A stretch of DNA of 64,000 nt from an uncultured virus (IMG/VR IMGVR_UViG_3300010370_000033) (taxonomy: Duplodnaviria > Heunggongvirae > Uroviricota > Caudoviricetes). The translations under genes and the position numbers were made by a program. This document shows positions 1 through 64,000 of this stretch, one piece after another; the first letter of the stretch is position 1, and each line of letters begins with the position of its first letter. Below the pieces are notes generated by a model. It was not told the origin of the DNA. It was given only the letters and a program-made list of their open reading frames with translations, and did not search any database. The stretch lies in the IMG/VR virus record IMGVR_UViG_3300010370_000033. The stretch is one strand, 5' to 3'.

Positions 1-503
1 ACACTTGAAACATAAGCATCAGGTGCAGAAGGATCGTGAACAATATCAGCGGCGGTTGCAAGCATAAAATCTTCACAGACTTCATTGTATCCTTTTGGAT
101 TTTGTCTTAGAGAACCTACTCCTCTTGAGGAAACTCCAAGTCTTACTCCTTCATCAAGTAAGGATTTTGCAATTTTTCCCATTGGGGTAGACTCGAGAAT
201 CTTTGCCTTTCCAATGAAATTTTTACCCTCTGGAACAAGCGAAACAATCTTAATTGCAACTCTATCTAGATTAATCGAGGGGGTCAAAGGGTGGCATAAT
301 TCCCCTACAGCCCTTCCTTCGTTCACATATTTCTGTGTATATCTCTTCACCTCTCTTTCCATAATGTTATAAGGATATAAGCGTCCATTACGATTCACAG
401 TTTCCGCTTGAAGAAACGGACCCGTAATATACAAACTCTTTTTACCATTTACAGTTTCAGTAAGAATTTCTACTGACTCAATCTCTTCTGTGATAAGTTT
501 CAT
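1..503 (-). CDS. g21: Prohead protease gp21 (runs off the window edge; not in ORF track)
   Basis: Manual translation: MKLITEEIESVEILTE...NRNGRLYP...GELCHP...NLDRV...GVSSRGVGSL...AADIVHDPSAPDA; position downstream of g20. Confidence 0.95.
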   Translation of the reverse strand, partial: MKLITEEIESVEILTETVNGKKSLYITGPFLQAETVNRNGRLYPYNIMEREVKRYTQKYVNEGRAVGELCHPLTPSINLDRVAIKIVSLVPEGKNFIGKAKILESTPMGKIAKSLLDEGVRLGVSSRGVGSLRQNPKGYNEVCEDFMLATAADIVHDPSAPDAYVSS

Positions 504-504
504 T

Positions 505-1059
505 TTATGCTTGCCCTGAAATTTGTACTTGTTGGAAATAAAGTGTTCCTGAACCACCGGAACCGTATGCAGAAACTTTTTGAGACATTCTGACTTCTGC
601 ATCAATTGGATTAAATGCAGTTACAATTCCAGAAGAATTATAATTTACTGTCATTCTTGTTTGATAATATCCATTTACACCTGAAGATGTATCTACAGAA
701 ATTACCGGAACGTGAGTAAAATTATAATAAGTTTGACCATAAGAAGTCAATGACACATAATCACCAACTCCAAAAGGAACCTGAGTACCTTCTGGAACGG
801 TTACAATTGTTGTAGTTCCAGTAACAATTCCAACTACACGATTGGATGCTTTAGTCAATGCAAGAGTTGCAGTTTGACCTGAAGGAACATAATAATCAGT
901 TACAGATGCAGATGGATTAGTTCCGATTGTAACGTGAGCTGCAGCACCAACGGCAACAACACGAAGAACATCGGATTGAACAGAAAATGAAGATGAGGTG
1001 GTTGCAGCACCTGCGGTAAATGCAAATGATGAACCTACTCCAACTGGTCTATGAGCCAT
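505..1059 (-). CDS. Cyanophage virion-associated hypothetical protein
   Basis: 184 aa, G/S/T/V-rich; ATAAATA late promoter at 1084-1090; lies in the head module. Confidence 0.6.
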   Translation of the reverse strand: MAHRPVGVGSSFAFTAGAATTSSSFSVQSDVLRVVAVGAAAHVTIGTNPSASVTDYYVPSGQTATLALTKASNRVVGIVTGTTTIVTVPEGTQVPFGVGDYVSLTSYGQTYYNFTHVPVISVDTSSGVNGYYQTRMTVNYNSSGIVTAFNPIDAEVRMSQKVSAYGSGGSGTLYFQQVQISGQA

Positions 1060-1089
1060 TATTTTTAATACACACTTATAAATTATTTA

Positions 1090-2346
1090 TCAATATATCT
1101 CTCTCCATCTTAAGGAAACGCCAACACTTGTTGAATCCGAACCGATATTTGTCACACGGACTGAAAAAATCTCTGAATCTGTAGAATCAAAATTTTGAGA
1201 TAGATAATTCTTTTTTGATGTTGGTCCAGATTGAATCTGTGCAGTATTTGCTGAGGGTTTTTGTTGATTTTGACTTTCTCCTGCAGCATATCCTCCCATA
1301 AAGTCCTCAAAAGGACCTACTGCAATCGTAGTTGCATTTTGATTATATTCTGCGACGGATTCGTCATTTTCAGAAATCCAAGTTCCTGTTGTTGAAAATC
1401 CTGAAGTTGATTTAAGTTTAACTACTTCATACTTTACGTTTGCTCCATTAGTGAAAACCGTAATATCTTCTAATTTTATAGTTGCTCGGTTTTGATATCC
1501 CTTGAATGAATTTTTTAATCTAATTGCAATAATTGGAACTGTAGAGCCGATTCCAACGGAACGAAGAGGTGTGGTATGTGAAAATTCTCTTCCCGCTTCT
1601 GTATATCCACCTTCACTCATCACGGAAGAGCAAATTTGAATAAATGAACCTCCAGCACCAACTTGAGTTCCACTATTGCTAATTTCACATCTCACTGGAA
1701 GATTTGGATTAGACATATAGACGGTAGTCAGATTATTTGAATTATAAAATTCGTGTGCTACGATATTTTTTCCATCCATACTAAATCCACATCTGACTCT
1801 TCCTACTCCCAACCATTCAAAGTCAGTAAAAAATAATTGAGTTTTTGTGATATCTAAAATGTAACCAGAAGGTCCATTTCCATCTAATTTATCTTTATTC
1901 CATTGAGATTGAGGTATTCTTCTTTCTGAAGTGCCAATTCCTGCAGTCGTGTATGAGCGAATTACAAAACTCAGAGTTCCATTTGACGCCTGTTCAAAGA
2001 AAATTCCATCTTTATCGTCAAAATATCCAGTTCTTTTAGTTACATTTTGTTGAGAATTACCGAAATTAAAAGTTGAGTAAATCAATTGAGATTTACCTGG
2101 CATATAGTGATGATATCTTTTTGTCTGGTGAATACAATATCCATTCGTACTAATTCCAGAACTTAAAACTGCTGCTGCTTGATTTCTTTCAAAAGTTACT
2201 GATGCTCCTACACCAGAAGTCACGTCAATAAAATCTGGATCAATAGAATAAAGATGTTTGTAATCACCTAAAGTAAATGGTTCTGATACTCTTAAACGAT
2301 TGAATGCATCAGATTCTGGTTTAAATGGTTCATATAAAAAAGACAT
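1090..2346 (-). CDS. Probable virion structural protein (beta-rich, DAFxRLRVSEP N-terminus)
   Basis: 418 aa ORF overlapping the upstream gene's stop; late module. Confidence 0.55.
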   Translation of the reverse strand: MSFLYEPFKPESDAFNRLRVSEPFTLGDYKHLYSIDPDFIDVTSGVGASVTFERNQAAAVLSSGISTNGYCIHQTKRYHHYMPGKSQLIYSTFNFGNSQQNVTKRTGYFDDKDGIFFEQASNGTLSFVIRSYTTAGIGTSERRIPQSQWNKDKLDGNGPSGYILDITKTQLFFTDFEWLGVGRVRCGFSMDGKNIVAHEFYNSNNLTTVYMSNPNLPVRCEISNSGTQVGAGGSFIQICSSVMSEGGYTEAGREFSHTTPLRSVGIGSTVPIIAIRLKNSFKGYQNRATIKLEDITVFTNGANVKYEVVKLKSTSGFSTTGTWISENDESVAEYNQNATTIAVGPFEDFMGGYAAGESQNQQKPSANTAQIQSGPTSKKNYLSQNFDSTDSEIFSVRVTNIGSDSTSVGVSLRWREIY

Positions 2347-3026
2347 TAGATTACCCTCCAGGAATTACCTTTCCAAATAAAAGTCAAACTTCCATAATCA
2401 TATGCAAGAATTGCTCTATCTCTACCATCAATTAAATCACTTCCCGAAGGTAGAACTGTAATATACCGATTTGTTCCTTTTGATGCCTCTCCAAGCTCAT
2501 CTTTAATCACAAAAATTTTTCCTTCCCTATCTGCATAAGGTAAAGTAATTGTGACTGCTCCAGCATATCTTACCCCAATATAGTAATCTTGTGGAGTAAC
2601 TGTGTATGATTCTGAAGTTACGGACGTAATTGGAACGTCCATAAATGTCAAATTTGTCTCACCTCCACCACCAAGAGTAGAGAGTTGTTGTTGTATTCTA
2701 GCTAAAAATATTTTATATTGTTTTTGCAAATCATCAAGAGTTGCAAAATTTTGATTTAATGGTGTAATCGGATCTGTTTGAATTTTTTTATCCGATGGTT
2801 CTGACAAAAGACCCAAAGATTTTTCAATTAAAGTTGATTCTTGAATATTCTCAACAGATTTATTTTTTTGAATCTTTCTTTTTTTCTTCGGATTTTTTTG
2901 CTCTTGAAGTGGCTTTAAAAATAGATCATCAAAGGAACCTGAGATTAGGCTCTCAAGTTCCTTTTGATTTTTTTCCTTTTCTTCATTTACAAAAGAAAAG
3001 AAGTCATTTAAATCGTATTGTTTCAC
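2346..3026 (-). CDS. Hypothetical late protein (charged N-half, fibre-like beta C-half after GGGGE)
   Basis: 226 aa ORF, GTG start. Confidence 0.5.
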   Translation of the reverse strand: MKQYDLNDFFSFVNEEKEKNQKELESLISGSFDDLFLKPLQEQKNPKKKRKIQKNKSVENIQESTLIEKSLGLLSEPSDKKIQTDPITPLNQNFATLDDLQKQYKIFLARIQQQLSTLGGGGETNLTFMDVPITSVTSESYTVTPQDYYIGVRYAGAVTITLPYADREGKIFVIKDELGEASKGTNRYITVLPSGSDLIDGRDRAILAYDYGSLTFIWKGNSWRVI

Positions 3027-3030
3027 AGAA

Positions 3031-3195
3031 TCATTCTTCTGAATTGAACATTACATTTGCTACAACTGGCCTTAGTTCATCAATTCTTTCTGCTGACTTT
3101 GCATAAAGAATATCTTTAATTGTATCACTAATCTCAGAAGGAGATTCATCAGAAGCAATCATATCCATTAGGTCATCCATTTGCATTTCTTCCAT
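3031..3195 (-). CDS. Small acidic protein following g20 (possible prohead core protein; not in ORF track)
   Basis: MEEMQMDDLMDMIASDESPSEISDTIKDILYAKSAERIDELRPVVANVMFNSEE; TATAAATA at 3208-3215. Confidence 0.75.
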   Translation of the reverse strand: MEEMQMDDLMDMIASDESPSEISDTIKDILYAKSAERIDELRPVVANVMFNSEE

Positions 3196-3207
3196 TTGAA
3201 TTTTATC

Positions 3208-3215
3208 TATTTATA
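3208..3215 (-). promoter_or_regulatory. T4-type late promoter TATAAATA
   Basis: Exact consensus 12 nt upstream of ATG at 3195. (A/C)TAAATA variants precede other late genes at 1084, 6926, 9794, 11058, 16517, 22233, 29074, 43356 (minus) and 43693, 47509 (plus). Confidence 0.85.
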
Positions 3216-4474
3216 TGTGCTCTACAAAACTCAAAGTATTTAGTAAACTAAATACTTATGTAGTTTAACTCATTCTAAATAAGAATGTATAGAGCATTTC
3301 GTTATAGATTTTATCCTTCGCCTTCTCAAGAACTTCTTTTAAAGAAAACTCTTGGTTGTAGTAGGTTTGTCTATAATCATTTTCTTGCTCTACGTATTCG
3401 TGAATGGACTACAAATCAAAAATCAGTTTCTTATAATGAAACTTCTTCAATCTTAACTCAATTAAAGAAAGAAGAAAGCACAAGTTGGTTAAATGAAGTT
3501 TCAGCAGTTGCCCTTCAACAATCTCTTCAAAACCTTCAAGAAGCATATAATAACTTCTTTAGGGGATTGAAGAAAAAACAAAAAGTTGGATTTCCTAGAT
3601 TCAAAAAGAAAAGTAACAGAAACTCTATTACTTTAACAAAAGCAGGATTCTCTTATAAAAATGGAGAAGTCTTTATTGCTAAATCTAAAAAACCTCTTTC
3701 TATCCGTTGGAGTAGGGAATTACCAAATGAGAACATTAGTTCAGTTAAGATGTCCTTAACTCCTTCGGGTAAATGGTTTATTTCCATTCTAGTGAATGAT
3801 GAAAATGACTATACTTTACCTCTTTGTAATAAAGTATTGGGAGTTGATTTGGGTATTGAAACCTTTGCTACATTATCTACTGGTGAAAAAGTTAAAATGC
3901 CTGATTTAAAACCTCATTATGAAAAACTCAAGAAACTTCAAAAGAAACATTCTAAAAGGAAAAATGGTTCTAAAAACAAAAATAAGGCAAGAATAAAAGT
4001 CGCAAGACAACACGAAAAGATTACCAACATCAGAACAGATTTCCATCATAAACTATCTACAAGAATTACCAACGAAAACCAAGTTATAGTTCTTGAAGAT
4101 TTAAATGTTTCTGGAATGGTAAAAAATAGAAAACTTGCTCGTGCTATATCTCAACAGGGATGGTCCCAATTTATATCGTTCCTAAAATACAAGACAACTA
4201 TGTATGGTAGAGAACTTTTACAAGTTGATAGATTCTATCCTTCAAGTAAAACTTGTAGTTCTTGTGGAACTATACAGTCTTCACTCCTATTAAACATAAG
4301 AGAATGGACCTGTGATTCTTGTGGGACTACTCACGACCGAGATATAAATGCAGCAAAGAATTTAATGGCGTTAGGAACTAGCGTTACTGCCTTTGGAGGA
4401 GATGTAGGACCTACTTGTAGGCAAACTCCGGTGAAGAAGGAATCCGCGACATCTTTAGTGTCGCGGTAGTTCAA
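3215..4474 (+). mobile_element. Non-autonomous IS200/IS605-family (IS1341-like) element, tnpB only
   Basis: tnpB opposite to all neighbours; right-end hairpin CCGCGACA-7nt-TGTCGCGG (4444-4466) followed by TCAA (4471-4474); left boundary inferred after TTTAT; no tnpA. Confidence 0.75.
3285..4469 (+). CDS. tnpB: RNA-guided endonuclease TnpB
   Basis: N-terminal YRFYP/GCSRFVYN helix region; RuvC motifs GVDLG, VLEDL, DRDINAA all intact; zinc ribbon CSSC...CDSC. Confidence 0.95.
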   Translation: MYRAFRYRFYPSPSQELLLKKTLGCSRFVYNHFLALRIREWTTNQKSVSYNETSSILTQLKKEESTSWLNEVSAVALQQSLQNLQEAYNNFFRGLKKKQKVGFPRFKKKSNRNSITLTKAGFSYKNGEVFIAKSKKPLSIRWSRELPNENISSVKMSLTPSGKWFISILVNDENDYTLPLCNKVLGVDLGIETFATLSTGEKVKMPDLKPHYEKLKKLQKKHSKRKNGSKNKNKARIKVARQHEKITNIRTDFHHKLSTRITNENQVIVLEDLNVSGMVKNRKLARAISQQGWSQFISFLKYKTTMYGRELLQVDRFYPSSKTCSSCGTIQSSLLLNIREWTCDSCGTTHDRDINAAKNLMALGTSVTAFGGDVGPTCRQTPVKKESATSLVSR

Positions 4475-4494
4475 TTATCAGATTTCTCCGCCTT
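4330..4494 (+). ncRNA. Predicted TnpB omega/reRNA (5' end approximate) with guide at about 4475-4494
   Basis: Known IS605 architecture: scaffold overlaps the tnpB 3' end and right end, guide is the flank after TCAA. Confidence 0.55.
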
Positions 4495-6898
4495 TGGGCA
4501 TTTTAACCGTAGAAGTGTCAAGTTCTGCTGCCTTTGCTGATGGTTTTGTAAGTCCAGCATTGTTTGCACCCTCTAAGTCTGGTTCATTCACTGGTTGTCC
4601 CAAATCCATTTGAGAAGTTCCTTGTGGCAATGGCATTCCAGTTTCTGGATCAATTGGTGCATTTGGATCTGGAATTTCTCCATTTTCAATTTCCTTTTTG
4701 ATAATTGCATCTTGTTCCAGAATCTCTTGGTCAGTTTGACGAAGAATTTTACGACGAACATAATCTTTGGAGAAATATTTACCTACATAAGGTTCTGCTA
4801 CTTGAACCATATTTAATCGTTCGTTAAGTAGTTCAGAATCTTTTAGTTCAGCAAAATGATTATCATAAAGAAAATCATATTGAATATGTTCGCTCATAAT
4901 ATCCCAATCTTCTGGTGTCACAATGTTCTTCAGAAGAAGCTGAGTTCTTAACATATCGTGAAACATATAAGAAAATCTTTTTCTTAAACGAGCAACGAAT
5001 TTGCTGAACTTTACTTCGTCACGTAGAATCTCAGATGAACGACCAAGATTGAATCCACCTTCACCTTCCATTCTTGATGGAGGAACATTTAGTGACCGAT
5101 AAAGTTTTTTCTTAAAATATTCAATATCTGTGATTTCTCCAAGATTTTGTCCTCCTGGAAGTGTTGTAATTTCGGTTCCCCTTCCACCTTCTCTACGAGG
5201 AAGCCAGAAGTCTTCTAGCATGCTCATGAATTTTTTCGTATCCGTAATTTCGCCTGTTGAGGCATCATATGTTAATTTGTTACGATATCTCATCATAACA
5301 TCACGAAGATATTGTTCGGCTTTAATTTTAGGAAGATTTCCTACATCAATATAGAAAATTCTTCTTTCTGGAGCCCTTGAGTTATGAACGATAATACCAT
5401 TTGCTACGAAATTATGTTTTTCGTGTGCGACTTCAATATCATAAACTTTTTCAATATCAACCTCCTCAACTGATTCAATTTTTTCAAATTTGGGTAACTT
5501 ATACTCACCAATATAAAGTTGATAATCTTCATTTTGTTTGTTGATGTTACTTGAAGCAACTCCTATAGAAGTAATAATTTCTTTAATATCTTCAATAAAT
5601 TTTTTATTATCTGATGAAATTTTCCAAGAGAATCCGTCAATAGTATCCATTTGAATACCATAAGAATCTAAGACTTTACCAATATAATTTAATTTTACTT
5701 CATTACTTGATACAAAAAGATTTTCTGGAATTTCTTGTCTATTATTAAACTCTATAAAAATTTTATTAATGTCATTTTCTTCCTGACTAATATAAGTTAA
5801 ACAATGCCTCTTAGGTTCAAGGTCTTTAATCGGAACATACTTTACATCATTTGTCGTAGAATCATAAACTAAAATTGGATGAGTATCAGTTCCTACTACA
5901 CTATGATGCTTTGACTTTACTTTATATGTCTGCTTAACACCAGTTAACCATTTATTTGTAACTTGAGTTTCAACTAATTTATCAACTCTATTATCATAAG
6001 AATAAACAGTATCTCCTACTTGAATATCTTTGATGTAAGAATACCCTTTATCAGTTTTAACTCTGGTGTCTCCAATTAAACACAGACGATAAATTACCAA
6101 AGAATCCTCAATCATTCTGAGTTGATTCAGAGATTTAATTGCTTTATGCAAATAAGATAAAGTTGAACCCTTATTTCTATCAATCAATCCAGAGTGACAA
6201 TAAGTAATTGCATCTTTAGTAAATTTAATTCCTCCAGTTCCACCAAGAGATGATGGATTTGTGGTGGGGAAAGACATTTTTGGATTATAAACATAATATT
6301 CCTCAATTTTTGGAAATTCATATTCCATCGGATTAGAACTTCCCACGTTCGCCAATCTTTTTTGGCGGCGAGATTCATCAGTTTCTTTTTCTTGCCTCAC
6401 ATATCTCATTTTCATTGCATCAATATATCTCAATTCTTGAATGCCAAGATTGGGATTTTTAAAATCAATGACTTTATGATAATAAAGTCTTCCATCAATA
6501 TACCAGTTACGATATATTTCGTGAGACTTCTTATCAAAATCTAAAAGTTCTAAAATATACTTAAATTCTTCTCTAATTTTCCTTTTAATTCCATCACTCG
6601 CATTTAAATTTGATAGCTCAATTGCAATTGGACTATCATTCGTATCACTTACAATTGCTTCATTTACAATATCTTCAATGGCACTATCACATTCTGGATG
6701 AAGTGCCATTTCACGATATCTTTTAATTAAGTCAAATTCAGTTCTATAAACACCTTCAATATCTACATAAGATCCAAAGAATCCACTCGTTAGATAAAAA
6801 TCACTCCCGTCCGCATTGTTAGGCGGAACGGGAGATACTACTGTGGGATTTACCTTTTCATTTGAATCTTCAATAGAAAAACCAAAAAGTCTTGCCAT
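4478..6898 (-). CDS. g20: Portal vertex protein gp20 containing an intein
   Basis: MARLFGFSI, YREMALHPECD, LRMIEDSLVIYR, APERRIFYIDVGNLPK, EDFWLPRREGGRGTEITTLPGG; 572 aa after intein removal. Confidence 0.97.
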   Translation of the reverse strand: MARLFGFSIEDSNEKVNPTVVSPVPPNNADGSDFYLTSGFFGSYVDIEGVYRTEFDLIKRYREMALHPECDSAIEDIVNEAIVSDTNDSPIAIELSNLNASDGIKRKIREEFKYILELLDFDKKSHEIYRNWYIDGRLYYHKVIDFKNPNLGIQELRYIDAMKMRYVRQEKETDESRRQKRLANVGSSNPMEYEFPKIEEYYVYNPKMSFPTTNPSSLGGTGGIKFTKDAITYCHSGLIDRNKGSTLSYLHKAIKSLNQLRMIEDSLVIYRLCLIGDTRVKTDKGYSYIKDIQVGDTVYSYDNRVDKLVETQVTNKWLTGVKQTYKVKSKHHSVVGTDTHPILVYDSTTNDVKYVPIKDLEPKRHCLTYISQEENDINKIFIEFNNRQEIPENLFVSSNEVKLNYIGKVLDSYGIQMDTIDGFSWKISSDNKKFIEDIKEIITSIGVASSNINKQNEDYQLYIGEYKLPKFEKIESVEEVDIEKVYDIEVAHEKHNFVANGIIVHNSRAPERRIFYIDVGNLPKIKAEQYLRDVMMRYRNKLTYDASTGEITDTKKFMSMLEDFWLPRREGGRGTEITTLPGGQNLGEITDIEYFKKKLYRSLNVPPSRMEGEGGFNLGRSSEILRDEVKFSKFVARLRKRFSYMFHDMLRTQLLLKNIVTPEDWDIMSEHIQYDFLYDNHFAELKDSELLNERLNMVQVAEPYVGKYFSKDYVRRKILRQTDQEILEQDAIIKKEIENGEIPDPNAPIDPETGMPLPQGTSQMDLGQPVNEPDLEGANNAGLTKPSAKAAELDTSTVKMPKGGEI
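5381..6082 (-). mobile_element. Intein (234 aa) in gp20 with decayed endonuclease remnant
   Basis: VIYRL|CLIGDT...TDTHPIL...VYDIEV...NFVANGIIVHN|SRAPE. Confidence 0.93.
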
Positions 6899-6931
6899 AA
6901 TTAATTTAATTTAGTTTGATTCTACTATTTA

Positions 6932-7546
6932 TCAGGTGGGCTGAGTGTTCCTATTATCGGTCACATCAAGAGGTCTCCAGTATTGAACTTGGAATTCTGC
7001 TGTAAATTCTTCAATAATATCTGCAGTATCATAAGAAAGATCAATTGGTGCTACGTTTGTTGGAAAAATATCAACAAATTCGTATGTGGCGATTACTCCA
7101 TTTGCTGATGCAGTATCAGTAAGGCCACCTCCAGTGGTTTGTCCTGGAGTGGTAGCACTTCTTCTAAGTTGCTTTACTTTAGCATTTTGCATATATTGAG
7201 CTGGATTGGTCAAACCGCTTGCATCTGCATATTGACCAATCACTTGAGACCATCTTTCCATTGTTCTACGAATGGAAAAATCTTCATCATTGATTACAGT
7301 AATAGTCCAAGGATCATAAGTCCTTTCTCCAGCAACTTTGAAGATTCTTCCACGAAAAGGAACGTCCACACTCGCAATGTTTGAACCCGGAAGAGCTGCA
7401 GCCTTGCAAAGAATGGAAAAATTAGTGTCACTATAACCAGTTGCTTTTTGAACTGCAGTTGGAATTGTTAATTCCACTTGGAATAAATTTGCACGAGCAC
7501 CACCACCCTTTAGAGCAGCTTTGAAGTCTTGAATTGAATGAGCCAT
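6932..7546 (-). CDS. g19: Tail tube protein gp19
   Basis: GGARANLF, CKAAALP, FRGRIFKVAGER, WTITVINDEDF, IEEFT; synteny. Confidence 0.95.
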   Translation of the reverse strand: MAHSIQDFKAALKGGGARANLFQVELTIPTAVQKATGYSDTNFSILCKAAALPGSNIASVDVPFRGRIFKVAGERTYDPWTITVINDEDFSIRRTMERWSQVIGQYADASGLTNPAQYMQNAKVKQLRRSATTPGQTTGGGLTDTASANGVIATYEFVDIFPTNVAPIDLSYDTADIIEEFTAEFQVQYWRPLDVTDNRNTQPT

Positions 7547-7577
7547 TTTTAAGTCCTCCTTGTAAATTTAATAATGA

Positions 7578-9758
7578 TCAAACAGTTCCAGCCACTTCTT
7601 CAAAACTTACTCCAGTACGAGTAGCAACGAAAGTAAGAGTAATATAATTAATAGATTTGGTTGGCTTTAGATAAATATCAGCTCTGAACTCATTATTATC
7701 AATTACATCAGGGGTATTATTTGTAGTATCGCAAACTACTAGAAACTCATAAAGACCTCTTTTTGCTTGAACATCACGAAGATATGGTTCAACAACATTT
7801 TTAAAGTTTGCACGAGTGAGTTCATCATTGAGTTCAAATAGTTGAGCATTTGCAGTTCTTTGAAGTGCTTGCTCAATTGTAAGAAATAGTCTGCGAACGT
7901 TAATTCTATCAAATGCAGATGAATAACCTAGAGCAGTTTTATCACCAAAAAGAACGGTCCCAACGCCAGGCTGTGTTACAATTGCATTAATTCTCTGAGG
8001 ATAAAGTTGATCTCTTTGAGACTTGCTGGGATTATATGCTAGTTTGATCGCATTATTTAAAATTCCACGTTGTTGACCCGCTGGTGAGAACCAAGGATAT
8101 GCAACAATGTTTGTGCGACACATCAGTCCAGCAATATCGGCATTACAAGGAATATAGACAAATTTATTGTTAAATCTATCATAAGTATATTTGTATCCAC
8201 TATCAAAGACTGCGTAAGATGAGGACGCAAGTGGGCTGAAGAAGCTAATGATATTATTTGTTTGAGTTGTAGTATTTGTAATATTTACTACATCAGAACG
8301 ATGGGGAGAAATAGTTGCAACACAATCTTTACGAAGTTCAGCAATTGCAATTAGACTATTTGCCTTTGCTTGAGAATCCTCCTTACTATCCATTCCTGGA
8401 CCCATAATCAAATAATCAACAGCAATTGAGTCCTTATTTGAGAATAGATCATAAGAGGACACAATGTCAGCAAGAGTTGCTTTAAGGCCATTTGAAACAG
8501 AATAATCAACGCCACCAGTTAGAGTATAAGTGACATTTCCGATTGCACTAAAAGCAGTTCCTTGAGCATTAGATCCCCAAAGACCTTGACCACTTGTATA
8601 AGGAGTAAATGCAGTTGAAAATCCAATAGCTCTTGGAGCAGTTCCCCAATAAGAATCTAAAGCACTTGATGGATTTGAACCAGAAAATACTTGAGAAGAA
8701 AAATCTGCAAGATACTGCTTATACCAGATTTTTTGAGGTGAGTTTACTGCAGAAACAGAATCTAGAGCTTTTGAAAGACCTAAATGCTTTTCAAGAATTG
8801 AGCCTTGAACACCACTGATTTTTCCTAAGTCGTCAACGACTACAACGTGAAGTGCATCACCTTTTCCGTTTCTTTCAAGAGAATAACGATTTGTTACTGG
8901 TTTTGGAGCAATAGATTTCCAGTAAATGGTAGAATTTGTTAGACTTAAAGTCTGTTCATTATACCAATCTTTCACTGAAGAAACTGATGCTGAACCCGTT
9001 GAAATGCCAGAATTGTTTACAAATGTTAGAGAATTACCACTAGCATAAGAGGATCCAACGGAACCTTCGGCATATGTAATTGGAGTTTCAGTTCCAGTAG
9101 AAGAAACTCTAGAAACAATCTTTACAGAAATTGTGCTATTTGAATTTGTAGAGTCAGTAGAAACTCCAGTAATAATTCCTTTTAAGTAACCATTGAATAC
9201 TGCAGTTGTTCCTGAACCCGCAAGAACGGCTGAAATACCAGTAGTTACTCCATATCCGATTTGAGCACCAACAGCACCTAAATCGGAAGTACTAATTCCA
9301 ATAATTTGATCAGCTAAATCATCAATAACGCAGACCTTTAATCCATTTGCCCAAGAACCTGGATTCTTAGCGGCAAAAGTAAAGGTGGATGAAGAAGCCC
9401 AATTATTCAAATAATCATCATAATTTTTAATTTTTGCTGATGATGTAGAAGCAATTCCAACACCAGCATTTGCGTTATTCAGTGTAGAACCATCGGTTCT
9501 TACAACTTTCATTACGCCTCCATATGAAAGATAGGATGAAGCACTCATCCAATATTCATATTGTGAATCGGTTTGAGATGGTCTACCGAAAACGTTGATT
9601 AAGTCTTGTTCTGTTGCAATATCAATTGGGAAATCTACTGGACCAATTGGAAATGGACCCGCAATTCCTCCAATATTATCTAAAACATTATCAGCTCTTC
9701 CTACACTTAAATCAACCTCTCTGACTAATACACCAGGAGATAATTGAGGAGTCGCCAT
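7578..9758 (-). CDS. g18: Tail sheath protein gp18
   Basis: SPGVLVREVDL, PWFSPAGQQRG, FDRINVRRLF, SINYITLTFVATRTGVSF. Confidence 0.97.
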   Translation of the reverse strand: MATPQLSPGVLVREVDLSVGRADNVLDNIGGIAGPFPIGPVDFPIDIATEQDLINVFGRPSQTDSQYEYWMSASSYLSYGGVMKVVRTDGSTLNNANAGVGIASTSSAKIKNYDDYLNNWASSSTFTFAAKNPGSWANGLKVCVIDDLADQIIGISTSDLGAVGAQIGYGVTTGISAVLAGSGTTAVFNGYLKGIITGVSTDSTNSNSTISVKIVSRVSSTGTETPITYAEGSVGSSYASGNSLTFVNNSGISTGSASVSSVKDWYNEQTLSLTNSTIYWKSIAPKPVTNRYSLERNGKGDALHVVVVDDLGKISGVQGSILEKHLGLSKALDSVSAVNSPQKIWYKQYLADFSSQVFSGSNPSSALDSYWGTAPRAIGFSTAFTPYTSGQGLWGSNAQGTAFSAIGNVTYTLTGGVDYSVSNGLKATLADIVSSYDLFSNKDSIAVDYLIMGPGMDSKEDSQAKANSLIAIAELRKDCVATISPHRSDVVNITNTTTQTNNIISFFSPLASSSYAVFDSGYKYTYDRFNNKFVYIPCNADIAGLMCRTNIVAYPWFSPAGQQRGILNNAIKLAYNPSKSQRDQLYPQRINAIVTQPGVGTVLFGDKTALGYSSAFDRINVRRLFLTIEQALQRTANAQLFELNDELTRANFKNVVEPYLRDVQAKRGLYEFLVVCDTTNNTPDVIDNNEFRADIYLKPTKSINYITLTFVATRTGVSFEEVAGTV

Positions 9759-9822
9759 ATTTTTCTCCGTAAAGTCTCAGTTTATCTAAAAAATATTTAT
9801 GAAAAACTGTATTTTCAGAAGA

Positions 9823-11025
9823 TTAGTAGTTCCACATATATGAAAATTCAGCTTGACTATCGCCGTATTCATCTAGATACCAACGATCTCCATCTACATC
9901 AGTAAAAGTTTTATCTTCTAATCCATCCATAATGAATCCAAATGGAGCCATATCTTGTTCAATTTGATTCTTTTGTTCTTCGTATAATCTTTTTCTTACG
10001 TCTTGTTCTGTAAGTTCTTTGAAATAATCTTGTGCTACTAGCCAGGCATATAACACGAGGCAGATAGCCAAGTCATCATTACATCCTTCTTCAGCTTCAA
10101 ATGAATTATGTTTTTGAATAAAAGTTGTTAATTCTGAAATAATATCATAATCATTTAAAAATAACTTATCTTCTTCAATTAAAGTCTTAAGATTCAAACA
10201 TCCGATTTTCTTTACAGTTTTAGACATTTTCACACCCAATTGGGTGTGTTTTCCTGAGAATCCTTGTCCGACAATTTGACCAGCTCTTCCTCTCATTGAA
10301 CACATCAAAAGATTTGTGTATTCTAAGTCATAATGAATAATTGATGCTACTTGATCACCTACATCATTGACTTCACAAAAAATAAAAGCATTATTATAGT
10401 TTTTTGCAATATCTACAATAATACTTGGATATATCATTGGTTTAATCTGATTATTGCGATATTTTGCTACAACTTTATGAGGAAATGACGTAATATCAAT
10501 CACAACAAAAGCAGAATAATCTTTTTCTACACCTCTAGCTACATCAACAGTTATTAGATAATCGTGATTGTCTTGAGCCTCCTCAAAAACATCTAAATTC
10601 TTACTTTTTATTAATGGTGGTTCATACACAAGAGATTTAAGTTTTGGTGCAGAAATTAATGTGTCAATAGAACCCAAAAATTCACAATTATGCGAAAGAA
10701 TATTATTTGAATAATATATGTGGTCTTTTCCAGAATTTATTATATCAAATAATTCAATTCTTTTTTTAATAATTTTAAATTTTTTTAAAAAACACCCACC
10801 ATTTTTTCCATAAACTTCTGTATATTTGTCTAAGTCTTTTGCTTTTATTATTCCTTCTATCGTCATTAATGGGTGTTCTAATGAACATTTAAGAATTTCG
10901 CCATTTGTAAATTCTAAACGAATGTATTCATCTCTTACAATTTTATTTACTCCATAAAAGTTCTCAAATCCATAGGGAGTTTCAATTTTTATGTTGGAAT
11001 TATTTTTCAATATGTTGTCTGACAT
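9823..11025 (-). CDS. g17: Terminase large subunit gp17, C-terminal fragment (113 aa C-intein + nuclease domain)
   Basis: ...NNILSHN|CEFLGS...VDVARG...DYSAF...NDDL. Confidence 0.93.
   Translation of the reverse strand: MSDNILKNNSNIKIETPYGFENFYGVNKIVRDEYIRLEFTNGEILKCSLEHPLMTIEGIIKAKDLDKYTEVYGKNGGCFLKKFKIIKKRIELFDIINSGKDHIYYSNNILSHNCEFLGSIDTLISAPKLKSLVYEPPLIKSKNLDVFEEAQDNHDYLITVDVARGVEKDYSAFVVIDITSFPHKVVAKYRNNQIKPMIYPSIIVDIAKNYNNAFIFCEVNDVGDQVASIIHYDLEYTNLLMCSMRGRAGQIVGQGFSGKHTQLGVKMSKTVKKIGCLNLKTLIEEDKLFLNDYDIISELTTFIQKHNSFEAEEGCNDDLAICLVLYAWLVAQDYFKELTEQDVRKRLYEEQKNQIEQDMAPFGFIMDGLEDKTFTDVDGDRWYLDEYGDSQAEFSYMWNY
10687..11025 (-). mobile_element. C-fragment of atypically split TerL intein
   Basis: IKIETPYGF, CSLEHPL (block B), LFDII (block F), SHN|C (block G). 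Confidence 0.9.
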
Positions 11026-11060
11026 TTTTCATTTAGAGATTGGTATATTCAAGTTGTTAT

Positions 11061-12929
11061 TTAGTTGGATAATAACTCATATAATTTTCCCATTTCAATA
11101 TCTACTATTTTATCATCAATTTTAACTTTAATCAAGGTCTCTGCGGCAACACTTTCGTGCTCTGCCCTGAACTGAGTTTCACTTGTGTTGGCTATAGTTT
11201 GTTTTTTCCATTCTTCATCTCTTCCCGGAACTTGAGACCAATGAACTTCTGTTGTTACAAATTCATTTCTACCTCTTTCGGCATCGTGCCACATTTGATA
11301 GAATTTGTTGAGTCCGCGTGGCGTGCTCACAATTATAACTTTTGTTGATTTTCCAGAAGAAATTGTTGGATACACGGATGCAAAGAATTCATCTGCAATA
11401 TGGTTCGGTACGAATGCGAACTCATCAAGAAAAATAATATTAAAGGTCATACCTCTAACGGCAGAAGCCGAAGTAGATGCGGCTAAAATTTTAGATCCGT
11501 TTTCAAGTTCTAATGATCCTTTATTCCAAGAAATGATCCCCTGTTGCATCCATTTTGGAAGATTTTCATAGGCTAATTGCAATCTACTTAATATTTCTCT
11601 AGAAGTAGAAGCCTTATTACCAAGAATACCAATAGTTACATTATCATTAAAAACAATATAATGTAATAGATATGAAATTACAGTCGTTGTGTTATGTGTT
11701 GGTATGAAAGTTTTTCCACACAAAAATAAATGATCTTCACTATCTACTTGAATACACGCAACAGGGACACTTTCAACTTTTTCTATTTTTTGTATATAAA
11801 TTCTTTTATTTTGTGGCCTTCCATTTCCATTAAAATTGATTAAATTTACTTTTCTAGGAAGATTAAATAATTTTTCTTTACTCGCAAACCTAATTGTATA
11901 ATACCAACAATTATTAATTAACTTTCTAGAAACTCTAGATTTTATTCCCAATGAAGAAAGTAGTTCTACAACTTGGGTAATAAATTCGTAATTTTTTTGA
12001 TAAAATTCAAATGATTGCGTTTTTGTTATTGAACCGTCAGTATCCATTAAACCACGAAGTAATTCTAATCTTTGTTCTATAGATGAACGAAGATATATTT
12101 CAGGAATATGTTTATTTTTTAATAAATTATTTTCTTTTAATTTTTTTCTTAAATTTTTGCACTTAAATCTTATACAATTTTTATCTTCCCTTTCGTATTC
12201 TACATCAATTCTAGTTTTATAATATTCATAATCATTTTTATGGGAAATTATTCTTCCATCAGAGGAGTAACCATCACCCAACCAAACTCCAAGAAGATAA
12301 GGATCAATTGGGAGATTCTTGTTTTCTCCTATAAAAGGTTTTGTATACTCAATGTATATTGGTCCAACTACACCTTTTCCTCTTTTATTATTTGATTTTT
12401 TTGAATATTTTAAATAGATTTCATTTGTTGTTATAACTTTTTTTCCAGTTCTCCAATCTTTAGCATTCACTTCCCAAAGATGATCGGCATCTGCAATAAT
12501 TTCCTCTCCATTATCAAAATATATTTTATAGCACTGATGATTAAACATTGTTTCCGTTTTAAAAGTAACAGAAACTTCATTTCCATCTGGAGATAATATC
12601 TTATCACCAACTTTAATATCACCAATTGTAGTCCAACCAGTTGCAGTTGGAATTGGCGTATCTAATGCTAAGGCTTTTCCCACTTGTCTACTGCACTTTA
12701 CGATATTAAATCTGTGTCTATGAAAATTACTAATTAAATTTTCTTGAAACGGCCACATTTTAAAATTAACGAGACCTTGATCTACGTTAACAATTTTAAC
12801 ATAATTTCTAGTGAAATATACGGGATCATCCTTACATTTTACAAATTCTAGAATTTGCTCTTCTGTAAATTGAATAGGAGTATTGGCTTTTTTAAGATTT
12901 GGGTTTCCTAAATATACACTATCAGACAT
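11061..12929 (-). CDS. g17: Terminase large subunit gp17, N-terminal ATPase fragment (internal intein + 30 aa N-intein)
   Basis: YLGNPNLK, Walker A SRQVGK|T, Walker B IIFLDEFAF, VSTP. Confidence 0.95.
   Translation of the reverse strand: MSDSVYLGNPNLKKANTPIQFTEEQILEFVKCKDDPVYFTRNYVKIVNVDQGLVNFKMWPFQENLISNFHRHRFNIVKCSRQVGKALALDTPIPTATGWTTIGDIKVGDKILSPDGNEVSVTFKTETMFNHQCYKIYFDNGEEIIADADHLWEVNAKDWRTGKKVITTNEIYLKYSKKSNNKRGKGVVGPIYIEYTKPFIGENKNLPIDPYLLGVWLGDGYSSDGRIISHKNDYEYYKTRIDVEYEREDKNCIRFKCKNLRKKLKENNLLKNKHIPEIYLRSSIEQRLELLRGLMDTDGSITKTQSFEFYQKNYEFITQVVELLSSLGIKSRVSRKLINNCWYYTIRFASKEKLFNLPRKVNLINFNGNGRPQNKRIYIQKIEKVESVPVACIQVDSEDHLFLCGKTFIPTHNTTTVISYLLHYIVFNDNVTIGILGNKASTSREILSRLQLAYENLPKWMQQGIISWNKGSLELENGSKILAASTSASAVRGMTFNIIFLDEFAFVPNHIADEFFASVYPTISSGKSTKVIIVSTPRGLNKFYQMWHDAERGRNEFVTTEVHWSQVPGRDEEWKKQTIANTSETQFRAEHESVAAETLIKVKIDDKIVDIEMGKLYELLSN
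11064..11153 (-). mobile_element. N-fragment (30 aa) of atypically split TerL intein
   Basis: QFRAEHE|SVAAETLIKV...IEMGKLYELLSN*; block A-like, placed exactly where the extein continues as CEFLGS. Confidence 0.85.
11691..12674 (-). mobile_element. Class 3 intein (328 aa) with LAGLIDADG endonuclease in the gp17 Walker A motif
   Basis: Starts with Ala (ALALDTPIPT); WCT signature DHLW / VACIQV / PTHN|T; LLGVWLGDG and LRGLMDTDG. Confidence 0.92.
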
Positions 12930-12959
12930 AAAATAACCTCAAAATAATTTATTATTATA

Positions 12960-15038
12960 TCAACGACACCTCCAACGTCTAAGAGCCTTATTGATTCTGC
13001 TATTTGGATCTCGCGCCGTTTTAGCACTCGTTAGTTTTGACCGCATTCCAGACATCCTCTTACAGAATCTAGAACGCCTCTCTTTTCTTTTGCCTTTTGG
13101 ATTTTTCTCAGTAACTGCAGTTTGAAGTTTTGAGCCTGGATTTTCTCTACGATACGCATTAACTGCTTTTTGACTCAATCCATCAGTTTTATCTTTACGA
13201 TTTACTGACTGCCAGTCCTCATCAAGTTCCACTTCTTCTCCCATCGGTTTTACATAATTTTTATTTGGTCCTAATTTCGCTGGACTTCCACCTTGAAATC
13301 CAGGTTGAATTAGTGGTTCTCCGGGAGTAAAATCAGAAACTGAATGTTGAACTACTTTACATCCAGGATATACTTTGTTTAATTCAAGAGCAATTTCTTG
13401 ACGAGAAGGTAATTTTATTTGAGGGAAAAACATTCTTAAGGAATAATATTTTCCTCTCCAATTTAAAGTTACAAGAATTACATTTCCAGTTTGTGCTTGA
13501 AGTCTTTTTGCTTCTTTGATTTGCGATTTAAATCCCTTAATCGGTTCCGGTTGAATAAGATCAGTTACTTCAGCAAAGGTATTTCCTTCCGCATCCTCAA
13601 TTGTTACGTTTTCTGCTTTTACACAAGAACCTTTTGAAAATTGTGCTGTTCCTTTTTTTCTTTTATATCCAGGCCAGCATTTTTCGTTAAGAAGATCATC
13701 AAGAATTTTATCTGTAACTGAAATTTCTTCTTTAAAAGCAAAGTGAGGAAGACGAACTTGGGGTTTTACTTTTTCTATATTTGGAATAGTTTTGAGTTGT
13801 TCATCGGAAATGTTTTTTGTTCTTTTTGCAACTCTATTTTTTACTTTAGAGTCTGGATTTGATTTATAAACAGTAAAACTAACTTCTTTCGAATTTGATT
13901 CATTCATCTCACCACTTGCAACATAATCTGCCGCAGTATCAAGATAGTCTGCTGCTTTTGTGATTTTAGATTGAACCCAAGCTTCTAAATTACCTTCACC
14001 CTTTCCCACAGTCTGATGAAGTCTTTTAAGAGCGTCTGAGATAGTAGATAGCTCACTTCTCGCCATTGAGTATTCGTGATCTTTTACAGAAACCTTATCC
14101 CAAGCTTTTCCACCATAAGAACACTCACTTCTAGTTTCTCTTTTATCGCAGAGGGGACAGTATCTTTCTTCTTCGTGCATAGTTTCCTCCGATTTTGTTC
14201 CCCAGTTTGCGGCTCCAACTTTACGACATTTAGAAAGAGCTAAAGAACCATAAGCACTCGGCCAAACATCATATCTTGCCTTTACTTTATGATAGCAGGC
14301 ATCCCTTTTCCCTTCTTTCTTTTTAGTTTCTTCTAAGTTCATTTCTTCAGTCCTGACGTAAGTTGGTTTTGAAGCGCCTTTTTTTTCTGGTTGATTCGGA
14401 TCTTTACGATTTTTTCTTTCAAATGCTTTCTGTTCTTCTTTATCGGATAAATTTCTCGCCATTTTAGAACTTCCACATTTTGGAGTGGATTTTTGTCCTG
14501 GTTGGCGAGCACAAGGAGCGCCGGCAAAAGGTCCCCCCAACTGAACCCATCCCGGAACTCTTCTACCCGTTTTAGGATCTATTCCACTTGATTTACGAAT
14601 CCAATCACCAAGACCACTATCACCAGATTTAGTTTCCTCTTTTAGCTTTTCTGGTAAAGAAAATAAATCCCAACATATAGCACCGTGCTTGCACTCACTT
14701 CTTAATTGAACTTCTTTACATTTAGGACAATATCTTTTTTCTTTTTCAATGTGGACCGAGTGCATCGGAACATCCATATCAAATTCATCTTCTTCTTTAA
14801 TATCCTTGAATTTTTTGTGATGTTTTTTGGCATCCGCTTCCATTTTCTTCAAACGAGTATAATAATCAGGAATCTCATCTAAGTGTTGAAGAGCAATATC
14901 ACGAGCAAGAGAATGATCTTGTGTATGCTCGTGTTCTATAGGTTCTCCCATTTCAAGTTGTTTTTGAATAAAGGAAACATCAAGACGATGTTTTCTCGCA
15001 ATTTCCTCAACAGTTTTATGAGATTTAAATTTACTCAT
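12960..15038 (-). CDS. Multi-module basic late protein, probable head-internal polyprotein
   Basis: 692 aa; small modules incl. two RYCPxC..RSEC..G...WD units, separated by xxEE/xxE linkers. Confidence 0.55.
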   Translation of the reverse strand: MSKFKSHKTVEEIARKHRLDVSFIQKQLEMGEPIEHEHTQDHSLARDIALQHLDEIPDYYTRLKKMEADAKKHHKKFKDIKEEDEFDMDVPMHSVHIEKEKRYCPKCKEVQLRSECKHGAICWDLFSLPEKLKEETKSGDSGLGDWIRKSSGIDPKTGRRVPGWVQLGGPFAGAPCARQPGQKSTPKCGSSKMARNLSDKEEQKAFERKNRKDPNQPEKKGASKPTYVRTEEMNLEETKKKEGKRDACYHKVKARYDVWPSAYGSLALSKCRKVGAANWGTKSEETMHEEERYCPLCDKRETRSECSYGGKAWDKVSVKDHEYSMARSELSTISDALKRLHQTVGKGEGNLEAWVQSKITKAADYLDTAADYVASGEMNESNSKEVSFTVYKSNPDSKVKNRVAKRTKNISDEQLKTIPNIEKVKPQVRLPHFAFKEEISVTDKILDDLLNEKCWPGYKRKKGTAQFSKGSCVKAENVTIEDAEGNTFAEVTDLIQPEPIKGFKSQIKEAKRLQAQTGNVILVTLNWRGKYYSLRMFFPQIKLPSRQEIALELNKVYPGCKVVQHSVSDFTPGEPLIQPGFQGGSPAKLGPNKNYVKPMGEEVELDEDWQSVNRKDKTDGLSQKAVNAYRRENPGSKLQTAVTEKNPKGKRKERRSRFCKRMSGMRSKLTSAKTARDPNSRINKALRRWRCR

Positions 15039-15061
15039 CAGAAGACATAAAATTCTCTTTA

Positions 15062-15490
15062 TTATTTAGGATTTTCTAGACTCGTTTGCTTTAATAGTTT
15101 CGCAAGTTCTGCTGTAGAACCCACAAACAAAGCATTATTTACGGTTGTAGGACCTTTAGAACTTTCTCCTTCAACCTCTTTGAGTTTTGATTGTAGTACC
15201 ATTAATTTATCTGTAATATCACCTACATTTTTAATTAATTGTCCTGCAACTTCATATGCTCTCGGCATCTCAGTTTCTTGTGCTAATTCAAGAATACCAT
15301 TAATTGCCTCTTGTCCTTTTTCTATTAAGGAATACAGATTACCTCTCGTATATTCATAATCTTTACGAATATCCTCGCCCGAAGATTCATTCTTATCAAT
15401 TTTTTCAATTGTAGTTATTTCTTTTTCAGAAGAAACAACTTCTCCTGAGATATTAAATGCTTCATTAAGTTTATCAAAATGTTTTGTCAT
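15062..15490 (-). CDS. g16: Terminase small subunit gp16
   Basis: DYEYTRGNLYSLIEKGQEA, PRAYEV, NNALFVGSTAEL; synteny. Confidence 0.9.
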   Translation of the reverse strand: MTKHFDKLNEAFNISGEVVSSEKEITTIEKIDKNESSGEDIRKDYEYTRGNLYSLIEKGQEAINGILELAQETEMPRAYEVAGQLIKNVGDITDKLMVLQSKLKEVEGESSKGPTTVNNALFVGSTAELAKLLKQTSLENPK

Positions 15491-15492
15491 AG

Positions 15493-16494
15493 TTATTCTA
15501 CCGTTCCACTAAAGCCAAAATTGTCTCCAGATTCTACAAGTGCATTATCTGCGGAAGTAATTGATTTAATCTCCGCGCCAGCGAGATGTGAAGTAATTAA
15601 AGTGTTATCTTTTCCTCTTTCTACGGTTAAAACATTACCTGAAATAGATTTAACATAAATTTCTTCTCCTTCTAAATCAAGATATGTATTTGAATTGATT
15701 GATGCTGCATTATTGACTTCAATTAAGACATCTGTAGTTGTAATATCTTTGGATAGATTTGTAAGAACGATTCCGGTATAATTTTGAATTGCTCTTGGTT
15801 CTACTGAATAAACAATTTCTCTTGAGGGTGTGTTTGATACATCTCCGGCAATATAACTGATAGTAGTTTTTTTGATGATATCCTTTGATGCTGACGAGAT
15901 TGGTCCGAAAAGATACGTCTTTGCTGTAAATCTAAAAGTATAAAGTAAAACTCTTCGTGTAGTGAAATCACCCTCATAAGTATCTTGCATCGTAATATTT
16001 TCCAAAATAATTGGAATATCTTTTTTTTCGTTTAATTTATCAATAAGATTGATGCTTAGTGTATATGATGGTTGAAAATAAGGTAAAATTTGCTCTACAA
16101 CTTGCAATGCATCATCATTTAATTTAGTCATTAAATTTAATTCAAATTGCATATTATATGGAACCGGCATAAAAACTTTTTTAGTTTCTCTTCCGTCCGA
16201 TGGATCTTTTACTAAAAATGTTTGAGTGGTGGTAACTTTTCTTGATGCATCATAAGTAATTCCCGTAAACTCAAAAGACATTCTAGGCAATGTAATTGCA
16301 ACGGGCTTATTTAAATCTGGTGATTGTTCTAGTCTTGCTAGGAATTTTTGAATTGGACCATAAGCTAGAGGAACTTTAAGAATACTTACTACTTCATCAT
16401 CTTCATTTTTGTGTTGAATACTAATATTATTAAAAAGAGTACCAAATGCAATTATAGTTCGTCTTAAAATTTCGTGATAAAAATACTCAAACAT
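15493..16494 (-). CDS. g15: Tail sheath stabiliser/completion protein gp15
   Basis: YFYHEILR, FGTLFNNI, VPLAYGP, LPRMSFE, EQILPYFQP. Confidence 0.93.
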   Translation of the reverse strand: MFEYFYHEILRRTIIAFGTLFNNISIQHKNEDDEVVSILKVPLAYGPIQKFLARLEQSPDLNKPVAITLPRMSFEFTGITYDASRKVTTTQTFLVKDPSDGRETKKVFMPVPYNMQFELNLMTKLNDDALQVVEQILPYFQPSYTLSINLIDKLNEKKDIPIILENITMQDTYEGDFTTRRVLLYTFRFTAKTYLFGPISSASKDIIKKTTISYIAGDVSNTPSREIVYSVEPRAIQNYTGIVLTNLSKDITTTDVLIEVNNAASINSNTYLDLEGEEIYVKSISGNVLTVERGKDNTLITSHLAGAEIKSITSADNALVESGDNFGFSGTVE

Positions 16495-16519
16495 TTTGTT
16501 AATTTCCTAGTTTTATTAT

Positions 16520-17917
16520 TTAGGGAACCCCAAATGGATTTGCTTCATTGAAATCTAAAATTTTATCCGCTTCAACTTCAATATCTTCGTTTGTAGAATA
16601 TCCATCAGATATTTTATTTACATTGATAGTTGAAATTGCATATTGTGCTCCAGATTCTTGTCCAATAAGAACTTCTCCTCTTCTGAACGCTCCAGTTATA
16701 TTTGAAATTTGAAGTTGATTTGTAACTGCATTCCAAGAACGAACTCTTGCAGTGACGCCACTATCACTTCCAGTTAAAATTTCATTATATCTATATGTTC
16801 CAAATCCAATAATAGGAGGTGAATCAATGATGATTGTTGGTATTTGAGTGTATCCCATACCAGCATTAGTTAAGCGAATTGATAAGATACTTCCGCTTGA
16901 ACTCATAACTGGAATTGCTTCTGCCGATTGAGTCGCAATTCCAGAAAATGTAATGTTTGGTGCTACAGTGTAACCAGATCCAGCATTTGTAACAGTGATT
17001 ACTCCAACGATTCCATCTGCTATTGTTGCAACTGCGGATGCTCCAGAACCTCCACCTCCAATAAAACGAATTCCAGGAGGAACAGTATATCCAAATCCAG
17101 GATTAATGATTTCAACTGATTGAACAGATTTTGATGCTGGATTTACATTTGAATTGCAAGCAACAACTCCACCAATCATATTTGCAGTTGCTACACCAGT
17201 TACACCTCCAAACGGAGCAGAAGAAATCGCAACAATTGGAGTGCTAGTATAACCCCCTCCCCGATTAGTAACTGTAATTGATTTGATTCCACCATTTACA
17301 ATTGTTGTAATTGCAGAAGCAGTAGAACCAACACCAATCATTGTTAATGTTTGAGTAATTGCAACATTGAAAGAACCAATACCAGCAATGTTATCGTCAA
17401 TTTCACCAATTCCAGTATCAATAACTTCATCTTCATACTGAAAGAGTTCACATTTTAACTTATAAACATAATTCTTTTGAAGTTGATAAAAAGGTTCTTC
17501 GTGTTCTACAAATTTAATCTCAAATAATCTATCACCTAATGGAAAATAAATTATATCACCTTCTTTAGGACGTGTAGATAATTTGATATCTGATAAATTC
17601 TTAATTAGTGGAGAAATATAATTCTCAAATCTTTCTCTTGAAATAATCAAAGTTAATTCATTTGTGGCCTGAATTCCAAACTTAGAGAGCATTACATTAT
17701 TTCCACCATAACCCTCATAATTTTCAATATAGGCTTCAATTGGATAAGCATTCTGAAATGAAGATTCAATAACTTCTTTAATAATTGTATTTTCAGTTAA
17801 ATATCTTCTGGGTAAATAATGAACATCAACGCCATACATTCTAAGTTGTTCGTTGATTAGGTCTTGAATTAGACCTTGCTCGCTTTTTGAACCTTGAAGA
17901 AAGAATGGATTTAACAT
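16520..17917 (-). CDS. g14: Neck protein gp14
   Basis: EQGLIQDLINEQLRMYG, RPKEGDIIYFP, EIKFVEHEEPFYQ, NPFG. Confidence 0.93.
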   Translation of the reverse strand: MLNPFFLQGSKSEQGLIQDLINEQLRMYGVDVHYLPRRYLTENTIIKEVIESSFQNAYPIEAYIENYEGYGGNNVMLSKFGIQATNELTLIISRERFENYISPLIKNLSDIKLSTRPKEGDIIYFPLGDRLFEIKFVEHEEPFYQLQKNYVYKLKCELFQYEDEVIDTGIGEIDDNIAGIGSFNVAITQTLTMIGVGSTASAITTIVNGGIKSITVTNRGGGYTSTPIVAISSAPFGGVTGVATANMIGGVVACNSNVNPASKSVQSVEIINPGFGYTVPPGIRFIGGGGSGASAVATIADGIVGVITVTNAGSGYTVAPNITFSGIATQSAEAIPVMSSSGSILSIRLTNAGMGYTQIPTIIIDSPPIIGFGTYRYNEILTGSDSGVTARVRSWNAVTNQLQISNITGAFRRGEVLIGQESGAQYAISTINVNKISDGYSTNEDIEVEADKILDFNEANPFGVP

Positions 17918-17919
17918 AT

Positions 17920-18471
17920 TTAAACTCTTCTAAATGTATATCCTCTATGACTATTTTGTCCACTTTTATTCAAACATTTTGTAATAGCAGAACTATCACC
18001 ATTAATATATTTTGCACATTCTACTATTGAATTAAACTCAAGACTTAACTCGTTTATAATTACACGACAAGTAGGAAGATTATTTCCTTTTCCTTTTTTT
18101 GTCTTTGAAATTTTTTCTCCTCTTTTTTTTCTCTCTTCTGGTGTAATATTATCCCAAAATTTTTGTAATCCTTTTATTCTATTAATTTGCCCCGGCTTAG
18201 CTTTTGGTGGAGAATCTCCACCATCTGTTTTATTATAAAGTACTCCAGTTCCCAAGTCCTTTCTACCAAAAACTGCAATCATATATTTTTCGTGTTTGAA
18301 TGCCTCTTCCTCTGTTAAATTATTTTTTAAAATAATTATTCTATTCTTTGGTGGGACATATATTCCGTGTGTTTTATGATTTGATATTTCATACGCACGA
18401 TTTCCCTTTCCCTTTCCAATATAATAAGGTTTTTTGTTTTTTCTTAAGTATGCGTAAGTGTAGTAAATCAT
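17920..18471 (-). CDS. Free-standing GIY-YIG homing endonuclease with NUMOD-type C-terminus
   Basis: YYTYAY...PYYIGKG..R, NKTDGG, FNSIVECAKYI; wedged between g13 and g14. Confidence 0.8.
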   Translation of the reverse strand: MIYYTYAYLRKNKKPYYIGKGKGNRAYEISNHKTHGIYVPPKNRIIILKNNLTEEEAFKHEKYMIAVFGRKDLGTGVLYNKTDGGDSPPKAKPGQINRIKGLQKFWDNITPEERKKRGEKISKTKKGKGNNLPTCRVIINELSLEFNSIVECAKYINGDSSAITKCLNKSGQNSHRGYTFRRV

Positions 18472-18477
18472 AATTCT

Positions 18478-19332
18478 TCATCCAATAGCATCTAAGGGTG
18501 GAAGTTCATAAGTATTAGACATTCTTTCCATAATCAAGTCAATTTCTCTTTGAGCATCATCATAAAGCTGTCTACCATTTAATTCCACGCCACCGGGAAG
18601 TTTCACTCCAGCAAATTTAATTAAATTCTGACCCCACTGTCTTTTAATAAGTGCAGTCAGATAAGGTTTAAGAAAGGAATCATTCCAAACTCTTGAATAA
18701 TCATTCGGGTCTAAAGTGCTGTAACAATCAAGAATTAAATATTGACCGGGAGAAACTGAACCCCAATCAATATCTAAGTATAGTCTGTCTTGTCTTTTAT
18801 TAAATCTAATCTGTTTTTGTGTTGTGAGAAGAAAATCTAAATCCTCAAGATATGTTTTTACCATTGCATATGAAAGAATTTCAGTGGTTCCCCAATAGTA
18901 AATATCATTCAAAAACAGTTGATATTTTACACTAAACATATTATGTGTAATGGTATTTGAACCATCAAAATGAAATACTTTTGTCACACCAATAATATTT
19001 GGAGGAACTTCAAGATAATTGCTTGATTCTTGATATGAAAACGTAGTTGCTGTTCCGACAATACTTGTATTTACCGTAATAGTAGAAACGCCAACCGTTT
19101 TTTCTGATCCCTTTGGTCCAGGCGCTCTTCCTCTATCAATATCGTCTTGAGTGATTTTATATTTGTAAAATGTTTGATATACGCCATCAAAATGTCTTTC
19201 TTGGAAAAATTGTATTGCGTCATCCACAAGATCATCAATTTGCTCATCAGCGACGTTAATTTCTAAAACTGGAGCGCCTAGTTTTCTTTTACAATAATCA
19301 ATGAGTTCTTGTCTTGTAGATGGTTGTGCCAT
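18478..19332 (-). CDS. g13: Neck protein gp13
   Basis: LGAPVLEINVADEQ, ERHFDG, QWGQNLIKF, LPGGVELNG. Confidence 0.93.
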   Translation of the reverse strand: MAQPSTRQELIDYCKRKLGAPVLEINVADEQIDDLVDDAIQFFQERHFDGVYQTFYKYKITQDDIDRGRAPGPKGSEKTVGVSTITVNTSIVGTATTFSYQESSNYLEVPPNIIGVTKVFHFDGSNTITHNMFSVKYQLFLNDIYYWGTTEILSYAMVKTYLEDLDFLLTTQKQIRFNKRQDRLYLDIDWGSVSPGQYLILDCYSTLDPNDYSRVWNDSFLKPYLTALIKRQWGQNLIKFAGVKLPGGVELNGRQLYDDAQREIDLIMERMSNTYELPPLDAIG

Positions 19333-19496
19333 TAGATTTTTGTGAGAACTTCTTGTTGTTTTAAATAAAGTTTAATATAAGATTTTGCAAAATTGCGCAA
19401 AATTTCAATATCTTCTATACTATCTATATCTCTAGCTTGTTTTTCATATTCAAACAATTTACTAATGCATTCTAAAGAAATATCATCTGGATTCAT
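19332..19496 (-). CDS. Small helical protein, NblA-like (start reassigned to MNPDD)
   Basis: 54 aa; FEYEKQARDIDSIEDIEILRNFAKSYIKLYLKQQ fits a helix-loop-helix NblA pattern. Confidence 0.5.
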   Translation of the reverse strand: MNPDDISLECISKLFEYEKQARDIDSIEDIEILRNFAKSYIKLYLKQQEVLTKI

Positions 19497-19710
19497 TGAA
19501 AATACTCCTAAGTAAACTATGAATTTCATTTAATGTATTTTTAATATCATTCACTTCAGTCTCAAGTTGATGAATTTTTAAATTCTCCTTTTCTTTTTGC
19601 TTTTTAATTAAAAGATAATTTTCATATTCTGTTTTATTTGTATTTAAAACAGCACCACTTACTTCATCTTTGAGTAAATTGCTATTTCCTTCTATTTTTG
19701 AATATCTCAT
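19483..19710 (-). CDS. Conserved small coiled-coil protein upstream of g13
   Basis: MRYSKIEGNSNLLKD..SGAVLNT; start reassigned to the ATG just after the upstream stop. Confidence 0.65.
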   Translation of the reverse strand: MRYSKIEGNSNLLKDEVSGAVLNTNKTEYENYLLIKKQKEKENLKIHQLETEVNDIKNTLNEIHSLLRSIFNESR

Positions 19711-19711
19711 T

Positions 19712-22198
19712 TTATGCAAGAGCAATTACTCTTAGATCCTTAATTCTTGGTGGGAAAGCTTGATTTGTAGATGAACCTACTAGCTTAACACTAAAATATT
19801 TGAAAGGTGCTAGAGAATCAATTGTAAATTCATATTCTTTAAATGGTATCTCAAAACTTTCAAATCCTAGTTTGTCTGTTTTGATTATTTTCTTATCTTC
19901 TCTTCCATCAGATTGTGAATAATTTATAACTTGTCCTGAACTATTTAAATTCGTATAACCAGGAAATGGATAGTAAATCATATCAGAATTTAATTCATTT
20001 TGAATTGCATAAAGTGCCCTTAAATCACTGTAGTTATTGATGTATGCAGTCACTAAAACTTTAATTGAAGTTGCTGGAATTTCAAGTTCTACAATATTTG
20101 TAGCATATACAAAGGCTGATGGATCGTCTTTTAATGTGTTTACACGATTATCGGTTACATAATTTTGAATTGGATTATTGATGCGATTGCTTACAAAAAT
20201 CATACCCAAACGATCCAAATCAATAACTGGTGAAATTGAAGAATTTGTTGTTGTTAGTGTTAAATTTACATTTAGAGATTTATTTCCAGGAAGAGTGGAT
20301 AAAAGTGTATCCTCATTTACCTTAGAGCATACAATTCTAGGTGAATTGAAATAGTTATTTTTATCTAAACCAATATCAGCATATCCTTTATCTTCAAAGG
20401 AATTTTCATTTCCATCTACACTTGTTCCGGATACTGTTCTCATTTTTGCGGAAATATTTGTTCCGTTTAAAATCATTGTTTGGATATTTGGTCTTACGAT
20501 TTCATATTGAATATTTTGTGTCGCATTAATCAAATTTCCTCCAGTCGATTTTGATTGATTTGCATAAAGTTTCGGAAAATTTGTTCCTAAACTTCTATCA
20601 ACTTGACCCAAAGGAAGAGATTGTGTTTTTCCATCTTGAGAAGTATCAATTTTAATTGTATAGTAATCTAGATCAATAGAATCACTTATTGTGGAATCTT
20701 GTAAAGAATGTGTAGTATTAATTCTTCTTAAAGAAATTCCATTTAGTTCATACTTATAAACTTGTGTTCCTGAAGAATAACTTGATGATAATGTTTGATC
20801 AATTCCTCTTGTGATTCCTGTTAAAGAAGTTGCCGTTGTTCCAGTGTAAGCAATGATTTCATTTCCTATTAATGCGTAACCTGGATTTGTCGTTCCTATT
20901 CCGATATTCTCAAAAGTTGAAAAATTAATAGTTCCATCCACATTAATATCTGAAGTTGAACTACTACTATATTCTTCTGTAATTTTGATGGGTTTAATAT
21001 CAGAAGATACTTTTGAAATACGAACAACATTCTCTGTTGCGTGCATTCCGTGATTTTTATGATTTACCCTAACGTGAAGTCCATCGGATTCTACTTGAAT
21101 TCCATCAGATATAATTCTTACATTTCCACCAACTGAAGAATTTAATGCAGTGGTGATTCCAGAGCTATTAATAAAATAAATTGATTTTGCTACTCCGGCT
21201 TCAAAATCTCCTTGAACATTATCTAAAATAATTTCATTTGAACCATTTATAGTTTGAATTGAAAGTTGTAGGTTTCTTCCAAGAGTTAATGCGCCTATCT
21301 GAGTTGCGGTAACTACATCACCGATTGAATATCCTCTTCCTCCATTCGAAATTGTAGCTGCAATTGCGACTCCATTACTAATTGTAATATTTGCTGTCGC
21401 GTTTTTTCCATTTCCAGTTATGGAAGAAAGTGAGACATTAGAAAATGTTAATGAGCCAGATGATGGAGTATATCCTATTCCAGCATTTATGATTCTTAAA
21501 GTTCCTGTAGATGTTCCTGCAGAACCTACATAATTTCCAGAAGCATTTGTTCCTGGTTGAATTATAGTATTTCCTAATTTTAAATCATTATCTTGTAAAG
21601 TTGACCCCAATCCAACTCTAATTTTTCTAGATGAAAATTCAAGAGAATTTGAAAGTAATGTTGCTACTTGATTATTTCCCAAACTAAGATCGGGATTATA
21701 TAAATTGATATTTCCGGATGTTTGATTGAATTTTGCTCTGTAGAGTGTGAACTTTAAGTCTTCATATGGACTCTCATTCCAAGTGGTTGCGTTTTGAGAT
21801 TTAAATAGACCACCAGAAAGAGGTTGCTTATAAACTAAGATTTTATCTGTTGAAGTATTTGGTTCTCCTAATTTTGACACCCAAACATTATATCTATCAG
21901 AATTTGATAGTAAAACAATTGAATGAAATTTTTGTCCAGTTAGATATATTGGAGACTTAAAATAAACTCTTGTTGGAACAGAAGCATCTTGTGAAAGATT
22001 TACTGATGATGGATTTAAAACGATTTCACTAAAAGGATATACTTTATCAGTAGGTAATCCTAATTCAATTGGTCTGAGTTGAATTGTAACCGGAAGATTA
22101 ACATCCTTAGATTGAAAATAAAGATCAACAGAAGTCACGAAAATTCCAGATTCTTCTTCAATATAAAATGACTGGGCTAAAGGATCTATAATATTCAT
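19712..22198 (-). CDS. Virion structural protein, C-terminal part of VrlC/DUF4815-type protein
   Basis: Begins DPLAQSF, LFKSQNATTW, EDLKF, ends PRIKDLRVIALA. Confidence 0.8.
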   Translation of the reverse strand: MNIIDPLAQSFYIEEESGIFVTSVDLYFQSKDVNLPVTIQLRPIELGLPTDKVYPFSEIVLNPSSVNLSQDASVPTRVYFKSPIYLTGQKFHSIVLLSNSDRYNVWVSKLGEPNTSTDKILVYKQPLSGGLFKSQNATTWNESPYEDLKFTLYRAKFNQTSGNINLYNPDLSLGNNQVATLLSNSLEFSSRKIRVGLGSTLQDNDLKLGNTIIQPGTNASGNYVGSAGTSTGTLRIINAGIGYTPSSGSLTFSNVSLSSITGNGKNATANITISNGVAIAATISNGGRGYSIGDVVTATQIGALTLGRNLQLSIQTINGSNEIILDNVQGDFEAGVAKSIYFINSSGITTALNSSVGGNVRIISDGIQVESDGLHVRVNHKNHGMHATENVVRISKVSSDIKPIKITEEYSSSSTSDINVDGTINFSTFENIGIGTTNPGYALIGNEIIAYTGTTATSLTGITRGIDQTLSSSYSSGTQVYKYELNGISLRRINTTHSLQDSTISDSIDLDYYTIKIDTSQDGKTQSLPLGQVDRSLGTNFPKLYANQSKSTGGNLINATQNIQYEIVRPNIQTMILNGTNISAKMRTVSGTSVDGNENSFEDKGYADIGLDKNNYFNSPRIVCSKVNEDTLLSTLPGNKSLNVNLTLTTTNSSISPVIDLDRLGMIFVSNRINNPIQNYVTDNRVNTLKDDPSAFVYATNIVELEIPATSIKVLVTAYINNYSDLRALYAIQNELNSDMIYYPFPGYTNLNSSGQVINYSQSDGREDKKIIKTDKLGFESFEIPFKEYEFTIDSLAPFKYFSVKLVGSSTNQAFPPRIKDLRVIALA

Positions 22199-22242
22199 AT
22201 TTTAATTTCTGTTGAGTTTACTTATAATTAAATATTTATTGA

Positions 22243-25200
22243 TTAACGTCTAGCGGGACGCAACCCTGCGTCTAGAGCTGCACCACCAACTGCTGCACCA
22301 GTTCTATCTATCCAAGCTTGAATTGAAGATAAACTATATCCGTCCGCAAGTGCTCTTTGGAGACCACCACCACCAATAACTGGCTGAGTTCCTCCACCAA
22401 ATGCTTGAGATTGTGATCCACCAGCATTTTGACTTACAATACCACTTGCTCCAGTATCTTTAGCATATCCACTAGCAAATCCTTGATAGACCTTCTCTCC
22501 CCCTCCACCATCACCAGAAGAATACGAAGAAGCTGGTGGAACATAAACAGAGCCAATTACACTACTTCCTACTACAGTTGGAGAACCAGTTTCGGAAACT
22601 GTTTTACTTTCTGAAGTGGTTTGGGATTCAACCCTAGCATTTCTAACAAGAATTACATTTTCTTGAACAGTATTAATCTTTCCATCAACAAAATACTTCT
22701 CTTCTGCACTAGTGATTGTTTCTCCAATAAGTTGAGAATTTGAAGAACTACTTGTAATTCTAAAGAGTTTAGTTCCGGCTTGGAATCTTGGATTTACATC
22801 AATATTTCCATTTGGAATAAAGAAAGAACCAATAATTTCTCCTAAATTATCTGTAATTAATCTCAAATCCGTAACTGTAGCTTCTGCGCCACTTGTCTGC
22901 CCTTTTAGTTTCATAAGTGGCGCAATGTATCCACTAAATTGACCTTGAACCGTATTTGATAAACTAAAGGTGTCAATATTTAAAATTGTAGAAGTGGAGG
23001 AATATGTAGTAGGAATTACTGATGTTGTTTCTTGAGCATATGGATTTATGGTAAAGATATCAGATGGATTATTATAAGTTCCATATTTATGATTTTGTTG
23101 AGCAACTCTAAAAGTTATTTGAGGTGAATTTCCACTAGAATTATCAAAAGAACCAATTACAGTTTCTCCCACTTGAAAAACACCTTGTCCCATTGTAATT
23201 TCAAGTAATTTAGGTATCGCAAAATTGGTTACATTTATACCATCAAAAAAGCAATATACTCTTGTAAATGGTTTTAGCCTTCTTCCACTGAATTCAATAT
23301 TTCTAGATCTTACATAAGGAATAATTTCAGAACTTAAAACTTGATTTCCAAAAGAAGTTTTTGCAAATTCTTCTTTTAATAATTGTCTAGTTCCAGATCT
23401 TGTGGAAGTTCCAGTTTTTGTAATAGTTTGTAGTTGTTCTCTTACAATATTATAACCTTGAGTTACGTCTCTTGTTGATGATGATGAAGTTGAACCAGTC
23501 CATGTTGTTTCCCAAGATCCCCAAGTTACAGGACTATATCCACTTTGAGCATCAAATCCTTGAGATATTAGTTGAGATCTTGTTTCATTATAATTTCCTT
23601 CAGCATTAATTGTCTTTGCTGCAACCTGAACTTGATCTACCCATACATCAGATGATGGGAAGAGTTCAACAGTTCCACCAAAATAATCGGAAACATATGG
23701 ATTTACATTTACTACTCTTGTGGAAAATGGCTGTTGAATATAAGACTCTTCTTCATAGTCTAGAGTAATAAGTTGTCCAGTTCTTTTAATACCAGTTCCA
23801 ATCAAATTAGTATCAGTTCTAGCATCTGCAAGAGAGTTTACCGAAGTTCCAATACCAACCAAAGAATTTGTTCCTAGAAGAAGATCAATACTTGTGGTAT
23901 AATGAGTTGGGCGAAGTTCCGACTTTTGGACATCAATAGAATTTTTAACAATTGTAAGTTTTTGCTGAGTATTTGTTGAAGAAAAATCATCAACAAAGAA
24001 CCCAGATTTGAAACGATTTAAACCATTAGAATCTGTAACAAAAAGATTTGAAGTATCACTTTCTAGTAATGAAAGAGATGTATAATACTCTAAATTTTTA
24101 ATTCTATCTTCAAGTTTGCTGATATCATACATCTGATATCTTTTATGTTTTGTAAGAATCACACTTGAATCATTAACATCGCAAAGATATGGTGGTAATA
24201 AAACTGTTGCAATTTCTAAAGCATCATCTCTTGATGTTGGTTCTTGTGGAGTTTCTGATGGAACACCAGAACTAAGCTGAAAAATTCCATTTTTTGTCAG
24301 AAAAATTTTATCAATTCTTGAAAGGTAGAATGAATAACTTAAAAGAATTGATTCATCCGAAGCTAAAATATTTGTATATAAGTTATCCGAAGAAACAAAG
24401 GTTCTACCTAAAAATTCAAATGGTGATCTAGAACCTTCTGAAATAGTAGATGTTGCAACTCTTGGTCTAATGTCCAAAATATCAGAATTTCGGATTTCAT
24501 TAATTTTTCCAATATCACAATAATCAAATTGTTGATAAGAATTTGCAGTAACTAAATCTCCAGTATCCGATGAAGAAAATCCAGCAGATTCAAAGACAAT
24601 TTTTAATTTTCTTGTCGGTTCTTTAGTTGTTTTATTGCGAATTAGTTTTGAATAATCATAAATTGTGTTATTTTGATTTGAATTTAAAATAAAAGATGAT
24701 GTGATATTGTTATCGCCTGAATTGACAGAAGAAATATTTCCAACAATTCCAGACTCTTTAAAAAGAACCTCTTCTCCCTCTATAAAAGAATTGGAATTTA
24801 AATAATTAAAAGAGAGTTGTAGATCATTAATTTTTTCTACATAAATTCCAATGGTTTGACTAGATTTTCCAACAAATTCTTCTCCAATTAATAAATCACC
24901 AACTTTGTTTGTTGGGCCATTCAAATTAGTAATTACTAAATTTGGTAAATCAGGTGAATTTGTATCATTAGATTCAAAAATACCATAAATTTTTGTTACA
25001 TCTGGCTCTAGTAAACAAATTTCCTCATCTTGAACTCTTGTTCCATAAGGATAATTTCCATAAGAAAGCCCATCATTTAAGGTGGTTGAGCCTATTCCAG
25101 AAGCAGAATACTTTGACTTATCAACTATTAATGTTTTAATTCTGTTTCTATTTTTGATTTTTGATTTTACATTAATTTTTCTTAATGTTGCGATCAATTT

Positions 25201-27492
25201 TGCCGAGCCATTGGAACCCAATCCATTAATTGTTAAAGTTTTAGAACCATTCGTAAAAACAAATTTATCTGAACTTAATGGTTCTGTAGTTCCATCTTGA
25301 CGAATCAAAACATATCTCTCTTCATCAAAAGGTAAAAATGTTTCGTTTTCACTGTTTGAATCAATTGAACCCGTTGAGTTTGATGTAATCGTTACGTCAA
25401 ATTGTTTCCGAATTGTCAGATAAGAATTTGTTAAATCTACTGATGATATATTTCTTTTTGGTAATTCTGTATAAAGTGCATTATCAGTTGAAGATTGTAA
25501 ATTAGTGGTTAGAATTTTAAAATCTGATGGATTAATTGTGCTTGATGGAAGTGCTCCATCACAAATACCAGAAACTGTTGTTACGCCACTAATTGTAATA
25601 GAATTTAAAGATACCCCCTCAACTTTTGCGTAAGTAGTTGTTGTTACGCCAGGATTTGAAAAGGAAACTAAATTGCCAGTAGATGCAACTCCTACAAAAT
25701 TTACATTGGTTGAAATTACAGTGCTAATTCCAGAAGAACCCGGAGTAATTGTAACTTGTCCAATTGTAGTGATTGGCGACTGAACTGTATCTGCTGTAAA
25801 AGTATATGCACTCCCAACAATACCATATAATGATTTTATATCACCTGTGGTATATGGCCTTACTTTTGTAGTAATTCTAGAATTTTCAATACCATTGAAA
25901 GATAATTTTTCACCAATAGAAAAATTACCTTGAGAACTGTAGACAATTATATTTCCACTATTCGTTACACTATTTCTTAAATATGCAATTGCCCCACTCT
26001 GAGAACCTTTAATTTGTGTTGGAACGGACAAAGTGATGGGTTCATTTAATTCTATAATTGTATAAGTTTGAATATCAAAAAGAGTAATGTCCCATTGATT
26101 TTGATTTAAGTTTGTTGTATTATATGAACCAGACTCTAAAGCAAAATCATAAACCCTAGCAAGTCCAATTTCATTTCCGGGAGCTGTAGTTTGTGAAGAA
26201 CCAACTCTAGAATCACGAAGACTTACTGTATATGTTGTAGAAAGTCCAATGACTGGAGAACCGTATACTCTATTCAGAGTAAATGTTGGTCCAGTAAAAT
26301 AATTAATGGATTCATTTTCTAGTGTTTTTGTAGTTCTTGGTTTTGGAAAATCTAGAAAAACTGGACTAATAGTTTCGACTTCATATCCTCTAATATATGC
26401 TTTAAGAGGTGAAATTTTATATGTTCCTGTGCTTTCATTTGGAACATTTCCATTATATGTTAATTCATTCTCTAAAAATATTCCTTCATTTCCCTTAAAA
26501 TTATTTAAAGTTTCTTTTGCAACTATATTTGGTGCATTTACAAAATAATCTCCAGATTCATCATAGGTTCTTCTTGCAAATTCTTGAGAAAGAATATTAT
26601 ATTCTGGAGTGTTATTGATAGAAATTAATCTCCCCTCTCTAACTTCCAAAAGTTGAACGAAATTTTCTACATCTGTAGATTCAATTGGAATTTTTGATAA
26701 TTGAATAAACAGTGAAAATCTATCGGCTCCAGGTGCCGCATAATTGGAAAATCCTTGAGCATTATCATTTAAAGATGAATCTTCATATGAATTTTTAATA
26801 TCTTCAAAAATTTTGAATCCAATTTTATAGCTAGGTCTATTTGAATATTGATCTAAGTATAAAATGTCTTTAAATGCATTTACAAAATATCCCCGAATAA
26901 AATATACACCTTCTTCAATAAAAACTCCAGAGCCAATTGCTGTTGCATTTTCGGAAATTGTAATTCCTATTCCTTCGCCAGCTTTTAGAGTAATTCCTAA
27001 ATTTTCAAACTCATCACCTAAAGCAGCATCCTCATTCATTACAATCTTTTCGCCATCCAAAAATTTAGATTGCGAATTTGTATTTGAGTCTGAATTTAAA
27101 TAACTTACATATATCGTAGTTTTGTTAATTTCCGAAGTACTTCTTGAAATATATGAATTTATAACAGCGGTTACTCCACTAACTTCGCCTTTTATTTTCT
27201 TTTTTGTTAAATATGGTAAATATACTTCAGGTGAGTATCCGTTGTACGTATCTTCTAAAATAACTGCATTTAAATCATTACGATATGAAATATTTCCAGG
27301 AATGACCGCAGAACCTTCTTTAAAAACGTGAGAACCAAAAAGTTCAATTTGATTTTGAAGAATTGTTTGTAATGTAGTTAATTCTCTTGCTTGAACTGGA
27401 TAACCAGGTTTAAACAATACTTTATGATAACTTTTGTTTGGGTCAAAATCATCAAAATAAGGAGAAACGTTAAGATTAGTTTTCTGTGGCAT
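22243..27492 (-). CDS. Virion structural protein, N-terminal part of VrlC/DUF4815-type protein
   Basis: MPQKTNLNVSPYFDDF, QARELT, APGADR, RRTYDESGDY, RIKNLEYYTSLSLLE, FKSGFFVDDF. Confidence 0.85.
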   Translation of the reverse strand: MPQKTNLNVSPYFDDFDPNKSYHKVLFKPGYPVQARELTTLQTILQNQIELFGSHVFKEGSAVIPGNISYRNDLNAVILEDTYNGYSPEVYLPYLTKKKIKGEVSGVTAVINSYISRSTSEINKTTIYVSYLNSDSNTNSQSKFLDGEKIVMNEDAALGDEFENLGITLKAGEGIGITISENATAIGSGVFIEEGVYFIRGYFVNAFKDILYLDQYSNRPSYKIGFKIFEDIKNSYEDSSLNDNAQGFSNYAAPGADRFSLFIQLSKIPIESTDVENFVQLLEVREGRLISINNTPEYNILSQEFARRTYDESGDYFVNAPNIVAKETLNNFKGNEGIFLENELTYNGNVPNESTGTYKISPLKAYIRGYEVETISPVFLDFPKPRTTKTLENESINYFTGPTFTLNRVYGSPVIGLSTTYTVSLRDSRVGSSQTTAPGNEIGLARVYDFALESGSYNTTNLNQNQWDITLFDIQTYTIIELNEPITLSVPTQIKGSQSGAIAYLRNSVTNSGNIIVYSSQGNFSIGEKLSFNGIENSRITTKVRPYTTGDIKSLYGIVGSAYTFTADTVQSPITTIGQVTITPGSSGISTVISTNVNFVGVASTGNLVSFSNPGVTTTTYAKVEGVSLNSITISGVTTVSGICDGALPSSTINPSDFKILTTNLQSSTDNALYTELPKRNISSVDLTNSYLTIRKQFDVTITSNSTGSIDSNSENETFLPFDEERYVLIRQDGTTEPLSSDKFVFTNGSKTLTINGLGSNGSAKLIATLRKINVKSKIKNRNRIKTLIVDKSKYSASGIGSTTLNDGLSYGNYPYGTRVQDEEICLLEPDVTKIYGIFESNDTNSPDLPNLVITNLNGPTNKVGDLLIGEEFVGKSSQTIGIYVEKINDLQLSFNYLNSNSFIEGEEVLFKESGIVGNISSVNSGDNNITSSFILNSNQNNTIYDYSKLIRNKTTKEPTRKLKIVFESAGFSSSDTGDLVTANSYQQFDYCDIGKINEIRNSDILDIRPRVATSTISEGSRSPFEFLGRTFVSSDNLYTNILASDESILLSYSFYLSRIDKIFLTKNGIFQLSSGVPSETPQEPTSRDDALEIATVLLPPYLCDVNDSSVILTKHKRYQMYDISKLEDRIKNLEYYTSLSLLESDTSNLFVTDSNGLNRFKSGFFVDDFSSTNTQQKLTIVKNSIDVQKSELRPTHYTTSIDLLLGTNSLVGIGTSVNSLADARTDTNLIGTGIKRTGQLITLDYEEESYIQQPFSTRVVNVNPYVSDYFGGTVELFPSSDVWVDQVQVAAKTINAEGNYNETRSQLISQGFDAQSGYSPVTWGSWETTWTGSTSSSSTRDVTQGYNIVREQLQTITKTGTSTRSGTRQLLKEEFAKTSFGNQVLSSEIIPYVRSRNIEFSGRRLKPFTRVYCFFDGINVTNFAIPKLLEITMGQGVFQVGETVIGSFDNSSGNSPQITFRVAQQNHKYGTYNNPSDIFTINPYAQETTSVIPTTYSSTSTILNIDTFSLSNTVQGQFSGYIAPLMKLKGQTSGAEATVTDLRLITDNLGEIIGSFFIPNGNIDVNPRFQAGTKLFRITSSSSNSQLIGETITSAEEKYFVDGKINTVQENVILVRNARVESQTTSESKTVSETGSPTVVGSSVIGSVYVPPASSYSSGDGGGGEKVYQGFASGYAKDTGASGIVSQNAGGSQSQAFGGGTQPVIGGGGLQRALADGYSLSSIQAWIDRTGAAVGGAALDAGLRPARR

Positions 27493-27501
27493 AATCCTTG
27501 A

Positions 27502-29055
27502 TTAGAATTGCAAAATAACTTTGATATCTTCTTTTTGATTTGGGGACCTTGTTATAGAAGGTCTATTGTCAACGTAAATAATATTTCCAGAATATTTTTT
27601 AACTTCCGGATTTGAAACTCCGTTAGTGAATGTCTGACCCAAATAATATGTTCTACTATTTATTGTTGTAGATACACCTGAGAAATTAGTATCAATACCC
27701 AGTGTTACACTTCCACCAACAATGCTTAAAGATCCACCGGATGAAGGCGATGAAGTAAACCGATTTAAGTTAAATCCATAATTTGGATTTGAGTTAAGTG
27801 TTCCATCCGTATTAAATCCAACTAAACTTTTATCCTGCCAATATTTTAAAATACCCGTGTTTTGATCATAAGAAACAACTCTTCCAACTGCAGTTGAACC
27901 TACTCCTACAGTTTGAGTAACTTTACTGTCAGCAGCAAAAACTGCACTACTATAGCCAGTTCCTACTAATTTTAAAGCATAAACCGCACTTGCTTGATCT
28001 AAGGTTAACTTAGAGAACGCATCGTATGCTTGTGGATTTTCTACTATTCCAACTCTAGCAATTTGATTTCCAGTGATAAAATCTGGATTTTCTGTGCTAT
28101 TTTCAATTCTAGAATAAATGAGAACATTATATGCTCCCAATTCGCGATATATGTCCGCCCCGTGACCACCTTGAGGTGGAATAATAACATTAAAAATTGG
28201 GACAGTAGATCCAGTAGGAACATTCCCCGATACAAGATCTACTGTTCCATAAGTATATCCAGAACCACCTTTTGAAACGGTAATGGATTCTACCTTTGAA
28301 TCATTATTAATTACGATAGTTGCTTCTGCTCCAGTTCCATCCCCTCTTATAGGAACTCTAGTATAAGTTTGATTCGCAGTTCCAATTCCAGTTCCACGAT
28401 TTACTATGGTAATAATTTTTAGTTGTTCACTAGTTGCCGCATTGTTACGAACGGGTGCATTTTCGGAACTAGAATCCCAATTTAAAGGAACTGGAATAAA
28501 ATTAGTAGAATCAAACTTAATGATATCACTTGGCTTGATAGTATAAAGATACTTCCAAATGTAGCCATCCCCACTTTCTCCAGCAGTTCTGGGCTCTAAA
28601 TCAGTAAAAGTTGGTTGATCTAATGAGGGTTTTCCTGTTGGATTTTCTGGATCAGTTCCATTATGTAAACAAATATAAACTCTGTAATCTTCATTAATTA
28701 CGTAATAATTTGCGGAATATAAATTTGTTGCCCCAGATGGCTTTGATGTATTAGTTCTACTAATATCGTGACGATACATATCATAAGTTACACCTGAAGT
28801 CCAAGAAATCTTACGAATCACCTGACGAATATCACCAGAAGAAATTTTCTTCAGTGCAATCATAATGTCCCAATAATCATTCTCTTGTTCAAAACTATCC
28901 TTCGGTGATGGTGGATTTGAATCCCAATTTGATTGATAATCATTTGGATTCGGAAGACCTATAAAAGAATAATATGAATTACTAGAAGATGATGCTACGG
29001 AAACAAAATTTTTAGCATTCAAAATTCTAATTTGATCAGTTATGATTGCTGCCAT
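27502..29055 (-). CDS. g8: Baseplate wedge subunit gp8
   Basis: MAAIITDQIR, YDMYRHD, DGYIWKYLY, QKEDIKVILQF. Confidence 0.92.
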   Translation of the reverse strand: MAAIITDQIRILNAKNFVSVASSSSNSYYSFIGLPNPNDYQSNWDSNPPSPKDSFEQENDYWDIMIALKKISSGDIRQVIRKISWTSGVTYDMYRHDISRTNTSKPSGATNLYSANYYVINEDYRVYICLHNGTDPENPTGKPSLDQPTFTDLEPRTAGESGDGYIWKYLYTIKPSDIIKFDSTNFIPVPLNWDSSSENAPVRNNAATSEQLKIITIVNRGTGIGTANQTYTRVPIRGDGTGAEATIVINNDSKVESITVSKGGSGYTYGTVDLVSGNVPTGSTVPIFNVIIPPQGGHGADIYRELGAYNVLIYSRIENSTENPDFITGNQIARVGIVENPQAYDAFSKLTLDQASAVYALKLVGTGYSSAVFAADSKVTQTVGVGSTAVGRVVSYDQNTGILKYWQDKSLVGFNTDGTLNSNPNYGFNLNRFTSSPSSGGSLSIVGGSVTLGIDTNFSGVSTTINSRTYYLGQTFTNGVSNPEVKKYSGNIIYVDNRPSITRSPNQKEDIKVILQF

Positions 29056-29076
29056 TTTACAGAGTTTTTTATCTAT

Positions 29077-32000
29077 TTATGAAATGTAATTGATGTATTT
29101 TAATGGAGAGTATCTCTCTACAATTGGAGAGGTTGAAATTCCAGATAAACCATTATTATATGCAATGAATTCTTTTGAGTTATCTCTCTCTGGAGCAGAT
29201 ATTCTTCCCCAGCTATATTCTCCATAATAACTACTATATCCAAGTCCAGTTAAATTATTATAATTTTGAACACTTACAACTACTCTTGCAACATAAGTCA
29301 GACCCATTCCAGTCACACTAGTTTGGGCAATTGAAACGGATGAAACTTGATATATGTTATCTAAGAATGTAGAACCAATTCCCACAATTGAATTTGTCAA
29401 GCTTAAAGAAGTGACTCCATTTCCTATGTTGGAATTGAAAACAACAAAATAATAATTAGTCTGTATTCCACTTATTGTGATCGCAGTTCCAACAATTGAT
29501 GAATCCCTTAAGAATGAATTTTTTGGAATTACTAGATCAAATACGATTCCAGTAGATGCAACACCAACAGAAGTTGTTGAAACTCCAGAAATAATTCCAA
29601 AATCTCCAGTATATGAGATTGGAGAAATTTCTTCAATATAATCTGAATATTTTGGTTCTTCAATTAAAACTTCAGGTATACTCGTATATCCTATTCCAGA
29701 TGAATTGATGACGATAGAGGTTACTATTCCAGATGTAATAAAGGAAGTAGCTGTTGCTCTTTGAGTAGTTCCATAACCAATTGGATTTGAAATGGTAACT
29801 AAAGGAGGATTTTTATATCCTTTTCCACCATTTACAATAGAAATTGAACTTATTGTTCCACCGACTGAAACTATTGCTGTTGCAGACGCACCAATTAAAG
29901 ATTCTTGAGAAATAATTTTAATTTTATTTCCTAAATTAGTATTTTCTTTTTGATTATCAAAGAAGGTTTTCACACTTTCTACAAATATTTCCGTAGATGA
30001 AGTTCCAACAGTTTTAATAATTCTAGTGTAAGGATAAATTAACGGCTCGTAAATATTTCTATTTTTACCTACAGATTTTCCATCAATAAATAAGTCCTCT
30101 GTTTGTCTGCACCATTTAACTGGTCTAGTATAATTTTCATTCAGTGAAATTCCTGGACCAAAATAAAGATTCGTATTTAGATTATCACTAGAACGAACTT
30201 CAGTCACAATTCTTTCATTTTGGCTATATGCCATATCATCATCGTTTAATTGAACCTTATCTCCAAGTTTGATACTTTCTAAAATATCAACAGTCACAAT
30301 ATCAATATCTGATGTTCCTTGATAGAAAAGAATTTTTGATTTGTCTCCCGGTTTTGGTGGCTCGGTAAATGTGATATAACTTCCACCATTAAAAATATAT
30401 CCTTCTTTAGGTACTTGAAGAATATCATTGATAAAAATTAATAAAGTTGCATCATTGTCAATCAAAGAACCACTCTTTGCTCTAATAGACTTTTGTTCAC
30501 CATTTACAAAAATAGGAAATGAGACTGTTTTCCCATCAAAAAGAGAATCAATAGAGTCAATTACAAGAAGATCTCCTATACTCCACCCGGAAAATTTATT
30601 TGAATACGTTTCTTCAATTGTAATTTGAAACTCATTATATGAGAGAGATGTATTTGTAGGAATTCCTACTGTTCCTCCTATGGCAACGGTAAGAATTTCT
30701 CCTTTCTTATATCCATACCCAAAGTTTTTTATCTCAAAATCAATTACACTTGAACCTTGCCCAACTACAACATTAATCTTTGCTTGTGTTCCGACTCCTA
30801 AAGAAGAAGATGAACTATAAATTAAAGGTAAATTAGAATAAGATAGTGGTGAATCAAAAATTACAAGTGGTGGATTGGTTGAAGTATATCCTGTTCCAGG
30901 ATTTGTAATTGATATTCCAACAATATGTCCATCTTGAATTGAGGCAGTTCCAATGTAAGTGATTTCTGAATTATAAACACTGGAAGTTGCAACTCCAACA
31001 TTTACTGTCTGAATTCCAGAGCGATACCCAGATCCACTATTTCCGATACTGATTGATGAAATAGTTCCCAATCCAGAGATGACTGCGGTTCCTCCCGCAG
31101 AAACTAATGGCTGAAATCCAAATCCTTGCGTAGAACCAACGGAAACAATAATTCCGCCTACAGGAATAATTGCAGTATTTACATAGTATGAAGTAGAAGA
31201 AATGTTTCCTGTAAATTGTATGCTTGTAATTCCTACACTTTCTTTTAATTCATAATCACCCAAAACACTTACGGGGAAAGAGTTTCTTTGTGGTCCTTGA
31301 AAAATTTCATTAATTAATATAACTGAATTTGAGGTAGAAATTCCCGTAATATTTGACCCATTGGAAGTTAAAGTAAATGAGGTAGTAAATCCAGAAAATT
31401 CTGATGATATATCATCAAAAATATAATTTTTTTCGTAAGGCTCTTCGGAACCATTCGAATTTGCAGATCTCATAAAAGTTCTTCCACTAAAAGAAGATGA
31501 GCTTGTCAAGCCTTCATAGTCTACGTCATTCGGATTTCCTGTGGTAGTTCCTATACCAATTTTACCATAAGGGGCAGTAGAAAAATGTATGGTGTTGTCT
31601 ATTATGTTATAATCACCAAAAACTTTTGTGATTACACTCCCACTTGAATGTGTTGAAATTCCCGTTCCCAACCAAGGGCGGGAAACCAAAAATACATTGG
31701 TGCTTCCAAAACCAACAGAATTGATTCTCATTATTTCGTCATTCACTTGAATCAAGTCTGCTCCAAAAAATGAGGTAATTCCAGAAACTTTAATTGTATT
31801 ATCTGGAATTGAAACATCATTAATTAACGTTGTAGTAATTGCCGTTGAGACTACCGGCGATTGAATGACATTATCAATTGTAATTAAAACTTTTGTATTC
31901 TGTTTTTTGGATGTAAATTTATGGCTTACACCAACACCAACAGAATTTAAAGTTAAAGGAATGGGTATCGTCTTTAATGCATTTTCTATGGTATCAGACA

Positions 32001-32319
32001 AACGAATTGAAATATTGTCAATTTTTATTGCATATACTGTGGATGGAAGTTTATTTGTGGTTCCTATTCCAATAATATTTGTGGTGGCAATTCCAATGGG
32101 CTCTCCATTTACGCCGTAAGAATAAGTCAACTCTTCACCAGTAACAAAAAAATGATTTGGAATCTTGATCAAATTGTTGTTAATATCAACGATGGAAGTA
32201 GTATTTCCTGCAATTACTCTTTCAAAAATAGGCAATTGCTTATGTCTAAGCTCAAATGAACGCTTTAAATCGTTTTCGGTTCCTCCATAATTTCCATATC
32301 CAGAATTAATAAAAGACAT
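29077..32319 (-). CDS. Baseplate wedge protein gp7-like, C-terminal part
   Basis: In frame with the upstream giant ORF; IDNVIQSP, FSGRTFMRS, GEYSWGRI. Confidence 0.7.
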   Translation of the reverse strand: MSFINSGYGNYGGTENDLKRSFELRHKQLPIFERVIAGNTTSIVDINNNLIKIPNHFFVTGEELTYSYGVNGEPIGIATTNIIGIGTTNKLPSTVYAIKIDNISIRLSDTIENALKTIPIPLTLNSVGVGVSHKFTSKKQNTKVLITIDNVIQSPVVSTAITTTLINDVSIPDNTIKVSGITSFFGADLIQVNDEIMRINSVGFGSTNVFLVSRPWLGTGISTHSSGSVITKVFGDYNIIDNTIHFSTAPYGKIGIGTTTGNPNDVDYEGLTSSSSFSGRTFMRSANSNGSEEPYEKNYIFDDISSEFSGFTTSFTLTSNGSNITGISTSNSVILINEIFQGPQRNSFPVSVLGDYELKESVGITSIQFTGNISSTSYYVNTAIIPVGGIIVSVGSTQGFGFQPLVSAGGTAVISGLGTISSISIGNSGSGYRSGIQTVNVGVATSSVYNSEITYIGTASIQDGHIVGISITNPGTGYTSTNPPLVIFDSPLSYSNLPLIYSSSSSLGVGTQAKINVVVGQGSSVIDFEIKNFGYGYKKGEILTVAIGGTVGIPTNTSLSYNEFQITIEETYSNKFSGWSIGDLLVIDSIDSLFDGKTVSFPIFVNGEQKSIRAKSGSLIDNDATLLIFINDILQVPKEGYIFNGGSYITFTEPPKPGDKSKILFYQGTSDIDIVTVDILESIKLGDKVQLNDDDMAYSQNERIVTEVRSSDNLNTNLYFGPGISLNENYTRPVKWCRQTEDLFIDGKSVGKNRNIYEPLIYPYTRIIKTVGTSSTEIFVESVKTFFDNQKENTNLGNKIKIISQESLIGASATAIVSVGGTISSISIVNGGKGYKNPPLVTISNPIGYGTTQRATATSFITSGIVTSIVINSSGIGYTSIPEVLIEEPKYSDYIEEISPISYTGDFGIISGVSTTSVGVASTGIVFDLVIPKNSFLRDSSIVGTAITISGIQTNYYFVVFNSNIGNGVTSLSLTNSIVGIGSTFLDNIYQVSSVSIAQTSVTGMGLTYVARVVVSVQNYNNLTGLGYSSYYGEYSWGRISAPERDNSKEFIAYNNGLSGISTSPIVERYSPLKYINYIS

Positions 32320-32331
32320 AAATTTTACCTA

Positions 32332-35300
32332 TTAATTACTATTTAAATCTAAAATTGTTTCTGTAACAGAAAAATCTGATATTGTTAAAGCATTTTGAAA
32401 TACTCTGACTTGAACATCTATATTTTCAATAGGAGTAAATGTTAAATATGTTTTTGATCCAGAAACGAAAGAATCAAAATTTCCTAAAGATACATCAGTA
32501 TTTAAAATTCCAAACTCAGTTATATAGGATTCTGATTCATCACTCACTAGTGCAATTTCAGAAAATTGATACTGATTATTAGTAGTATCTTCAACACTTA
32601 CTATGTAATATGCACAGGAATATTGAGATGAATATTCGGAAATAGTTGTTGCTGTTGGAGAGATGGATGATGCAATGGATGTAATTCTAGAATCAAGAAC
32701 TCCATTATTTAATTTTGAAGTTGATATTCCGGAAGACATAGTGTTTGCAATTGAAACACTAATAGTATTTACGACATAAGTTGTAGCCAATCCAACATTT
32801 GGAGTTACATCAATATTAATATTTGAGCCCGAAAAATATGCAAAATAAGTTCCTATTCCCGAAGAAGAAATAGACGATACAGTATTAGTAGTCAATTTAC
32901 CATAGTCTTGAATGATAATTTCGGAATCATTATGTATCAAAGATAATTCATCAAACTCAAAATATTCATTATCAATTGATCCATATTGAATCAGAACTTT
33001 AGATGCTCTATATGTGGAAGCAATTCCTACGATTGTTGTTGGAGTAGTTGTTCCTACTGAAATTGATTGCGTATTGCTAATTATATTAACAGTATCACCA
33101 AATACAAAAGTTCCAATTCCAGAAATAGAGTCTGTTATGCTGTATGTAATGAAACTTACATCATAATCATTTACTTCATATTTTGTGGGATAGAATAAAA
33201 GCTGGCCTTCAGTTCCAGAAATATTAAAATCAAAAAATCCTAGATCTCCAGAACTGTCAACTTTTCCATATTGATTTAAAAATCCATTTTCATTGTTATG
33301 GAGTAATGTAACTAATAAAATTTCCCTTTCGCCAATAATTTTATCTTTAATATAAATTAAATATTTTTTAGAGCGAGCTGAATTCAAGTTAAAAGTATCT
33401 ATTACACTAAATTTTGTATTTCTTGGATTACTATTAAATTGCCCACTAATATCATCAATCATCAAGACACGATTGCCTATAGATTCAATATAGTCTTGAA
33501 GAACTGCAGATTTAAAGATAATTTCATCGGAATAATTTTTTGAATCTATATTCAAAGTCTTTTCCGTTACCAAATCAAAATCGTTTACACAATTTAAGTC
33601 AATAATAGAAACTAAATCTGAAACACCAGTAAAATCTCCATTATTTTGAATCGTTGTGATTCCTACATTAGTTTGGTCTTTTGATTCTATTGTTAAATCG
33701 GAGAACTTTTTAAATCCGGCAGTATGATTTAAATTACTTACTGCATTGTTCCATTTATCATAAGGAACTTTTGATTTAATTGAATATGAAAAATATTGAT
33801 AATAATCATTATCGTGAATTCTTTGAAAACCATTATTTAAGAATCCCGTTTCACGATTCCATCCGTTTTCAACTATAGATGACGACGCTATTTTGTATGA
33901 TGCATCAAATTTTATAATTTCTACAATCAATCCTTGACTTTTTGAAGATGTTCCAGTAATAATTTCTCTAGTAGAGTAGTTTTGAATTGAAGAAACTTTT
34001 AGGTAGCCATTTTTATTATCCCAAGAATTTACAGTTCCACTTGCAGAAGAAGATGAAACAATTTCACCTTTAAAGAAATCATTCTTAACTAGTGTAATAT
34101 CAAATATAGGAAAATACTTTGATGGAACTACTTTTCCTGAAGAATTCAAAGCATCATATTGACCTGGAGTTTCATCTGATTCAAGATAACTTGAAATATT
34201 ATATGTAATAGAACCACCAGTTCCGCCAATATTTGGATCTGTTTGTGTAATTGTGAATAGAGTGTAATTATAATTTGAAGAATTATAACCTTTCGCTGAA
34301 GTATTAATACCTACATTTATTCCCTCAACTAACACTTTATCACCAACTTCAAAAGGAAAATCAAGAATTGAACTAAAACTCGCACCAAGAGAAACAACAA
34401 CATCTTTTGTTATGTTGTTAAACGAAATATTTGAAATAGAAATTCCATTTGAATTCAAAATTGGAATAATTAAAGGAGTTGCATCACTTAGACCTTTAGT
34501 ATTTTTTAAAATCTTAACTTCAGATTCTCCTAAGGAATATTTTAAATCTACATCTAAAATTTGTCGGTTTGTAACTCCATCTAAAACAACTAAACTTGGA
34601 GAAATTGTATAATTTTTTCCTACGGAACTAATACCAATTCTTTTAAAAGATGAGAATGGTTCAATTCTAAGAATTTGTGGTAATTGTGCCTCAGGTCTTA
34701 AAGTAATGTCTGAAAAATATTCAAATCCAATATCTTGTATTTGAGTTTTTAAAATTCTTCCAATATTATCACTTTTTGGTAATAAGATTGCATTCTTTCC
34801 ATTTTCTGAAGAAATGGACGCAATACCTGGAAGTTTTTTATAATTTTTTCCATTGGAAATAACATTAATTTTTGAAATCGGTCCTGATGAGGAAATTGAA
34901 TTTGTAGTATAATAAATTTTTGAATTTGAATCCGTATATTCAGATTCTTTCGGTCTATCTTTTAAAATAAATTCAAAAAATGTTGAACCAATTCCGGTTA
35001 CTTTTTGATTTCCATTGAGAATGTTATTATCTACAATTAGACTATTGAAATTTATAATATTTTCAGTATCACTAATGATTTGTTTTTTATCTGAAGTGTT
35101 ATAATCTAAATTAATTGGTTTTAAATTATAGTAAAGTTTTTGAGGAATAAAATCACTAATTTTGACTTTTACATATGCATTAGTACTAATTCCAACTATT
35201 CCATTTTTTATTACTTCAAACTGAGAGCTATTGGAAGTAGAATAGAATTTAGATTTATATGTTGAATCTGAATAAAAATCAAAGTCAAAGGCAGGATATG

Positions 35301-38300
35301 AAATTGCGTTGTAAATAAATGATAAAGAAGAATCGGATAGATCAAAAATAATCTCTTGATTTTTTTCTACTAAAATTTGTGGATTTATTTTTGAAATTGT
35401 TCCGCTAGAAGCACTAGTAATTTCAACTTCTATTGGTTTAGACGAATTAAAATCCGAGAAGGATGAACAAAGTTTAATTTTATTATTATCTACAACATAA
35501 ACATAGTATATTGAATTGTGATTCAATCCACCAGATGGTGAAGAAGAAGTATGAATCACTTTTTGTCCATTTATAAAGTTATGATTTTGAATAAAAATTG
35601 TATTGTCAATAATATTGACATCGGATGCATCAAAGTTCTTTGGATCAAGAACCAATCTGCGATTATAATCATTATATTTAACAATAAATGTTGTTGTGAT
35701 TCCAGAAGATACATTTAAAGTTACTTGATCATTATTTTGGAGATAATGATTTGAATCTGTAATTACCGTAACATAGTTCTTATTTACCGTTCCTTTCAAT
35801 ACATCTTCTAGATTAGTTTTAAAGCTATGGTTCTCGCCCGTTCCAATTCCAGTAAAATATAAAGTGTCTACTGTAATTGAACTGTTAATTCCAACAAATG
35901 ACCCAGTTGAACCTAAACCAACTTTTGATGTTGCTATTCCAATTAAATCTTTTGAGATTTTTGCCACATAAACGGACTGTCCTTCATAAAGTTGAAAACT
36001 TTGAATTCCATTTGTAGAAACATTTAGAGGAGTTCCTCCATTCGCATAATACTTTAATTCATCACCAGTATTTAAATTATGATTTACAAAATAAAGTGAT
36101 TTTGATGGAACTAAGATCTGAGTGACTCCAACACCAGGATTTGAAAATCTTAATGTAGTTCCGATTCCAACACCTAAAGAAACAGTTTCTATTGGATTAA
36201 AATAATATTCTTTATTATAGTTGTATTGATAAAAATTATCAATTGAATTTACTTCAAAAATAATTTTTCTAGAGTTTTCTATTAATAAAGATGTTGCGGT
36301 ATGAGCACTACCAACTGTTCCATCATATTCTCTTTGAACACGTATTCTTGAAGAAATTGGATCTATATTCAAAATTTTAATTTTTTCCGTTCCAATTCCT
36401 AGAATATCATTCTCTCTTAGAAGAGGTGTATTTAAGTTTCCATAAACATTAAAATATGTGATGATTCCAGTAACATTTGAAGATTGAATCTCATCAGATA
36501 AGACTAGAAAAGATGATGTAATTCCAACATTAAAGAAAGATGATTGTAAGTCTGATCTTGAGGTTGAAAATCCATTCAAGGAAACAATATCAAAATTTTG
36601 AAGAGAATGTGGTATTGAGGAAATACCAATCAAAGATGACTGAAGGGAATATGGAATAAATTCTACATTAAAAATACTTGTACTAGCGATGCTTATTTTT
36701 TCAATCTTTTTCCCATATATTTCAGATATTTTTGCTATCGCTCCGTCACCATCAGTGTTCGTATTGTCAAATATTACAAGATCATTTACTTTGTAATCAT
36801 CTCCTCTATTAATAATTTCTACTGATTGGACTTCACCTCCATTAATGGATAAAATCTGAGTATTTTGTCTTTGAATCTTATTTGGATCTTGAATAAATTC
36901 ATAATAAGAATTTTTCTTAGTAAAATTATAAAAATTTGTATTACGGATAAAGTTTGTTTTTGTCAAATCAATTTCATCTTGATTTGAACTAGAATTAAAA
37001 TTATAATCTATCGGTCTTGACTTGAATGTATTTCCGATAAAATACGGAAACTGCGGCCGTCTATAATTTTTAAATGAAGAATTTGAGTCAACTGAAATTG
37101 GATTGATTGTAGCAAAATATGCGTATATTCCGTTTGGATATTCTGGAGTTACACAAAATCTTCCATTGTGTTCATCTAAATCTCCATTACTTTGATATAC
37201 ATAATCTTCAACAAAAAATCCTTCTGGATATAGAGAAGTATCTGGTCTATATGTGGAGATATTCAAAGAATACCCCGATTTCATAATTTGGATGCTTCCA
37301 CCTGTTAATGAAGAATATCCATATGGTCCATAAATTGGATTTCCATCATATGCCCATCCAAGAATTGGAGAGTGACTTTCTGAAGAAACTTCTACTTGAT
37401 TTTGAACTTGTAAATCTGCAACATAAATTAATTCTCCATTAACTCTTTTCGTCCCATATACAATTTGCCTTAGTTTTCTTGGTGCATATAGATGGGTATA
37501 TTCAAGTTCAAAATCAGATTTAATTGCTTTTGAAATTACGCTGTCATCATCTGAAATCTGATTATTTTCTAATAATCTTTCAAATAAATTTACAGTCCAT
37601 TTCTTACTTGTAAATTGGAAATTTGCATCACTTCCAGCAGAAATTACTTGAATTGATGTATTTTTTGAATCATATCCAAAACCTTGATTAACAATTTTAA
37701 CATCTATAATGGAACCATCAATTATGGTTGGAACTAAAGATGCACCATTTCCTGAACCAATTACTTTAATATCTGGAATAGAATTATAATTTTCTCCAGA
37801 ATTTAAAATTATAACGTTGGTAATTCTTCCATTTAAAACTACTGGTTTTAATAATGCACCCGATCCATTTTCAAGGTTAAAATTTGGTTGATGATTATAA
37901 TTTAAAATTTCAGATGAACCATAACCAACACCACCATTTTCAATGAAAACTGATTTGATTTTTCCTCTAAAAATTGGTCTCAAAATGGCATTAAAATTTT
38001 GGCCACTAAAAGTAGAAACTCCAATTTTTCCAGAAACTTGAATCTGAATCTCTGGATAATTAAAAATATGTCTTCCAGACCCAGATGAAGTTAAATTTAC
38101 ATATTCTTTGTTTTTGTAATATACATCTGAATTTGTGGATCCTATTCCAACTTGTGAAAGTTTAAAAGTATTATCATCAATTTTTGTAACATAATAATTT
38201 GCTGTGGTCAATCCACTGATTGGTGTAGATTCTGGTGAATATGAGATAATCTCACCACTCTGATACTTGTGATTTTTAATTGTAATTGTATTAGAAGAAG

Positions 38301-41028
38301 TATTAATTCCGGATGAAGTTGCTACGGTCTTTCTGTTTTTATAATGAATTCCGGAATTTAAAACTCGCACTGAACCGATAACTTTTTTTGAATATTTTGA
38401 TGAAATTGTGTGATTCCCAGATCCATAGGAAATTAAGTCAATTTCATTAACTTTAGAAATAGCATCAGAAAAAGACTTATAAAACTTTATGGAATATTCG
38501 TTTACGGTAGAAACAAAATAAGAAGAATTGTCCGAGAGTCCTCCAATTGTACTTTGCCCATTTGTTTTGTAAACGACTTCTTCACCATTTCTAAACCTAT
38601 GATATTCAGAAAAAGTAATCAAATTCGTTGAAAGATTAACTTGTCCTGCTGAAGAGGATGAATTAAAATTAATGCTATGATTTATTGTGATTAAATTTGG
38701 ACTTGCGATTGCATTAATTCCATTTCCTCCTGTAATCGTGATTGTTGGAGTATTAAGATAATCAAATCCTTCATTTATAACTTCAACTCTCTCAAGTACA
38801 CCTTCTACCTCACAATAACCGGATGCGCCGGAACCATTAGAATCGGTAATTGTAAGAACTGGAGGATTGATTACATCATAATTATTTCCTTCGGATGTTA
38901 CTGAAATTTCTTCTATCGGACCATAAAAAAGAAAATCATTAGATTTATAATTTAAAATTTCAACTCCATTTACTAAAATTCCAGTATTTCCCGAAGTAGT
39001 TTCATAATTCTGATTGTCATTTATGGGATTTGAAATTTTTCGTATTAATTTTTGCGGCCTTAAAGACTTTCCTGAAAAGTTGGTGAGTTCTAAAATATTT
39101 TCAGTAACAGTGCCGATAAGAGTAACAAAAACATTATTAAAAATATTTGTTCTACTTCTAGCAAGTTTAATTTGATTCTGATCAATTTTCTTTACAAAAT
39201 AAATTCCTTCAGAAATATTCAATTTATTGAATTCATCTTTTGATTTATAAGTTACTGAATCGCCAGTATAAAATCCGTGATTTGGTATAGTTAATATTTC
39301 TCCATTCAAGTTACCAGAAAATGTAACTGAACGATAATTTGGATCTAATGATTGTCCTAGATAGGTCGGAAGAGAATGTGAAGCAACATAAATGGATTCT
39401 TTATCTGTATATACATTTTGAATATTTGTCGTATAATTTTGTAATTCGTTTAAGTTTGCTTTAGAAAGTAATTTTTGAATTGTATATTTTTTTGAAACGT
39501 CAATTAAACCTTGATTTCCAAAAATAAAAGCGGTTGAGTTTACGATAGAAAAAATTGTAGATATTTTTTCTATTCCATCTGAAGAAATTAACTTAATTTG
39601 ATCACCAGGTACAAAATTATGTGAATCAAAAGTTTCAATTTTATAAGAATAATTTGAAATATTCTGAATTGATATATTTTTTACGATATATGTTGTTGCA
39701 ACATTAAGAATCCATTGATTTGATTTGAGATCCTTAAGTTCAATTCCAGGATTTTTAATTAAAATTTGATCTCCTTCTTCATAATAATAATTTAATTCAT
39801 CTTTTTCTAATTGTGATAGAACTCCAGTAATTCTTACTTTAACTATCTTTGAAGTTCCAATACCAGAATATCCATAAGCATACACTTCCGATTCTAATAG
39901 TTGATTTGAAGGAAGTTCTCTAGTTAATCCAGAACAATCAAAAAATTGATTTAAAGATTTTGATTGATATGTAATTGTAGAAATGGTATCATCAGAATGT
40001 CTTACAATCAAATTTCCCGAAGAAGGAAATCCAACAGTAGAATCTACATCTAGTGTGCTTGCATTGGAAGTTACTTCCGTGATTAATCTTGTTGTTGGAC
40101 AAATTGAAAAATCACCAAATATAGATCCATTGACTATAATATCTTTATTATAGTCATAGTCTAGACTTAGAATGTAATAATCTTGATTATTTCTTTGAAT
40201 TTTTTGAACATTTGTGATAGATCCACTCGCCGCAGGAAAATCGCCAATTTGTTCTTGAAACAAGGTTCGGTTAATTAATTCTTCAGGATTTCCTTCAATT
40301 GCTTTAACTACCAAGTCTTTTGTGACTCGGTATTGAGCATCTGAAGGAATCAGAAGATAATCTCTCGGTTTAATAACCTCAATATCTTCACCATAAAGAG
40401 CACGAAATAAAATCTCAAAAGATTGATTTGTTCCTTTAGATGAATAGAAATCTTTTGCTTGTTTAATAAAAATATTTTGATTTACTTGTGAATTAAATTC
40501 CCTATTTTCAAAACCAGGAACTATTTGATATTTAATTTTTTTGAAAAATTCCTTTAGAAAAAGAACACTTAAATTAAATACTTGAGTATTTGATGAATGA
40601 GTTGCAATTTCGGATTCTGAAAATACTAGAGAATCTACCTTATTTGAGTTTTGATATGATGTGACTCCACTAAAACCACGAATACAACCAGTAAAAGAAT
40701 TTGTGGTGATTCCAGTGTAAGTAATAATCTCCGAATCAATTTGAATTAATCCATAAGATTCTGGAAATCCATTCGTTGAGGTTACATAAATTGTGTCATC
40801 AAAAAAGTCTACATCAGAAGTTAAATTGATCGTTTCAACTAGTTGAGTTAAGTTATCAATTTTTACATATTCAGAAAGATTTTCAAGAATATTCAGTGCA
40901 GAACCTTGCTCTTCTAAAGAAATGTAATATTGAGATAAAAATTCCTCAACCAAAGGAAATTCTTCTCTTACATAACTTGGAAGTTGATTTTTAACGATTG
41001 AACTGAATTTAACTTTCTTTTCTGACAT
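32332..41028 (-). CDS. g7: Baseplate wedge initiator gp7-like, N-terminal part (2898 aa)
   Basis: Between g6 and g8; KDFYSSKGT, HSPILGWAYDGNPIYGPYGY, DLDEHNGRF, YYQYFSYS, HTAGFKKF. Confidence 0.8.
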   Translation of the reverse strand: MSEKKVKFSSIVKNQLPSYVREEFPLVEEFLSQYYISLEEQGSALNILENLSEYVKIDNLTQLVETINLTSDVDFFDDTIYVTSTNGFPESYGLIQIDSEIITYTGITTNSFTGCIRGFSGVTSYQNSNKVDSLVFSESEIATHSSNTQVFNLSVLFLKEFFKKIKYQIVPGFENREFNSQVNQNIFIKQAKDFYSSKGTNQSFEILFRALYGEDIEVIKPRDYLLIPSDAQYRVTKDLVVKAIEGNPEELINRTLFQEQIGDFPAASGSITNVQKIQRNNQDYYILSLDYDYNKDIIVNGSIFGDFSICPTTRLITEVTSNASTLDVDSTVGFPSSGNLIVRHSDDTISTITYQSKSLNQFFDCSGLTRELPSNQLLESEVYAYGYSGIGTSKIVKVRITGVLSQLEKDELNYYYEEGDQILIKNPGIELKDLKSNQWILNVATTYIVKNISIQNISNYSYKIETFDSHNFVPGDQIKLISSDGIEKISTIFSIVNSTAFIFGNQGLIDVSKKYTIQKLLSKANLNELQNYTTNIQNVYTDKESIYVASHSLPTYLGQSLDPNYRSVTFSGNLNGEILTIPNHGFYTGDSVTYKSKDEFNKLNISEGIYFVKKIDQNQIKLARSRTNIFNNVFVTLIGTVTENILELTNFSGKSLRPQKLIRKISNPINDNQNYETTSGNTGILVNGVEILNYKSNDFLFYGPIEEISVTSEGNNYDVINPPVLTITDSNGSGASGYCEVEGVLERVEVINEGFDYLNTPTITITGGNGINAIASPNLITINHSINFNSSSSAGQVNLSTNLITFSEYHRFRNGEEVVYKTNGQSTIGGLSDNSSYFVSTVNEYSIKFYKSFSDAISKVNEIDLISYGSGNHTISSKYSKKVIGSVRVLNSGIHYKNRKTVATSSGINTSSNTITIKNHKYQSGEIISYSPESTPISGLTTANYYVTKIDDNTFKLSQVGIGSTNSDVYYKNKEYVNLTSSGSGRHIFNYPEIQIQVSGKIGVSTFSGQNFNAILRPIFRGKIKSVFIENGGVGYGSSEILNYNHQPNFNLENGSGALLKPVVLNGRITNVIILNSGENYNSIPDIKVIGSGNGASLVPTIIDGSIIDVKIVNQGFGYDSKNTSIQVISAGSDANFQFTSKKWTVNLFERLLENNQISDDDSVISKAIKSDFELEYTHLYAPRKLRQIVYGTKRVNGELIYVADLQVQNQVEVSSESHSPILGWAYDGNPIYGPYGYSSLTGGSIQIMKSGYSLNISTYRPDTSLYPEGFFVEDYVYQSNGDLDEHNGRFCVTPEYPNGIYAYFATINPISVDSNSSFKNYRRPQFPYFIGNTFKSRPIDYNFNSSSNQDEIDLTKTNFIRNTNFYNFTKKNSYYEFIQDPNKIQRQNTQILSINGGEVQSVEIINRGDDYKVNDLVIFDNTNTDGDGAIAKISEIYGKKIEKISIASTSIFNVEFIPYSLQSSLIGISSIPHSLQNFDIVSLNGFSTSRSDLQSSFFNVGITSSFLVLSDEIQSSNVTGIITYFNVYGNLNTPLLRENDILGIGTEKIKILNIDPISSRIRVQREYDGTVGSAHTATSLLIENSRKIIFEVNSIDNFYQYNYNKEYYFNPIETVSLGVGIGTTLRFSNPGVGVTQILVPSKSLYFVNHNLNTGDELKYYANGGTPLNVSTNGIQSFQLYEGQSVYVAKISKDLIGIATSKVGLGSTGSFVGINSSITVDTLYFTGIGTGENHSFKTNLEDVLKGTVNKNYVTVITDSNHYLQNNDQVTLNVSSGITTTFIVKYNDYNRRLVLDPKNFDASDVNIIDNTIFIQNHNFINGQKVIHTSSSPSGGLNHNSIYYVYVVDNNKIKLCSSFSDFNSSKPIEVEITSASSGTISKINPQILVEKNQEIIFDLSDSSLSFIYNAISYPAFDFDFYSDSTYKSKFYSTSNSSQFEVIKNGIVGISTNAYVKVKISDFIPQKLYYNLKPINLDYNTSDKKQIISDTENIINFNSLIVDNNILNGNQKVTGIGSTFFEFILKDRPKESEYTDSNSKIYYTTNSISSSGPISKINVISNGKNYKKLPGIASISSENGKNAILLPKSDNIGRILKTQIQDIGFEYFSDITLRPEAQLPQILRIEPFSSFKRIGISSVGKNYTISPSLVVLDGVTNRQILDVDLKYSLGESEVKILKNTKGLSDATPLIIPILNSNGISISNISFNNITKDVVVSLGASFSSILDFPFEVGDKVLVEGINVGINTSAKGYNSSNYNYTLFTITQTDPNIGGTGGSITYNISSYLESDETPGQYDALNSSGKVVPSKYFPIFDITLVKNDFFKGEIVSSSSASGTVNSWDNKNGYLKVSSIQNYSTREIITGTSSKSQGLIVEIIKFDASYKIASSSIVENGWNRETGFLNNGFQRIHDNDYYQYFSYSIKSKVPYDKWNNAVSNLNHTAGFKKFSDLTIESKDQTNVGITTIQNNGDFTGVSDLVSIIDLNCVNDFDLVTEKTLNIDSKNYSDEIIFKSAVLQDYIESIGNRVLMIDDISGQFNSNPRNTKFSVIDTFNLNSARSKKYLIYIKDKIIGEREILLVTLLHNNENGFLNQYGKVDSSGDLGFFDFNISGTEGQLLFYPTKYEVNDYDVSFITYSITDSISGIGTFVFGDTVNIISNTQSISVGTTTPTTIVGIASTYRASKVLIQYGSIDNEYFEFDELSLIHNDSEIIIQDYGKLTTNTVSSISSSGIGTYFAYFSGSNINIDVTPNVGLATTYVVNTISVSIANTMSSGISTSKLNNGVLDSRITSIASSISPTATTISEYSSQYSCAYYIVSVEDTTNNQYQFSEIALVSDESESYITEFGILNTDVSLGNFDSFVSGSKTYLTFTPIENIDVQVRVFQNALTISDFSVTETILDLNSN

Positions 41029-41029
41029 T

Positions 41030-42943
41030 TTATACTCTTACTAGATTTCCATTATTATAACTTGATGTTGTAACATATAGAGTTCCTGAGGGATCAGATC
41101 CCGAAGAAATTTCATCAGATAACATATTCACCACGCTTTTATTAATATCTAGTTGCAAATATAAATCTTGTAATCCTATGATATCATTTGACTTTGAAAT
41201 TGCAGAAATTTCAATGATTGGTTGTTCTTGGACTGTTTTAGATGTGGATATAATATTTACTGGATTTAAAATAATTTCACCTTTCTTATAATTGATTGTT
41301 CCTGCGGATTGTCTTACAATTAAAGGCTGAGTATCAGAAAGAAGTTTAAAGAAGAAAATTGTTCCAGTAACTTGATTTGAATCTGGAATATCTGAGAGAT
41401 AAAGAACATCTGAAACACCTGAAATTTTAAATCCAGAAGACTTAATATTATACCCATTTACATTTTGAATATGAAATTCGTTTCCAAAGCAAATTTCATA
41501 ATCTGCAATTTGATTTAAACTTGCCTTTAAATCTCTCCGAATTTTAATTTTTGTAATATTTGACGTAATTGATTCGTGACTGTTGTCAATAATACTTTGA
41601 AATTTACTATACTTAAATCTTGCACCATATTGATTCAATTCAATGGAATTTGCATAAGATTTAATATTTTCAAAGATAGTAGTTTTAATTGATTCTGAAT
41701 TTGAAACCAAATTAGAGTTATAATATGCAACAGTGTCTGTTTCAATATAAAGATATTTTAAATCTAAAAATTCTAGAATAATTCCAGCAACATTATATTT
41801 TCTTAATTGATTTTTGAGATTATCTTTAATTGAATTTGGTAAGTATGGCCCATAAAAAGGCTTGATTGCTATAAAAACCTTTCCATATTGAGGTGGATTC
41901 AAATCTTCTCCACCAAAAACTGAAACCGACTGAGTTTCAGGATAAATTTTTGGAATAATTGCCTCATAATCCGCTGCCGTTACCGCACGATTTTGAGAAG
42001 CATAAATTCTTGGTGCGTAATTTTTAATCGACTGAACCGATTCAATTTCTTTTCCACCTTGAGAGGAATTGATGGTTGTGATTAAAGAAATTCCAGATGT
42101 GATTAAATTATTATTGTTATCAACAATTCTTCCATTAAATGTAAATGATGAGACGCCATTTCCAGACTCACCATTTGTGACGATGTATGATACGTCAATA
42201 TAATTCTGCGCTTGAAGCTTTTCACCAAAAACACCATCACCAAAGATCAATTCGTATCTTTGATCCTCAATCTCTTGAATGAAAAAGACTCTTGAATTTG
42301 AACTAATTTCAAAAAGACTATTTGATAAGTTAAACTTACGAGAAAATGTACTTGATTGTGTATTCCGAACTAGTACTGAAATTGTGGAAGTATCAATGTT
42401 CTCATTCGTTAAAATATATCTTTGAGGTGGAGAAGGATTCTCTGCTTCTACCGTGAAATTTGCAGTTAAAAAAGAACCTTCATAAACTTCTATATTCTCA
42501 AAAAATGCAATTCCATTTACAATCGGAACTGTGATATCTGAAGAGATTGAAAAAATATAACTCTCGGCTCCAAAAGAAGATGATGCGCAAACAGTTCCCT
42601 TTTTTAGAGTCAGAGTAATTGGATTCGTGCTTGATCCAGTGACATCCACAAAGAAAGAGATAACTGCCTTTGCTGCAGTTCTTGAGCGAGGAACATATCC
42701 AATATTTCTTGCTAAAGATACTACATTTTCTCTTAGAGTAGCACTGTCAATAAAAACCTCATTGCTCATCATATTTGCATTATATGATGAGATATAAGTG
42801 TTATATGCTAAAATATCTAAAATTGTAGATAGATTTGATCCCTCAAAATCATAGTCAGTAAAATTTGAATTCGCTCTTAGGTAGTCGCGAATTGAAGTTT
42901 TAATCTGATCAAAATCTAGATTTGTAAAATTGACTAGTGCCAT
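41030..42943 (-). CDS. g6: Baseplate wedge subunit gp6
   Basis: LDFDQIK, FTDYDFEGS, SATLRENVVSLA, QNRAVTAADY. Confidence 0.95.
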   Translation of the reverse strand: MALVNFTNLDFDQIKTSIRDYLRANSNFTDYDFEGSNLSTILDILAYNTYISSYNANMMSNEVFIDSATLRENVVSLARNIGYVPRSRTAAKAVISFFVDVTGSSTNPITLTLKKGTVCASSSFGAESYIFSISSDITVPIVNGIAFFENIEVYEGSFLTANFTVEAENPSPPQRYILTNENIDTSTISVLVRNTQSSTFSRKFNLSNSLFEISSNSRVFFIQEIEDQRYELIFGDGVFGEKLQAQNYIDVSYIVTNGESGNGVSSFTFNGRIVDNNNNLITSGISLITTINSSQGGKEIESVQSIKNYAPRIYASQNRAVTAADYEAIIPKIYPETQSVSVFGGEDLNPPQYGKVFIAIKPFYGPYLPNSIKDNLKNQLRKYNVAGIILEFLDLKYLYIETDTVAYYNSNLVSNSESIKTTIFENIKSYANSIELNQYGARFKYSKFQSIIDNSHESITSNITKIKIRRDLKASLNQIADYEICFGNEFHIQNVNGYNIKSSGFKISGVSDVLYLSDIPDSNQVTGTIFFFKLLSDTQPLIVRQSAGTINYKKGEIILNPVNIISTSKTVQEQPIIEISAISKSNDIIGLQDLYLQLDINKSVVNMLSDEISSGSDPSGTLYVTTSSYNNGNLVRV

Positions 42944-43345
42944 TTATCGTGTTGGCTGTAATGCGAATGATAATTGTTGAGGAAGAGCATCAATTCCAAC
43001 AATCAAATAGTTGATTGTGACGTTAAAATTATTATTATCATAGTCTGGAGATACAATTACATTTAATAATCGTACTCTTGGCTCATAATTGTTAATTGTG
43101 TTTGAAATCTCATCTTTAATTACAGAGGCTGAGATTTCGTCAATATTTTCAAAAAGAGAGCGACTAATCTGAGAACCTAAGTTCTGATTAAAAAATCGCT
43201 CTCCGTGAAGAGTAAAAATTAAATTGCGAATTGAACGAGCGATTGCAGACTCATTTTTCAAGGCAATCAAGTCCGAATTGATCGGATTGATCTGAAAAGA
43301 CATACTAATGTCCTTGAATGACTTACTAACTCGCTCAATGGGCAT
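42944..43345 (-). CDS. g25: Baseplate wedge subunit gp25
   Basis: FKDIS, AIARSIRNL, GERFF, NYEPRV. Confidence 0.92.
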   Translation of the reverse strand: MPIERVSKSFKDISMSFQINPINSDLIALKNESAIARSIRNLIFTLHGERFFNQNLGSQISRSLFENIDEISASVIKDEISNTINNYEPRVRLLNVIVSPDYDNNNFNVTINYLIVGIDALPQQLSFALQPTR

Positions 43346-43363
43346 AGAGAAACTGTATTTATT

Positions 43364-43624
43364 TTATTTATTCAGATTCTCATAGAGCGGCTCCGTCCCA
43401 TACTCCCAATCGTCATAATCATTGTCATTGCGAATCTGAGAATGAATCTCATTTTGAGTCTCAAAATCGTGCTTTTTAGGAATCAGATCATCATTTACGA
43501 TCTCACGAATCATCTTTGGATTTCTTTTGCAAATTCTTTGTTCCCAACCATACTCAGTGACAAGAAACTCGGTTCCCCACTGCTCTTTCATATATTCTCT
43601 ATTAGTGTCTATTTGTTTAGTCAT
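43364..43624 (-). CDS. Hypothetical acidic protein
   Basis: 86 aa ORF ending DDYDDWEYGTEPLYE. Confidence 0.6.
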   Translation of the reverse strand: MTKQIDTNREYMKEQWGTEFLVTEYGWEQRICKRNPKMIREIVNDDLIPKKHDFETQNEIHSQIRNDNDYDDWEYGTEPLYENLNK

Positions 43625-43721
43625 TGGTTTAAAGTTCTAAGGTGAATATAGAACTTTTTATGAGGTTTCTATCTCATTACTATGTAGTTTCAATAAATAA
43701 AAAATAAGAATAGTTACTTTA

Positions 43722-44387
43722 ATGAAAACTTTCAAAGAGTTTATTTTTGAATCAAACCGTTTAAGAATGATTACTTTAGGGCCAAGTAGAAGTCCTGTAG
43801 GAAGGCAAAGGCAACAAAAGGATAACTCAGAAAGAGCCGCATTTCGTAAAGCTGGAGTAAGAAGAAATAGACCTGGAACAGCAGGCGCAAGAAGACCTAA
43901 TCAAATTCGTTTTAGAAGCGAACCAAAAGAATACACATCAACGACAATTTCTTCTTATCCAAATCAATCAAGTTACGCAAAAGATATGATTCCGAATAAA
44001 GTAGACGATAAAACCAAAAAAGTAAAAAAAACAAAAGATAGGGCTCTTTATCTTAGACGTTTAGCGAGACAAATAGGTTCTAGAAGTAGTCGTCAAGTTC
44101 ACGCTGTTGATATTTTACCCAAAAAAGATTTTGAAAAGGATGATCCTCGTGAAATGATTACAAGAGGAAAGGAATATCATTCATCAGTTAGAAATATTCC
44201 AAATACAGTAAAAAGAATTTCTGATGGAAAACCGGGCGATGTTATTGTAGGAAAGGCCGCAGAAGTAATGAGAGGTTCTAAAGATATGAAAAAAGGAAGA
44301 AAAAAACGTGAAGAATTATATTCTAGAGTCTTAGGTGCATCTAGAAGAGATCCAATTACAAATGTTCAAAGCGCAAGAGTTAGATGA
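43722..44387 (+). CDS. Basic probable internal head protein with T4-like capsid-targeting N-terminus
   Basis: MKTFKEFIFES; very R/K-rich; ATAAATA at 43693-43699. Confidence 0.65.
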   Translation: MKTFKEFIFESNRLRMITLGPSRSPVGRQRQQKDNSERAAFRKAGVRRNRPGTAGARRPNQIRFRSEPKEYTSTTISSYPNQSSYAKDMIPNKVDDKTKKVKKTKDRALYLRRLARQIGSRSSRQVHAVDILPKKDFEKDDPREMITRGKEYHSSVRNIPNTVKRISDGKPGDVIVGKAAEVMRGSKDMKKGRKKREELYSRVLGASRRDPITNVQSARVR

Positions 44388-44755
44388 AAACCTACGAGAA
44401 TTTTATAAAAGAAGCTTCTCATAGATTAAACATTGACGAAGGAATGATACCTTGGAGATCTCCAAAAAGACCAAATTCAAGTGGTTGGATGCCTTCAGAA
44501 AAAATTCAAGCTAAGAAAAAGCAAATTGAAAATCAACTCAAAGGAAAATCTTCTGAGTCATTACAAAATCGTTATGATAGATTAACACAAGTTCTTCAAA
44601 ATCCTCCAATTAGAACCAAAAATAAGCCTCATATTTCAAATTTTGAAAGAATTAGTGGAATTTCTCTAGGTGCAAGTAGAAGAAATATCAATCAAAGAGT
44701 TATGCCAAAGAACTCAAAGAGAAAAAGAATCTATCAGTCATTAATCGGAGTCTGA
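44384..44755 (+). CDS. Basic probable internal head protein with T4-like capsid-targeting N-terminus
   Basis: MKTYENFIKEA; R/K-rich; ATGA overlap with previous gene. Confidence 0.6.
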   Translation: MKTYENFIKEASHRLNIDEGMIPWRSPKRPNSSGWMPSEKIQAKKKQIENQLKGKSSESLQNRYDRLTQVLQNPPIRTKNKPHISNFERISGISLGASRRNINQRVMPKNSKRKRIYQSLIGV

Positions 44756-45199
44756 ACTCATAATTTCATCATAATATTCTTTACTCCAATAAGAATAGTA
44801 GTCGGTTTTTTTCAAAATATCACGAAATTTACGCAATTTTTCCTTTGGTTGACCCAAAATCAGATTATATTTTCCATTATTTGTTCGAATTCCATTGATA
44901 TAAGTGTCATAAGACGCACAATCTTCAAAAAATAGCCAATTTGGGTGTTTTTGATTGAGAATTTCCACCCATTTCTGAATTTCTTCTAATTTTTCTTCAT
45001 CAATCACGTAAATAATGACATCATAGGATTCTTCGGGTTGAATTGAGTTTACAGAGCAGAATAAAATCTTATATTTTGCTCTTTTTGCAAATGGACATAT
45101 AGAAAATCCCCCAAGCTCGGGATGAGCCTGAGAGACTTGTTGAATCCATTTTTCTATGTGTTCAGTTACCCTGCCTTTTGTAACGCTTGGATCTTCCAT
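44741..45199 (-). CDS. Hypothetical protein with CPFAK motif (true start may be downstream)
   Basis: 152 aa ORF; ICPFAK...NLILGQ...L...DYYSYW. Confidence 0.55.
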   Translation of the reverse strand: MEDPSVTKGRVTEHIEKWIQQVSQAHPELGGFSICPFAKRAKYKILFCSVNSIQPEESYDVIIYVIDEEKLEEIQKWVEILNQKHPNWLFFEDCASYDTYINGIRTNNGKYNLILGQPKEKLRKFRDILKKTDYYSYWSKEYYDEIMSSDSD

Positions 45200-45299
45200 T
45201 TTTTGAGGATGCGCTGAGTTTTGTGTGCTTTGAACGCCCCTGACGAGTTTTCTTCGGGGGACCAGATTGAAATTCTGTTTTGTTGCCGCCTTTTGCCAT
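45162..45299 (-). CDS. Small basic protein (45 aa; not in ORF track)
   Basis: MAKGGNKTEFQSGPPKKTRQGRSKHTKLSASSKNGRSKRYKRQGN; strong RBS AGGAGG upstream. Confidence 0.7.
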   Translation of the reverse strand: MAKGGNKTEFQSGPPKKTRQGRSKHTKLSASSKNGRSKRYKRQGN

Positions 45300-45300
45300 T

Positions 45301-46467
45301 TTAGATTACCTCCTGAGATTCTTTTCTAACGATTTTTACGATGTCCTTATGAGATTTTATTTCTTTATTAATTAAGAAATATAGAGAAGAACTAGAATAT
45401 CCTCTTTCTCTGCACATCTTATTTAAGTTTTTAATCACTTCAGTTCTTCCGTCATTATATGTGATCTCGTATTCCTTTTCTTTATAGCTAGTTTCCGGAT
45501 TTCCTCCTTTGATTGAGTTTTCACTAAGAGACATCCATTGTAAATTTGAAGGATGATTATTTAGTTTATTCCAATCAATATGATCTACGGTATCGTATTT
45601 TAATGGATTGGGATTTTCAATCAATTGTTTTGCAACAAGACGATGAACTTTTTGTATGATTTTCTTAGTTCCGGGAAGTTTCATATTTAAATGATAATAA
45701 CCAGTCTTATGAAGATGTTGAGAAATTTCTCTGGTAAATTCTTCTGAAAGAATCATTTCGTCTTTCACTCTTTCCCATTTACTAAAGATTCTTACTTTTT
45801 CGGATGCATCGTCTTTCTTATATACAATATAATAACCAGGCCAATCAGTTAATTCTACACAATCATATTCAGAAACATCAATTTTAGATTTAGGCTTTCT
45901 TCTTGTTCTACCTGTTTTAGGTCTTTCAATTTCTGTAAATGAAATAATTCCTTTATACTCACTAATTTCTCCTTTTCTTAGGCGATACAAAGATCTTTCT
46001 GTTAAGCTATTCTTTTCAAGAAACTCTAGAAATCCATTGATGATTTCCTTTCTTCCGTCCTTATATACGGCTTCAAATTGTTTGACTCCTCCTTTTGCAC
46101 GATTAATGTTCGCAGAAAAAGTTCTATACTCAGAATCCGATGCCCATTTTAGATTTGATGGATGGCAGTTATAAATGTTTCCGTCTTTATGAATCACTCT
46201 TGAATAATTTTTTGTATTTCTTAAGAGATAAGATGCAACTAGAGTATCTAAGTAGAGTCTTTGCTTTTTACCCATTGTTGCAATCGTCACATAAAGACGG
46301 TCACGATCATCAGCAGATTTCAAAGGTCTTGAATATGATTCATCAATCACGGCTGGTGTTTTTCCAGTTTTTCTCCAATTACTATGAATCGTAACGGGTA
46401 TTGATGAATCATATTCGTCATAAGAAAAATAGTATCCTTCGTGTTCTTTGATTCTGATGGTTTTCAT
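45301..46467 (-). CDS. Free-standing HNH homing endonuclease with two tandem HNH modules
   Basis: VIHKDGNIYNCHPSNLKW and VHRLVA...VDHIDWNKLNNHPSNLQW. Confidence 0.85.
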   Translation of the reverse strand: MKTIRIKEHEGYYFSYDEYDSSIPVTIHSNWRKTGKTPAVIDESYSRPLKSADDRDRLYVTIATMGKKQRLYLDTLVASYLLRNTKNYSRVIHKDGNIYNCHPSNLKWASDSEYRTFSANINRAKGGVKQFEAVYKDGRKEIINGFLEFLEKNSLTERSLYRLRKGEISEYKGIISFTEIERPKTGRTRRKPKSKIDVSEYDCVELTDWPGYYIVYKKDDASEKVRIFSKWERVKDEMILSEEFTREISQHLHKTGYYHLNMKLPGTKKIIQKVHRLVAKQLIENPNPLKYDTVDHIDWNKLNNHPSNLQWMSLSENSIKGGNPETSYKEKEYEITYNDGRTEVIKNLNKMCRERGYSSSSLYFLINKEIKSHKDIVKIVRKESQEVI

Positions 46468-46497
46468 TGCTAGGAAATTTCAAGACTACGCCAACCA

Positions 46498-47271
46498 TCA
46501 TATCACAGTTATCTTCTCATGTCCAACTCGAATTCGGGGATCACACCAGATCTCAAAGCCCGCTGCCTTTGCATCCAACGCCAGTGACACATCTTCACCA
46601 CACCCATCAATTACTGAACCAGATTCGAATGATTGTAATTTTGGCATAAACCATGGATATTTCATCTCAGGATGCTCAAAGACTCCCTTCTTAATCAGAA
46701 CCCAACCGAATCCAGTGTAATCCACAGTAAACGGTTTGCGTCTCTTTGAAATACTCTCAATGGTCTCGTGATTCATTACACCACCATTGCGACGAAAATC
46801 ATCCTCTTCAAGCCAATGAGCAACCGAAGTTGTGTGCCGATCTTCAGTCGAATACCAGCCCGCTACAATGTGCTTCTCTTCACCCTCAGCAGGAAGCGCA
46901 AGATCACAAAGTTGCCAGAATTTCTCAGAATTAAACACAATGTCATTATCAATCCATAGTTGATAATCGTAATTTAGTTTTCCATCCCAAGGAAGCTGAT
47001 CCGGACCTCTCAGAACATTCGCACCAAGAACCTTACATCTCGCAAAATTCACCATTGAACTATAGTCCTGAGAAATCTGAATGCTCATTCCATTTTGAAC
47101 CAAATCAAAACAGAGTTGAACAAAAGACTTCAAAAAGTTATAAGAACAACTTCTTCCCGGTAGACAAAAGACAATGCTCTTACCTCTCATTCTTTCTTTA
47201 ATTGCATCATAATCCCATTCTAATTCAGCAGTCTTTGGTGTGGCTGCTTTTACACTAAAACCTTTTCCCAT
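46498..47271 (-). CDS. Conserved cyanophage glycosyltransferase-like (GT-A fold) protein
   Basis: IVFCLPGR, VNFARC, WIDNDI (DxD), YTGFGWVLIKKGVFE, GEDVS, RVGHEK. Confidence 0.8.
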   Translation of the reverse strand: MGKGFSVKAATPKTAELEWDYDAIKERMRGKSIVFCLPGRSCSYNFLKSFVQLCFDLVQNGMSIQISQDYSSMVNFARCKVLGANVLRGPDQLPWDGKLNYDYQLWIDNDIVFNSEKFWQLCDLALPAEGEEKHIVAGWYSTEDRHTTSVAHWLEEDDFRRNGGVMNHETIESISKRRKPFTVDYTGFGWVLIKKGVFEHPEMKYPWFMPKLQSFESGSVIDGCGEDVSLALDAKAAGFEIWCDPRIRVGHEKITVI

Positions 47272-47323
47272 AAAGTCAAGTCTCCATTAAAGCTTTCATT
47301 TTATCAGTCTATATATGCATTTG

Positions 47324-47482
47324 TCAATAGGCAAATTCCTTATGAATCTCAAGTTCTTCATAAGATAATGTTCCTTTTTTGTATTCATTCAAGAATCTCC
47401 AAATGCTCTCAAATTCTTCTTCTGGAATGGAATGAAGTAAACAAGAATCATCTTCATAGATGTGATAGATTTTGGTTTTCAT
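47324..47482 (-). CDS. Small hypothetical protein (52 aa; not in ORF track)
   Basis: MKTKIYHIYEDDSCLLHSIPEEEFESIWRFL...LSYEEL. Confidence 0.6.
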   Translation of the reverse strand: MKTKIYHIYEDDSCLLHSIPEEEFESIWRFLNEYKKGTLSYEELEIHKEFAY

Positions 47483-47519
47483 AATTTCAGAAATCTTATA
47501 CTATAATTTATAAATAAAG

Positions 47520-47819
47520 ATAAACCTCGTATTTTAGATAATACAAATGTAAATCCAAAATTCAGACAAAGTACCAAAGATAAACTTTCTTCAGAATCAG
47601 ATTTTGAAAAAGAACCTGTAAGTGTAATGCCAAAGAAATCGTGCTCGTGGTGAAAAACAAGTTCCTCAGCATATTATGAAAGCAATGTGGAATCAGCACG
47701 ATTAATTTAAGAAAACGAAAGAAGGAAAAGAAGCAGTTCGTCAAGGTGATAAGATTTCAAAACAACTTCGTATTTCTAGTAGACAAAGAAGATTCCGAAG
47801 AAGAACAACTAAAGGATGA
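47520..47819 (+). pseudogene. Remnant of polynucleotide-kinase-like (PseT/AAA_33) gene
   Basis: Frame a: RILDNTNVNPKFR; frame b: NRARGEKQVPQHIMKAMWNQHD*FKK; no start or Walker A, one frameshift, one in-frame stop. Confidence 0.55.
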
Positions 47820-47832
47820 TTTTTTTTTTCAT

Positions 47833-47856
47833 AAGACCCTTTTGGGTCTTTTTTTA
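47833..47856 (+). terminator. Intrinsic terminator
   Basis: AAGACCC-TTTT-GGGTCTT followed by T-run. Confidence 0.8.
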
Positions 47857-48110
47857 TGGCAAAAATTTTTTTTATGAAAAGGGTATTTTGAGTTTTATTT
47901 TTGGGAAAAAATTTTTTTATGAGAGTGACATTTAGAGATCGCTTTCAAAGTTTTGTAGCCTTATGGTACCTTTGGTTTTAAGGAAGGGGGGGCCTTAGGG
48001 GCCTTAGGGGCCGCATCGCCCGCTATAAGAAATAACAATTAAATCAAAATACCTGCCTATTCACTATTCACGCAAATCACGATTCATTCACTATTCAATA
48101 CACTCTGAAT

Positions 48111-48216
48111 TCACGTCGATATAGTTAAATCACGCAAATCACTATTTTACACTTAGCGATTGCGTCGATATAGTTAAATCCAACGATTCACGTCGATATA
48201 GTTAAATCACGCAAAT
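48111..48216. repeat. Three direct repeats of CGTCGATATAGTTAAATC
   Basis: Copies at 48114, 48163 and 48191. Confidence 0.9.
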
Positions 48217-48266
48217 TCCCATAAAGAAAGGCCCCATAAAGGGGCCTGAGAAGTATAGGTATCTGC

Positions 48267-48950
48267 TCAACAGATACTATCAACGAAGCTCTGAATTTGC
48301 TCCCGACAGCCAGCGGGAATCTTAGTGGAAATTCCCCACTGTTCCGTAACAGATCCCAGAAATTCGGGACCGTACCCATAGCTTCCTGGCACAATGTTGC
48401 TGGGATTCTTAACCCACACTTTAGTCTTGCATTTGCTGAGATAGAGTGCGCATGTTTCAGACAATTTGATAGATTTGCTGCGACCTTTCACGGCCTGCAG
48501 AGATGCAACGATCGCGGCAAACGTTGCCGCAAATTCACCATCACTGTCACTTGCATTCTCACTAGAATTCTGACGAGAATGCAACCAATCGTTGGCCATT
48601 TTGTGTGCCCACGCTACTTGATTTTCATTCAATTTATCCCATTTTGCTAGGAGAGAAGCGGCAAAATCGTTAGATTTGCCGTTCATGTAGGCACAGTAAG
48701 ATAATGCCTGACGCAGTTGCTGATCGCTCAGCATAGACTGAAATTCAATTCTCTCGCCGTTACGCTTAGTTGCAACGTAGGTGCGGCCCTGGTAAGCGGG
48801 GCATTCTGCGGCCAGTTCGGCGGCCGCCAGTTCCCGCTCGAGATTGGCGGCCGCCATGGGATTGACGCGGGCCAAAGCGGACAGGGAGAGATCGGCAGCA
48901 TCGCCCGCGATGGGGGCGGCAACGGTCACGGTGGCAGCGGTGGCAGGCAT
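48267..48950 (-). CDS. Early hypothetical protein (GC-rich 5' half; start reassigned to MPATA)
   Basis: TAGAAT box upstream; FAASLL..W..L.E.Q.AWAHK motif; GGCCCC hairpin terminator downstream. Confidence 0.65.
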   Translation of the reverse strand: MPATAATVTVAAPIAGDAADLSLSALARVNPMAAANLERELAAAELAAECPAYQGRTYVATKRNGERIEFQSMLSDQQLRQALSYCAYMNGKSNDFAASLLAKWDKLNENQVAWAHKMANDWLHSRQNSSENASDSDGEFAATFAAIVASLQAVKGRSKSIKLSETCALYLSKCKTKVWVKNPSNIVPGSYGYGPEFLGSVTEQWGISTKIPAGCREQIQSFVDSIC

Positions 48951-49039
48951 GGCTTCGCCCTTGTGTGGAACTCCCAAATTCTACAGCACCGACAGCCGAA
49001 CCGCGACCGCCAGCGCAACATTTGTTCACGTTACAACGT

Positions 49040-49098
49040 TGGCAGGGGAGGTTACGAAATTTTGCGTCATCGAGGCTACCCTGCCTCTCGTTGGATTG
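49040..49098 (-). ncRNA. Candidate small RNA, 'hairpin-CCUGCC' family, minus-strand copy
   Basis: TAGAAT then AATCCAACGAGAGGC..GCCTC...CCTGCCAA; homologous to plus-strand copies. Confidence 0.45.
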
Positions 49099-49169
49099 TC
49101 TCAGAATTCTAGCCTCTCAGATCTCCATCCGGTCGGATCTGAGAGGCATTGGAGACGGTTCAGCGACCG

Positions 49170-49526
49170 TCACACGGTCAGCGGTGGCGTGAGAAGCCCG
49201 CGCCAGAGCATCGCAGCCCCTGAAGCCCACCGCTGTAGCTCTGGCCATGCTCTGGCGGCCATCCATTGCCTCGCAGCCGGCCAGAGCGTTTCCCGGATGA
49301 TGGCGGCTGCCACGGCTGCCAGAGCGGTTCCAATCGCTGCAGCGGAGCGCAGACGGTCACTGCAGCGATGCTCTCGCCATCGCTGGCTGATGATGATGGC
49401 GATGGCTGCCACTAGAAGGCAAACGGACTCTATGGCATCCATCATGGAATTGTAGTGTTTCCGATAGTCTATTTGCTGCAGAAATGCAATGGCAGCATCA
49501 GCAGGCGGGAAGGATTGCGAGTTCAT
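49170..49526 (-). CDS. Early hypothetical membrane protein
   Basis: 118 aa, two hydrophobic stretches; leader CCATTGCATT..ATC ATG shared with neighbours. Confidence 0.55.
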   Translation of the reverse strand: MNSQSFPPADAAIAFLQQIDYRKHYNSMMDAIESVCLLVAAIAIIISQRWREHRCSDRLRSAAAIGTALAAVAAAIIRETLWPAARQWMAARAWPELQRWASGAAMLWRGLLTPPLTV

Positions 49527-49604
49527 GATACAAATGCAATGGATTGAGATAAAGAAAGGGGAGGAATTTCACCTCCCATGATATTGGAGCGCAGACGGTC
49601 GCCA

Positions 49605-49769
49605 CTACAGAGCCCGCAACGATCCCCGCATTAGGGACGCTGCACTAGCAGCCAGTGCCGCCGCGATGGCGGCCTGTTCTATCCCAGGCTGTCGTTCGGT
49701 GCTGATCGCCCTTGCGGCGAGAGTCAGCATCGCAGCAGAAACCAGAACGGAGAGAATGAAGCGACGCAT
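49605..49769 (-). CDS. Small hydrophobic early protein (54 aa; not in ORF track)
   Basis: MRRFILSVLVSAAMLTLAARA...; leader CCCATTGCATTAGAATC ATG. Confidence 0.5.
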   Translation of the reverse strand: MRRFILSVLVSAAMLTLAARAISTERQPGIEQAAIAAALAASAASLMRGSLRAL

Positions 49770-49834
49770 GATTCTAATGCAATGGGAATTTGAGTAGAGA
49801 AAGGGGAGATTTGATCTCCCCAGAGTGTAGAAAT

Positions 49835-50065
49835 TCAGCCGAGACTGTGAGCCCAGTGGATCAATTCTCCTAGATCAATTCCACATCCTTCCCAGTCGCT
49901 AGCTGGCCCATAATGGGTAGCAAATTCTTTAGCCAACCCTGCGCAGTCTGCACAAGCGGCAACGATCCCATAGGGTATGGCCCCATTAGAATCACAAAAT
50001 TCTGCCGCGTAAGAATAGAGAATCCCCGCGCGGGGATTGAGATCGGAAATGGCGAGTGCGGGCAT
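49835..50065 (-). CDS. Early hypothetical protein
   Basis: 76 aa; TTGGCA-17-TAGGAT promoter upstream (50090-50118). Confidence 0.6.
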   Translation of the reverse strand: MPALAISDLNPRAGILYSYAAEFCDSNGAIPYGIVAACADCAGLAKEFATHYGPASDWEGCGIDLGELIHWAHSLG

Positions 50066-50360
50066 CGGTCCGATGTGGATTGCTCCGCCATCCTACAGAC
50101 CACACCACCGCTTGCCAACGTTCCGAACCATTAAGAACGTTTATGTTTCGGGACGTTGCAAAGGGCCGCCGATGGGGCTCCTGAGAGGCTAGGATTGCGT
50201 CAGCCGCAAGGGGGAAGCCTTGAATGCCTGAATGACAATCCGATCAGCGGGGGCGCCGCGGAGACACAAATCAAGTCACTCACCCTGCCTTGAATGTAGA
50301 GTATAAAGAATAAAAAAAGAACTAGGAGTTTAATCCCAGTTCTTTATTGAAATAGATTGT

Positions 50361-50693
50361 TCAAGAATAATAATTCCCAACAATCACAGTTCCATTGTAA
50401 CAGTATTTCATAAGAATTCCACTGGAATAAGTATCAGGATTGTATCCATCCCATTTCCTATAATCAAAGGAAGACATTTGATTTGAAGAAATTTTAATAA
50501 AATCTCCGACGTGATACCATTGGCCGCGATACTTGAAGAATTCTGCACTATCAAATTCATCCTCAGTAAGATAGTCAAACTGCCCACGGAGTTTATTATA
50601 CAAACTGCCTGGGCGCAGTCCACCGAAACCGTCCAACCATTGGCCCATGATGCACTCACGGGGAACGTTGTTTGTCTTAATGATGGCGGCCAT
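50361..50693 (-). CDS. Early phage hypothetical protein (start MAAIIK)
   Basis: FFKYRGQWY, WDGY..DTYSSG; promoter and terminator bracket it. Confidence 0.7.
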   Translation of the reverse strand: MAAIIKTNNVPRECIMGQWLDGFGGLRPGSLYNKLRGQFDYLTEDEFDSAEFFKYRGQWYHVGDFIKISSNQMSSFDYRKWDGYNPDTYSSGILMKYCYNGTVIVGNYYS

Positions 50694-50718
50694 TGTCGTC
50701 TCCGTTGTGGACTCCCAT

Positions 50719-50812
50719 AGTATGGGGCATGGAAGGCACCTATGGGCCAGTTCGGGGACGGTTCGGGAACCGGCACAAGCCACCCACAGCAGCAGATCAG
50801 ATCGACTAGACT
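50719..50812. promoter_or_regulatory. Symmetric divergent promoter: -10 / palindrome / -10
   Basis: CATACT (minus, 50719-24), 30 nt, GGGACG-N10-CGGCAC (50755-76), 30 nt, TAGACT (plus, 50807-12). Confidence 0.7.
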
Positions 50813-50817
50813 CTAAG

Positions 50818-50897
50818 AAATCAAACGAGAGGCGGAAACCTCAACGACAACAAATAGGAAACTTATCCTGCCAAATTTATTCACTATAAACAATAAA
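50818..50897 (+). ncRNA. Candidate small RNA, 'hairpin-CCUGCC' family
   Basis: AAATCAAACGAGAGGCGGAAACCTC...CCTGCCAAATTTATTCACTATAAACAATAAA; near-identical copy at 52918. Confidence 0.5.
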
Positions 50898-50982
50898 CTA
50901 AAATTTGATTCACTATAAACTATTCACGAAAAAGTGAATGAGAATTCTATTCACTAAGAATTCTCATTCACGATTGAATTCA

Positions 50983-51258
50983 CTATACTAGAGTCATTTT
51001 ATTAAGCATATCAAATTCAAGCACAAGACCACACTCAAAGTATAGACCAACGATCAAATCATTGTGCTTGATGCAAGCATTAGGATAAAAGAACCACCGA
51101 CTGCCGATGTTGTTCATTCGATAAACTGCATCCTCCAGGGTATCAAATTCACCCTCACGAACAATGTCGACATCCTTTGTACGATTCTGGAGAGCATTAT
51201 ATACATCATCAATGCTCATCTGATCGGTATTCTCAGAAAAGAAATGAAGCGTGAACAC
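50983..51258 (-). CDS. Early hypothetical protein
   Basis: 91 aa, GTG start; NNIGSRWFFYP. Confidence 0.6.
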   Translation of the reverse strand: MFTLHFFSENTDQMSIDDVYNALQNRTKDVDIVREGEFDTLEDAVYRMNNIGSRWFFYPNACIKHNDLIVGLYFECGLVLEFDMLNKMTLV

Positions 51259-51284
51259 GATAAGAAATGCAGTGGGAATTTGAG

Positions 51285-51314
51285 TGAGCCAGTTTATAGT
51301 CTTAGCTCAGGACT
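51285..51314 (-). ncRNA. Intercistronic H-type pseudoknot motif, copy 1
   Basis: AGUC-CU-GAGCU-AA-GACU-AUAAACU-GGCUC. Confidence 0.6.
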
Positions 51315-51320
51315 TGTGGG

Positions 51321-51473
51321 TCATTTGACCTTACCACTCCGAAGGTGGCCAGCCCAGACATAGGCCGGAGCCGTAACAATCCGCAACCTATCGCCATCAT
51401 CCACGATGCCAGCCCAAACGTAGGACTGGTCGGCCAGACTGCAAGCGATTCGAAGGGGAGCGGTGAGACGCAT
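51321..51473 (-). CDS. Small early protein (50 aa; preferred over track ORF 51302-51529)
   Basis: MRLTAPLRIACSLADQSYVWAG...YVWAG...; follows a CATACT box and the CTCCA-ATG leader seen elsewhere. Confidence 0.55.
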   Translation of the reverse strand: MRLTAPLRIACSLADQSYVWAGIVDDGDRLRIVTAPAYVWAGHLRSGKVK

Positions 51474-51717
51474 TGGAGGCGATTCCTGAACGACTCACAC
51501 AGTATGGGCCAGAATTCACGCCACGTCAATCACCAGACTCATTAGCACTGCTAATCACTGAATTCTCACGGATCGGCTGGTGATCTGCTAGACTATGGGG
51601 ACAATCAAACGAAACGCGGGCGGCGTGGAACCACAAATCAAGACACTACTCCTGCCAAATTTATTCACTATAAAGAATAAAAAAGAATAGGGATTTGATT
51701 CCCTATTCTTATAGAAT

Positions 51718-52032
51718 TCAATTCAGAAGAATTCCCGACTCAAATTCTTCCTCTTTTCCATCATAAGAAATAAACCATTGATGGTTCTTTTGATAAATGT
51801 ATTCGCCGTTTCCGTGAGCAGAAAGAATAGCGTTAAGTCTCGATTTGGTGGTCGTTGTTCTCCAACCGCCATCATAAAGTTTCAGCCAAGTATCACCAAT
51901 CTCGGCAATTTTGTTGCCATGAAGCCTCACAATGGAAACCTCATTCTCATTATAGACAGAAGTATTAGCCTGCTGCCAATCCTTAGATTGAGTGATGGCT
52001 TGGTTCATCAGGGTTTCAATCTTGCGTGCCAT
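51718..52032 (-). CDS. Conserved phage early protein (start MARKIE)
   Basis: LHGNKIA...GW.T.TTKSRLNA motif. Confidence 0.75.
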   Translation of the reverse strand: MARKIETLMNQAITQSKDWQQANTSVYNENEVSIVRLHGNKIAEIGDTWLKLYDGGWRTTTTKSRLNAILSAHGNGEYIYQKNHQWFISYDGKEEEFESGILLN

Positions 52033-52309
52033 GATGGTTTGGATGACGACTCCCTTAGTATGGGGCCTGGAAGGCACCTATGGGCCAGGCAATGGACAGT
52101 TCGGCAAACTGGCACAAGATCACACACAGGGTCGCAAAATGCCCTATCATTGTCTCAGCGGCACAGGAGGGCCACTTGAAAGCATTCACGACAATTTAAC
52201 GAGACTCCGAAGGTCGTTGACGAAGAGTAAGCCAAATTCACCCTGCCTTGAATATAAAGTATAAACAATAAAAAAGGAATTCACGAGGAATTCCCATTTG
52301 TTTAGAGAA

Positions 52310-52789
52310 TCACTTAAGATTCTCTTTCAATTCTGGAATCAAATAATCACGAACGTATTCCTCTACATTTGCATGCGGTTCAACGCCACCAATTCCACTA
52401 GATTCAATGAGTACAGTATGCTCACCTACGATAGACTTTGCTGGCCCATAAAGAGACAGATTCAGGTATGAGAAACCATACTCAATAATCTCTCTCACCA
52501 TAAATTCAGTCTTACTATCATCATAGACTTTCTTACCTTCACGATAAGGCATCCACCAGAGTTTATTATACCTATCACGACGAAGTATCTTAGCAGAACC
52601 ATCAAATTCTGGTGGCCGTGCATCACTCCACTTTACTTCACCATAGCATTCTACATCGTTAATGTCATAAGCATCATCCGATTCTTCTTTCAGAATCAGA
52701 TAATAACCATTGCCAAGATCATACTTTTTATCAATCTCAATCTCACAAGGATTCACGCAATCAAGATCAAATGGAAGTGTGACGATCAT
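52310..52789 (-). CDS. Early hypothetical acidic protein (start MIVTL)
   Basis: Promoter, shared leader GGGAGTCCACAACGGA, terminator. Confidence 0.65.
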   Translation of the reverse strand: MIVTLPFDLDCVNPCEIEIDKKYDLGNGYYLILKEESDDAYDINDVECYGEVKWSDARPPEFDGSAKILRRDRYNKLWWMPYREGKKVYDDSKTEFMVREIIEYGFSYLNLSLYGPAKSIVGEHTVLIESSGIGGVEPHANVEEYVRDYLIPELKENLK

Positions 52790-52816
52790 TGGAATCAATC
52801 CGTTGTGGACTCCCAT

Positions 52817-52912
52817 AGATTAACGGCAGAATCACCAACCGAACCTATTCAATGTGCCACTGAATGAACTGGCACATTCACGAGAATTTGACTCCAGAGT
52901 ATGCTGTAGAAT
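52817..52912. promoter_or_regulatory. Symmetric divergent promoter: -10 / palindrome / -10
   Basis: TAATCT (minus, 52817-22), 31 nt, GTGCCA-N10-TGGCAC (52854-75), 31 nt, TAGAAT (plus, 52907-12). Confidence 0.75.
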
Positions 52913-52917
52913 TCACG

Positions 52918-52997
52918 AAATCAAACGAGAGGCGGAAACCTCAACGACAACAAATAAGAAACTTCACCTGCGGAATTTATTTACTATAAAGAATAAA
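52918..52997 (+). ncRNA. Candidate small RNA, 'hairpin-CCUGCC' family
   Basis: Near-identical to 50818-50897. Confidence 0.5.
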
Positions 52998-53058
52998 CAA
53001 TAAGAAAGAATGGAATTCAATTCACTAACTGAATTCCATTCTGAATTGTATTCACGAA

Positions 53059-53256
53059 TTAAACTGGATCTGCCTCCCAAATGTCATAAGTTGCATTGGG
53101 AAACTTACGCTCTAATTGTTCAATCTTATTCTCCGCAAGTTCCCAGGATTTATGACGAGAAACTAACCATTCTTCTTTGTTTTCTTCACTCAATTCAATT
53201 CCTTCTGCATTCAATTCACTAATTGAATCAATGTCAACCACGAGAAAGTTAAACAT
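53059..53256 (-). CDS. Small acidic early protein (start MFNFL)
   Basis: Follows pseudoknot copy 2; terminator downstream. Confidence 0.55.
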   Translation of the reverse strand: MFNFLVVDIDSISELNAEGIELSEENKEEWLVSRHKSWELAENKIEQLERKFPNATYDIWEADPV

Positions 53257-53288
53257 TGGAATTTGCCTCAAGAATAAAGAATTGAATT

Positions 53289-53318
53289 TGAGTCAGTTTA
53301 ATGACTTGACTCAGGTCA
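53289..53318 (-). ncRNA. Intercistronic H-type pseudoknot motif, copy 2
   Basis: UGAC-CU-GAGUC-AA-GUCA-UUAAACU-GACUC. Confidence 0.6.
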
Positions 53319-53323
53319 ATTCA

Positions 53324-53527
53324 TCACAGAATAATAAAATCAATCAAGTTCTGAATGAGTTTGTATTCTTTATCATTCACAAAACACCAGCCATTCATTC
53401 TACAAATATACTCGGCACAATCGTTCACATTTGCACCTTGCTGAATCATAATGCAAAGTTGAGGAAAATGCCTCACGATCTTATACTGATAATCAGCAAG
53501 ATCGGTCGCTTGATTCTCAGTGAGCAT
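53324..53527 (-). CDS. Small early protein (start MLTEN)
   Basis: Downstream of CATACT box at 53552-57. Confidence 0.55.
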   Translation of the reverse strand: MLTENQATDLADYQYKIVRHFPQLCIMIQQGANVNDCAEYICRMNGWCFVNDKEYKLIQNLIDFIIL

Positions 53528-53807
53528 TGCGTTTGCCTCATGAACAGACACAGTATGAATCACGAAACGCCCCAGCACCAGCGATCTTGTGCCACTGAAT
53601 GAACTGGCACATTCACTCACTCATTCGCCCCAAATACACTAGAATACTCTCAGTTCACAAGAAAACCTTATGATTGTATTTCTCAAAATCTAATTCAGAG
53701 GCGGAAACCTCATTCACGAAAAATAAGGTACTTCACCTGCCAAATTTATTTACTATAAACAATACAAAAAAGGGAATTCAATAAAGAATTCCCTAAAGAG
53801 ATTGAAT

Positions 53808-54041
53808 TCACCAATTTAGAAATTCATTTGCATTCTCTTCTGCAAGTTCTTCTGTATCAAAAGGACCAAACCATTCACTATCAGGAATGCATTCAGGAGA
53901 ACATACACACCAATAAAAGCCAGGAGTGTATTCTGTATCACCATAATTCTCATTTAATTCTTCTGATTCATTATACTCATCACACTCAAATTGATTCATA
54001 TAATCAATCCAAACCGGAGTGGATCCAATGAGAGTTTGCAT
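53808..54041 (-). CDS. Small acidic early protein
   Basis: GFYWCVCSPECIPDSEWFGPFDTEELA. Confidence 0.65.
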   Translation of the reverse strand: MQTLIGSTPVWIDYMNQFECDEYNESEELNENYGDTEYTPGFYWCVCSPECIPDSEWFGPFDTEELAEENANEFLNW

Positions 54042-54153
54042 TGTTCAGAAAGTGATGAACAGATACAGTATGGGGCACATAAGATCCTTCTGGGGCACAT
54101 AGGGGACACTTGAAGAACTGGAACACTTTCATTCGCCCCATATGGTTTTGATG

Positions 54154-54348
54154 CTACTCATCTTTATTCACGATTTTGTCTAATGTTTCAATCAATGAGT
54201 TCTGAATCTTATGTAAATAAGAATCACCTTTTAATTCACAGATTGTTTCATAATAATCTAAAAGTTCTTCAACGTGTTTAATTTGATTACTTGGAATTCT
54301 TATCTTATCGGTTTTACCTAAATGAGAATACTTTGATGAAAATGGCAT
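54154..54348 (-). CDS. Small protein, possible ribbon-helix-helix DNA binder
   Basis: GKTDKIRIP followed by two helices; TATAAATA at 54374-81; flanked by TTCATTCGCCCCA repeats. Confidence 0.45.
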   Translation of the reverse strand: MPFSSKYSHLGKTDKIRIPSNQIKHVEELLDYYETICELKGDSYLHKIQNSLIETLDKIVNKDE

Positions 54349-54540
54349 AATTCATTCGCCCCATATAACGATTTATTTATACGCCCCAGATACAATTCAT
54401 TTGCCCCAGATAGAATCTTATTTACTAAATCATCTGGACCACATAAAACTTAATTCATTAAAACAAACTTCATTCAATCTTGTTTCTTATTGTATTCTTG
54501 AATCTCTTGTTTCTTGAGTTCTACTGTTCCTTAACTACCG

Positions 54541-54580
54541 AGACTCTAAGGTACTCTAAGTGTCTCTAAGGTAACTTAAA
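54541..54580. repeat. Degenerate tandem 10-mer (nnnCTCTAAG) x3-4
   Basis: agactctaag gtactctaag tgtctctaag gtaacttaaa. Confidence 0.75.
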
Positions 54581-54608
54581 CTAACCTGTATCATCGCTGA
54601 CAAGGCTA

Positions 54609-54637
54609 ATTCTACAGCAAATCAAATACACTGTCAA
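54609..54637 (-). promoter_or_regulatory. Near-consensus sigma70 promoter with no adjacent ORF
   Basis: TTGACA-17-TAGAAT. Confidence 0.8.
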
Positions 54638-55237
54638 GTCCTTGAGATATTATGTTTACATTTCGTAACAATTAGATTCACGAAAAGAATTGACTAAGAG
54701 TTCTTATGATTCACTGATGAACCATTAGATTCTTATTCACGAGAACTCCAATTCTTATACAAAATTCAAAGTCCACTCAGATTGACCTAGAAGGCCATCG
54801 TTTTCTCAAAAACATTTACGACATCATATGAGGCCCTAGAGTGCCCTTCTGAGGCTTTCTAGCAGCCTCCTACGATGCTTTAGACTCAAGGATTCAATGC
54901 ACCGTGAAAATAAGACTCAAAAATACCCTAAAGTAGGAACTTTAATGTATCTCTTAAGAATCTTAAAAATGATCGCTTTAATTCACTCAAAATCAGTTTC
55001 ATCAGAATCCACCAGACCCATTAAATCTCACGTTGCGTCTCGCTGAGATCCCTTGGTATGACTGGGCTCAAAAACGCAAAAAATCGTGATTTTCACGAAA
55101 ACGTACTAGACATCGTTCACTACAAATAGAATCAACGATTTTTTGGAAATTGATTTTCCCAACAAAAAAGGGGCTCCGAAGAGCCCCTAGAATGTCAATG
55201 TATCTTCAGGTAGTCTTATTCAGGACTTTAATTCACA

Positions 55238-55471
55238 TCAATTCACCTGAAGAATCAGTTCAGAACGACGAGCACGATTTACAAATGCGCCTACACTTTC
55301 TTCTTCTTCAATGGTATCAGACAGTTCGGTTTCCCAGGCTTCAATATCATTGACGTGATAGGTATAGATCTTATCAGGATTGGTGTGATAGACAATATCT
55401 ACTTGAGAGTCATCATTCACTTCAGAAATAGAAAGAATGGAGCTGGACTTGAATGCAGTTACAGTAGCCAT
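55238..55471 (-). CDS. KTSC-like domain protein
   Basis: SSSILSI...IVY...IYTY.V...SVGAFVN pattern. Confidence 0.55.
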   Translation of the reverse strand: MATVTAFKSSSILSISEVNDDSQVDIVYHTNPDKIYTYHVNDIEAWETELSDTIEEEESVGAFVNRARRSELILQVN

Positions 55472-55572
55472 AATAAGAAATTAACGGAATTAAAGGACTA
55501 AGAGAGGCTCTTGTGCCTCATGAGATTAGAATACCAAAGTTCTTGTATAAATACAAGGGTGTTTGTGCCAGT

Positions 55573-55746
55573 TCACCATCTGTCCATTCGGGACAGGTCT
55601 TCAATATAGGCATTTACTTTCTCTGCTGGCTCTAGATCAAATAGCTGTCGCCAGTTGATCTGATGAGGATTAAAGTCAGGAAATGCTGTGATTTCTAGGG
55701 TGATTCTATACCTTTCCTTAGTGGCGGACTGATAAGAAACTGACAT
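55573..55746 (-). CDS. Small hypothetical protein (57 aa; not in ORF track)
   Basis: MSVSYQSATKERYRITLEI..FPDFNPHQINWRQLFDLEPAEKVNAYIEDLS; TTGACA-17-TAAGAT at 55774-55802. Confidence 0.7.
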   Translation of the reverse strand: MSVSYQSATKERYRITLEITAFPDFNPHQINWRQLFDLEPAEKVNAYIEDLSRMDRW

Positions 55747-55884
55747 TTTGAGTTCTGGGGTGAAACTTTGTGTATCTTAGGCGATCTTAGGGGATTTGTC
55801 AAGGGGTGTCGGGAGTTATATTTTGGGTCTGGTGGGGTTTTTATGTGGGGCGCGTGTTATTTTGAGTTCTTAAGTGTTGGCAAT

Positions 55885-56068
55885 CTAAGATCACAATAAG
55901 AATTGGCATTTACTAGCATTTACTAGCATTTACTAGCATTTACTAAGGTTTGCTCAATAAGATCTGACATTTTCCCAATAAGATCACCATAAGAAATAGC
56001 TTTTACTAAGGTTTCCTCAATAAGAACTAAGATTTCTCAATAATATCAACTTTTTCTCAATAAGATAC
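55885..56068. repeat. Iteron-like array: GCATTTACTA x4 plus about six CAATAAGA units
   Basis: Tandem at 55906-55945; CAATAA(G/T)A at 55894, 55956, 55976, 56018, 56038, 56058. Confidence 0.85.
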
Positions 56069-56153
56069 TTCTTTCATTCCGATTTATCCTTATAAACGAC
56101 TACTTTTTGTTCTACCTTTCCTACATAAAAATAGAGAAAGTAAAACTCCTACT

Positions 56154-56651
56154 ATGATAGATGCACCACATAAAGAGGTTTGGAGAATCAAAGGATTTGA
56201 AACCTTTACAAATTACTTTATTGATGTAAATGGTAATGTATATTCTACCAAGTATAAGAACCTTCGCAAACTTAGACCATATTGGGCTAACAACAAAGAG
56301 AACCCATATTGGAGAGTTACTCTATGCGATAAAAATGGTAATCTAAGAAAGTTTTATATTCATCAACTGATGCGTGCTGCATTCATTCCAGAAGAAATGC
56401 AGGGACGTTATGTATTTGCTGGAAATAAGAATCGTAAAGATAATTCACTTCGCAATCTCACTCAAGAATATGAACTCAATGAAGATGTTCGCAATGAGAT
56501 TAAGTTAATACATCAGGCTTGTATTGAGAAAGGATTGAATGTTTCTGATTACTCTGGTTTTGTGAATGAAGTGATGAGTGAGATGTTAGAAGAATATGTA
56601 AATCGTAAAGGATTGAAGAAGATATTGTATAGACTGAAGAATGAGCAATAA
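56154..56651 (+). CDS. NUMOD4/HNH-derived protein with degenerate active site and helical C-terminal domain
   Basis: NYFIDVNGNVYS, YWRVTL, FYIHQLMRAAFI, N..DNSLRNL; the usual DH is absent. Confidence 0.6.
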   Translation: MIDAPHKEVWRIKGFETFTNYFIDVNGNVYSTKYKNLRKLRPYWANNKENPYWRVTLCDKNGNLRKFYIHQLMRAAFIPEEMQGRYVFAGNKNRKDNSLRNLTQEYELNEDVRNEIKLIHQACIEKGLNVSDYSGFVNEVMSEMLEEYVNRKGLKKILYRLKNEQ

Positions 56652-56684
56652 AAAAGAGAGCATGTTTTAGTCGCTCTCTTTTTT
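56650..56684. terminator. Bidirectional intrinsic terminator between convergent genes
   Basis: A-run-GAGAGC...GCTCTC-T-run. Confidence 0.8.
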
Positions 56685-57141
56685 ATTGCATTTTTGATTT
56701 GAAGTATGAGATAATCAGATTTTCATCAATATTAGGATTCTTTCTCCCTGAGTTGTTGAGTATTGTTGTATGCCAGGGACTATTGTCTTCTGTTGCTAAT
56801 CTTGAAAGTTGGGTATCAGAATAAGAACCATAGATTTCTTGAATTCTCAATAGAAGTGGAATTCTAGGATCTTGTTCTGAAATTGTAGGAGGTGATCTTA
56901 GAAGTTCTGAAAGTGGGAATTTGATTGAACTGCTTCCATATTCTTTAGCAGCATTGTAGATAGTAGGAAATATTGGTCCCCAAGGAAATGCCGATACAAA
57001 CTCATCAGTGAGTGGTTGATTGTATAAGGCAAGGCACCAACAATGAGAAAAATAAGTGAGTCTCTGAAGTTTGATGACTGTTGAATTTGGATTTTTAGCA
57101 AGAAACCAATTTGCAACTGCTAAAGATGAGAGATATTTCAT
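56683..57141 (-). CDS. Panacea (DUF4065/SocA-like) antitoxin-domain protein
   Basis: VANWFL, KLQRLTYF, L....AFPWGP...IY, YG.YS..QLS......PW. Confidence 0.8.
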   Translation of the reverse strand: MKYLSSLAVANWFLAKNPNSTVIKLQRLTYFSHCWCLALYNQPLTDEFVSAFPWGPIFPTIYNAAKEYGSSSIKFPLSELLRSPPTISEQDPRIPLLLRIQEIYGSYSDTQLSRLATEDNSPWHTTILNNSGRKNPNIDENLIISYFKSKMQ

Positions 57142-57438
57142 TTAATTTTCAAACTCTTTTTTCAATCGTTCGTATTCAATTCTTCGCGCTTCTTTTTGTT
57201 GATTTTCTCGTTCAATTCGGACAGCATATTCTTTATCATTTTCCTTGCGATACTTAATTGCTCTAAGAACTATTGTAGCATCATCGCAGTAGGGTTCATA
57301 TTCTTTCTGCAATTCAACTTTTGAATATCCTTGAGAACGAAGATGCTTGAGTTTATGAATCAAGTCCTCAATAGGTTCAGTACACCAAATTCCACGAAGA
57401 ACTGATGTGTATTCGGTTACTTGTTTGCGATCAGTCAT
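57142..57438 (-). CDS. Hypothetical protein
   Basis: 98 aa; R.E.D.EY..R...EYERLKKEF. Confidence 0.6.
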   Translation of the reverse strand: MTDRKQVTEYTSVLRGIWCTEPIEDLIHKLKHLRSQGYSKVELQKEYEPYCDDATIVLRAIKYRKENDKEYAVRIERENQQKEARRIEYERLKKEFEN

Positions 57439-57608
57439 TTCAAAAGAGAATCAATTTTGCGAATAACTTGAGCCGTAAAGGTAAAGGGCCAAAAAAGACC
57501 TGCGAACATTCCTATAAACCAATCGTCCCAAGTATTATGTTCAACCATTGTAATTCCAGAAGAAACTGAAAGAAACAAATAAGCGGCAATGAGATAAGTC
57601 ATTGAAAT

Positions 57609-57812
57609 TCAGAAGTCAGTTTGAAAATAAGATGAATTGTATGTTTCATCCCGATCAGAAGGAAGATTCAATCGCTTTTGAAGATGATTGATTCCTGAGA
57701 CCTTATAGTCTTCTTCTTTGAGATCGGAAAGTAAATTAGTAATTTGTTTCTTTTCGTTTTGTGTCTTTGGTGTGCGAAAATAAGAATTGTGTTTGCGATA
57801 GGTGCGAGACAT
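57609..57812 (-). CDS. Small basic hypothetical protein
   Basis: MSRTYRK....RTPKTQNE. Confidence 0.6.
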   Translation of the reverse strand: MSRTYRKHNSYFRTPKTQNEKKQITNLLSDLKEEDYKVSGINHLQKRLNLPSDRDETYNSSYFQTDF

Positions 57813-58216
57813 CAGGTGTAATTATCAAGAAAATAATCTCGAAGAATTTCCATAGATTCAGAATCCAATTCATCAAGAAGAGATTGAATCTTATTCATTT
57901 TATTCTCTTGTTCTTTCTTTCGTTTTTCTTTTTCAACTTTTGTATAATACTCACAAGTGTATTGTCCACCATAATCATCTCCGTGAGGATAATGATTACG
58001 AAGAAAACTATTTTCTGAAAGTCCTACAACTTCTTCATACGCTTGAATATCAACGTGAGATTCAGCCTCAGAAGTGTTCCGAATGAAACTACTCACAATA
58101 TCGGAATAGTTTCCATAAACAACACGTTCAGCATCATTATAATTTTTTGCTACAACTGGAATCTCAATGGTTGTGGTAACGAGAAAGAGTGAAAGCTCGT
58201 CGGAATAAGAAGACAT
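57812..58216 (-). CDS. Hypothetical protein
   Basis: 134 aa, operonic overlap. Confidence 0.55.
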   Translation of the reverse strand: MSSYSDELSLFLVTTTIEIPVVAKNYNDAERVVYGNYSDIVSSFIRNTSEAESHVDIQAYEEVVGLSENSFLRNHYPHGDDYGGQYTCEYYTKVEKEKRKKEQENKMNKIQSLLDELDSESMEILRDYFLDNYT

Positions 58217-58241
58217 TAGAATTCAGAAGTCAGTGTGAGTG

Positions 58242-58604
58242 TCACAGTTGAGATTCAATCAGATCTGCGATTTCATCAAATGAAAGATTCTCAAAATCAT
58301 TCAAATCGGAGATTTGTTTCTTTCTATATCCAGTATCAATAGTGGGATTAAGCTCCTTAAGATCCGCCCATTCAATGACTTCTTGAGTCAGAACTTCACC
58401 AGCATCTCCGTTTTTAGAAGGAATAAAATAATCAAACTGTCCGTTACCATCAATCCATTCTTGATTAGTCTCTTTCAGATAAAGATCACAAAGAACTCCA
58501 AGACAACAGAAATGATTGCAGTCGTCACGAAGTTGATAACGTCCTTGAGAATACTCTCCATTGCGAAGAGCATTTAACCACTTTTGCTTGATTTCGGATT
58601 TCAT
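58242..58604 (-). CDS. Phage protein with W..ALR.GEY.Q / FCCLGVL motif (paralog of 61250-61648)
   Basis: Clear internal paralogy. Confidence 0.75.
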   Translation of the reverse strand: MKSEIKQKWLNALRNGEYSQGRYQLRDDCNHFCCLGVLCDLYLKETNQEWIDGNGQFDYFIPSKNGDAGEVLTQEVIEWADLKELNPTIDTGYRKKQISDLNDFENLSFDEIADLIESQL

Positions 58605-58630
58605 TTGAAGTTCTGGGGATGAACAAGAGT

Positions 58631-58689
58631 AGAATAACCGGGCTCTTGGAGGAATTCAAGAGCCCGTGTGACAGTGATTAGAGTGTCAC
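58631..58689 (-). promoter_or_regulatory. Early promoter cassette: palindrome + TTGAAT-17-TATTCT within a stem-loop
   Basis: GTGACA-N10-TGTCAC at 58668-89; CGGGCTCTTG/CAAGAGCCCG stem; near-identical copy at about 62016-62073. Confidence 0.75.
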
Positions 58690-58968
58690 ATCAAAAGAGT
58701 ACACTTGTCCGCGAGAGCGAATCTGAAAAATGGAGTTTACATTAAATGAACGCCAGGCCCCCCAACCACGCTCTTTTGCAATAGAGAAATCGCGAACGCG
58801 AATGAGATTTGGATTGTCTGTATTGGGACCGAAACCTTTCAGTTCTTTACGATCTTTTGGATTAAAGACAATCGTACGCTTCTCTCCATTCTTTTTGATG
58901 AATTTTACAGAAACAATGGTGCTTCCTTCTTCTTGAAGAAAGTTGCGAATCAGAGTTGCTTTGCTCAT
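58678..58968 (-). CDS. SH3/WYL-like beta-barrel protein (DUF2693-like; start MSKAT)
   Basis: VKFIKKNGEKR...D......WRSF. Confidence 0.6.
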   Translation of the reverse strand: MSKATLIRNFLQEEGSTIVSVKFIKKNGEKRTIVFNPKDRKELKGFGPNTDNPNLIRVRDFSIAKERGWGAWRSFNVNSIFQIRSRGQVYSFDVTL

Positions 58969-59048
58969 TGGAGTTCTGTGGTGAACAATGTAAGTATGGC
59001 AGGGCATTAGAGGAGTTTCAAGTGCCCGTGTGACAGTTTCAGATCTGT

Positions 59049-59411
59049 CTACTGCTTGCGAAAAACGAAAGAATTGGTTTTCGAAGAATAGACAGATCGT
59101 TGCGTTCTTGTATATGCCATCAGAGCAACAAGCAGTTCATTTGCTTGTTGAATATCTTCCAGACTATCAGTTTCACCTTCAGGAAGTGGTTCGGATTTGC
59201 GAGCATTCTCAATATCTTTCAGCCAACGACTTCCGTGCTCAGCAGTCTGTTTCACTTGCTGATTGGTCAGACTAACAGTAAGATTCGTCAGAAACTCAGA
59301 GAGAACCTCAGGATTCTCGGAGAGACGTTGAATCATCTCCTTACGAGAAATGCTACTAACTGTTCCAAATGGTGTAGGATCTTCCAACCATTTGGGAGAT
59401 GTGGTGTTCAT
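59049..59411 (-). CDS. Hypothetical early protein (start MNTTS)
   Basis: Downstream of a palindrome promoter cassette. Confidence 0.55.
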   Translation of the reverse strand: MNTTSPKWLEDPTPFGTVSSISRKEMIQRLSENPEVLSEFLTNLTVSLTNQQVKQTAEHGSRWLKDIENARKSEPLPEGETDSLEDIQQANELLVALMAYTRTQRSVYSSKTNSFVFRKQ

Positions 59412-59482
59412 CTGAAGTGAGTTGCGAACAAGATGAGAATAACAGAGCACCAGAGGAGTTTCTAGTGCCCTTGTGCCAGTTG

Positions 59483-59746
59483 TCAGGGTGTCACAAGACG
59501 CTTTTTAGCATCACGAACTTCATCATCAATACAAGTTCCAATTTGTTCGTAAATCCAGTCATTCTCTTCAATTTCATTGAGAACTTCTTCTACAATTTCA
59601 TCAGAAAGTGAAATTGGATCAAAGTTTTCATCAAGTTCAATGACATCCTCTTTTGTGAAGATGAATGCTGCTACTGGAGAATTTTCTCCTTGTTGCTGAA
59701 TCAGACGCTCAACGGATTCCTTAAGCTGTTGAAGTGTGCGAGCCAT
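59483..59746 (-). CDS. Hypothetical acidic protein
   Basis: 87 aa ORF in minus-strand operon. Confidence 0.6.
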   Translation of the reverse strand: MARTLQQLKESVERLIQQQGENSPVAAFIFTKEDVIELDENFDPISLSDEIVEEVLNEIEENDWIYEQIGTCIDDEVRDAKKRLVTP

Positions 59747-59752
59747 TTGATT

Positions 59753-59932
59753 TTAGAAGCGAATGATGGGATGATTGTTGTCAAGAACTTGACAATCTTC
59801 AGTCGCGAAGACAAGTTCTATGCTAGCTTGATGAAACTCATCATTTTCATAAGAATCCCAGACACAAACATCTTGATTCAGTTGTTCTTCATTCAGTTTT
59901 TGAAGTTGTTGCAGAAGTTCTTTGTAAGTCAT
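59753..59932 (-). CDS. Small protein (start MTYKELL)
   Basis: Shared leader TTGTTCACCAC(A/C)GAACTCCA-ATG. Confidence 0.65.
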   Translation of the reverse strand: MTYKELLQQLQKLNEEQLNQDVCVWDSYENDEFHQASIELVFATEDCQVLDNNHPIIRF

Positions 59933-60000
59933 TGGAGTTCGGTGGTGAACAATGTAAGAATAGCGTGGATTTATGAACCTGTATGTGCTCTTGTGCCAGT

Positions 60001-60204
60001 TCAGACTTTGGCACAATGCTTGTGAAGATAACTCATCAGAATTGGAACTTTTGAGTTATCATAAAAACAATCGCATTCTTCTGGAATTGAAATATCTGGA
60101 TGATTCTTCGTTAGATAATTCATCATAAATTGACCGTAACGTTGATTTCCCCTATGATGAAGAAACTCAGAGTTAATGAAGTGCATTAAATCATCAAAGT
60201 TCAT
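60001..60204 (-). CDS. Small phage protein (QRYGQ...N.L...DCFY motif)
   Basis: 67 aa, operonic overlap. Confidence 0.6.
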   Translation of the reverse strand: MNFDDLMHFINSEFLHHRGNQRYGQFMMNYLTKNHPDISIPEECDCFYDNSKVPILMSYLHKHCAKV

Positions 60205-60386
60205 AGATGTGTCACCGTTGCGTAAATGGATGCTGTTCCGTGGCAGTAAATGTGAACTGGTTTTTTATAGAAATTTGCTACTTCTTGTGCCTCTGCATAG
60301 ATTTCTTGATAGGGTCCAGCAAGAATTGTGTAATCCTTATTTTCCATTTTCAGAGTGAAAATGGAATTTCCGTTCAGAACAGTCAC
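60201..60386 (-). CDS. Small hypothetical protein
   Basis: 61 aa, ATGA overlaps both sides. Confidence 0.5.
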   Translation of the reverse strand: MTVLNGNSIFTLKMENKDYTILAGPYQEIYAEAQEVANFYKKPVHIYCHGTASIYATVTHL

Positions 60387-60568
60387 TTAAAATGCCTCTC
60401 AAGAATCAGATTCATAACACAATGAGTTGCATAAGAGTTTTCGCGATCTGCTTCAGAGAGATTCTTGGCAAACTCTACCAATTCTTCTGAAGTATAAACT
60501 TTCTGCAAATCGTTCACGAATTGTCTTGCAAAATCAATGCTTTCAGTAATCATTTGAAGTGTTTGCAA
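60383..60568 (-). CDS. Small hypothetical protein (start uncertain)
   Basis: 61 aa, operonic overlap. Confidence 0.45.
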   Translation of the reverse strand: MQTLQMITESIDFARQFVNDLQKVYTSEELVEFAKNLSEADRENSYATHCVMNLILERHFK

Positions 60569-61058
60569 ATGAATGTGAAGAAAATCAATGTATTGGTCAG
60601 TGTGAAATACTTCACTCGCAATTCCATTGATTTAGAAAGTCAACTCCGCGAATTGAATTTCCTTTTCTTCACTCTCATAAGATACTGAAGAATCGGAAAT
60701 AAGTCTAGGGTGATTGTGCCAGTTACAAAATTGGCTTTTGAGGTGAGTTGTTGGTATGAGTAGGAGTCTTAGGTTGAGTCTCATTAAGAATCCAGTGGTG
60801 GACTGGGCTGAAAACTCAAAAAATCATTGATTTCAGGTTGGGAGTAGTGGAGTTCGTTGAGTGCAAATGAAAATGAGACTTTTTGAATTGTTCTAAACAA
60901 CTTGAGAACTCAAAAAAAGAAGCCCATTTAGGGCTTCTGAGAGTTAATGTTATCCAGAACTGTGATGATCTCTTGATTGGGAGTCAGGTAGTCTAGTTGA
61001 ACTACCGTAGGAGAAATCTGAAACTTTCCAACAAGAACAGAAGCGAGAAGAATTTCAA

Positions 61059-61253
61059 TCATACATCACGAATAATAAGTTTTTTATGAGACTTGGAAGA
61101 ATCAGTGAAGTCAACGATATCCTCTACAAGAATTCTCACTTGTTGTTTTTTGTCCCAATCATAATCTTGAAACTCAAGTGGAGTATCTCCTCCATATTCT
61201 ATTACAACTTGAGTGAGAATGGTAATCAGTTCTTGAACAGTTGTGGGATTCAT
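61059..61253 (-). CDS. Small hypothetical protein
   Basis: 64 aa, ATGA overlap. Confidence 0.55.
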   Translation of the reverse strand: MNPTTVQELITILTQVVIEYGGDTPLEFQDYDWDKKQQVRILVEDIVDFTDSSKSHKKLIIRDV

Positions 61254-61648
61254 AGTTGCGCTTGAATTAGTTCTGCAATGGACCCAAAATTGTAGCCGTG
61301 GTCATTAAGTTCGGAGAGTTCTGTTGAGAGATATTCATCACAATCAGACTCTTCATCAAAATCACCATTTTCAGTCATCACTTCAGGACAATTTGTATTC
61401 AGACCCGCCCAATCACTTACTGATTTTGGAAGAAAATCATCTGTTTCTTCAAAGGTATAATAATCATCAGATGTAATATCACCAGTTTTTTCGTGAAACT
61501 CCCACTGTTGATTTGTTTCTTTTAGATAAAGATCCGTGAGAACTCCAAGACAACAGAATCCGTCAGGTGTGTGAAGTTTTCCTTCTGTTTGAGAGTACTC
61601 TCCACTGCGAAGAGCCTCAATCCATTTTTGTTTGATTTCGGGTTTCAT
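61250..61648 (-). CDS. Paralog of 58242-58604 (start MKPEIK)
   Basis: KQKWIEALRSGEYSQ...FCCLGVLTDLYLKETNQ. Confidence 0.75.
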   Translation of the reverse strand: MKPEIKQKWIEALRSGEYSQTEGKLHTPDGFCCLGVLTDLYLKETNQQWEFHEKTGDITSDDYYTFEETDDFLPKSVSDWAGLNTNCPEVMTENGDFDEESDCDEYLSTELSELNDHGYNFGSIAELIQAQL

Positions 61649-61688
61649 TTTTTTGAAATAATAAAGATCATTCAAACTAAAGTTACAC

Positions 61689-61991
61689 TCATTTGTGACT
61701 CTGTGCAATGGAGAATGCTTCATCAAAAGACTTCACATCTTCTGCAACACAAGACTCCAGAAAAGAACCATCAGGCTGTTTTCCTTTATGAATCCAAACA
61801 TTGAAGGAATCATAAGCGATTCCGGCAATATAAGTACCCTCTCCAATTTGTTCACTAGGTCCGCGACGAGTGCAGTGTTTAATCTTGATGTTTTGATTCT
61901 TGGAAAGAGTATAAACATCAAAGGATGATGTTTTCATCGTGCGAACACAGAACTCATTAGAGAGATCGTCGCCAATTTCAAAGAGAGTCAT
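61689..61991 (-). CDS. Hypothetical early protein
   Basis: 100 aa, directly after promoter cassette. Confidence 0.55.
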   Translation of the reverse strand: MTLFEIGDDLSNEFCVRTMKTSSFDVYTLSKNQNIKIKHCTRRGPSEQIGEGTYIAGIAYDSFNVWIHKGKQPDGSFLESCVAEDVKSFDEAFSIAQSHK

Positions 61992-62397
61992 TGTTCTTGG
62001 TTTGGAACATTGTAAGAATAACCGGGCTCTCAGAGTAAATCAAGAGCCCGTGTGCCACTTGAGGAATTGTCAGTCGCGATCAGAAATGTTCCAGATTCCC
62101 CATTGTCCTTGAGAATTGTTTCCTTGAAGAACCGAAATTGCCCAGAGTCTTTCTTCTGAAGAATACTGGTTCCATCTATCCGACAAGTAACAATCATCCC
62201 AGATCTTTTGGGCTCTAGAAATTGTCATCAGAGAATGAGTCATTCCGAGACTTCTTCGCTTTCTTCTTGTTCAATATCGTTCGTGATTGCATCAAGAATC
62301 ATCAGAATCTCATCACCAGTTTTTCCTTTGCGAAGCATATCAAGCATTAGATTTTTAGTTGCTTTAGTCATATTGAAACAAATGTAAAGGAACAATT

Positions 62398-62425
62398 TAA
62401 GCAGTTTAATGTCTTGCTTAGGACA
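62398..62425 (-). ncRNA. Intercistronic H-type pseudoknot motif, copy 3
   Basis: UGUC-CU-AAGC-AA-GACA-UUAAACU-GCUU. Confidence 0.6.
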
Positions 62426-62431
62426 AGAAAT

Positions 62432-62650
62432 TCAGAGATTGTTCTCTGCAATTCGGTTCATTACTTCTTTTGCATATTGAGTAAAATCTGATGGATAAAC
62501 GTATCGTGTAATATCTTCTTTAAGAATTACATCATCAAGAATATCACACTGATCGTAAGTGTCTACAATCAACTTACACGCATCATAAAGAGATGCAAGA
62601 TGAGATTCCTTAGAATCAAATGAAATCGCAGAGTAGGATGGAAGAGTCAT
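62432..62650 (-). CDS. Small protein (start MTLPSY)
   Basis: TGATG overlap with upstream gene. Confidence 0.6.
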   Translation of the reverse strand: MTLPSYSAISFDSKESHLASLYDACKLIVDTYDQCDILDDVILKEDITRYVYPSDFTQYAKEVMNRIAENNL

Positions 62651-62898
62651 CAGAGTTGCTTGGCTTGAAAGGACATAAAAGGACCACAATTCAGAAAATA
62701 TCCATTTGTCTCAAACTCATCAATCATCATCCAGTCTTCGTGCTTTTGAATCAGAAAGAAAGCACCCTTTGTTTCAGAATCTTCTTTTACTGCGCTGAAT
62801 GATTTTGTGGCTTCAGTGTAGTTTGAGAATACTTGTGGCCGATTCCAGAATCCGTGCTCATTGTGTCCGAAAGAAATCACCCGATACCAAATGTTCAT
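62650..62898 (-). CDS. Small hypothetical protein
   Basis: 82 aa in operon. Confidence 0.55.
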   Translation of the reverse strand: MNIWYRVISFGHNEHGFWNRPQVFSNYTEATKSFSAVKEDSETKGAFFLIQKHEDWMMIDEFETNGYFLNCGPFMSFQAKQL

Positions 62899-62901
62899 TG
62901 T

Positions 62902-63102
62902 TCAAACCTCTTGATAATCAATAGAAATAACACTCCAGCCCATCTTATCAGAAATCGTATCTACAAGTTCTTCTTCATCATTCACTTCCCAAATTGTATT
63001 CAGAACTTCATCGTAGATTTCATCTTGAGACTCAAGATCAAGACACTCTTCATACAGATCGTCAGTGAAATCAAACTGAATTTGATTGATCTTGAAGTTC
63101 AT
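62902..63102 (-). CDS. Small acidic phage protein
   Basis: IQFDF...W...EEELVDTISD..GW.V.SIDY; shared leader. Confidence 0.65.
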   Translation of the reverse strand: MNFKINQIQFDFTDDLYEECLDLESQDEIYDEVLNTIWEVNDEEELVDTISDKMGWSVISIDYQEV

Positions 63103-63327
63103 TGGAGTTCTGTGGTGAACAAACGTAGTGTGACAGAGAATCGGGTGAGTTTCAAGCGATGTTGTGACAGTTACGAAACCGTCACAGCCACTCTTCTAAA
63201 AAGTATGAAAAAGTGATTCCATTTTCTCGGCAAAACTCTTCCAAATCATCAGGAAGTTCATCCATCAATTCAGAAGTAGAGAATCGTTCCCAGAGAAGAT
63301 AAAATTGTTCTGTAGTCAGTTCTAACA

Positions 63328-63594
63328 TCAGACAAGTGCCTCAATTTGGTTCAGATAGGTCTCAACTTCTTCTTCGGTCAGATAACCAAGAACATAAGAA
63401 GTGATGGGAGTTTTGTAAGTCAATTCCCAATTATTCTCATTTCCTTCAATAACTGCAAGTTCAAAGAGACCATCACGACCACCATAAGAATAGCGATGAC
63501 TTACAACACTTGCTCCAAAACCATTCTTAAAGAAAACGCGAGCACCGACACCATCGTTAATCTTGTTGGTGAATTGAAGATCGGAGAATTTCAT
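63328..63594 (-). CDS. Conserved phage protein (F.NG.GASV...SYGG..GLFELAV motif)
   Basis: 88 aa; promoter cassette near-identical to the one at about 63120-63185. Confidence 0.7.
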   Translation of the reverse strand: MKFSDLQFTNKINDGVGARVFFKNGFGASVVSHRYSYGGRDGLFELAVIEGNENNWELTYKTPITSYVLGYLTEEEVETYLNQIEALV

Positions 63595-64000
63595 TTGGAA
63601 TTGATGTGAACAAACGTAGTGTGACAGAGAATCGGGTGAGTTTCAATGGAGTCTGTGACACTCAGTCAACTGTCACATTCTTAAGCTCACAGAACTCCAT
63701 TAGAAAATAATCAATCAGAAGATTGAGTTCTTCTGCTTGTTTTGAGAACTCTTCAAACTGAGATTTGTAGAGACAAAAGTATTTTGTATTTACTGTTTCG
63801 TTCATTCTGCTTCTTTAAGAATTAGGTCAAAAATGGTCATGGACAATTCATATTTCAATTCTTCATCTAATTCCCCCATCAGATGTGAAAGGGCATCGGG
63901 AATCATTTCTTGAAGAAAATTCTCATAACGACTATCTTGCCGAATGTAATCAATGACTTCAGAAGTCAGTGTGTCAGCAAGTTTTTGAAAGGTTGAATTG

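Follow-up and report, generated by a model that had tools for sequence, protein, structure and literature searches.

What does a tnpB gene do when it lies alone in a phage genome, between two late genes? The question is raised by a locus in a 64,000-nucleotide stretch of DNA (the window, meaning the whole stretch that was analysed) from an AT-rich, T4-like freshwater phage. Here an element has inserted, in antisense orientation relative to the late operon, between g20, the portal gene, and a late gene for a 54-residue protein; in 75 of 80 related loci a homologue of that gene comes after the portal stop. An earlier note, drawn from the sequence alone, read the gene as a candidate homing endonuclease, guided by RNA against the end of the portal gene and wired to late promoters; all its statements on the sequence of positions 3208-4494 were verified when the window was re-read. 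Positions 3215-4474 constitute a tnpB-only IS200/IS605 (IS1341-type) element, an identity and anatomy of which we are nearly certain (Table 1). It lies 3' of TTTAT, at the junction of the portal stop codon with the late promoter of the next gene.

Table 1. Coordinates of the tnpB element and its neighbours in the window.
Feature	Position	Strand	Basis or remark
54-aa late gene, PHROG 14164/2088, function unknown	3031-3195	-	directly downstream of portal gene in relatives
TATAAATA, late-promoter-type motif of the 54-aa gene	3208-3215	-	12 nt before ATG of 3031-3195
TAM TTTAT, abutting the left end of the element	3210-3214	+	same alignment column in 9/9 distinct left flanks; L091 filled/empty pair
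Degenerate left end	3215-3284	+	left-end alignment, fold, motif positions
Variable 4 nt of left end	3215-3218	+	
Conserved left-end start GCTCTACAAAAC	3219-3230	+	
Lineage-specific segment replacing the transposase hairpin, forming an inverted repeat	3234-3257		
Family-conserved ACTAAATACTTATGTAG, including CTAAATA 3248-3254	3247-3263	+	
tnpB, 394 aa	3285-4469	+	RuvC D-E-D and zinc-finger cysteines intact
Omega-RNA scaffold-like region, overlapping tnpB 3' end; 5' limit approximate; includes hairpin 4444-4466	4320-4474	+	RNAalifold, synonymous divergence, fold
TEM TTCAA, right boundary of element	4470-4474	+	homology limit among 17 loci read; L091 filled/empty pair
Predicted guide template (protospacer), antisense of the portal's last codons and stops	4475-4494	+	sequence, right-end comparison
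Portal gene g20, 806 aa, containing an intein	4478-6898	-	Portal_T4 E 7e-183; Intein_splicing residues 288-506

The 394-residue product matches HTH_OrfB_IS605, OrfB_IS605 and Cas12f1-like_TNB in Pfam above the cut-offs and aligns over its full length (residues 3-391) with the ISDra2 TnpB structures 8exa and 8h1j (E 3e-80). ISDra2 TnpB (PDB 8exa, 8bf8, 8h1j) is its closest natural relative of solved structure and shares with it the order of domains and the catalytic and zinc motifs; unlike the window element, ISDra2 uses the TAM TTGAT (PMC13565253), has its own tnpA and resides in a bacterial chromosome. The intact RuvC triad described earlier is present as the aspartate of GVDLG, the glutamate of LEDLN and the aspartate of HDRDINA, and because of it a TldR-like, nuclease-dead regulator was ruled out. 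The D-E-D motifs and both CxxC pairs are kept in all 16 related copies read, and the gene is intact in each, including three lineages without the left-end hairpin discussed below. Comparison of related copies gives a dN/dS of 0.08-0.16, indicating purifying selection, and the changes specific to the window gene number 15 nonsynonymous versus 24 synonymous.

About 15 related insertion sites, with TnpB proteins 76-100% identical, fix the ends of the element. The count of TTTAT in Table 1 covers the distinct left flanks with a recognisable left-end start. At locus L091 the filled site differs from the empty sites L144-L147 by exactly the element, and in the latter TTTAT immediately precedes the flank that matches the guide; this is a canonical insertion, without target duplication. 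The TAM candidate proposed at 3210-3214 agrees both with the related copies and with the L091 pair. A left boundary at about 3247, drawn from a single comparison with L001, was abandoned after the complete left end of the family had been aligned, and a left end starting at TTAT, with the preceding five nucleotides as TAM, is unlikely because those 5-mers vary among copies. On the right, the element terminates in TAGTTCAA at 15 of the 17 loci and in TAGTTCA at two, followed by unrelated flanks. In the window, a hairpin at 4444-4466 with an 8-bp stem and a 7-nt loop (-17.2 kcal/mol, z -6.4; compensatory changes among copies) is followed by TAG-TTCAA, finishing at 4474. The earlier description of a right-end hairpin plus TCAA is confirmed by this fold and by TTCAA as the end of homology.

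In its ends, TAM and TEM, rather than by protein comparison, the element is reminiscent of ISGst2 of Geobacillus stearothermophilus, an IS605-family element with TAM TTTAT, subterminal hairpins and a guide from the right flank, as described in 10.1101/2023.03.14.532601. The ISGst2 TEM is TTCAC versus TTCAA here, each differing from the TAM at positions 3 and 5, and its TnpB (GstTnpB2) cuts the empty donor joint, according to the same source. ISGst2 is bacterial, chromosomal and served by TnpA, whereas the window element is carried by a phage, encodes only TnpB, is without the left-end hairpin and contains a late-promoter motif. A further likeness is to IS608 of Helicobacter pylori as presented in PMC3201880, where TCAA, the site of right-end cleavage, follows the right hairpin at a distance of a few bases, the target tetranucleotide is not part of the element but precedes its left hairpin, and no target duplication is expected. 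IS608 differs in its target (TTAC), in its spacings (19 and 10 nt, against about 15 nt and 4 nt to the motif in the window element) and in having a tnpA; the window junction instead shows an unexpected TTAT on both sides.

Although a member of the IS200/IS605 family, the window element is a defective copy, whose left end is without the family hairpin. Most relatives (e.g. L085, L088 and L093) have a subterminal left-end hairpin like that of the right end; in the window copy it is absent, this part being about 24 nt shorter and holding an unrelated AT-rich inverted repeat instead. That repeat (3234-3257), termed a perfect hairpin in the earlier note, is a real fold with a 10-bp stem and a 4-nt loop (-8.8 kcal/mol, z -3.4, equalled by 0 of 200 shuffles), but it replaces, rather than is, the transposase-binding left-end hairpin. 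Y1 transposase (PF01797) was not found among 66 window ORFs scanned, which bears out the reported absence of tnpA within the 64-kb window. Likewise, no tnpA was found in the 72-kb contig behind L001, and none of 57 ORFs flanking other copies matched a transposase PHROG. Because the left-end hairpin for TnpA has been lost, the window copy is presumably no longer excisable or transposable. It is TnpB-only like the IS1341 group (PMC13565253), from which its lineage differs in being, as sampled, phage-restricted.

Every informative flank of the related copies, whose relationships were taken from a neighbour-joining tree, is phage-like. A search of 185,579 species genomes gave no close copy (best match 46%), and 88 protein clusters at ≥72% identity, all environmental, are separated by a gap from those at ≤57%. 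This distribution suggests a TnpB lineage that, within the sampling, is confined to phage DNA and lives in T4-like freshwater phages. The idea of a host IS with conventional ends, raised earlier as an alternative, is right as to the IS605-type ends and the many insertion sites, but not as to the host, given the species genomes searched. Because of these ends and sites, the family is to be seen as a transposon lineage and not as a bespoke homing gene. The window element is a phage-adapted variant of a TnpB element type already known.

The TAM lies inside TATTTATA (3208-3215). Its overlap with the late-promoter motif of the neighbouring gene, TATAAATA, was borne out; seven of the eight bases of this motif come from the flank and the first T comes from the end of the element. 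The T4 late-promoter consensus was taken from PMC1524935. ATAAATA occurs 17-42 nt before eight late-gene starts in the window, and CTAAATA is found at 3248 (+), 3243 (-) and 3275 (+), the first two within the inverted repeat, which carries the motif on both strands as previously noted. The copy at 3248-3254, 37 nt upstream of the tnpB start, is conserved across the family and placed like the ATAAATA/CTAAATA of the phage's late genes; by its position and conservation it is likely the late promoter of tnpB. The copy at 3275, just before the ATG, is present as had been claimed, but it is window-specific and lies too near the start codon for a promoter of tnpB. The wiring to late promoters thus holds for the family-conserved motif and not for the one nearest the ATG. 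That a late-promoter motif is conserved in the left end suggests expression in the phage.

RNAalifold on the tnpB 3' end gives 37 pairs, of which 11 carry compensatory changes, and synonymous divergence falls from 0.62-0.96 to 0.17-0.55 over the last ~49 codons. The predicted structure of the tnpB 3' end is a covarying, omega-RNA-like fold. An Rfam scan of 2500-5500 returned no family match, its one sub-threshold hit (caiA) being taken as chance. Since the element ends in TTCAA, reached at 4474, the guide of an RNA made from the right end would be the antisense portal end, with a predicted start at 4475. This start agrees with the comparison of related copies and with the earlier assignment of the 20 nt after the right end to antisense g20. 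These 20 nt are the reverse complement of the last portal codons with the TGA (4478-4480) and TAA stops, and are unique in the window at up to two mismatches. Their first four bases (TTAT, 4475-4478) repeat the last four of the TAM. The guide register is uncertain because the filled allele has TTAT on both sides, unlike a canonical IS605 insertion.

The portal-end site shows presence/absence polymorphism, being filled in metagenome runs X1 and X4 and at L082 and empty in runs X3 and X5; for the X runs, the alleles are seen in metagenome contigs, not reads. Contigs cross both junctions in X1 (2300-3315 and 4377-4880) and the right junction in X4 (4377-4688) without mismatch, and L082 matches both window flanks at 100%. 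The empty g20-junction alleles to which the earlier note had pointed exist in two runs from two studies: X3 and X5 each have a contig in which 3197 is joined to 4475 by 12 letters. In X3, the window-type element (depth about 6) seems to be present alongside the empty allele (depth about 21). As to the TAM expected at this junction, TTTAT is absent in register: the 20-nt target is unchanged in both alleles and preceded by TCTAT, with the canonical TTTAT 4 nt out of register. In the filled allele, the target is preceded by TTCAA. The window site and L083/L086 have TTAT on either side of the element, against a single TTAT in the empty alleles. For GstTnpB2, whose TAM is also TTTAT, single-bp TAM changes ablated cleavage in the experiments described in 10.1101/2023.03.14.532601. 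The sampled TCTAT alleles are probably poor substrates, which would explain their coexistence with the filled allele. More distant portal loci did not contain the element (0/80), and a search of viral_contigs for an exact 25-mer of the portal end gave no match. Of the first 16 bases of the target, 15 are retained in the L030-type junctions of distant relatives, and the relatives and empty alleles seen have GTTAT or TCTAT in front of the target.

As an explanation of the locus as a whole, we consider best, and somewhat probable, a tnpB-only element of a phage lineage for which RNA-guided homing is proposed. In this proposal, the CTAAATA of the left end would drive late transcription of tnpB and the omega RNA. 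The RNP would spare its own genome because TTCAA instead of TTTAT precedes the target there, and would cut co-infecting phages of the same type that have TTTAT and the portal-end target without the element. Repair of the break by recombination from element-bearing genomes would copy the element in, and the outcome would be TnpA-independent, non-restorative homing, or gene drive. Restoration or drive of IS605 elements by TnpB is described in 10.1101/2023.03.14.532601 and a TnpB-dependent plasmid gene drive in PMC11870625, while the review PMC13565253 treats homing into co-infecting phages as a theoretical case.

Read from the alleles, the prerequisites for such homing appear to be in place at two other sites, where the empty alleles L104 and L144-147 have TTTAT and a 20/20 match to the flank of the neighbouring element. 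The empty sites of L001 and L085 were not reconstructible, the relatives' intergenic DNA being too diverged or the neighbours different. At L083 and L086, the elements differ at 1 in ~1295 nt and the flanks are 81-94% identical, diverging from the fifth base after TTCAA and from nine bases before the left end. A co-converted flank is thus absent at the one site with the same element in two diverged phages. TnpB cuts 15-21 nt from the TAM, so homing at L083/L086 should have co-converted that stretch, and the sharp borders, as aligned, do not fit TnpB-cut homing between those two phages. Of the homing-endonuclease reading in the earlier note, the ends, the TAM, the predicted guide and the empty alleles stand, but TCTAT in the empty alleles and the borders at L083/L086 speak against it. 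For these two reasons, homing is plausible for the family but unproven for the window copy. For that copy, the sequence evidence makes a homing or drive function a serious but still doubtful possibility.

The element may instead be a stranded passenger, inserted once by TnpA acting in trans, then deprived of its hairpin and carried vertically, with TnpB and omega RNA having no effect on inheritance; we think this possible but unlikely. Loss of the left-end hairpin agrees with such a history, yet tnpB has stayed intact in 16/16 copies, the three hairpinless lineages among them, and the dN/dS and the 15 to 24 changes on the window branch count against it as well. The sampled empty alleles without a canonical TAM in register may leave TnpB nothing to cut, and co-conversion is absent at L083/L086, but compensatory changes keep the omega-RNA fold. 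Canonical transposition in the family (the L091 pair, ~15 insertion sites) would supply the insertion, and TnpB genes, common in phage records (612/50,697), need have no phage function; the conserved late-promoter motif in the left end, in turn, points to expression in the phage.

Less probable still is an inter-phage weapon without copying, with the RNP cutting the portal-gene end of competitors and lowering their yield, marker exclusion as a side effect, and spread not selected. The target is the end of an essential, conserved late gene, of which distant relatives keep 15/16 first bases (the L030-type junctions), and competitor killing by free-standing phage homing endonucleases is described in PMC13565253. 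This improbable reading meets the TAM problem again, with GTTAT or TCTAT before the target in relatives and empty alleles, and the guide is whatever flanks the insertion in every family member, with no sign that the portal was selected as target. Misassembly of a repeated metagenomic element into the phage contig is very improbable, even though the same samples contain the element as a repeat in several copies (one metagenome yielded both L082 and L084), run X1 has loose ends bearing a different left-end type, and L088 and L089 have only one flank in common, since independent X1 and X4 contigs cross the junctions without mismatch and both flanks are reproduced at 100% by L082.

A broader form of the homing proposal, offered tentatively and itself rather unlikely, is an OMEGA (TnpB) lineage specialised on T4-like phages, with its own late promoter, a TnpA-independent RNA-guided drive by which it would spread among co-infecting phages, and persisting TCTAT alleles that would be drive-resistant. 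As part of this reading, the TAM is the reverse complement of the late-promoter core, so that antisense insertions would land at the stop codon and late promoter and leave both intact.

The proposed homing resembles that of the free-standing homing endonucleases of T-even phages (Seg, Mob; PMC13565253), where a nuclease gene also lies between conserved late genes, presence or absence is polymorphic among related phages, and spread by break repair in co-infection is proposed. Seg and Mob are protein-guided GIY-YIG or HNH enzymes, whereas the window element encodes an RNA-guided RuvC nuclease. They distinguish self by sequence differences in a nearby gene, while in the window it is the insertion itself that parts TAM and target, and they leave co-conversion tracts, of which none is seen at L083/L086. 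In the plasmid drive of IS605 TnpB reported in the preprint PMC11870625, the insertion site similarly reprograms TnpB against element-free copies of a multicopy replicon; that case is experimental and concerns E. coli plasmids, while the present one, in a virulent-type phage, is inferred only. Another freshwater phage TnpB is that of cyanophage A-1(L) (bioRxiv 10.64898/2026.02.14.705889), which in that account is infection-induced, with homing mentioned as a possibility; it is identical to IS copies of the host, whereas the window clade is without a close copy in the genomes searched.

TnpB homing has been demonstrated on bacterial chromosomes and, in the preprint PMC11870625, on plasmids; our literature search found no paper showing it in phages, and the review PMC13565253 has a theoretical entry. 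In co-occurring phages, the locus and its relatives provide defined sites with both filled and empty natural alleles and a TAM of known type. As the window copy is presumably unable, by its left end, to transpose, biased inheritance would be attributable to TnpB alone, and together these features make RNA-guided homing in virulent phages directly testable. Two puzzles are raised as well, the sharp-edged transfer of an element between diverged phages and the four-base repeat at junctions. A junction repeat similar to that of the window, with TTAG, is found at L087/L166.

The window has a G+C content of 34%, and its first 47 kb form a minus-strand late module of T4 type, in which the 394-aa ORF of the element is the sole plus-strand gene. 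Among named phages, Synechococcus myoviruses come nearest, with a DNA identity of just 73–76% over parts of the portal gene, and the runs containing the stretch are metagenomes labelled freshwater or aquatic. The large terminase is spread over two ORFs, which may reflect an intein, an intron or a split gene. Judging from their domain matches, the last three ORFs in the table are further selfish or defence-type genes.

Features of the element and of the surrounding phage genome (window positions)
Feature	Position	Strand	Description
Late-module genes	first 47 kb	-	gp25-, gp6- and gp8-like baseplate genes, neck genes, gp15, terminase; Pfam/PHROG matches
TTTAT at left end	3210-3214
AT-rich perfect hairpin	3234-3257		fold z -3.4
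Inverted CTAAATA	3243	-	faces the 54-aa gene
CTAAATA before ATG	3275		private to the window
tnpB	3285-4469	+	394-aa full-length TnpB; three Pfam families above cut-offs
20-nt target	4475-4494		antisense portal end
Portal g20	4478-6898	-	806 aa; intein (Pfam Intein_splicing, residues 288-506); Portal_T4 broken into two stretches
Tube	6932-7546	-
Sheath	7578-9758	-
Large terminase (two ORFs)	9823-12929	-
Terminase ORF	9823-11025	-	Terminase_6C
Terminase ORF	11061-12929	-	LAGLIDADG_3 (residues 285-339) ahead of Terminase_6N
Small ORF between neck genes	17920-18471	-	weak NUMOD and GIY-YIG matches
HNH ORF	45301-46467	-	HNH_3
Antitoxin-domain ORF	56683-57141	-	SocA/Panacea

Contig scans, which detect close relatives only, returned one relative of the element among viral contigs (L001, protein identity 89%) and 19 more among metagenome contigs (L082–L100, 76–100% identity). 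L082 is identical to the window, both flanks included; the others have unrelated flanks, giving about 15 distinct insertion sites altogether. Right ends read TAGTTCAA in 15 of 17 loci and TAGTTCA in two, and similarity ceases there, at window base 4474. The usual left end starts with TTTAT, four variable bases, GTTCCGTAAAA and a hairpin nearly the same as that of the right end; a spacer and ACTAAATACTTATGTAG follow, with the start codon about 20 nt beyond. TTTAT is present in all nine distinct left flanks that retain the start of this end. Furthermore, the relative L091 corresponds to its four closest empty loci (L144–L147) with the element placed exactly between TTTAT and the bases following TTCAA. 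The conserved ends and this filled/empty pair thus define TTTAT as the TAM, abutting the left end, and TTCAA as the TEM, the right boundary. In agreement with the earlier note, the right-end hairpin, TTCAA and the 20-nt antisense portal end are each present in the window, and TTTAT lies within the TATAAATA of the neighbouring gene.

The relatives L088 and L089 have the left flank and the element in common and diverge from the first base after TTCAA, where L089 continues with an HNH fragment and then a terminase on the opposite strand. Either the TEM has been rearranged or assembly has fused two sequences at the repeat; repeats can give rise to such chimeras in metagenome contigs, and this pair with one common flank may be one of them. 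In L090 (1311–1330), the right flank opens with CTAAATACTT, a motif internal to the left end of the element, followed by an HNH endonuclease gene.

The window TnpB matches PHROG 506 (E 2e-128), and ISDra2 TnpB structures align to its residues 3–391 (E 3e-80). The D, E and D motifs of the RuvC triad, described earlier as intact, are found in the ORF together with two CxxC pairs, and the gene is open with catalytic motifs in all 16 copies read, including those without the left-end hairpin. Against ten relatives, pairwise dN/dS is 0.08–0.16 (codons 1–345), and synonymous divergence drops from 0.62–0.96 in these codons to 0.17–0.55 in the last ~49, as expected if the omega-RNA scaffold overlaps them. 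Across 14 right ends, RNAalifold predicts 37 pairs, with compensatory double changes in 11, including the terminal hairpin and one inner stem; an Rfam scan gave no model covering this predicted RNA. From these patterns, the nuclease and the predicted omega RNA look functional. In L094 (1046–2352) and L095, tnpB is ~125 nt longer than usual because a second right-end/omega-RNA terminus, with its own terminal TAGTTCAA, lies within the gene.

The T4 late consensus at −13 to −6 is TATAAATA, and CTAAATA is a documented late-promoter variant of the T4-like phage Aeh1 (PMC1524935). In the window, ATAAATA is located 17–42 nt ahead of eight late-gene starts, and CTAAATA 29–39 nt ahead of three others (the terminase C-terminal part, a 692-aa gene and gp15). 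The three CTAAATA motifs that had been noted at tnpB are all present. One lies 37 nt ahead of the ATG within the block ACTAAATACTTATGTAG, which is kept in 15 of 18 aligned copies, and from it tnpB and the omega RNA may reasonably be expected to be transcribed late. A second, inverted, faces the 54-aa gene, and similar outward-facing motifs occur in L087 and L096. The third is private to the window, the relatives having CCACATAA at this position; 3 nt separate it from the ATG, and we therefore regard it as chance.

The left end of the window copy is defective. Its TTTAT and four bases are followed by GCTCTACAAAAC, which agrees with the start of the L083 left end at 10 of 12 positions, and a ~14-nt segment stands in place of the left-end hairpin. 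The AT-rich hairpin described earlier does exist; it is made of this replacement segment and the conserved CTAAATACTT, and is therefore not a transposase-binding structure. By the rules of IS608, TnpA would be unable to act on this end. As claimed, tnpA is missing from the window, with no Y1 transposase among the 66 ORFs scanned. The left-end hairpin is also lost in L087 and L094/L095. Compared with the empty locus L166, the left end of L087 (1300–1440) is a composite: about 26 nt are foreign DNA, and it further contains a second TTTAT, a left-end piece without the hairpin, and 12 nt identical to the late-promoter region of the empty site.

In the reading we favour, this is a phage-adapted IS1341-type OMEGA element, by now immobile for TnpA. 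TnpB–omega RNA would be produced late in infection, the RNP would target TTTAT and the adjoining portal end in genomes of its own phage type that lack the element, and break repair would copy the element into the cut genome, a non-restorative homing or gene drive. Of this reading, the identity, ends and integrity of the element, the selection on it, the polymorphism and the late-promoter motif are established, and transcription, RNP formation, cleavage and copying are the predicted steps. The main rival, a stranded passenger without effect, is possible but rather unlikely; the defective left end is compatible with it, and with 15 nonsynonymous and 24 synonymous private changes in tnpB, selection does not look relaxed in the window's lineage.

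Contigs of four metagenome runs, which drop rare variants, were compared over window 2300–5600. In X3 and X5, runs of two other studies, one contig each joins 3197 to 4475 via twelve other letters (TGTCTTATCTAT), the flanks differing from the window at 1–6 of 898 bases on the left and 5–7 of 141–214 on the right. The empty allele reads ...TCTATTTAT directly followed by CAGATTTC..., and the window ...TCTATTTAT, element, TTATCAGATTTC... Empty portal alleles with the 20-nt target intact thus exist, as the earlier note anticipated, but the target is preceded by TCTAT, and the canonical TTTAT stands before a target that is displaced by four bases. Single-base TAM changes abolished cleavage by GstTnpB2, another TnpB with a TTTAT TAM (10.1101/2023.03.14.532601), and by analogy with this other protein the sampled empty alleles would be poor TnpB substrates. 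X3 has window-type element pieces (0–2 differences) at depth ~6 and the empty contig at depth 21; filled and empty alleles may coexist in this sample, for which no junction contig is listed. A pure competitor-killing role, against which the TCTAT speaks as well, is unlikely and ranks below a passenger without effect. So does an assembly artefact, which is highly improbable given error-free contigs across both junctions in run X1 and one across the right junction in X4.

In the window, TTAT flanks the element on either side. A second independent site with such a four-base repeat is found in L083 and L086, which read CTTTATTTAT, element, TTATGAACC; their four closest empty loci read CTTTATTTATGAACC. 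In a third pair, L087 compared with L166, TTCAA is followed by TTAG, and the rearranged left end of L087 contains the target's CTATTTAG; L091 has no such repeat. In published descriptions, IS200/IS605 elements produce no duplications (PMC13565253; PMC3201880). The four extra bases may be carried by the mobile unit via an alternative TnpA boundary, a choice reported for ISGst2 (10.1101/2023.03.14.532601), but two events would then be needed, since the window and L083/L086 do not group together in a neighbour-joining tree. The repeat may also be a genuine duplication that arose by an unspecified route, or stem from slippage within a (TTTA)n tract. Each of the three antisense insertions occupies the reverse complement of a TAAATA(G/A) late-promoter motif that overlaps the stop codon of the upstream gene. 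With the repeat, the stop codon and the promoter motif end up on opposite sides of the element, so selection for rare viable insertions is a plausible filter.

L083 and L086 are related phages with a flank identity of 81–94%, and their elements differ at 1 of ~1295 positions, a comparison that takes in TTTAT and the TTAT after TTCAA. Near-identical elements in diverged flanks indicate that the element recently moved or was homogenised. The borders are sharp: on the left, the differences stop 9 bases short of the left end, and on the right they begin at the fifth base after TTCAA. The TnpB cut lies 15–21 nt from the TAM, so break repair would have copied the first 15–20 flank bases of the donor. 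The proposed TnpB homing is therefore not borne out by this pair, which fits better with the element re-inserting precisely at a site that tolerates it, or with gene conversion templated by copies at other loci. At the empty loci L104 (L083/L086 site) and L144–L147 (L091 site), TTTAT is followed by a 20/20 match to the element's flank, so the prerequisites for homing are in place at both sites.

By its parts, the element is an ordinary IS200/IS605 member, closest in logic to ISGst2 and closest in sequence to ISDra2 TnpB. The experimentally studied ISGst2/TnpB2 has the same TAM, whereas its TEM is TTCAC; the right-end TCAA arrangement is common to IS608. Its novelty lies in the setting, a clade seen only in T4-like phage DNA, with its own late-promoter motif and with a TAM that reads as the late-promoter core on the opposite strand. 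Filled and empty alleles occur naturally at three or four sites, and the nuclease has stayed conserved through repeated loss of the transposase-binding end. Phage homing by TnpB is listed as a theoretical case in a review (PMC13565253) and speculated for one cyanophage (10.64898/2026.02.14.705889), and a preprint describes a TnpB gene drive in plasmids (PMC11870625). A full-text search of the literature available without subscription found no demonstration of TnpB homing in phages.

Informative flanks of the other copies are all phage-like, with genes for endonuclease V, 2OG oxygenase, dCMP deaminase, primase, thioredoxin, terminase, tail fibre and HNH. There is no transposase PHROG match among 57 flank ORFs scanned and no Y1 transposase in the 72-kb record of L001. 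A protein search gave 88 clusters at 72% identity or more, followed by a gap to 57% or less, all of environmental origin. The earlier note had considered a recent multi-copy host IS; a pattern scan of one genome each from 185,579 species returned two relatives only, at 46% identity. In a collection of 50,697 isolate phage records, 612 have some TnpB and none has a copy above 60% identity. The element is absent from all 80 more distant portal loci (L002–L081), in 75 of which the 54-aa gene directly follows the portal gene. The portal stop codon in these loci is mostly embedded in the late-promoter motif of the next gene, for example ...ATATAAATAA or ...TGATAAATAA, the kind of site used by the antisense insertions of the element.

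Follow-up and report, generated by a model that had tools for sequence, protein, structure and literature searches.

Trans-acting small RNAs of bacteria and cyanobacteria, such as Yfr1 of marine picocyanobacteria, combine a 5' stem-loop, an unpaired C/U-rich tract and a 3' hairpin. Some phage RNA elements located close to promoters target RNA polymerase (lambda nut boxB, HK022 put), and other phage RNAs serve as decoys (for example RNA anti-CRISPRs). For T4-like cyanophages, the available text of one report lists the wcaG, manA, glnA and PhotoRC-II motifs and the CfrI antisense RNA as ncRNAs on record (PMC9964418). Promoter-early stem-loop (PeSL) cassettes of the T4-type phages RB49/phi1, PST/T4 and nt-1/KVP40 are documented shuffling sites of about 100 bp that carry a full -35/-10 promoter toward the next gene, and the available text of the reports on them describes no separate RNA product (PMC2839356, PMC4122927).

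We compared these systems with cassettes found in a 64-kb stretch of DNA of an uncultured T4-like cyanophage (the window, that is, the whole stretch analysed), where they lie within the following region:

48267..54348, minus strand, run of small ORFan genes separated by cassettes

The ATGs of the minus-strand ORFans are at 48950, 49526, 49769, 50065, 50693, 51219, 52032, 52789/52816, 53256, 53527, 54041 and 54348; a -10 hexamer precedes the start codon of each ORFan by 20-30 nt, and 51718-52032 is the only ORF of the run with a named family (Kyano_Gp96). As far as the available text on PeSLs goes (PMC2839356, PMC4122927), in both systems composite repeats are conserved between the genes of a hyperplastic region, each uniting a stem-loop terminator with a promoter of host type and standing beside unrelated ORFans, and related phages differ in the genes gained or lost between copies. 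In contrast to PeSLs, the window block spans ~280 bp, has -10-only promoters and a palindromic site between two promoters, and is best conserved in a unit whose own promoter usually faces the other way and whose hairpin shows covariation at the RNA level; contig joints give only a hint of recombination at the units themselves. The PeSL comparison drawn in a preliminary description of the locus is apt for the whole intergenic block, which behaves like a PeSL-type shuffling cassette.

The preliminary description had placed seven such units here, six on the plus strand and one inverted, with -10-like hexamers and a hairpin whose paired sequence differs between copies. We searched both strands of the whole window with a covariance model (R3) built from 101 copies of other phages, leaving out the window sequences, and the seven units were the top seven matches:

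49041..49111, minus strand, u7: -10 hexamer TAGAAT at 49111-49106; 61-nt core at 49101-49041 with leader ACAATCCAACGA, hairpin GAGGC-AGGGTA-GCCTC, linker and CCCCTGCC; 56.4 bits, E 1e-11
50190..50312, plus strand, u1: distal -10 TAGGAT at 50190-50195, ~38-nt 5' extension, core at 50233-50289; hairpin GCGG-GGGCG-CCGC, CCTGCC at 50284, tail TATAAAGAATA; E 1.2e-3
50807..50895, plus strand, u2: -10 TAGACT at 50807-50812, core at 50815-50872; hairpin GAGG-CGGAAA-CCTC, tail TATAAACAATA; E 7e-4
51589..51679, plus strand, u3: -10 TAGACT at 51589-51594, core at 51599-51656; hairpin ACGC-GGGCG-GCGT, tail TATAAAGAATA; E 2e-3
52145..52270, plus strand, u4: distal -10 TATCAT at 52145-52150, 5' extension, core at 52189-52247; hairpin GACU-CCGAA-GGUC, with a U·G pair on the plus strand only, tail TATAAACAATA; E 0.04
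52907..52995, plus strand, u5: -10 TAGAAT at 52907-52912, core at 52915-52972; hairpin GAGG-CGGAAA-CCTC, CCTGCG, tail TATAAAGAATA; E 5e-3
53640..53764, plus strand, u6: distal -10 TAGAAT at 53640-53645, proximal TATGAT at 53669-53674, core at 53683-53741; tail TATAAACAATA; E 0.57

All of these features were recovered at the positions given, far above chance. The pattern CCTGC-N(12-20)-TATAAASAATA occurred six times in the window, always on the plus strand (50284, 50867, 51651, 52242, 52967, 53736), with none expected from 100 shuffles, and GAGGCGGAAACCTC occurred three times against 0.07 expected. A repeat finder returned a 97-nt family of four copies (64-87% identity) and a 70-nt family of three; u2 and u5 are 87% identical across 97 nt, despite differing neighbour genes. 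The inverted copy, u7, was the strongest R3 match and is the most canonical copy of the window. The six plus-strand copies (matches 2-7, E 7e-4 to 0.57, u6 being the weakest) fit the family model weakly and no longer carry the RRGGUA loop and TCGCCAC tract conserved in the family, so some of them may be decaying family members. Five stem sequences occur in the window (GAGG/CCTC, GCGG/CCGC, ACGC/GCGT, GACT/GGTC, GAGGC/GCCTC). The TATAAA(G/C)AATA block counted as part of the layout is indeed present in the plus-strand copies, but lies outside the conserved family core and is confined to the window phage and one close relative (L007). A suspected partial copy at 48052 scored only 10 bits with R3 (E 2.5) and is not supported as a family copy.

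The units are not peculiar to this phage. A pattern scan of IMG/VR gave at least 123 loci, and pattern scan and covariance models together gave at least 101 copies, at least 70 of them distinct, in 100 sources (IMG/VR T4-like phage contigs); one further copy came from the Synechococcus phage DSL-LC03, assembled from a metagenome. Each of five records that are large or complete holds 1-4 copies. Scanning the genomes of 185,579 species returned a single match, on a phage-like contig, and the family is so far confined to such contigs. No Rfam family matched the window or 16 canonical loci of relatives, no tRNA or tmRNA was found, and a literature search found no published description of the unit.

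Covariation of the hairpin, proposed as a test of the units, was evident among the 70 distinct copies listed. In an alignment (A5) fitted to the model structure, 350 of 350 cells of the 5-bp hairpin held standard pairs, compared with 76.5% in shuffles, and compensatory changes occurred at four of the five pairs, with 69 cells changed on both sides. Pair 19-26, for example, was AU in 26 copies, CG in 24, UA in 9, GC in 5, GU in 3 and UG in 3. Sliding the 3' partner along lowered pairing to 51-64%, and mutual information singled out the hairpin pairs only. The basal pair 15-30 was G·U in 64 of the 70 and G-C in the other 6, and no cell held the C·A or A·C that the opposite strand would require; since these conserved G·U pairs exist on the unit strand only, the structure belongs to that strand. 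The hairpin is followed by ~25 nt of conserved single-stranded sequence ending in an almost invariant CCUGC(C). Because GACGA, TCGCCAC and CCTGC were prescribed in the pattern searched for, finding them invariant in the 70 copies is no evidence.

A TAnnnT hexamer lay upstream in all 67 distinct copies with enough upstream sequence, 4-11 nt before an invariant AA (6 or 8 nt in 63 of them), against a background of 6% of random positions. It occurred in 16 variants, with T1, A2 and T6 invariant. This host-type -10 sits 6-8 nt before the conserved leader (A/C)AAUC..GA, and the same rule holds in the window and close relatives, including TTGACA-N17-TATACT in L007; u1 and u4 lack a proximal -10 and rely on a hexamer ~38 nt farther upstream. 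No conserved -35 box was found at the units. Hexamer conservation and the covarying hairpin bear out a directional unit with a putative -10-type promoter of its own, and support a promoter-driven structured RNA with a predicted length of about 100-140 nt. Its independence from gene orientation is borne out by u7 and by another phage (G014), in which two units converge with no gene between them.

Opposed -10 boxes around a palindrome had been reported for four cassettes of the window. The layout is real and is seen again in other phages, but the window cassettes number five, each with the palindrome centre 40.5-43.5 bp from either hexamer, as computed from the coordinates:

50759..50772, palindrome CGGTTC-GG-GAACCG inside GGACGGTTCGGGAACCGGCAC, between the gene-strand -10 at 50717-50722 and the unit -10 at 50807
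51541..51555, palindrome ATTAGCA-C-TGCTAAT, between the gene-strand -10-like 51499-51504 and the unit -10 at 51589
52097..52111, palindrome CAGTT-CGGCA-AACTG inside GGACAGTTCGGCAAACTGGCAC, between -10 boxes at 52055-52060 and 52145
52851..52878, palindrome AATGTGCCA-N10-TGGCACATT, between -10 boxes at 52817-52822 and 52907; repeat family D7
53588..53611, palindrome TGTGCCA-N10-TGGCACA, between -10 boxes at 53550-53555 and 53640

The GTGCCA-N10-TGGCAC site of 52851..52878 recurs in other phages and, in its strict form, lies at a fixed position upstream of 17 of 67 relatives. The unit thus appears usually to diverge from an early ORFan promoter across a common palindrome, the early timing being presumed by analogy with T4-type phages.

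Taken as a whole, these observations are probably best explained by each unit being a small ncRNA gene in a portable cassette. The unit promoter and that of the neighbouring ORFan would fire divergently in most cassettes, and a dimeric factor on the palindrome, whose centre is about 54 bp from each predicted start, would control both, with GTGCCA-N10-TGGCAC as its site in many phages. The resulting ~100-140-nt RNA would act in trans, its hairpin stabilising and presenting the C/U-rich CCUGCC tract, which may bind either a protein or an RNA site rich in purines. Together, terminator, unit, operator, ORFan promoter and leader (~280 bp) would be a PeSL-like portable cassette whose recombination moves ORFans in and out, and which this phage would have expanded to seven copies; the unrelated ORFs beside the units and a ~500-bp indel between two relatives, both described below, speak for such a cassette. 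The large hairpin that terminates the convergent gene may also set the 3' end of the RNA; the window has six such hairpins:

50316..50345, minus strand, terminator hairpin and T-run of gene 50361-50693, adjoining the u1 tail
50934..50971, minus strand, terminator hairpin and T-run of gene 50983-51219, downstream of u2
51683..51710, minus strand, terminator hairpin and T-run of gene 51718-52032, adjoining u3
52275..52295, minus strand, terminator hairpin and T-run of gene 52310-52789/52816, adjoining u4; also terminator-like on the plus strand
53007..53042, minus strand, terminator hairpin of gene 53059-53256, downstream of u5
53771..53794, minus strand, terminator hairpin and T-run of gene 53808-54041, adjoining u6

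The earlier proposal that the neighbour's terminator ends the RNA fared poorly. The T-runs of the window terminators are on the gene strand, and among relatives a unit-strand U-tail follows only 6 of 53 downstream hairpins; the other 47 lack one, so most are not terminators in the unit direction, and 26 of the 53 have an A-run ahead that marks these as gene-strand terminators. A further 15 units in relatives had no downstream hairpin by the criteria applied. Unit transcripts may therefore continue as antisense RNA, and these same features favour a rather unlikely alternative, in which the unit is no discrete trans-acting RNA but a conserved module at the 5' end of a transcript that acts in cis. 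Its promoter could drive transcription against the ORFan, with antisense RNA or polymerase collision insulating the cassette or silencing the early gene, or the module could be a leader that modifies or stabilises a downstream transcript (put-like, or a 5' stabiliser). In the window, six of seven units are aimed into a gene's 3' end, unit C of G014, like u7, has the same orientation as flanking genes, and u7 is followed on the same strand by a 227-aa gene with no terminator between, all of which would suit such a module. However, a plain antisense launcher would have no need of a covarying hairpin within ~60 nt of conserved sequence, two of the G014 units converge without a gene between them, and in one subfamily a conserved hairpin of 12-13 bp, peculiar to it, follows CCUGCC after 11 nt; this hairpin lacks A or U runs and resembles a dedicated 3' stem-loop.

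We regard it as improbable that the repeat acts as DNA only, as a PeSL-type recombination handle and regulatory spacer conserved by gene conversion and protein binding, with a functionless RNA. Shuffling at PeSLs is documented in the available text (PMC2839356, PMC4122927), and unrelated ORFans flank the units: the divergent ORFs found beside 66 of 70 units form 35 clusters unrelated to one another, of which 22 contain a single ORF. The likeness of u2 and u5 beside different genes would also fit, as would contigs of relatives that break or join at repeats in four other metagenomes (50288>52258, 51604>52208, 50746>54104, 50985>51253; short sides 23-30 nt) and a fifth (50913>51253; short side 61 nt), although these joints are weak because of their short sides and matching at 85% likeness. 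Two relatives, L080 and L082, differ by a cassette-sized indel of ~500 bp, but its edges are a common ORFan promoter motif and not the unit. Recognition of double-stranded DNA leaves unexplained the compensatory stem changes, the complete pairing, G·U in 64 of 70 copies and TAnnnT at a fixed distance across 16 variants. A role for the gene strand, with a TATA(G/C)T promoter after the terminator T-run and a long leader whose small hairpin and UCGUUUGAUU attenuate transcription into the next ORFan, is highly improbable: TATAGT/TATACT does lie 10 nt before GGCAGG in 8 of 8 tail-bearing copies of the window and L007, and in u2 and u5 the small hairpin with TCGTTTGATT scored as a terminator-like element of the minus strand, but on the gene strand 64 of 70 relatives would have A·C as their basal pair and all 70 G·U cells would be mismatches, the TATA(G/C)T-GGCAGG spacing is lost in relatives (L080 has ~25 nt of T-rich sequence), their U-rich stretch is not next to the stem, and every ORFan already has its own -10 hexamer.

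Returning to a trans-acting RNA, we found no protein partner or target by complementarity, duplex energy or neighbour-gene comparison, and the ORFs next to units in relatives included no conserved protein. With up to 3 mismatches allowed, no second complement of the 18-nt tract was present in DSL-LC03, and the unit's duplex with the neighbouring ORFan's start region was no better than shuffled (-13.2 vs. -12.4 kcal/mol; p = 0.25). The unit resembles Yfr1-type sRNAs in size, 5' hairpin, conserved unpaired pyrimidine-rich tract, 3' hairpin and possible presence in several copies per genome; it differs in that no sequence or Rfam model match and no target was found, its 3' hairpin usually lacks a unit-strand U-tail, and its family was found on phage-like contigs only. 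Like nut, put and RNA anti-CRISPRs, it is phage-borne and possibly multi-copy, with a short conserved hairpin near the 5' end and conserved single-stranded flanks, but it has no sequence likeness to them, no antiterminator or Cas partner was identified, and the units mostly face away from genes, as a nut- or put-type element would not. With the cyanophage RNAs named above it shares a structured intergenic nature and a phage group; those are Rfam families or a gene-specific antisense RNA, none of which matched here, and they are mostly cis-regulatory leaders of particular genes, unlike the promoter-equipped unit attached to variable ORFan cassettes.

Judged from sequence, the units belong to a widespread and previously undescribed family of short, putatively promoter-driven structured RNA genes. 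We think it likely, on the whole, that these are ncRNA genes common in freshwater and estuarine T4-like cyanophages. Since the family is widespread and undescribed, the seven units make a good candidate for a new regulatory RNA of phages.

Judged by its gene content, which includes PHROG matches to portal, sheath, terminase and baseplate wedge proteins, the window comes from an uncultured myovirus, T4-like and of cyanophage type, whose gp6 homologue shares at most 59.4% identity with Synechococcus and Prochlorococcus phage proteins. None of the 24 public sequencing runs containing the stretch was listed as RNA. Between 48.2 and 54.4 kb all plausible genes are small ORFs on the minus strand (the gene strand); one gene of this ORFan region matched Pfam Kyano_Gp96, and among the 12 small genes tested, 11 had no Pfam family and 10 had no PHROG match. 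G+C content is 41–56% at 48–53 kb, compared to about 32% across most of the window. The stretch 48200–50100, with four ORFans (227, 118, 54 and 76 aa), forms an island of 49–56% G+C in this ~32% G+C phage, and a relative, locus L080, shows the same step (about 35–39% to 54–60%) beside its units. The further features noticed are as follows.

Other features of the window
3285–4469 (+): TnpB-type gene among structural genes, with OrfB_IS605, Cas12f1-like TNB and HTH_OrfB_IS605 domains
4478–6898 (-): 806-aa portal protein; residues ~264–372 match ribonucleotide reductase and helicase PHROGs, as would an intein or other insertion
9823–11025 and 11061–12929 (-): neighbouring ORFs that both match large-terminase families, as expected if the terminase is split or interrupted
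45301–46467 (-) and 56154–56651 (+): free-standing HNH endonuclease genes, on both sides of the ORFan region
48099–48219 (+): ~44-nt repeat with GTCGATATAGTTAAATCAC, three copies, one with TTTACA-N17-TATAGT; adjoins T-rich low-complexity DNA and GGGGCCTTAGGGGCCTTAGGGGCC (47800–48020) and faces the 3' end of the 227-aa gene
53619–53638, 54124–54140 and 54350–54414 (three in tandem here): repeat ATTCATTCGCCCCA(A/T/G)ATA, 4–5 copies; that at 53619–53638 lies immediately 5' of the -10 of unit u6
55906–55955: tandem repeat of a 10-nt unit, GCATTTACTA, about 4.5 copies

The preliminary description had placed six related non-coding units on the plus strand of this region (u1–u6) and an inverted seventh (u7). 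All six were found where described: CCTGC-N(12-20)-TATAAASAATA occurs six times, always on the plus strand, where chance predicts none, and GAGGCGGAAACCTC occurs three times against an expectation of 0.07. A repeat finder aligned four copies over 97 nt (64–87% identity) and three copies over 70 nt. The inverted copy is also real, since 49041–49101 (-) is the top match in the window to our final covariance model of the unit core (R3). It follows the hexamer-spacing rule given below. The plus-strand copies lie in intergenic regions of 269–498 bp each, whose parts follow a common order.

Parts of a cassette in plus-strand order
Leader and -10-like hexamer of the left ORFan
Palindrome
-10-like hexamer opposed to that of the left ORFan
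Unit
Hairpin and T-run terminating the right ORFan (minus strand)

All seven units have a 4–5-bp hairpin ~14 nt from the predicted start and a linker of 23–28 nt to CCUGC, a layout shared by both units of the close relative L007; from hairpin start to CCTGC start, the units of both phages span 37–41 nt. The plus-strand copies retain the leader, hairpin, spacing and CCUGCC, with loops of CGGAAA, GGGCG or CCGAA; the conserved RRGGUA loop and TCGCCAC tract are lost, and among window units u7 alone keeps the AGGGUA loop and GAUGACG. Units u1–u6 are diverged members of the unit family. TATAAA(G/C)AATA, also described as a part of the unit, is present in the six plus-strand copies and elsewhere only in L007; read on the gene strand, it continues the T-run of the terminator.

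To find relatives, we collected the surroundings of Kyano_Gp96 gene homologues in IMG/VR (80 loci), in which a regular expression found three diverged units. Applied to 82 sources, a covariance model (R1) of the core, 60 nt long, detected 15 units, each on the opposite strand to the ORFan, and from these we drew the pattern GACGA-N(6-8)-TCGCCAC-N4-CCTGC, which matched at least 123 loci in IMG/VR. Among the matches listed, about a dozen of 80 distinct pattern rows were G+C-rich, without hairpin and chance-like; the rest gave one consensus. The second model (R2) was run on 100 sources, namely 99 of the at least 123 pattern loci and the locus of DSL-LC03, a metagenome-assembled Synechococcus phage from a lake; ten chance-like loci (L118, 122, 132, 135, 137, 141, 142, 147, 165 and 196) were left out, and a further 14 (L202–205, 207, 208, 210, 213, 215 and 217–221) lay outside this input. 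This yielded 101 matches, 70 of them distinct. R3 was then built from the alignment (A5) of these 101 matches in other phages, with window sequences excluded, and the window was searched with filters off. The units were the top seven of 20 listed matches: u7 scored 56.4 bits (E 1e-11), and the E-values of the others, which are rough, were 7e-4 (u2), 1.2e-3 (u1), 2e-3 (u3), 5e-3 (u5), 0.04 (u4) and 0.57 (u6), the last of which is not significant by itself. A possible partial copy at 48052 had also been proposed; it scored 10 bits (E 2.5) and is not supported.

The family does not match any described in Rfam, for either the window units or 16 canonical loci. Rfam 15 gave no match in the whole window at gathering score, chance-level matches only, none on a unit, at E≤10 in 47800–55000, and a single unrelated match (Plant_U3, E 0.1) in the 16 loci. 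BLAST searches of the region for near and distant matches among 50,697 phage records returned nothing or just 10 short chance-level pieces, and near-identical DNA was absent from these records. Two IUPAC patterns built on the window-specific tail had zero matches in IMG/VR; in metagenomes they recovered this phage once more, plus a distinct relative, L007, with two units, one of them behind a perfect TTGACA-N17-TATACT (L005, L008 and L009 from the same scan were chance matches). DSL-LC03 carries one copy in an unannotated gap, and a word search of its paper (PMC10611076) found none of the terms tried for such elements. Five large or complete records hold 1–4 copies each. In five other large records reached via the Kyano_Gp96 gene, R2 found nothing significant (best E 0.45 and 0.86), including in the three that are ≥90% complete. 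Among 185,579 prokaryote species, one genome each, we found a single copy; its contig is phage-like and had been binned with a Flavobacteriales MAG. Because copies occur in phage contigs, and the only one from the prokaryote scan in a phage-like contig, the family looks phage-borne. The unit was described as directional and independent of gene orientation, which agrees with its variable orientation: u7 is co-oriented with the genes, and in the phage record G014 two units converge with no gene between.

Covariation in the hairpin, one of the checks suggested at the outset, was seen as compensatory changes in four of the five pairs among the 70 distinct copies. In an alignment fitted to the model structure, standard pairs filled 350 of 350 hairpin cells (70 copies by five pairs) as against 76.5% after shuffling; GACGA, TCGCCAC and CCTGC were fixed by the search pattern, which left the stem untouched. 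Relative to the commonest pair, 69 cells in four of the five pairs were changed on both sides, and pairing fell to 51–64% when the 3' partner was shifted one to three columns along. The innermost pair is AU in 26 copies, CG in 24, UA in 9, GC in 5, GU in 3 and UG in 3; at the base of the stem, 64 copies have G·U and 6 have G-C. There are no C·A or A·C cells, and on the opposite strand all 70 G·U cells would fail to pair, so the helix is under selection on the unit strand, that is, the strand of the predicted RNA. Mutual information revealed no covarying pair across the unit alignment beyond the hairpin, and the sole addition by RNAalifold was an invariant 3-bp helix. Single-sequence folds did not discriminate between strands (z -0.7 to -4.7 on both).

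Upstream of the hairpin, a TAnnnT hexamer is present in each of the 67 distinct copies whose 5' flank was long enough, 4–11 nt before the invariant AA of the leader (6 or 8 nt in 63 of them); at random positions of the same loci, TAnnnT at 6–8 nt occurs in 6%. The hexamer has 16 variants with T1, A2 and T6 invariant and the middle positions free, the pattern expected of a -10 element. A conserved -35 is lacking. Among the window units, u2, u3, u5 and u7 keep the 6–8-nt rule, u6 has two hexamers, TATGAT proximally (11 nt 5' of where the core starts) and TAGAAT distally, and u1 and u4 have the distal hexamer only, ~38 nt further upstream. On the gene strand, a -10-like hexamer (TACTAT, TACTGT, TACTAA or TAATCT) lies 20–30 nt 5' of the ATG, and two -35 boxes only were found for these. 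The layout in which a palindrome sits midway between opposed hexamers stands, in five cassettes rather than the four first counted, with its centre 40.5–43.5 bp from the near edges. In relatives, a strict GTGCCA-N10-TGGCAC is present at a fixed distance upstream in 17 of 67 and downstream of 13. The motif occurs in the window at 52851–52878 and 53588–53611 and also in L080, L103, L113 and others, and is itself conserved across many phage contigs on both sides of units; it looks like a candidate binding site of a dimeric regulator. Directly 3' of the -10, the ORFan mRNA leaders start with GGGAGT(C/T)C(C)ACA(C)AA(C/G)GG (48951–49010, 50694–50722, 52033–52060 and 52790–52815), a second conserved module of the cassette.

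At the 3' side the original picture is weak. The unit RNA was proposed to end at the terminator of the neighbouring gene; the hairpins 3' of window units are predicted gene-strand terminators, and the only unit-strand candidate (G+C-rich hairpin and U-run) listed on the plus strand of the window is at 52276–52294. Among 53 downstream hairpins found in relatives, 6 are followed by a unit-strand U-tail, whereas 26 are preceded by an A-run. One subfamily (L102, L103, L106, L111, L113, L144, L163, L180, L186, L195 and L199) has, 11–23 nt after CCTGCC, a conserved hairpin of 12–13 bp (ATTCTCAATAAG-loop-CTTATTGAGAAT) whose loop varies and which lacks A or U runs; it may be a dedicated 3' stem-loop or processing site. 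The search for partners found, at up to 3 mismatches, no second site in DSL-LC03 complementary to the 18-nt tract of the unit, and no excess complementarity to neighbouring start regions. The ORFs diverging from 66 of the 70 units, called crudely, fall into 35 unrelated clusters, 22 of them singletons; there is therefore no conserved protein partner beside the units.

Other readings of the units fared poorly. A T4-type late promoter (TATAAATA, NATAAATA or CTAAATA) is rejected: the structural genes of this phage are preceded by GATAAATA, CATAAATA, CTAAATA or AATAAATA, and the TATAAA(G/C)AATA of the units lacks the TAAATA core. An alternative helix between the C-rich tract and the G-rich arm of the hairpin, predicted in one MFE fold, shows no covariation. 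Likenesses to K-turn, preQ1-I, guanidine-II and sarcin-ricin-loop motifs lack the required flanking pairing and have no Rfam match. A small ORF within the unit is rejected, as frames are not kept between L080, L067, L015 and u7, and so is a TnpB guide RNA, as the flanks of the TnpB gene (3285–4469) have nothing in common with the units. Units account for 8 of the only 13 CCTGCC/GGCAGG sites in the window, which speaks against a Chi-like or restriction site, and no tRNA or tmRNA was identified in the units.

The cassettes as a whole were compared with the PeSL cassettes of T4-type phages (PMC2839356, PMC4122927). As in PeSLs (Arbiol 2010; Comeau 2014), a repeated composite intergenic motif lies beside ORFans in a hyperplastic region. 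PeSLs have a sigma-70-like early promoter (-35/-10) aimed at the next gene; the gene strand here has -10-like hexamers and two -35s, of a putative promoter. The PeSL stem-loop, a terminator or attenuator, is matched by six predicted hairpin and T-run sites directly after ORFan stops on the gene strand; in the ORFan region, 18 terminator-like sites are predicted against 6.1 expected. Recombination between PeSL copies gives indels or replacements among related phages; this may have a counterpart in relatives, where L080 and L082, 96% identical, differ by a ~500-bp block flanked by a shared ORFan promoter motif, TTCGTGCCATACT, and, for the window itself, in contig joints: contigs of relatives from four other metagenomes break or join at the window repeats, mostly with sides of 23–30 nt at 85% likeness, which are hints only. 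On this comparison, cassette behaviour fits the PeSL picture. PMC4503421 reports few PeSL-like elements in the cyanophage S-PM2.

The repeat units are real, and the comparison between phages supports the reading as small RNAs. The best account is that each unit is a promoter-driven structured RNA of ~100–140 nt within a PeSL-like bidirectional cassette, and this RNA most likely acts in trans via its CCUGCC tract. No description of the family was found in Rfam or in the main text of articles searched, PMC3037559 and PMC9964418 included.

T4-like cyanophages are major killers of picocyanobacteria, and little is understood of how their early programme proceeds without the MotA/AsiA system of T4. 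It is possible, if rather doubtful, that the units represent a novel type of regulatory or decoy RNA in phages, wired via a shared operator to early ORFan cassettes. If so, each accessory early gene switched on would also bring one copy of a ~100-nt RNA, whose invariant CCUGCC tract and hairpin would tie up a factor of the host, for example a defence protein that binds RNA or a protein of RNA decay, or would silence mRNAs of the host; by expanding to seven copies, this phage would have adapted the dosage. What is defined here is a compact, strongly covarying RNA motif that has a putative promoter of its own, is known from lake and estuary viromes in 70 distinct copies or more and is not in Rfam, together with a conserved palindromic site between predicted divergent promoters and a cassette that carries both. 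The unit RNA is a concrete candidate regulatory or anti-defence RNA encoded by a phage, its motif may serve to mark the hyperplastic early region where phage contigs come from metagenomes, and the cassettes offer a testable model in which ORFan cassettes would bring their own bidirectional control region.

Follow-up and report, generated by a model that had tools for sequence, protein, structure and literature searches.

A compact pseudoknot behind stop codons of a cyanomyovirus fragment belongs to a widespread phage family resembling the coremin motif

Three similar short sequences follow stop codons on the minus strand of a 64,000-nucleotide stretch of an uncultured virus (IMG/VR IMGVR_UViG_3300010370_000033; the whole stretch is called the window), a fragment of a T4-like cyanomyovirus. 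They raise the question of whether a real RNA structure recurs here and, if so, what it does for the phage. The original prediction placed a compact pseudoknot at each site. Both a reading of the sequence and a covariance model (R1, made from 106 non-window sequences, mainly of other phages, plus copy 3) confirmed the three pseudoknots, with the predicted coordinates right to within 1 nt. Each copy is a compact H-type pseudoknot of 27–29 nt, an RNA element from the coding (minus) strand, and all three have the architecture S1(4 bp)-CU-S2(4–5 bp)-AA-S1′-WUAAACU-S2′. The copies, and a possible degenerate fourth, are as follows.

51286..51314, minus strand: copy 1 (sequence read; R1, 21.3 bits, E 2e-4); 51314-51286 reads AGUC CU GAGCU AA GACU AUAAACU GGCUC, with one U-G pair; S1 51314-51311 / 51301-51298, S2 51308-51304 / 51290-51286; L1 CU 51310-51309, L2 AA 51303-51302, L3 AUAAACU 51297-51291
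53290..53318, minus strand: copy 2 (sequence read; R1, 24.2 bits, E 3e-5; pattern count); 53318-53290 reads UGAC CU GAGUC AA GUCA UUAAACU GACUC; S1 53318-53315 / 53305-53302, S2 53312-53308 / 53294-53290; CU 53314-53313, AA 53307-53306, L3 UUAAACU 53301-53295
62399..62425, minus strand: copy 3, the canonical 27-nt form (sequence read; R1, 46.6 bits, E 7e-12, copy 3 itself being in the R1 alignment); 62425-62399 reads UGUC CU AAGC AA GACA UUAAACU GCUU; S1 62425-62422 / 62413-62410, S2 62419-62416 / 62402-62399; CU 62421-62420, AA 62415-62414, L3 UUAAACU 62409-62403
55211..55227, minus strand: possible degenerate fourth copy (R1, 7.4 bits, E 3, not significant)

Only the three copies stand out in the R1 scan of the window, the next match scoring 9.8 bits. 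The minus-strand sequence shows the predicted stems, each with its compensatory changes, and CU, AA and UAAACU are invariant as predicted. The 21-nt pattern of the 5-bp form has 2 matches in the window against 0.05 expected (0 of 100 shuffles reached 2); the 8-mer WTAAACTG alone is not enriched there (6 found, 8.4 expected). At 55211..55227 the hairpin AGUC-CUGAAUAA-GACU is retained, the UAAACU spacer and the S2 partner are gone, and a strong terminator-like hairpin follows (55188-55169).

The region of the copies is a series of small minus-strand ORFs with terminator-like hairpins between them.

51321-51473: ORF upstream of copy 1, within a G+C-rich stretch and doubtful as a gene
50983..51258, minus strand: ORF downstream of copy 1, start GTG 51258, alternative ATG 51219
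50971-50934: terminator-like hairpin after ORF 50983..51258
53324..53620, minus strand: ORF upstream of copy 2, 98 aa, its TGA ending 5 nt before S1
53059..53256, minus strand: ORF downstream of copy 2, ATG 53256, GAGG 9 nt upstream
53042-53007: terminator-like hairpin closing the copy 2 unit
62432..62689, minus strand: ORF upstream of copy 3, 85 aa, its TGA ending 6 nt before S1
62240..62371, minus strand: ORF downstream of copy 3, ATG 62371, 27 nt after the motif
62070-62243: ORF after 62240..62371, followed by a terminator-like hairpin at 62050-62023

Every stop is TGA and lies 6, 5 and 6 nt before S1 in copies 1, 2 and 3 (in copy 2 measured from the in-frame TGA 53326-53324), and the next start comes 27 (GTG 51258), 33 (ATG 53256) and 27 nt (ATG 62371) after the motif end, as anticipated (5–6 nt and about 25–35 nt). 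None of the three window copies has a hairpin behind it, the MFE of the next 30 nt being 0 to -1.1 kcal/mol.

Unrelated phages commonly carry this fold, and the window copies are members of a very widespread phage family, for which the counts given from collection scans are of the matches listed and the size is a lower bound. Where hosts are named, motif-bearing phages infect Bacillota, Arthrobacter, cyanobacteria, Rhodobacterales and crAss-like hosts; enterobacterial phages are absent from the 176 record matches listed, bar one 17-nt partial match. Sampling by taxon was not discriminating: it found the motif in 3 of 301 genomes in the class of a Staphylococcus genome (centre genome counted) and in 0 of 301 in the class of a Pluralibacter genome. 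Tandem copies occur in L009 and L024. The literature search found no paper describing the fold in phages. As to whether it is a known Rfam motif, a check raised with the original prediction, no Rfam 15 family, preQ1-I (RF00522) included, matched when 66-nt and 121-nt stretches were scanned with E allowed up to 10, but a related motif is already published for RNA viruses.

Positions that the searches left free still pair. The middle S1 pair, unconstrained in the IMG/VR pattern, is paired at 113 of 113 listed sites (A-U 72, U-A 34, C-G 4, others); when the whole of S1 is left free, pair 1 is G-C at 70, C-G at 35, A-U at 8, U-A at 3 and unpaired at 1 of 117 sites listed. At 161 non-redundant sites among the matches listed, the 3′ half of S2, which the search pattern did not cover, has its C conserved at 98% and its U at 96%. 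U-G pairs are frequent (40 of 105 at one S2 pair, sites listed) and C-A combinations rare. Paired cells make up 93.9% of alignment A1; shuffles give 81.5 ± 0.8 (0 of 500 attain the A1 value), and sliding the partners leaves 25–44% paired. Such pairing of pattern-free positions through compensatory changes indicates a real structure, formed by RNA of the motif strand. The longer flanking open frames are on that strand at 139 of 179 sites, and only 19 of 179 lie within a long same-strand frame (both among the matches listed).

Across the family, stop triplets peak before S1: among 179 listed sites, 47 are at a distance of 5 nt, 23 at 6 nt and 22 at 7 nt, over a background of about 5–21 per position. 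Of 148 listed sites with a real upstream ORF of at least 60 codons, 71 lie 4–9 nt behind its end and almost none lies nearer. Many copies elsewhere follow terminator hairpins or tRNAs, or lie 30–190 nt past an ORF end. S-CRM01 has one copy that takes up the whole 32 nt separating tRNA-Met from tRNA-Leu, and other copies 2–5 nt from tRNAs; six further family sites have a tRNA 4–6 nt downstream, and two copies adjoin a type III hammerhead. The 3′ flank is poor in G and rich in U, and a stable hairpin lies within 6 nt downstream at only 24 of 172 listed sites, which is no enrichment relative to a control placed 80 nt beyond.

Based on sequence comparisons, the phage family is best read as a variant of coremin, the exoribonuclease-resistant motif (xrRNA_C) of eukaryotic RNA viruses. 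Coremin is given as GUCCGAAGACGUUAAACUAC, is reported from many eukaryotic RNA viruses, beny- and cucumoviruses among them, with tandem copies, and depends on spacer bases A15-A17, C18 and U19 for Xrn1 stalling (PMC6546385, PMC10520033); it brings both Xrn1 and scanning ribosomes to a stall and also promotes -1 frameshifting, its second hairpin being strictly required for Xrn1 resistance but not for frameshift stimulation (PMC6546385, PMC10520033, PMC10321173). Coremin shares with the phage fold a 3–4 bp GNC/GNC hairpin closed by C-G, a loop with C first and AA last, a spacer N-U-U-A-A-A-C-U that in the phage fold contains the coremin-essential bases, sense-orientation intergenic or UTR sites, and tandem copies. 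The phage loop differs in having 8 nt (CURAGYAA) with U, not G, as its second base, which breaks the coremin YGAD/YGNNAD rule, and in being joined to GCUY by four or five Watson-Crick pairs; after ACU the phage fold has G where coremin has A, and the second hairpin is missing from the window copies and most phage copies. The carriers also differ, being dsDNA phages of bacteria.

The canonical tetraloop coremin is itself present in IMG/VR, where the next two bases outside the pattern are AC at 106 of 124 listed sites. Contigs of at least 15 kb carry 49 of its 80 listed loci, and on large phage contigs the downstream ORF encodes a head scaffolding protein in 10 of 14 loci tested. The octaloop form has a scaffold gene next downstream in 23 of 142 downstream ORFs (among the matches listed), and is a single copy at the junction of minor head and scaffold genes in Staphylococcus phage 37 and Lactobacillus phage phi jlb1. 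Both forms occupy the same niche, in front of scaffold genes. Two RNA-virus contigs have the octaloop form after RdRP ORFs, with a hairpin behind it.

A Watson-Crick type of coremin (xrRNA_WCC; PMC10321173) is likewise H-type with loop bases paired past an A-rich spacer, and its tested S2, GAG-CUC, is as in window copies 1 and 2; the second hairpin is dispensable for its stimulation of frameshifting but still required for Xrn1 resistance. It differs in an S2 of 3 pairs that takes up spacer positions 18-20 (CUA replaced) and in a 4-nt loop (PMC10321173). The phage fold retains CU, and S2 comes after it.

Other known systems are less alike. The preQ1-I aptamer, the smallest known natural H-type aptamer, combines a short P1 with a 2-nt L1 and has an A-rich tail lying in the groove of P1; the phage fold has the same small H-type design and 2-nt L1, but lacks an expression platform and adjoins tRNAs. 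The PeSL cassettes of T4-type phages, promoter-plus-hairpin DNA modules, also mark gene boundaries in early regions and are likewise short, structured and conserved. The known 5′ stabilisers of Bacillus mRNAs resemble it as 5′-terminal structures prolonging mRNA life in RNase J hosts, and are hairpins or ribosome-binding sites with no conserved pseudoknot. Class 3 plant-virus xrRNAs (dianthovirus, polerovirus, ST9a), compared by description, are likewise small and protein-independent, with an apical loop that pairs downstream, are frequent intergenically and are a proposed source of protein-coding subgenomic RNAs; they differ in their 44–54 nt, two stacked helices, ring round the 5′ end and sequence (PMC12397905).

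Coremin halts RNA-degrading enzymes, and the likeness to it suggests that the knot may well shield the downstream message; that it acts as a cis-acting barrier to 5′-to-3′ moving enzymes is the explanation favoured here, with about an even chance of being right. The interpretation in the original prediction, which offered an RNase J/Xrn1 roadblock, a re-initiation element or a ligand or protein binder, is partly supported: the roadblock option gains from homology (hairpin, closing pair and spacer of coremin) and loses by the missing second hairpin of the window copies and the poor fit of the loop to the YGAD/YGNNAD rule. Several features of the family tell against a barrier. The stop peak at 5 nt is what a ribosome-directed element would show, and fits an exonuclease barrier only as the closest packing allowed. 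Where a hammerhead adjoins two copies, its cut would separate the knot from the downstream RNA, and where copies lie 4–6 nt before tRNAs RNase P would remove the knot. RNase J above the TIGR00649 cut-off was found in one of five motif-bearing genomes tested, a Saccharibacteria genome, and in neither the Polynucleobacter bin nor three motif-bearing Bacteroidota bins, which are perhaps incomplete. The motif-bearing phage contigs in the RNase J-tested bins may be misbinned.

It is possible, though a good deal less probable, that the knot meets a ribosome at its mRNA entrance while the stop is in the A site, and acts on translation, either as an insulator that keeps the ribosome from sliding or scanning on to the next cistron after termination or through an effect on termination, readthrough or frameshifting where the gene ends. 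The stop peak and the real ORFs ending 4–9 nt upstream favour this, and that gap matches the spacing of frameshift stimulators. Scanning ribosomes stall at coremin, which also stimulates -1 frameshifting; its Watson-Crick type does so without a second hairpin, which the window copies likewise lack. However, the many copies behind terminators, by tRNAs or far from an ORF end do not follow stops; the frame through the knot is unconserved and, at a distance of 6 nt (copies 1 and 3), meets an in-frame stop at positions 5-7; stop usage is ordinary (TAA 49, TAG 17, TGA 6 among the matches listed); and the next start follows at widely varying distances, 1–287 nt.

An unlikely explanation is a stand-alone small RNA or aptamer, freed by RNase Z/P or hammerheads, that would bind a small molecule or host factor and might, for instance, serve as a decoy for RNases or other defence proteins. 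Its three invariant loops on variable stems are as in aptamers, and the tRNA-flanked copies, the hammerhead neighbours and the tandem 27-nt array in L009 suit it, but close packing by tRNAs is explicable by genome compaction. Apart from scaffold genes the downstream genes have no common class in riboswitch style, the 3′ strand of S2 is not a ribosome-binding site, and no expression platform or Rfam riboswitch match was found.

Considerably less probable is a 3′-end cap guarding the upstream gene from 3′-to-5′ exonucleases after a nearby downstream cut by RNase P, a hammerhead, or RNase E acting on the flank, which is rich in U and poor in G. The knot does lie directly behind stops, with cleaving elements 4–8 nt downstream at about 11 sites, but its 8 bp are weak beside the G+C-rich hairpins of the same genomes, the upstream RNA is often already capped by a terminator hairpin before the knot, and xrRNA-type folds are known to withstand unwinding only when it comes from the 5′ side. 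Slightly more improbable again is that polycistronic RNA is punctuated here by a new small self-cleaving ribozyme or by a site that a nuclease recognises: the invariant unpaired bases and the phage intergenic niche common to hammerheads and tRNAs fit, but we know of no natural self-cleaving ribozyme class that is not far larger than 27 nt, a separate cutter is already present where a hammerhead or tRNA adjoins, Rfam gave no ribozyme match, and the available parts of the coremin papers handle the relatives as intact RNAs in vitro and mention no cleavage. Already disfavoured, and the least probable of all, is a DNA-level signal (promoter part, protein operator or PeSL-like recombination hotspot): intergenic sites often after terminators, BPROM-based 'promoter' annotations overlapping the motif in Staphylococcus phage B166 and a conserved 27-mer that could seed recombination are outweighed by interleaved compensatory changes and frequent U-G pairs that suit RNA and not duplex DNA, a wrong gap between -35-like and -10-like elements with no -10 conserved at a fixed distance, and the presence of the motif in RNA viruses.

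Under the favoured reading, a barrier to 5′-to-3′ travel, the knot would work protein-free, as a mechanical obstacle on the transcript. To our knowledge Xrn1 does not exist in bacteria, and in the cyanobacterial host the main candidate enzyme would be RNase J, with RNase E scanning or ribosomes as possible further clients. A position 5–6 nt behind the stop would be the minimum spacing that spares the knot from unwinding by the terminating ribosome. Decay begun upstream would halt at the knot and spare the downstream cistron, which would persist as a stable message bounded by the knot at its 5′ end and, in the window, closed by a terminator-like hairpin at its 3′ end.

On the minus strand of the window stand three compact pseudoknots with the fold S1 (4 bp)-CU-S2 (4-5 bp)-AA-S1'-WUAAACU-S2', in which S1 and S2 are interleaved stems:

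51286-51314, minus strand, pseudoknot copy 1
53290-53318, minus strand, pseudoknot copy 2
62399-62425, minus strand, pseudoknot copy 3

Re-reading of the minus strand returned exactly the sequences of the original prediction, together with its stem layout: S1 has 4 bp, S2 has 5, 5 and 4 bp in copies 1 to 3, and the linkers are CU, AA and A/U-UAAACU. The compensatory stem changes between copies were confirmed, as was the identity of the three linkers. The proposed position between genes also holds, with in-frame stops ending 6, 5 and 6 nt before S1 and the next start following S2' after 27, 33 and 27 nt. The observation is real and well described. Rfam 15 gave no match at gathering threshold in the whole window, and sub-threshold scans (17 kb, and stretches of 66 and 121 nt, at E up to 10) returned only far-sub-threshold chance matches.

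The 21-nt pattern of the two 5-bp copies has two matches in the window against 0.05 expected. The bare 8-mer WTAAACTG is not enriched in the window, so the signal resides in the whole arrangement. R1, a covariance model of the knot with its 8-nt loop (the octaloop form), was trained on 106 sequences from elsewhere, with copy 3 added and S1 as the sole modelled helix. Its scores for copies 3, 2 and 1 were 46.6, 24.2 and 21.3 bits, and nothing else in the 128 kb searched exceeded 9.8 bits; a degenerate fourth hairpin at 55211-55227 was not significant.

The structural module of the window is that of a T4-like myovirus. PHROG scans, which took in 29 of the 31 window ORFs of at least 150 aa, identified tail sheath, tube, portal, a split large terminase and giant baseplate-wedge proteins, and the tail sheath shares 69.7% identity with that of Synechococcus phage S-SM2. 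The split terminase and the insert in the portal are possible inteins or mobile insertions. No tRNA gene was found in the window, and the early region has no close DNA relative by megablast and two short matches by blastn.

3285-4469, plus strand, 394-aa transposase (phrog_506, E 2e-128), on the opposite strand within the structural gene block
4478-6898, minus strand, 806-aa portal with two profile-matching stretches; the insert between them resembles a piece of anaerobic ribonucleotide reductase
9823-12929, minus strand, large terminase (phrog_2) in two ORFs, 622 aa (profile positions 109-454) and 400 aa (451-631)
58639-58666, 59444-59471 and 62023-62050, also 50934-50971, 51683-51710, 52275-52295, 53007-53042 and 53771-53794, minus strand, repeated terminator-like hairpins

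Many small ORFs, with terminator-like hairpins between them, occupy the minus strand at 47-64 kb. Between 50500 and 64000 there are 25 such hairpins (7.0 +/- 2.9 in shuffles), the majority of them on the minus strand, and none of the 25 coincides with a knot copy. In all three cases a terminator-like hairpin lies 12-20 nt behind the last ORF of the cistron downstream of the knot, which may be chance, since the small-ORF region has about one hairpin per 540 nt. Two hairpin families were seen there, one reading CGGGCUCUUGA...GAGAGCCCG followed by GUUAUUCU and the other formed around GAATTC palindromes; the repeats recall the PeSL cassettes of T4-type phages. G+C runs at about 0.30-0.37 but rises in an island at 48-52 kb (48000-52300: 0.45-0.52, against 0.30-0.37 around it). 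The ORFs of the island have no PHROG match (none for 48267-48977), Rfam gave no match there, and the ORF at 51321-51473, which lies inside it and 5' of copy 1, has a non-coding look. The island could be acquired DNA or structured RNA.

A degenerate pattern derived from the copies gave at least 114 loci in IMG/VR and at least 121 in a species-representative genome collection. The closing C-G pair and W-U-A-A-A-C-U were fixed by the search patterns, so that their invariance in the family is not independent. Among the matches listed, the middle S1 pair, unconstrained on both sides, was paired at 113 of 113 IMG/VR sites with at least four pair types, and a scan freed of S1 (n = 117) found pair 1 paired at 116 sites (G-C 70, C-G 35, A-U 8, U-A 3, unpaired 1) and pair 2 at all 117. 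The partner strand of S2, which lay outside the pattern, was G-C-U-Y: of 105 four-base cases among the matches listed, 89 had four of four pairs and 16 had three, and the outer pair was G-C in 57, A-U in 26 and G-U in 5. At 161 non-redundant sites, again among the matches listed, the two free bases of S2' were C (98%) and U (96%), no conservation was seen beyond the 27 nt, and the flanks were G-poor and the 3' flank U-rich. In an alignment of 107 rows, pre-filtered for at least three pairs per stem, 93.9% of cells were paired against 81.5% in shuffles (0 of 500 reached the observed value) and 25-44% with slid partners. The hairpin-bearing expression fitted 86 of the sites listed from the genome collection, of which 42 have all eight pairs; sites lacking the 5' strand of S1 were chance-like.

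U-G pairs are frequent and C-A pairs rare in the stems of the matches listed, which argues that the knot forms as RNA on the strand shown. That strand is the coding strand of the neighbouring genes at 139 of 179 sites among the matches listed. Stop triplets cluster just upstream, being 5 nt before S1 at 47 of 179 non-redundant sites, 6 nt at 23 and 7 nt at 22, compared with about 5-21 elsewhere (among the matches listed), and the usage of stop codons is ordinary. Upstream ORFs of 60 codons or more end 4-9 nt away at 71 of 148 sites and overlap the knot at three, and the next start follows at 1-287 nt, many at 11-33 nt (both among the matches listed). The comparative sequence evidence establishes a strand-specific RNA pseudoknot with invariant loops, predicted to fold at the gene boundaries of polycistronic phage transcripts.

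BLAST searches with two common knot variants revealed these carriers: 92 records of temperate Staphylococcus phages, 15 of Lactobacillus, 9 of Bacillus megaterium and 13 of Arthrobacter phages, and further phages of Clostridium tetani, Anoxybacillus, Celeribacter and Lentibacter, two crAss-like phages, Cylindrospermopsis phages and Synechococcus phage S-CRM01. Matches in an Enterococcus tail gene, Serratia and Syn9 were spurious short matches. Over whole records, R1 found one copy each in Staphylococcus phage 37, Lactobacillus phi jlb1, Arthrobacter Amigo and S-SM2, seven in S-CRM01, one strong and one weak copy in crAss cr7_1, and none in Syn9 or P-TIM68.

The genes behind the knot include head scaffolding proteins of two PHROG families (23 of 142 downstream ORFs among the matches listed); the remainder are diverse (HNH endonuclease, primase, SSB, pstS, methylase and others). 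In phages 37, B166 and phi jlb1 the knot lies between minor head/protease genes and the scaffold gene, and in the scaffold-gene subgroup a terminator-like hairpin often stands 5' of it. A second recurrent neighbour is a tRNA, 4-6 nt downstream at six sites and 31-33 nt downstream at two more (among the matches listed). About 3 nt separate the knot of Amigo from a tRNA-Gly downstream, and copies in S-CRM01 lie 2 and 5 nt before tRNAs or 2-3 nt after them, one of them filling the gap between tRNA-Met and tRNA-Leu. Two knots, one in a Polynucleobacter genome bin and the other in an IMG/VR contig, adjoin a type III hammerhead core, which by-eye parsing places with its cut 6-8 nt behind the knot.

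In related cyanophage contigs (L019, L071 and L114 versus L021, L025, L054, L076 and L102) an Hsp20 gene and a hairpin precede the knot. The next gene is pstS or else an inserted gene for an HNH endonuclease, which brings a TACAAT box of its own; this suggests that a homing endonuclease landed immediately behind the knot. Two CRISPR arrays, on genome contigs L174 and L204, have spacers matching the 27-nt knot, so that hosts appear to target this conserved phage sequence. At 597-710 on the plus strand of locus L009, four 27-nt knot units stand in tandem with progressively decaying pairings; the array recalls type III antitoxin (ToxI-like) repeats, and no toxin ORF was found within its 340 nt of sequence. 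A Pfam scan of 79 of the 148 upstream ORFs found, besides a Tad2-like protein, DUF932, NusG, Lsr2 and an HD-domain protein. Being missing from Rfam, the knot is overlooked by current annotation pipelines, and some public records call ORFs or promoters across it; the two annotations listed here, one in S-CRM01 and one in B166, are probably artefacts of an unrecognised RNA element.

L131, about 1497-1600, minus strand, and L001, about 597-700, minus strand, type III hammerhead core directly behind the knot (regular-expression match, parsed by eye)
NC_015569.1, 141605-141817, S-CRM01 hypothetical ORF g190, its end running into the knot
NC_028859.1, 21047-21083, Staphylococcus phage B166, annotated BPROM 'promoter' over the knot
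L040, 562-792, minus strand, Tad2-like Thoeris anti-defence protein (PF11195, E 9e-18), directly upstream of the knot

Two of the 79 upstream ORFs in the Pfam scan were RdRP_3 polymerases, at L024 (two copies) and L070; the octaloop knot thus also stands behind the polymerase ORF in tombus-like RNA viruses, and in these contigs a stable hairpin stands behind it. These RNA-virus occurrences lead to the xrRNAs, among which coremin (xrRNA_C), the Xrn1-resistant motif of eukaryotic RNA viruses, is similar. PMC10520033 prints the motif as GUCCGAAGACGUUAAACUAC. It has a 3-bp GUC/GAC hairpin with C-G as the closing pair and a YGAD loop; its spacer of 10 nt has A15-A17, C18, U19 and A20 as essential bases, and a second hairpin (hp2) of any sequence completes it. 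Coremin stalls Xrn1 (PMC6546385), halts scanning ribosomes (PMC10520033) and stimulates -1 frameshifting (PMC10321173). Loop variants of 5-8 nt occur across the RNA virome, intergenic regions included, and one natural octaloop is functional in the BNYVV context (PMC10520033). In a Watson-Crick variant (xrRNA_WCC) the loop GAG pairs with CUC; this variant frameshifts without hp2, whereas for Xrn1 resistance hp2 is 'strictly necessary' (PMC10321173).

The first hairpin of coremin (3-5 bp with closing C-G, a 5' pyrimidine facing a 3' purine) is present in all three window copies, as G-C, N-N and C-G plus an outer pair, and W-U-A-A-A-C-U in all three agrees with spacer positions A15-A17, C18 and U19. 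The loop departs from the coremin rule of YGAD (4 nt) or YGNNAD (6 nt): it is C-U-R-A-G-Y-A-A, 8 nt, of which the first base (Y) and the last two (AA) fit and the second (U) does not. Where coremin continues with A20-C21 and an hp2 of at least 4 bp, the next base of the knot is G, paired with the loop. Shared, then, are the hairpin, its closing pair, the first and last loop bases and UUAAACU; the difference is an eight-base loop that pairs with GCUY after CU. xrRNA_WCC forms three pairs between loop bases 6-8 and spacer 18-20, whereas the covarying loop-to-3' pairing of the knot is shifted behind CU and comprises 4-5 pairs. The 30-nt 3' flanks of the window copies fold at 0 to -1.1 kcal/mol, with no second hairpin, and among the matches listed a stable hairpin lies within 6 nt of the octaloop form at 24 of 172 family sites, with no enrichment.

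Canonical tetraloop coremin is itself present in IMG/VR, at 124 or more sites. Among the matches listed, AC follows the pattern at 106 of 124 sites, 49 of 80 loci are on contigs of at least 15 kb, the downstream ORF on large contigs is a scaffolding protein in 10 of 14 loci, and a hairpin lies within 4 nt of about half the unique sites (11 of 23 for large contigs and 18 of 25 for small). The occurrence of canonical coremin and octaloop knot in the same place of phage head modules argues for one family with one job. Judged by its sequence, the knot is a new coremin-type variant that has an octaloop and lacks hp2, and its carriers belong to a realm new for this motif. The words 'phage' and 'bacteri' are absent from the available text of PMC10520033, and the coremin papers surveyed RNA viruses only; the available text of a catalogue of 10,006 viral structured RNAs (PMC10690425) does not mention the knot. 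Among the papers listed on xrRNA together with bacteriophages, prophages or RNase J1, none treats phage xrRNAs, and motif strings returned only unrelated primers and similar.

These likenesses relate the predicted knot to an element that mechanically stops 5'-to-3' machines, and by analogy we infer that in bacteria it would also stop such a machine. For this cyanophage the obvious candidate enzyme would be RNase J, which reportedly exists in Synechocystis (so the title of PMC12464536); flaviviral xrRNAs are said to stop RNase J1. Decay arriving from upstream would halt at the knot and the downstream cistron would persist. The 5-nt minimum behind stops would fit a structure kept folded during ribosome termination; the ribosomal helicase acts near +11, and the first pair of the knot would sit just beyond it. 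The helix of a tRNA or hammerhead 0-6 nt behind the knot could replace the second hairpin of coremin.

The main rival is a barrier or insulator directed at the ribosome, for which the stop-codon spacing is exactly as expected. Against the exonuclease barrier, the window and most phage copies are without a second hairpin, the YGAD rule is broken, and RNase J was found in only one of five motif-bearing genome bins tested (Saccharibacteria) and in neither the Polynucleobacter bin nor three Bacteroidota bins, all of which may be incomplete. Taxon sampling toward RNase J hosts found the motif in 0 of 301 genomes in one set and 3 of 301 in another, a frequency too low to tell hosts apart. In addition, cutting by RNase P or a hammerhead would separate the knot from the RNA downstream. 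For these reasons, and for the stop spacing, the ribosome barrier is retained. Where a -1 slippery heptamer would lie, 5-8 nt upstream, there is a stop codon and not a slippery site. An anticodon-stem-loop/codon mimic, in which GCUY would pair with the loop CU-RAGY-AA, is a possible reading in formal terms.

A released small RNA or aptamer and a 3' cap are lesser rivals, alongside a ribozyme. The HDV-like theta ribozymes of phages have a nested double pseudoknot and a catalytic C and cut within 5 nt of the tRNA 3' end (PMC10879173). Two interleaved helices in 27 nt make P1-P4 of a theta ribozyme impossible, knot copies are mostly 5' of tRNAs, and no HDV-family Rfam match was found; theta, pistol and hammerhead readings of the knot itself fail on size and helix order and have no Rfam matches. 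A DNA signal is a further lesser rival, against which the compensatory changes and frequent U-G pairs speak, and a sigma-70 promoter was rejected for wrong spacing and the lack of a fixed -10. Neither an intrinsic terminator (no copy is among the 25 terminator-like sites, and among the matches listed the base directly 3' of the knot is A at 52% of family sites) nor a BoxA-like element (GCUC with a U run; conservation stops at position 26) accounts for the knot.

With somewhat more doubt than confidence, it is proposed that one family of minimal, protein-independent roadblock RNAs is common to eukaryotic RNA viruses and to phages from many bacterial phyla, and that the octaloop would be the first prokaryotic exoribonuclease-resistant (or ribosome-stopping) class; phages would so cut polycistronic transcripts (scaffold/capsid messages, tRNA precursors, early gene cassettes) into segments of unequal stability, and the clear Watson-Crick S2 would reveal the long-sought coremin fold. 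The hundreds of natural variants with clean covariation offer a direct route to that unsolved structure. As a tool for synthetic operons in bacteria, the knot would be smaller than any known stabiliser or insulator. If it is a barrier, it would be a portable, protein-independent 27-nt phage module for setting message boundaries and half-lives, would explain unequal levels within one operon, for example of scaffold and capsid versus portal, and would link the evasion of bacterial RNA decay (RNase J, RNase E scanning) to the xrRNA biology of plant and animal viruses.
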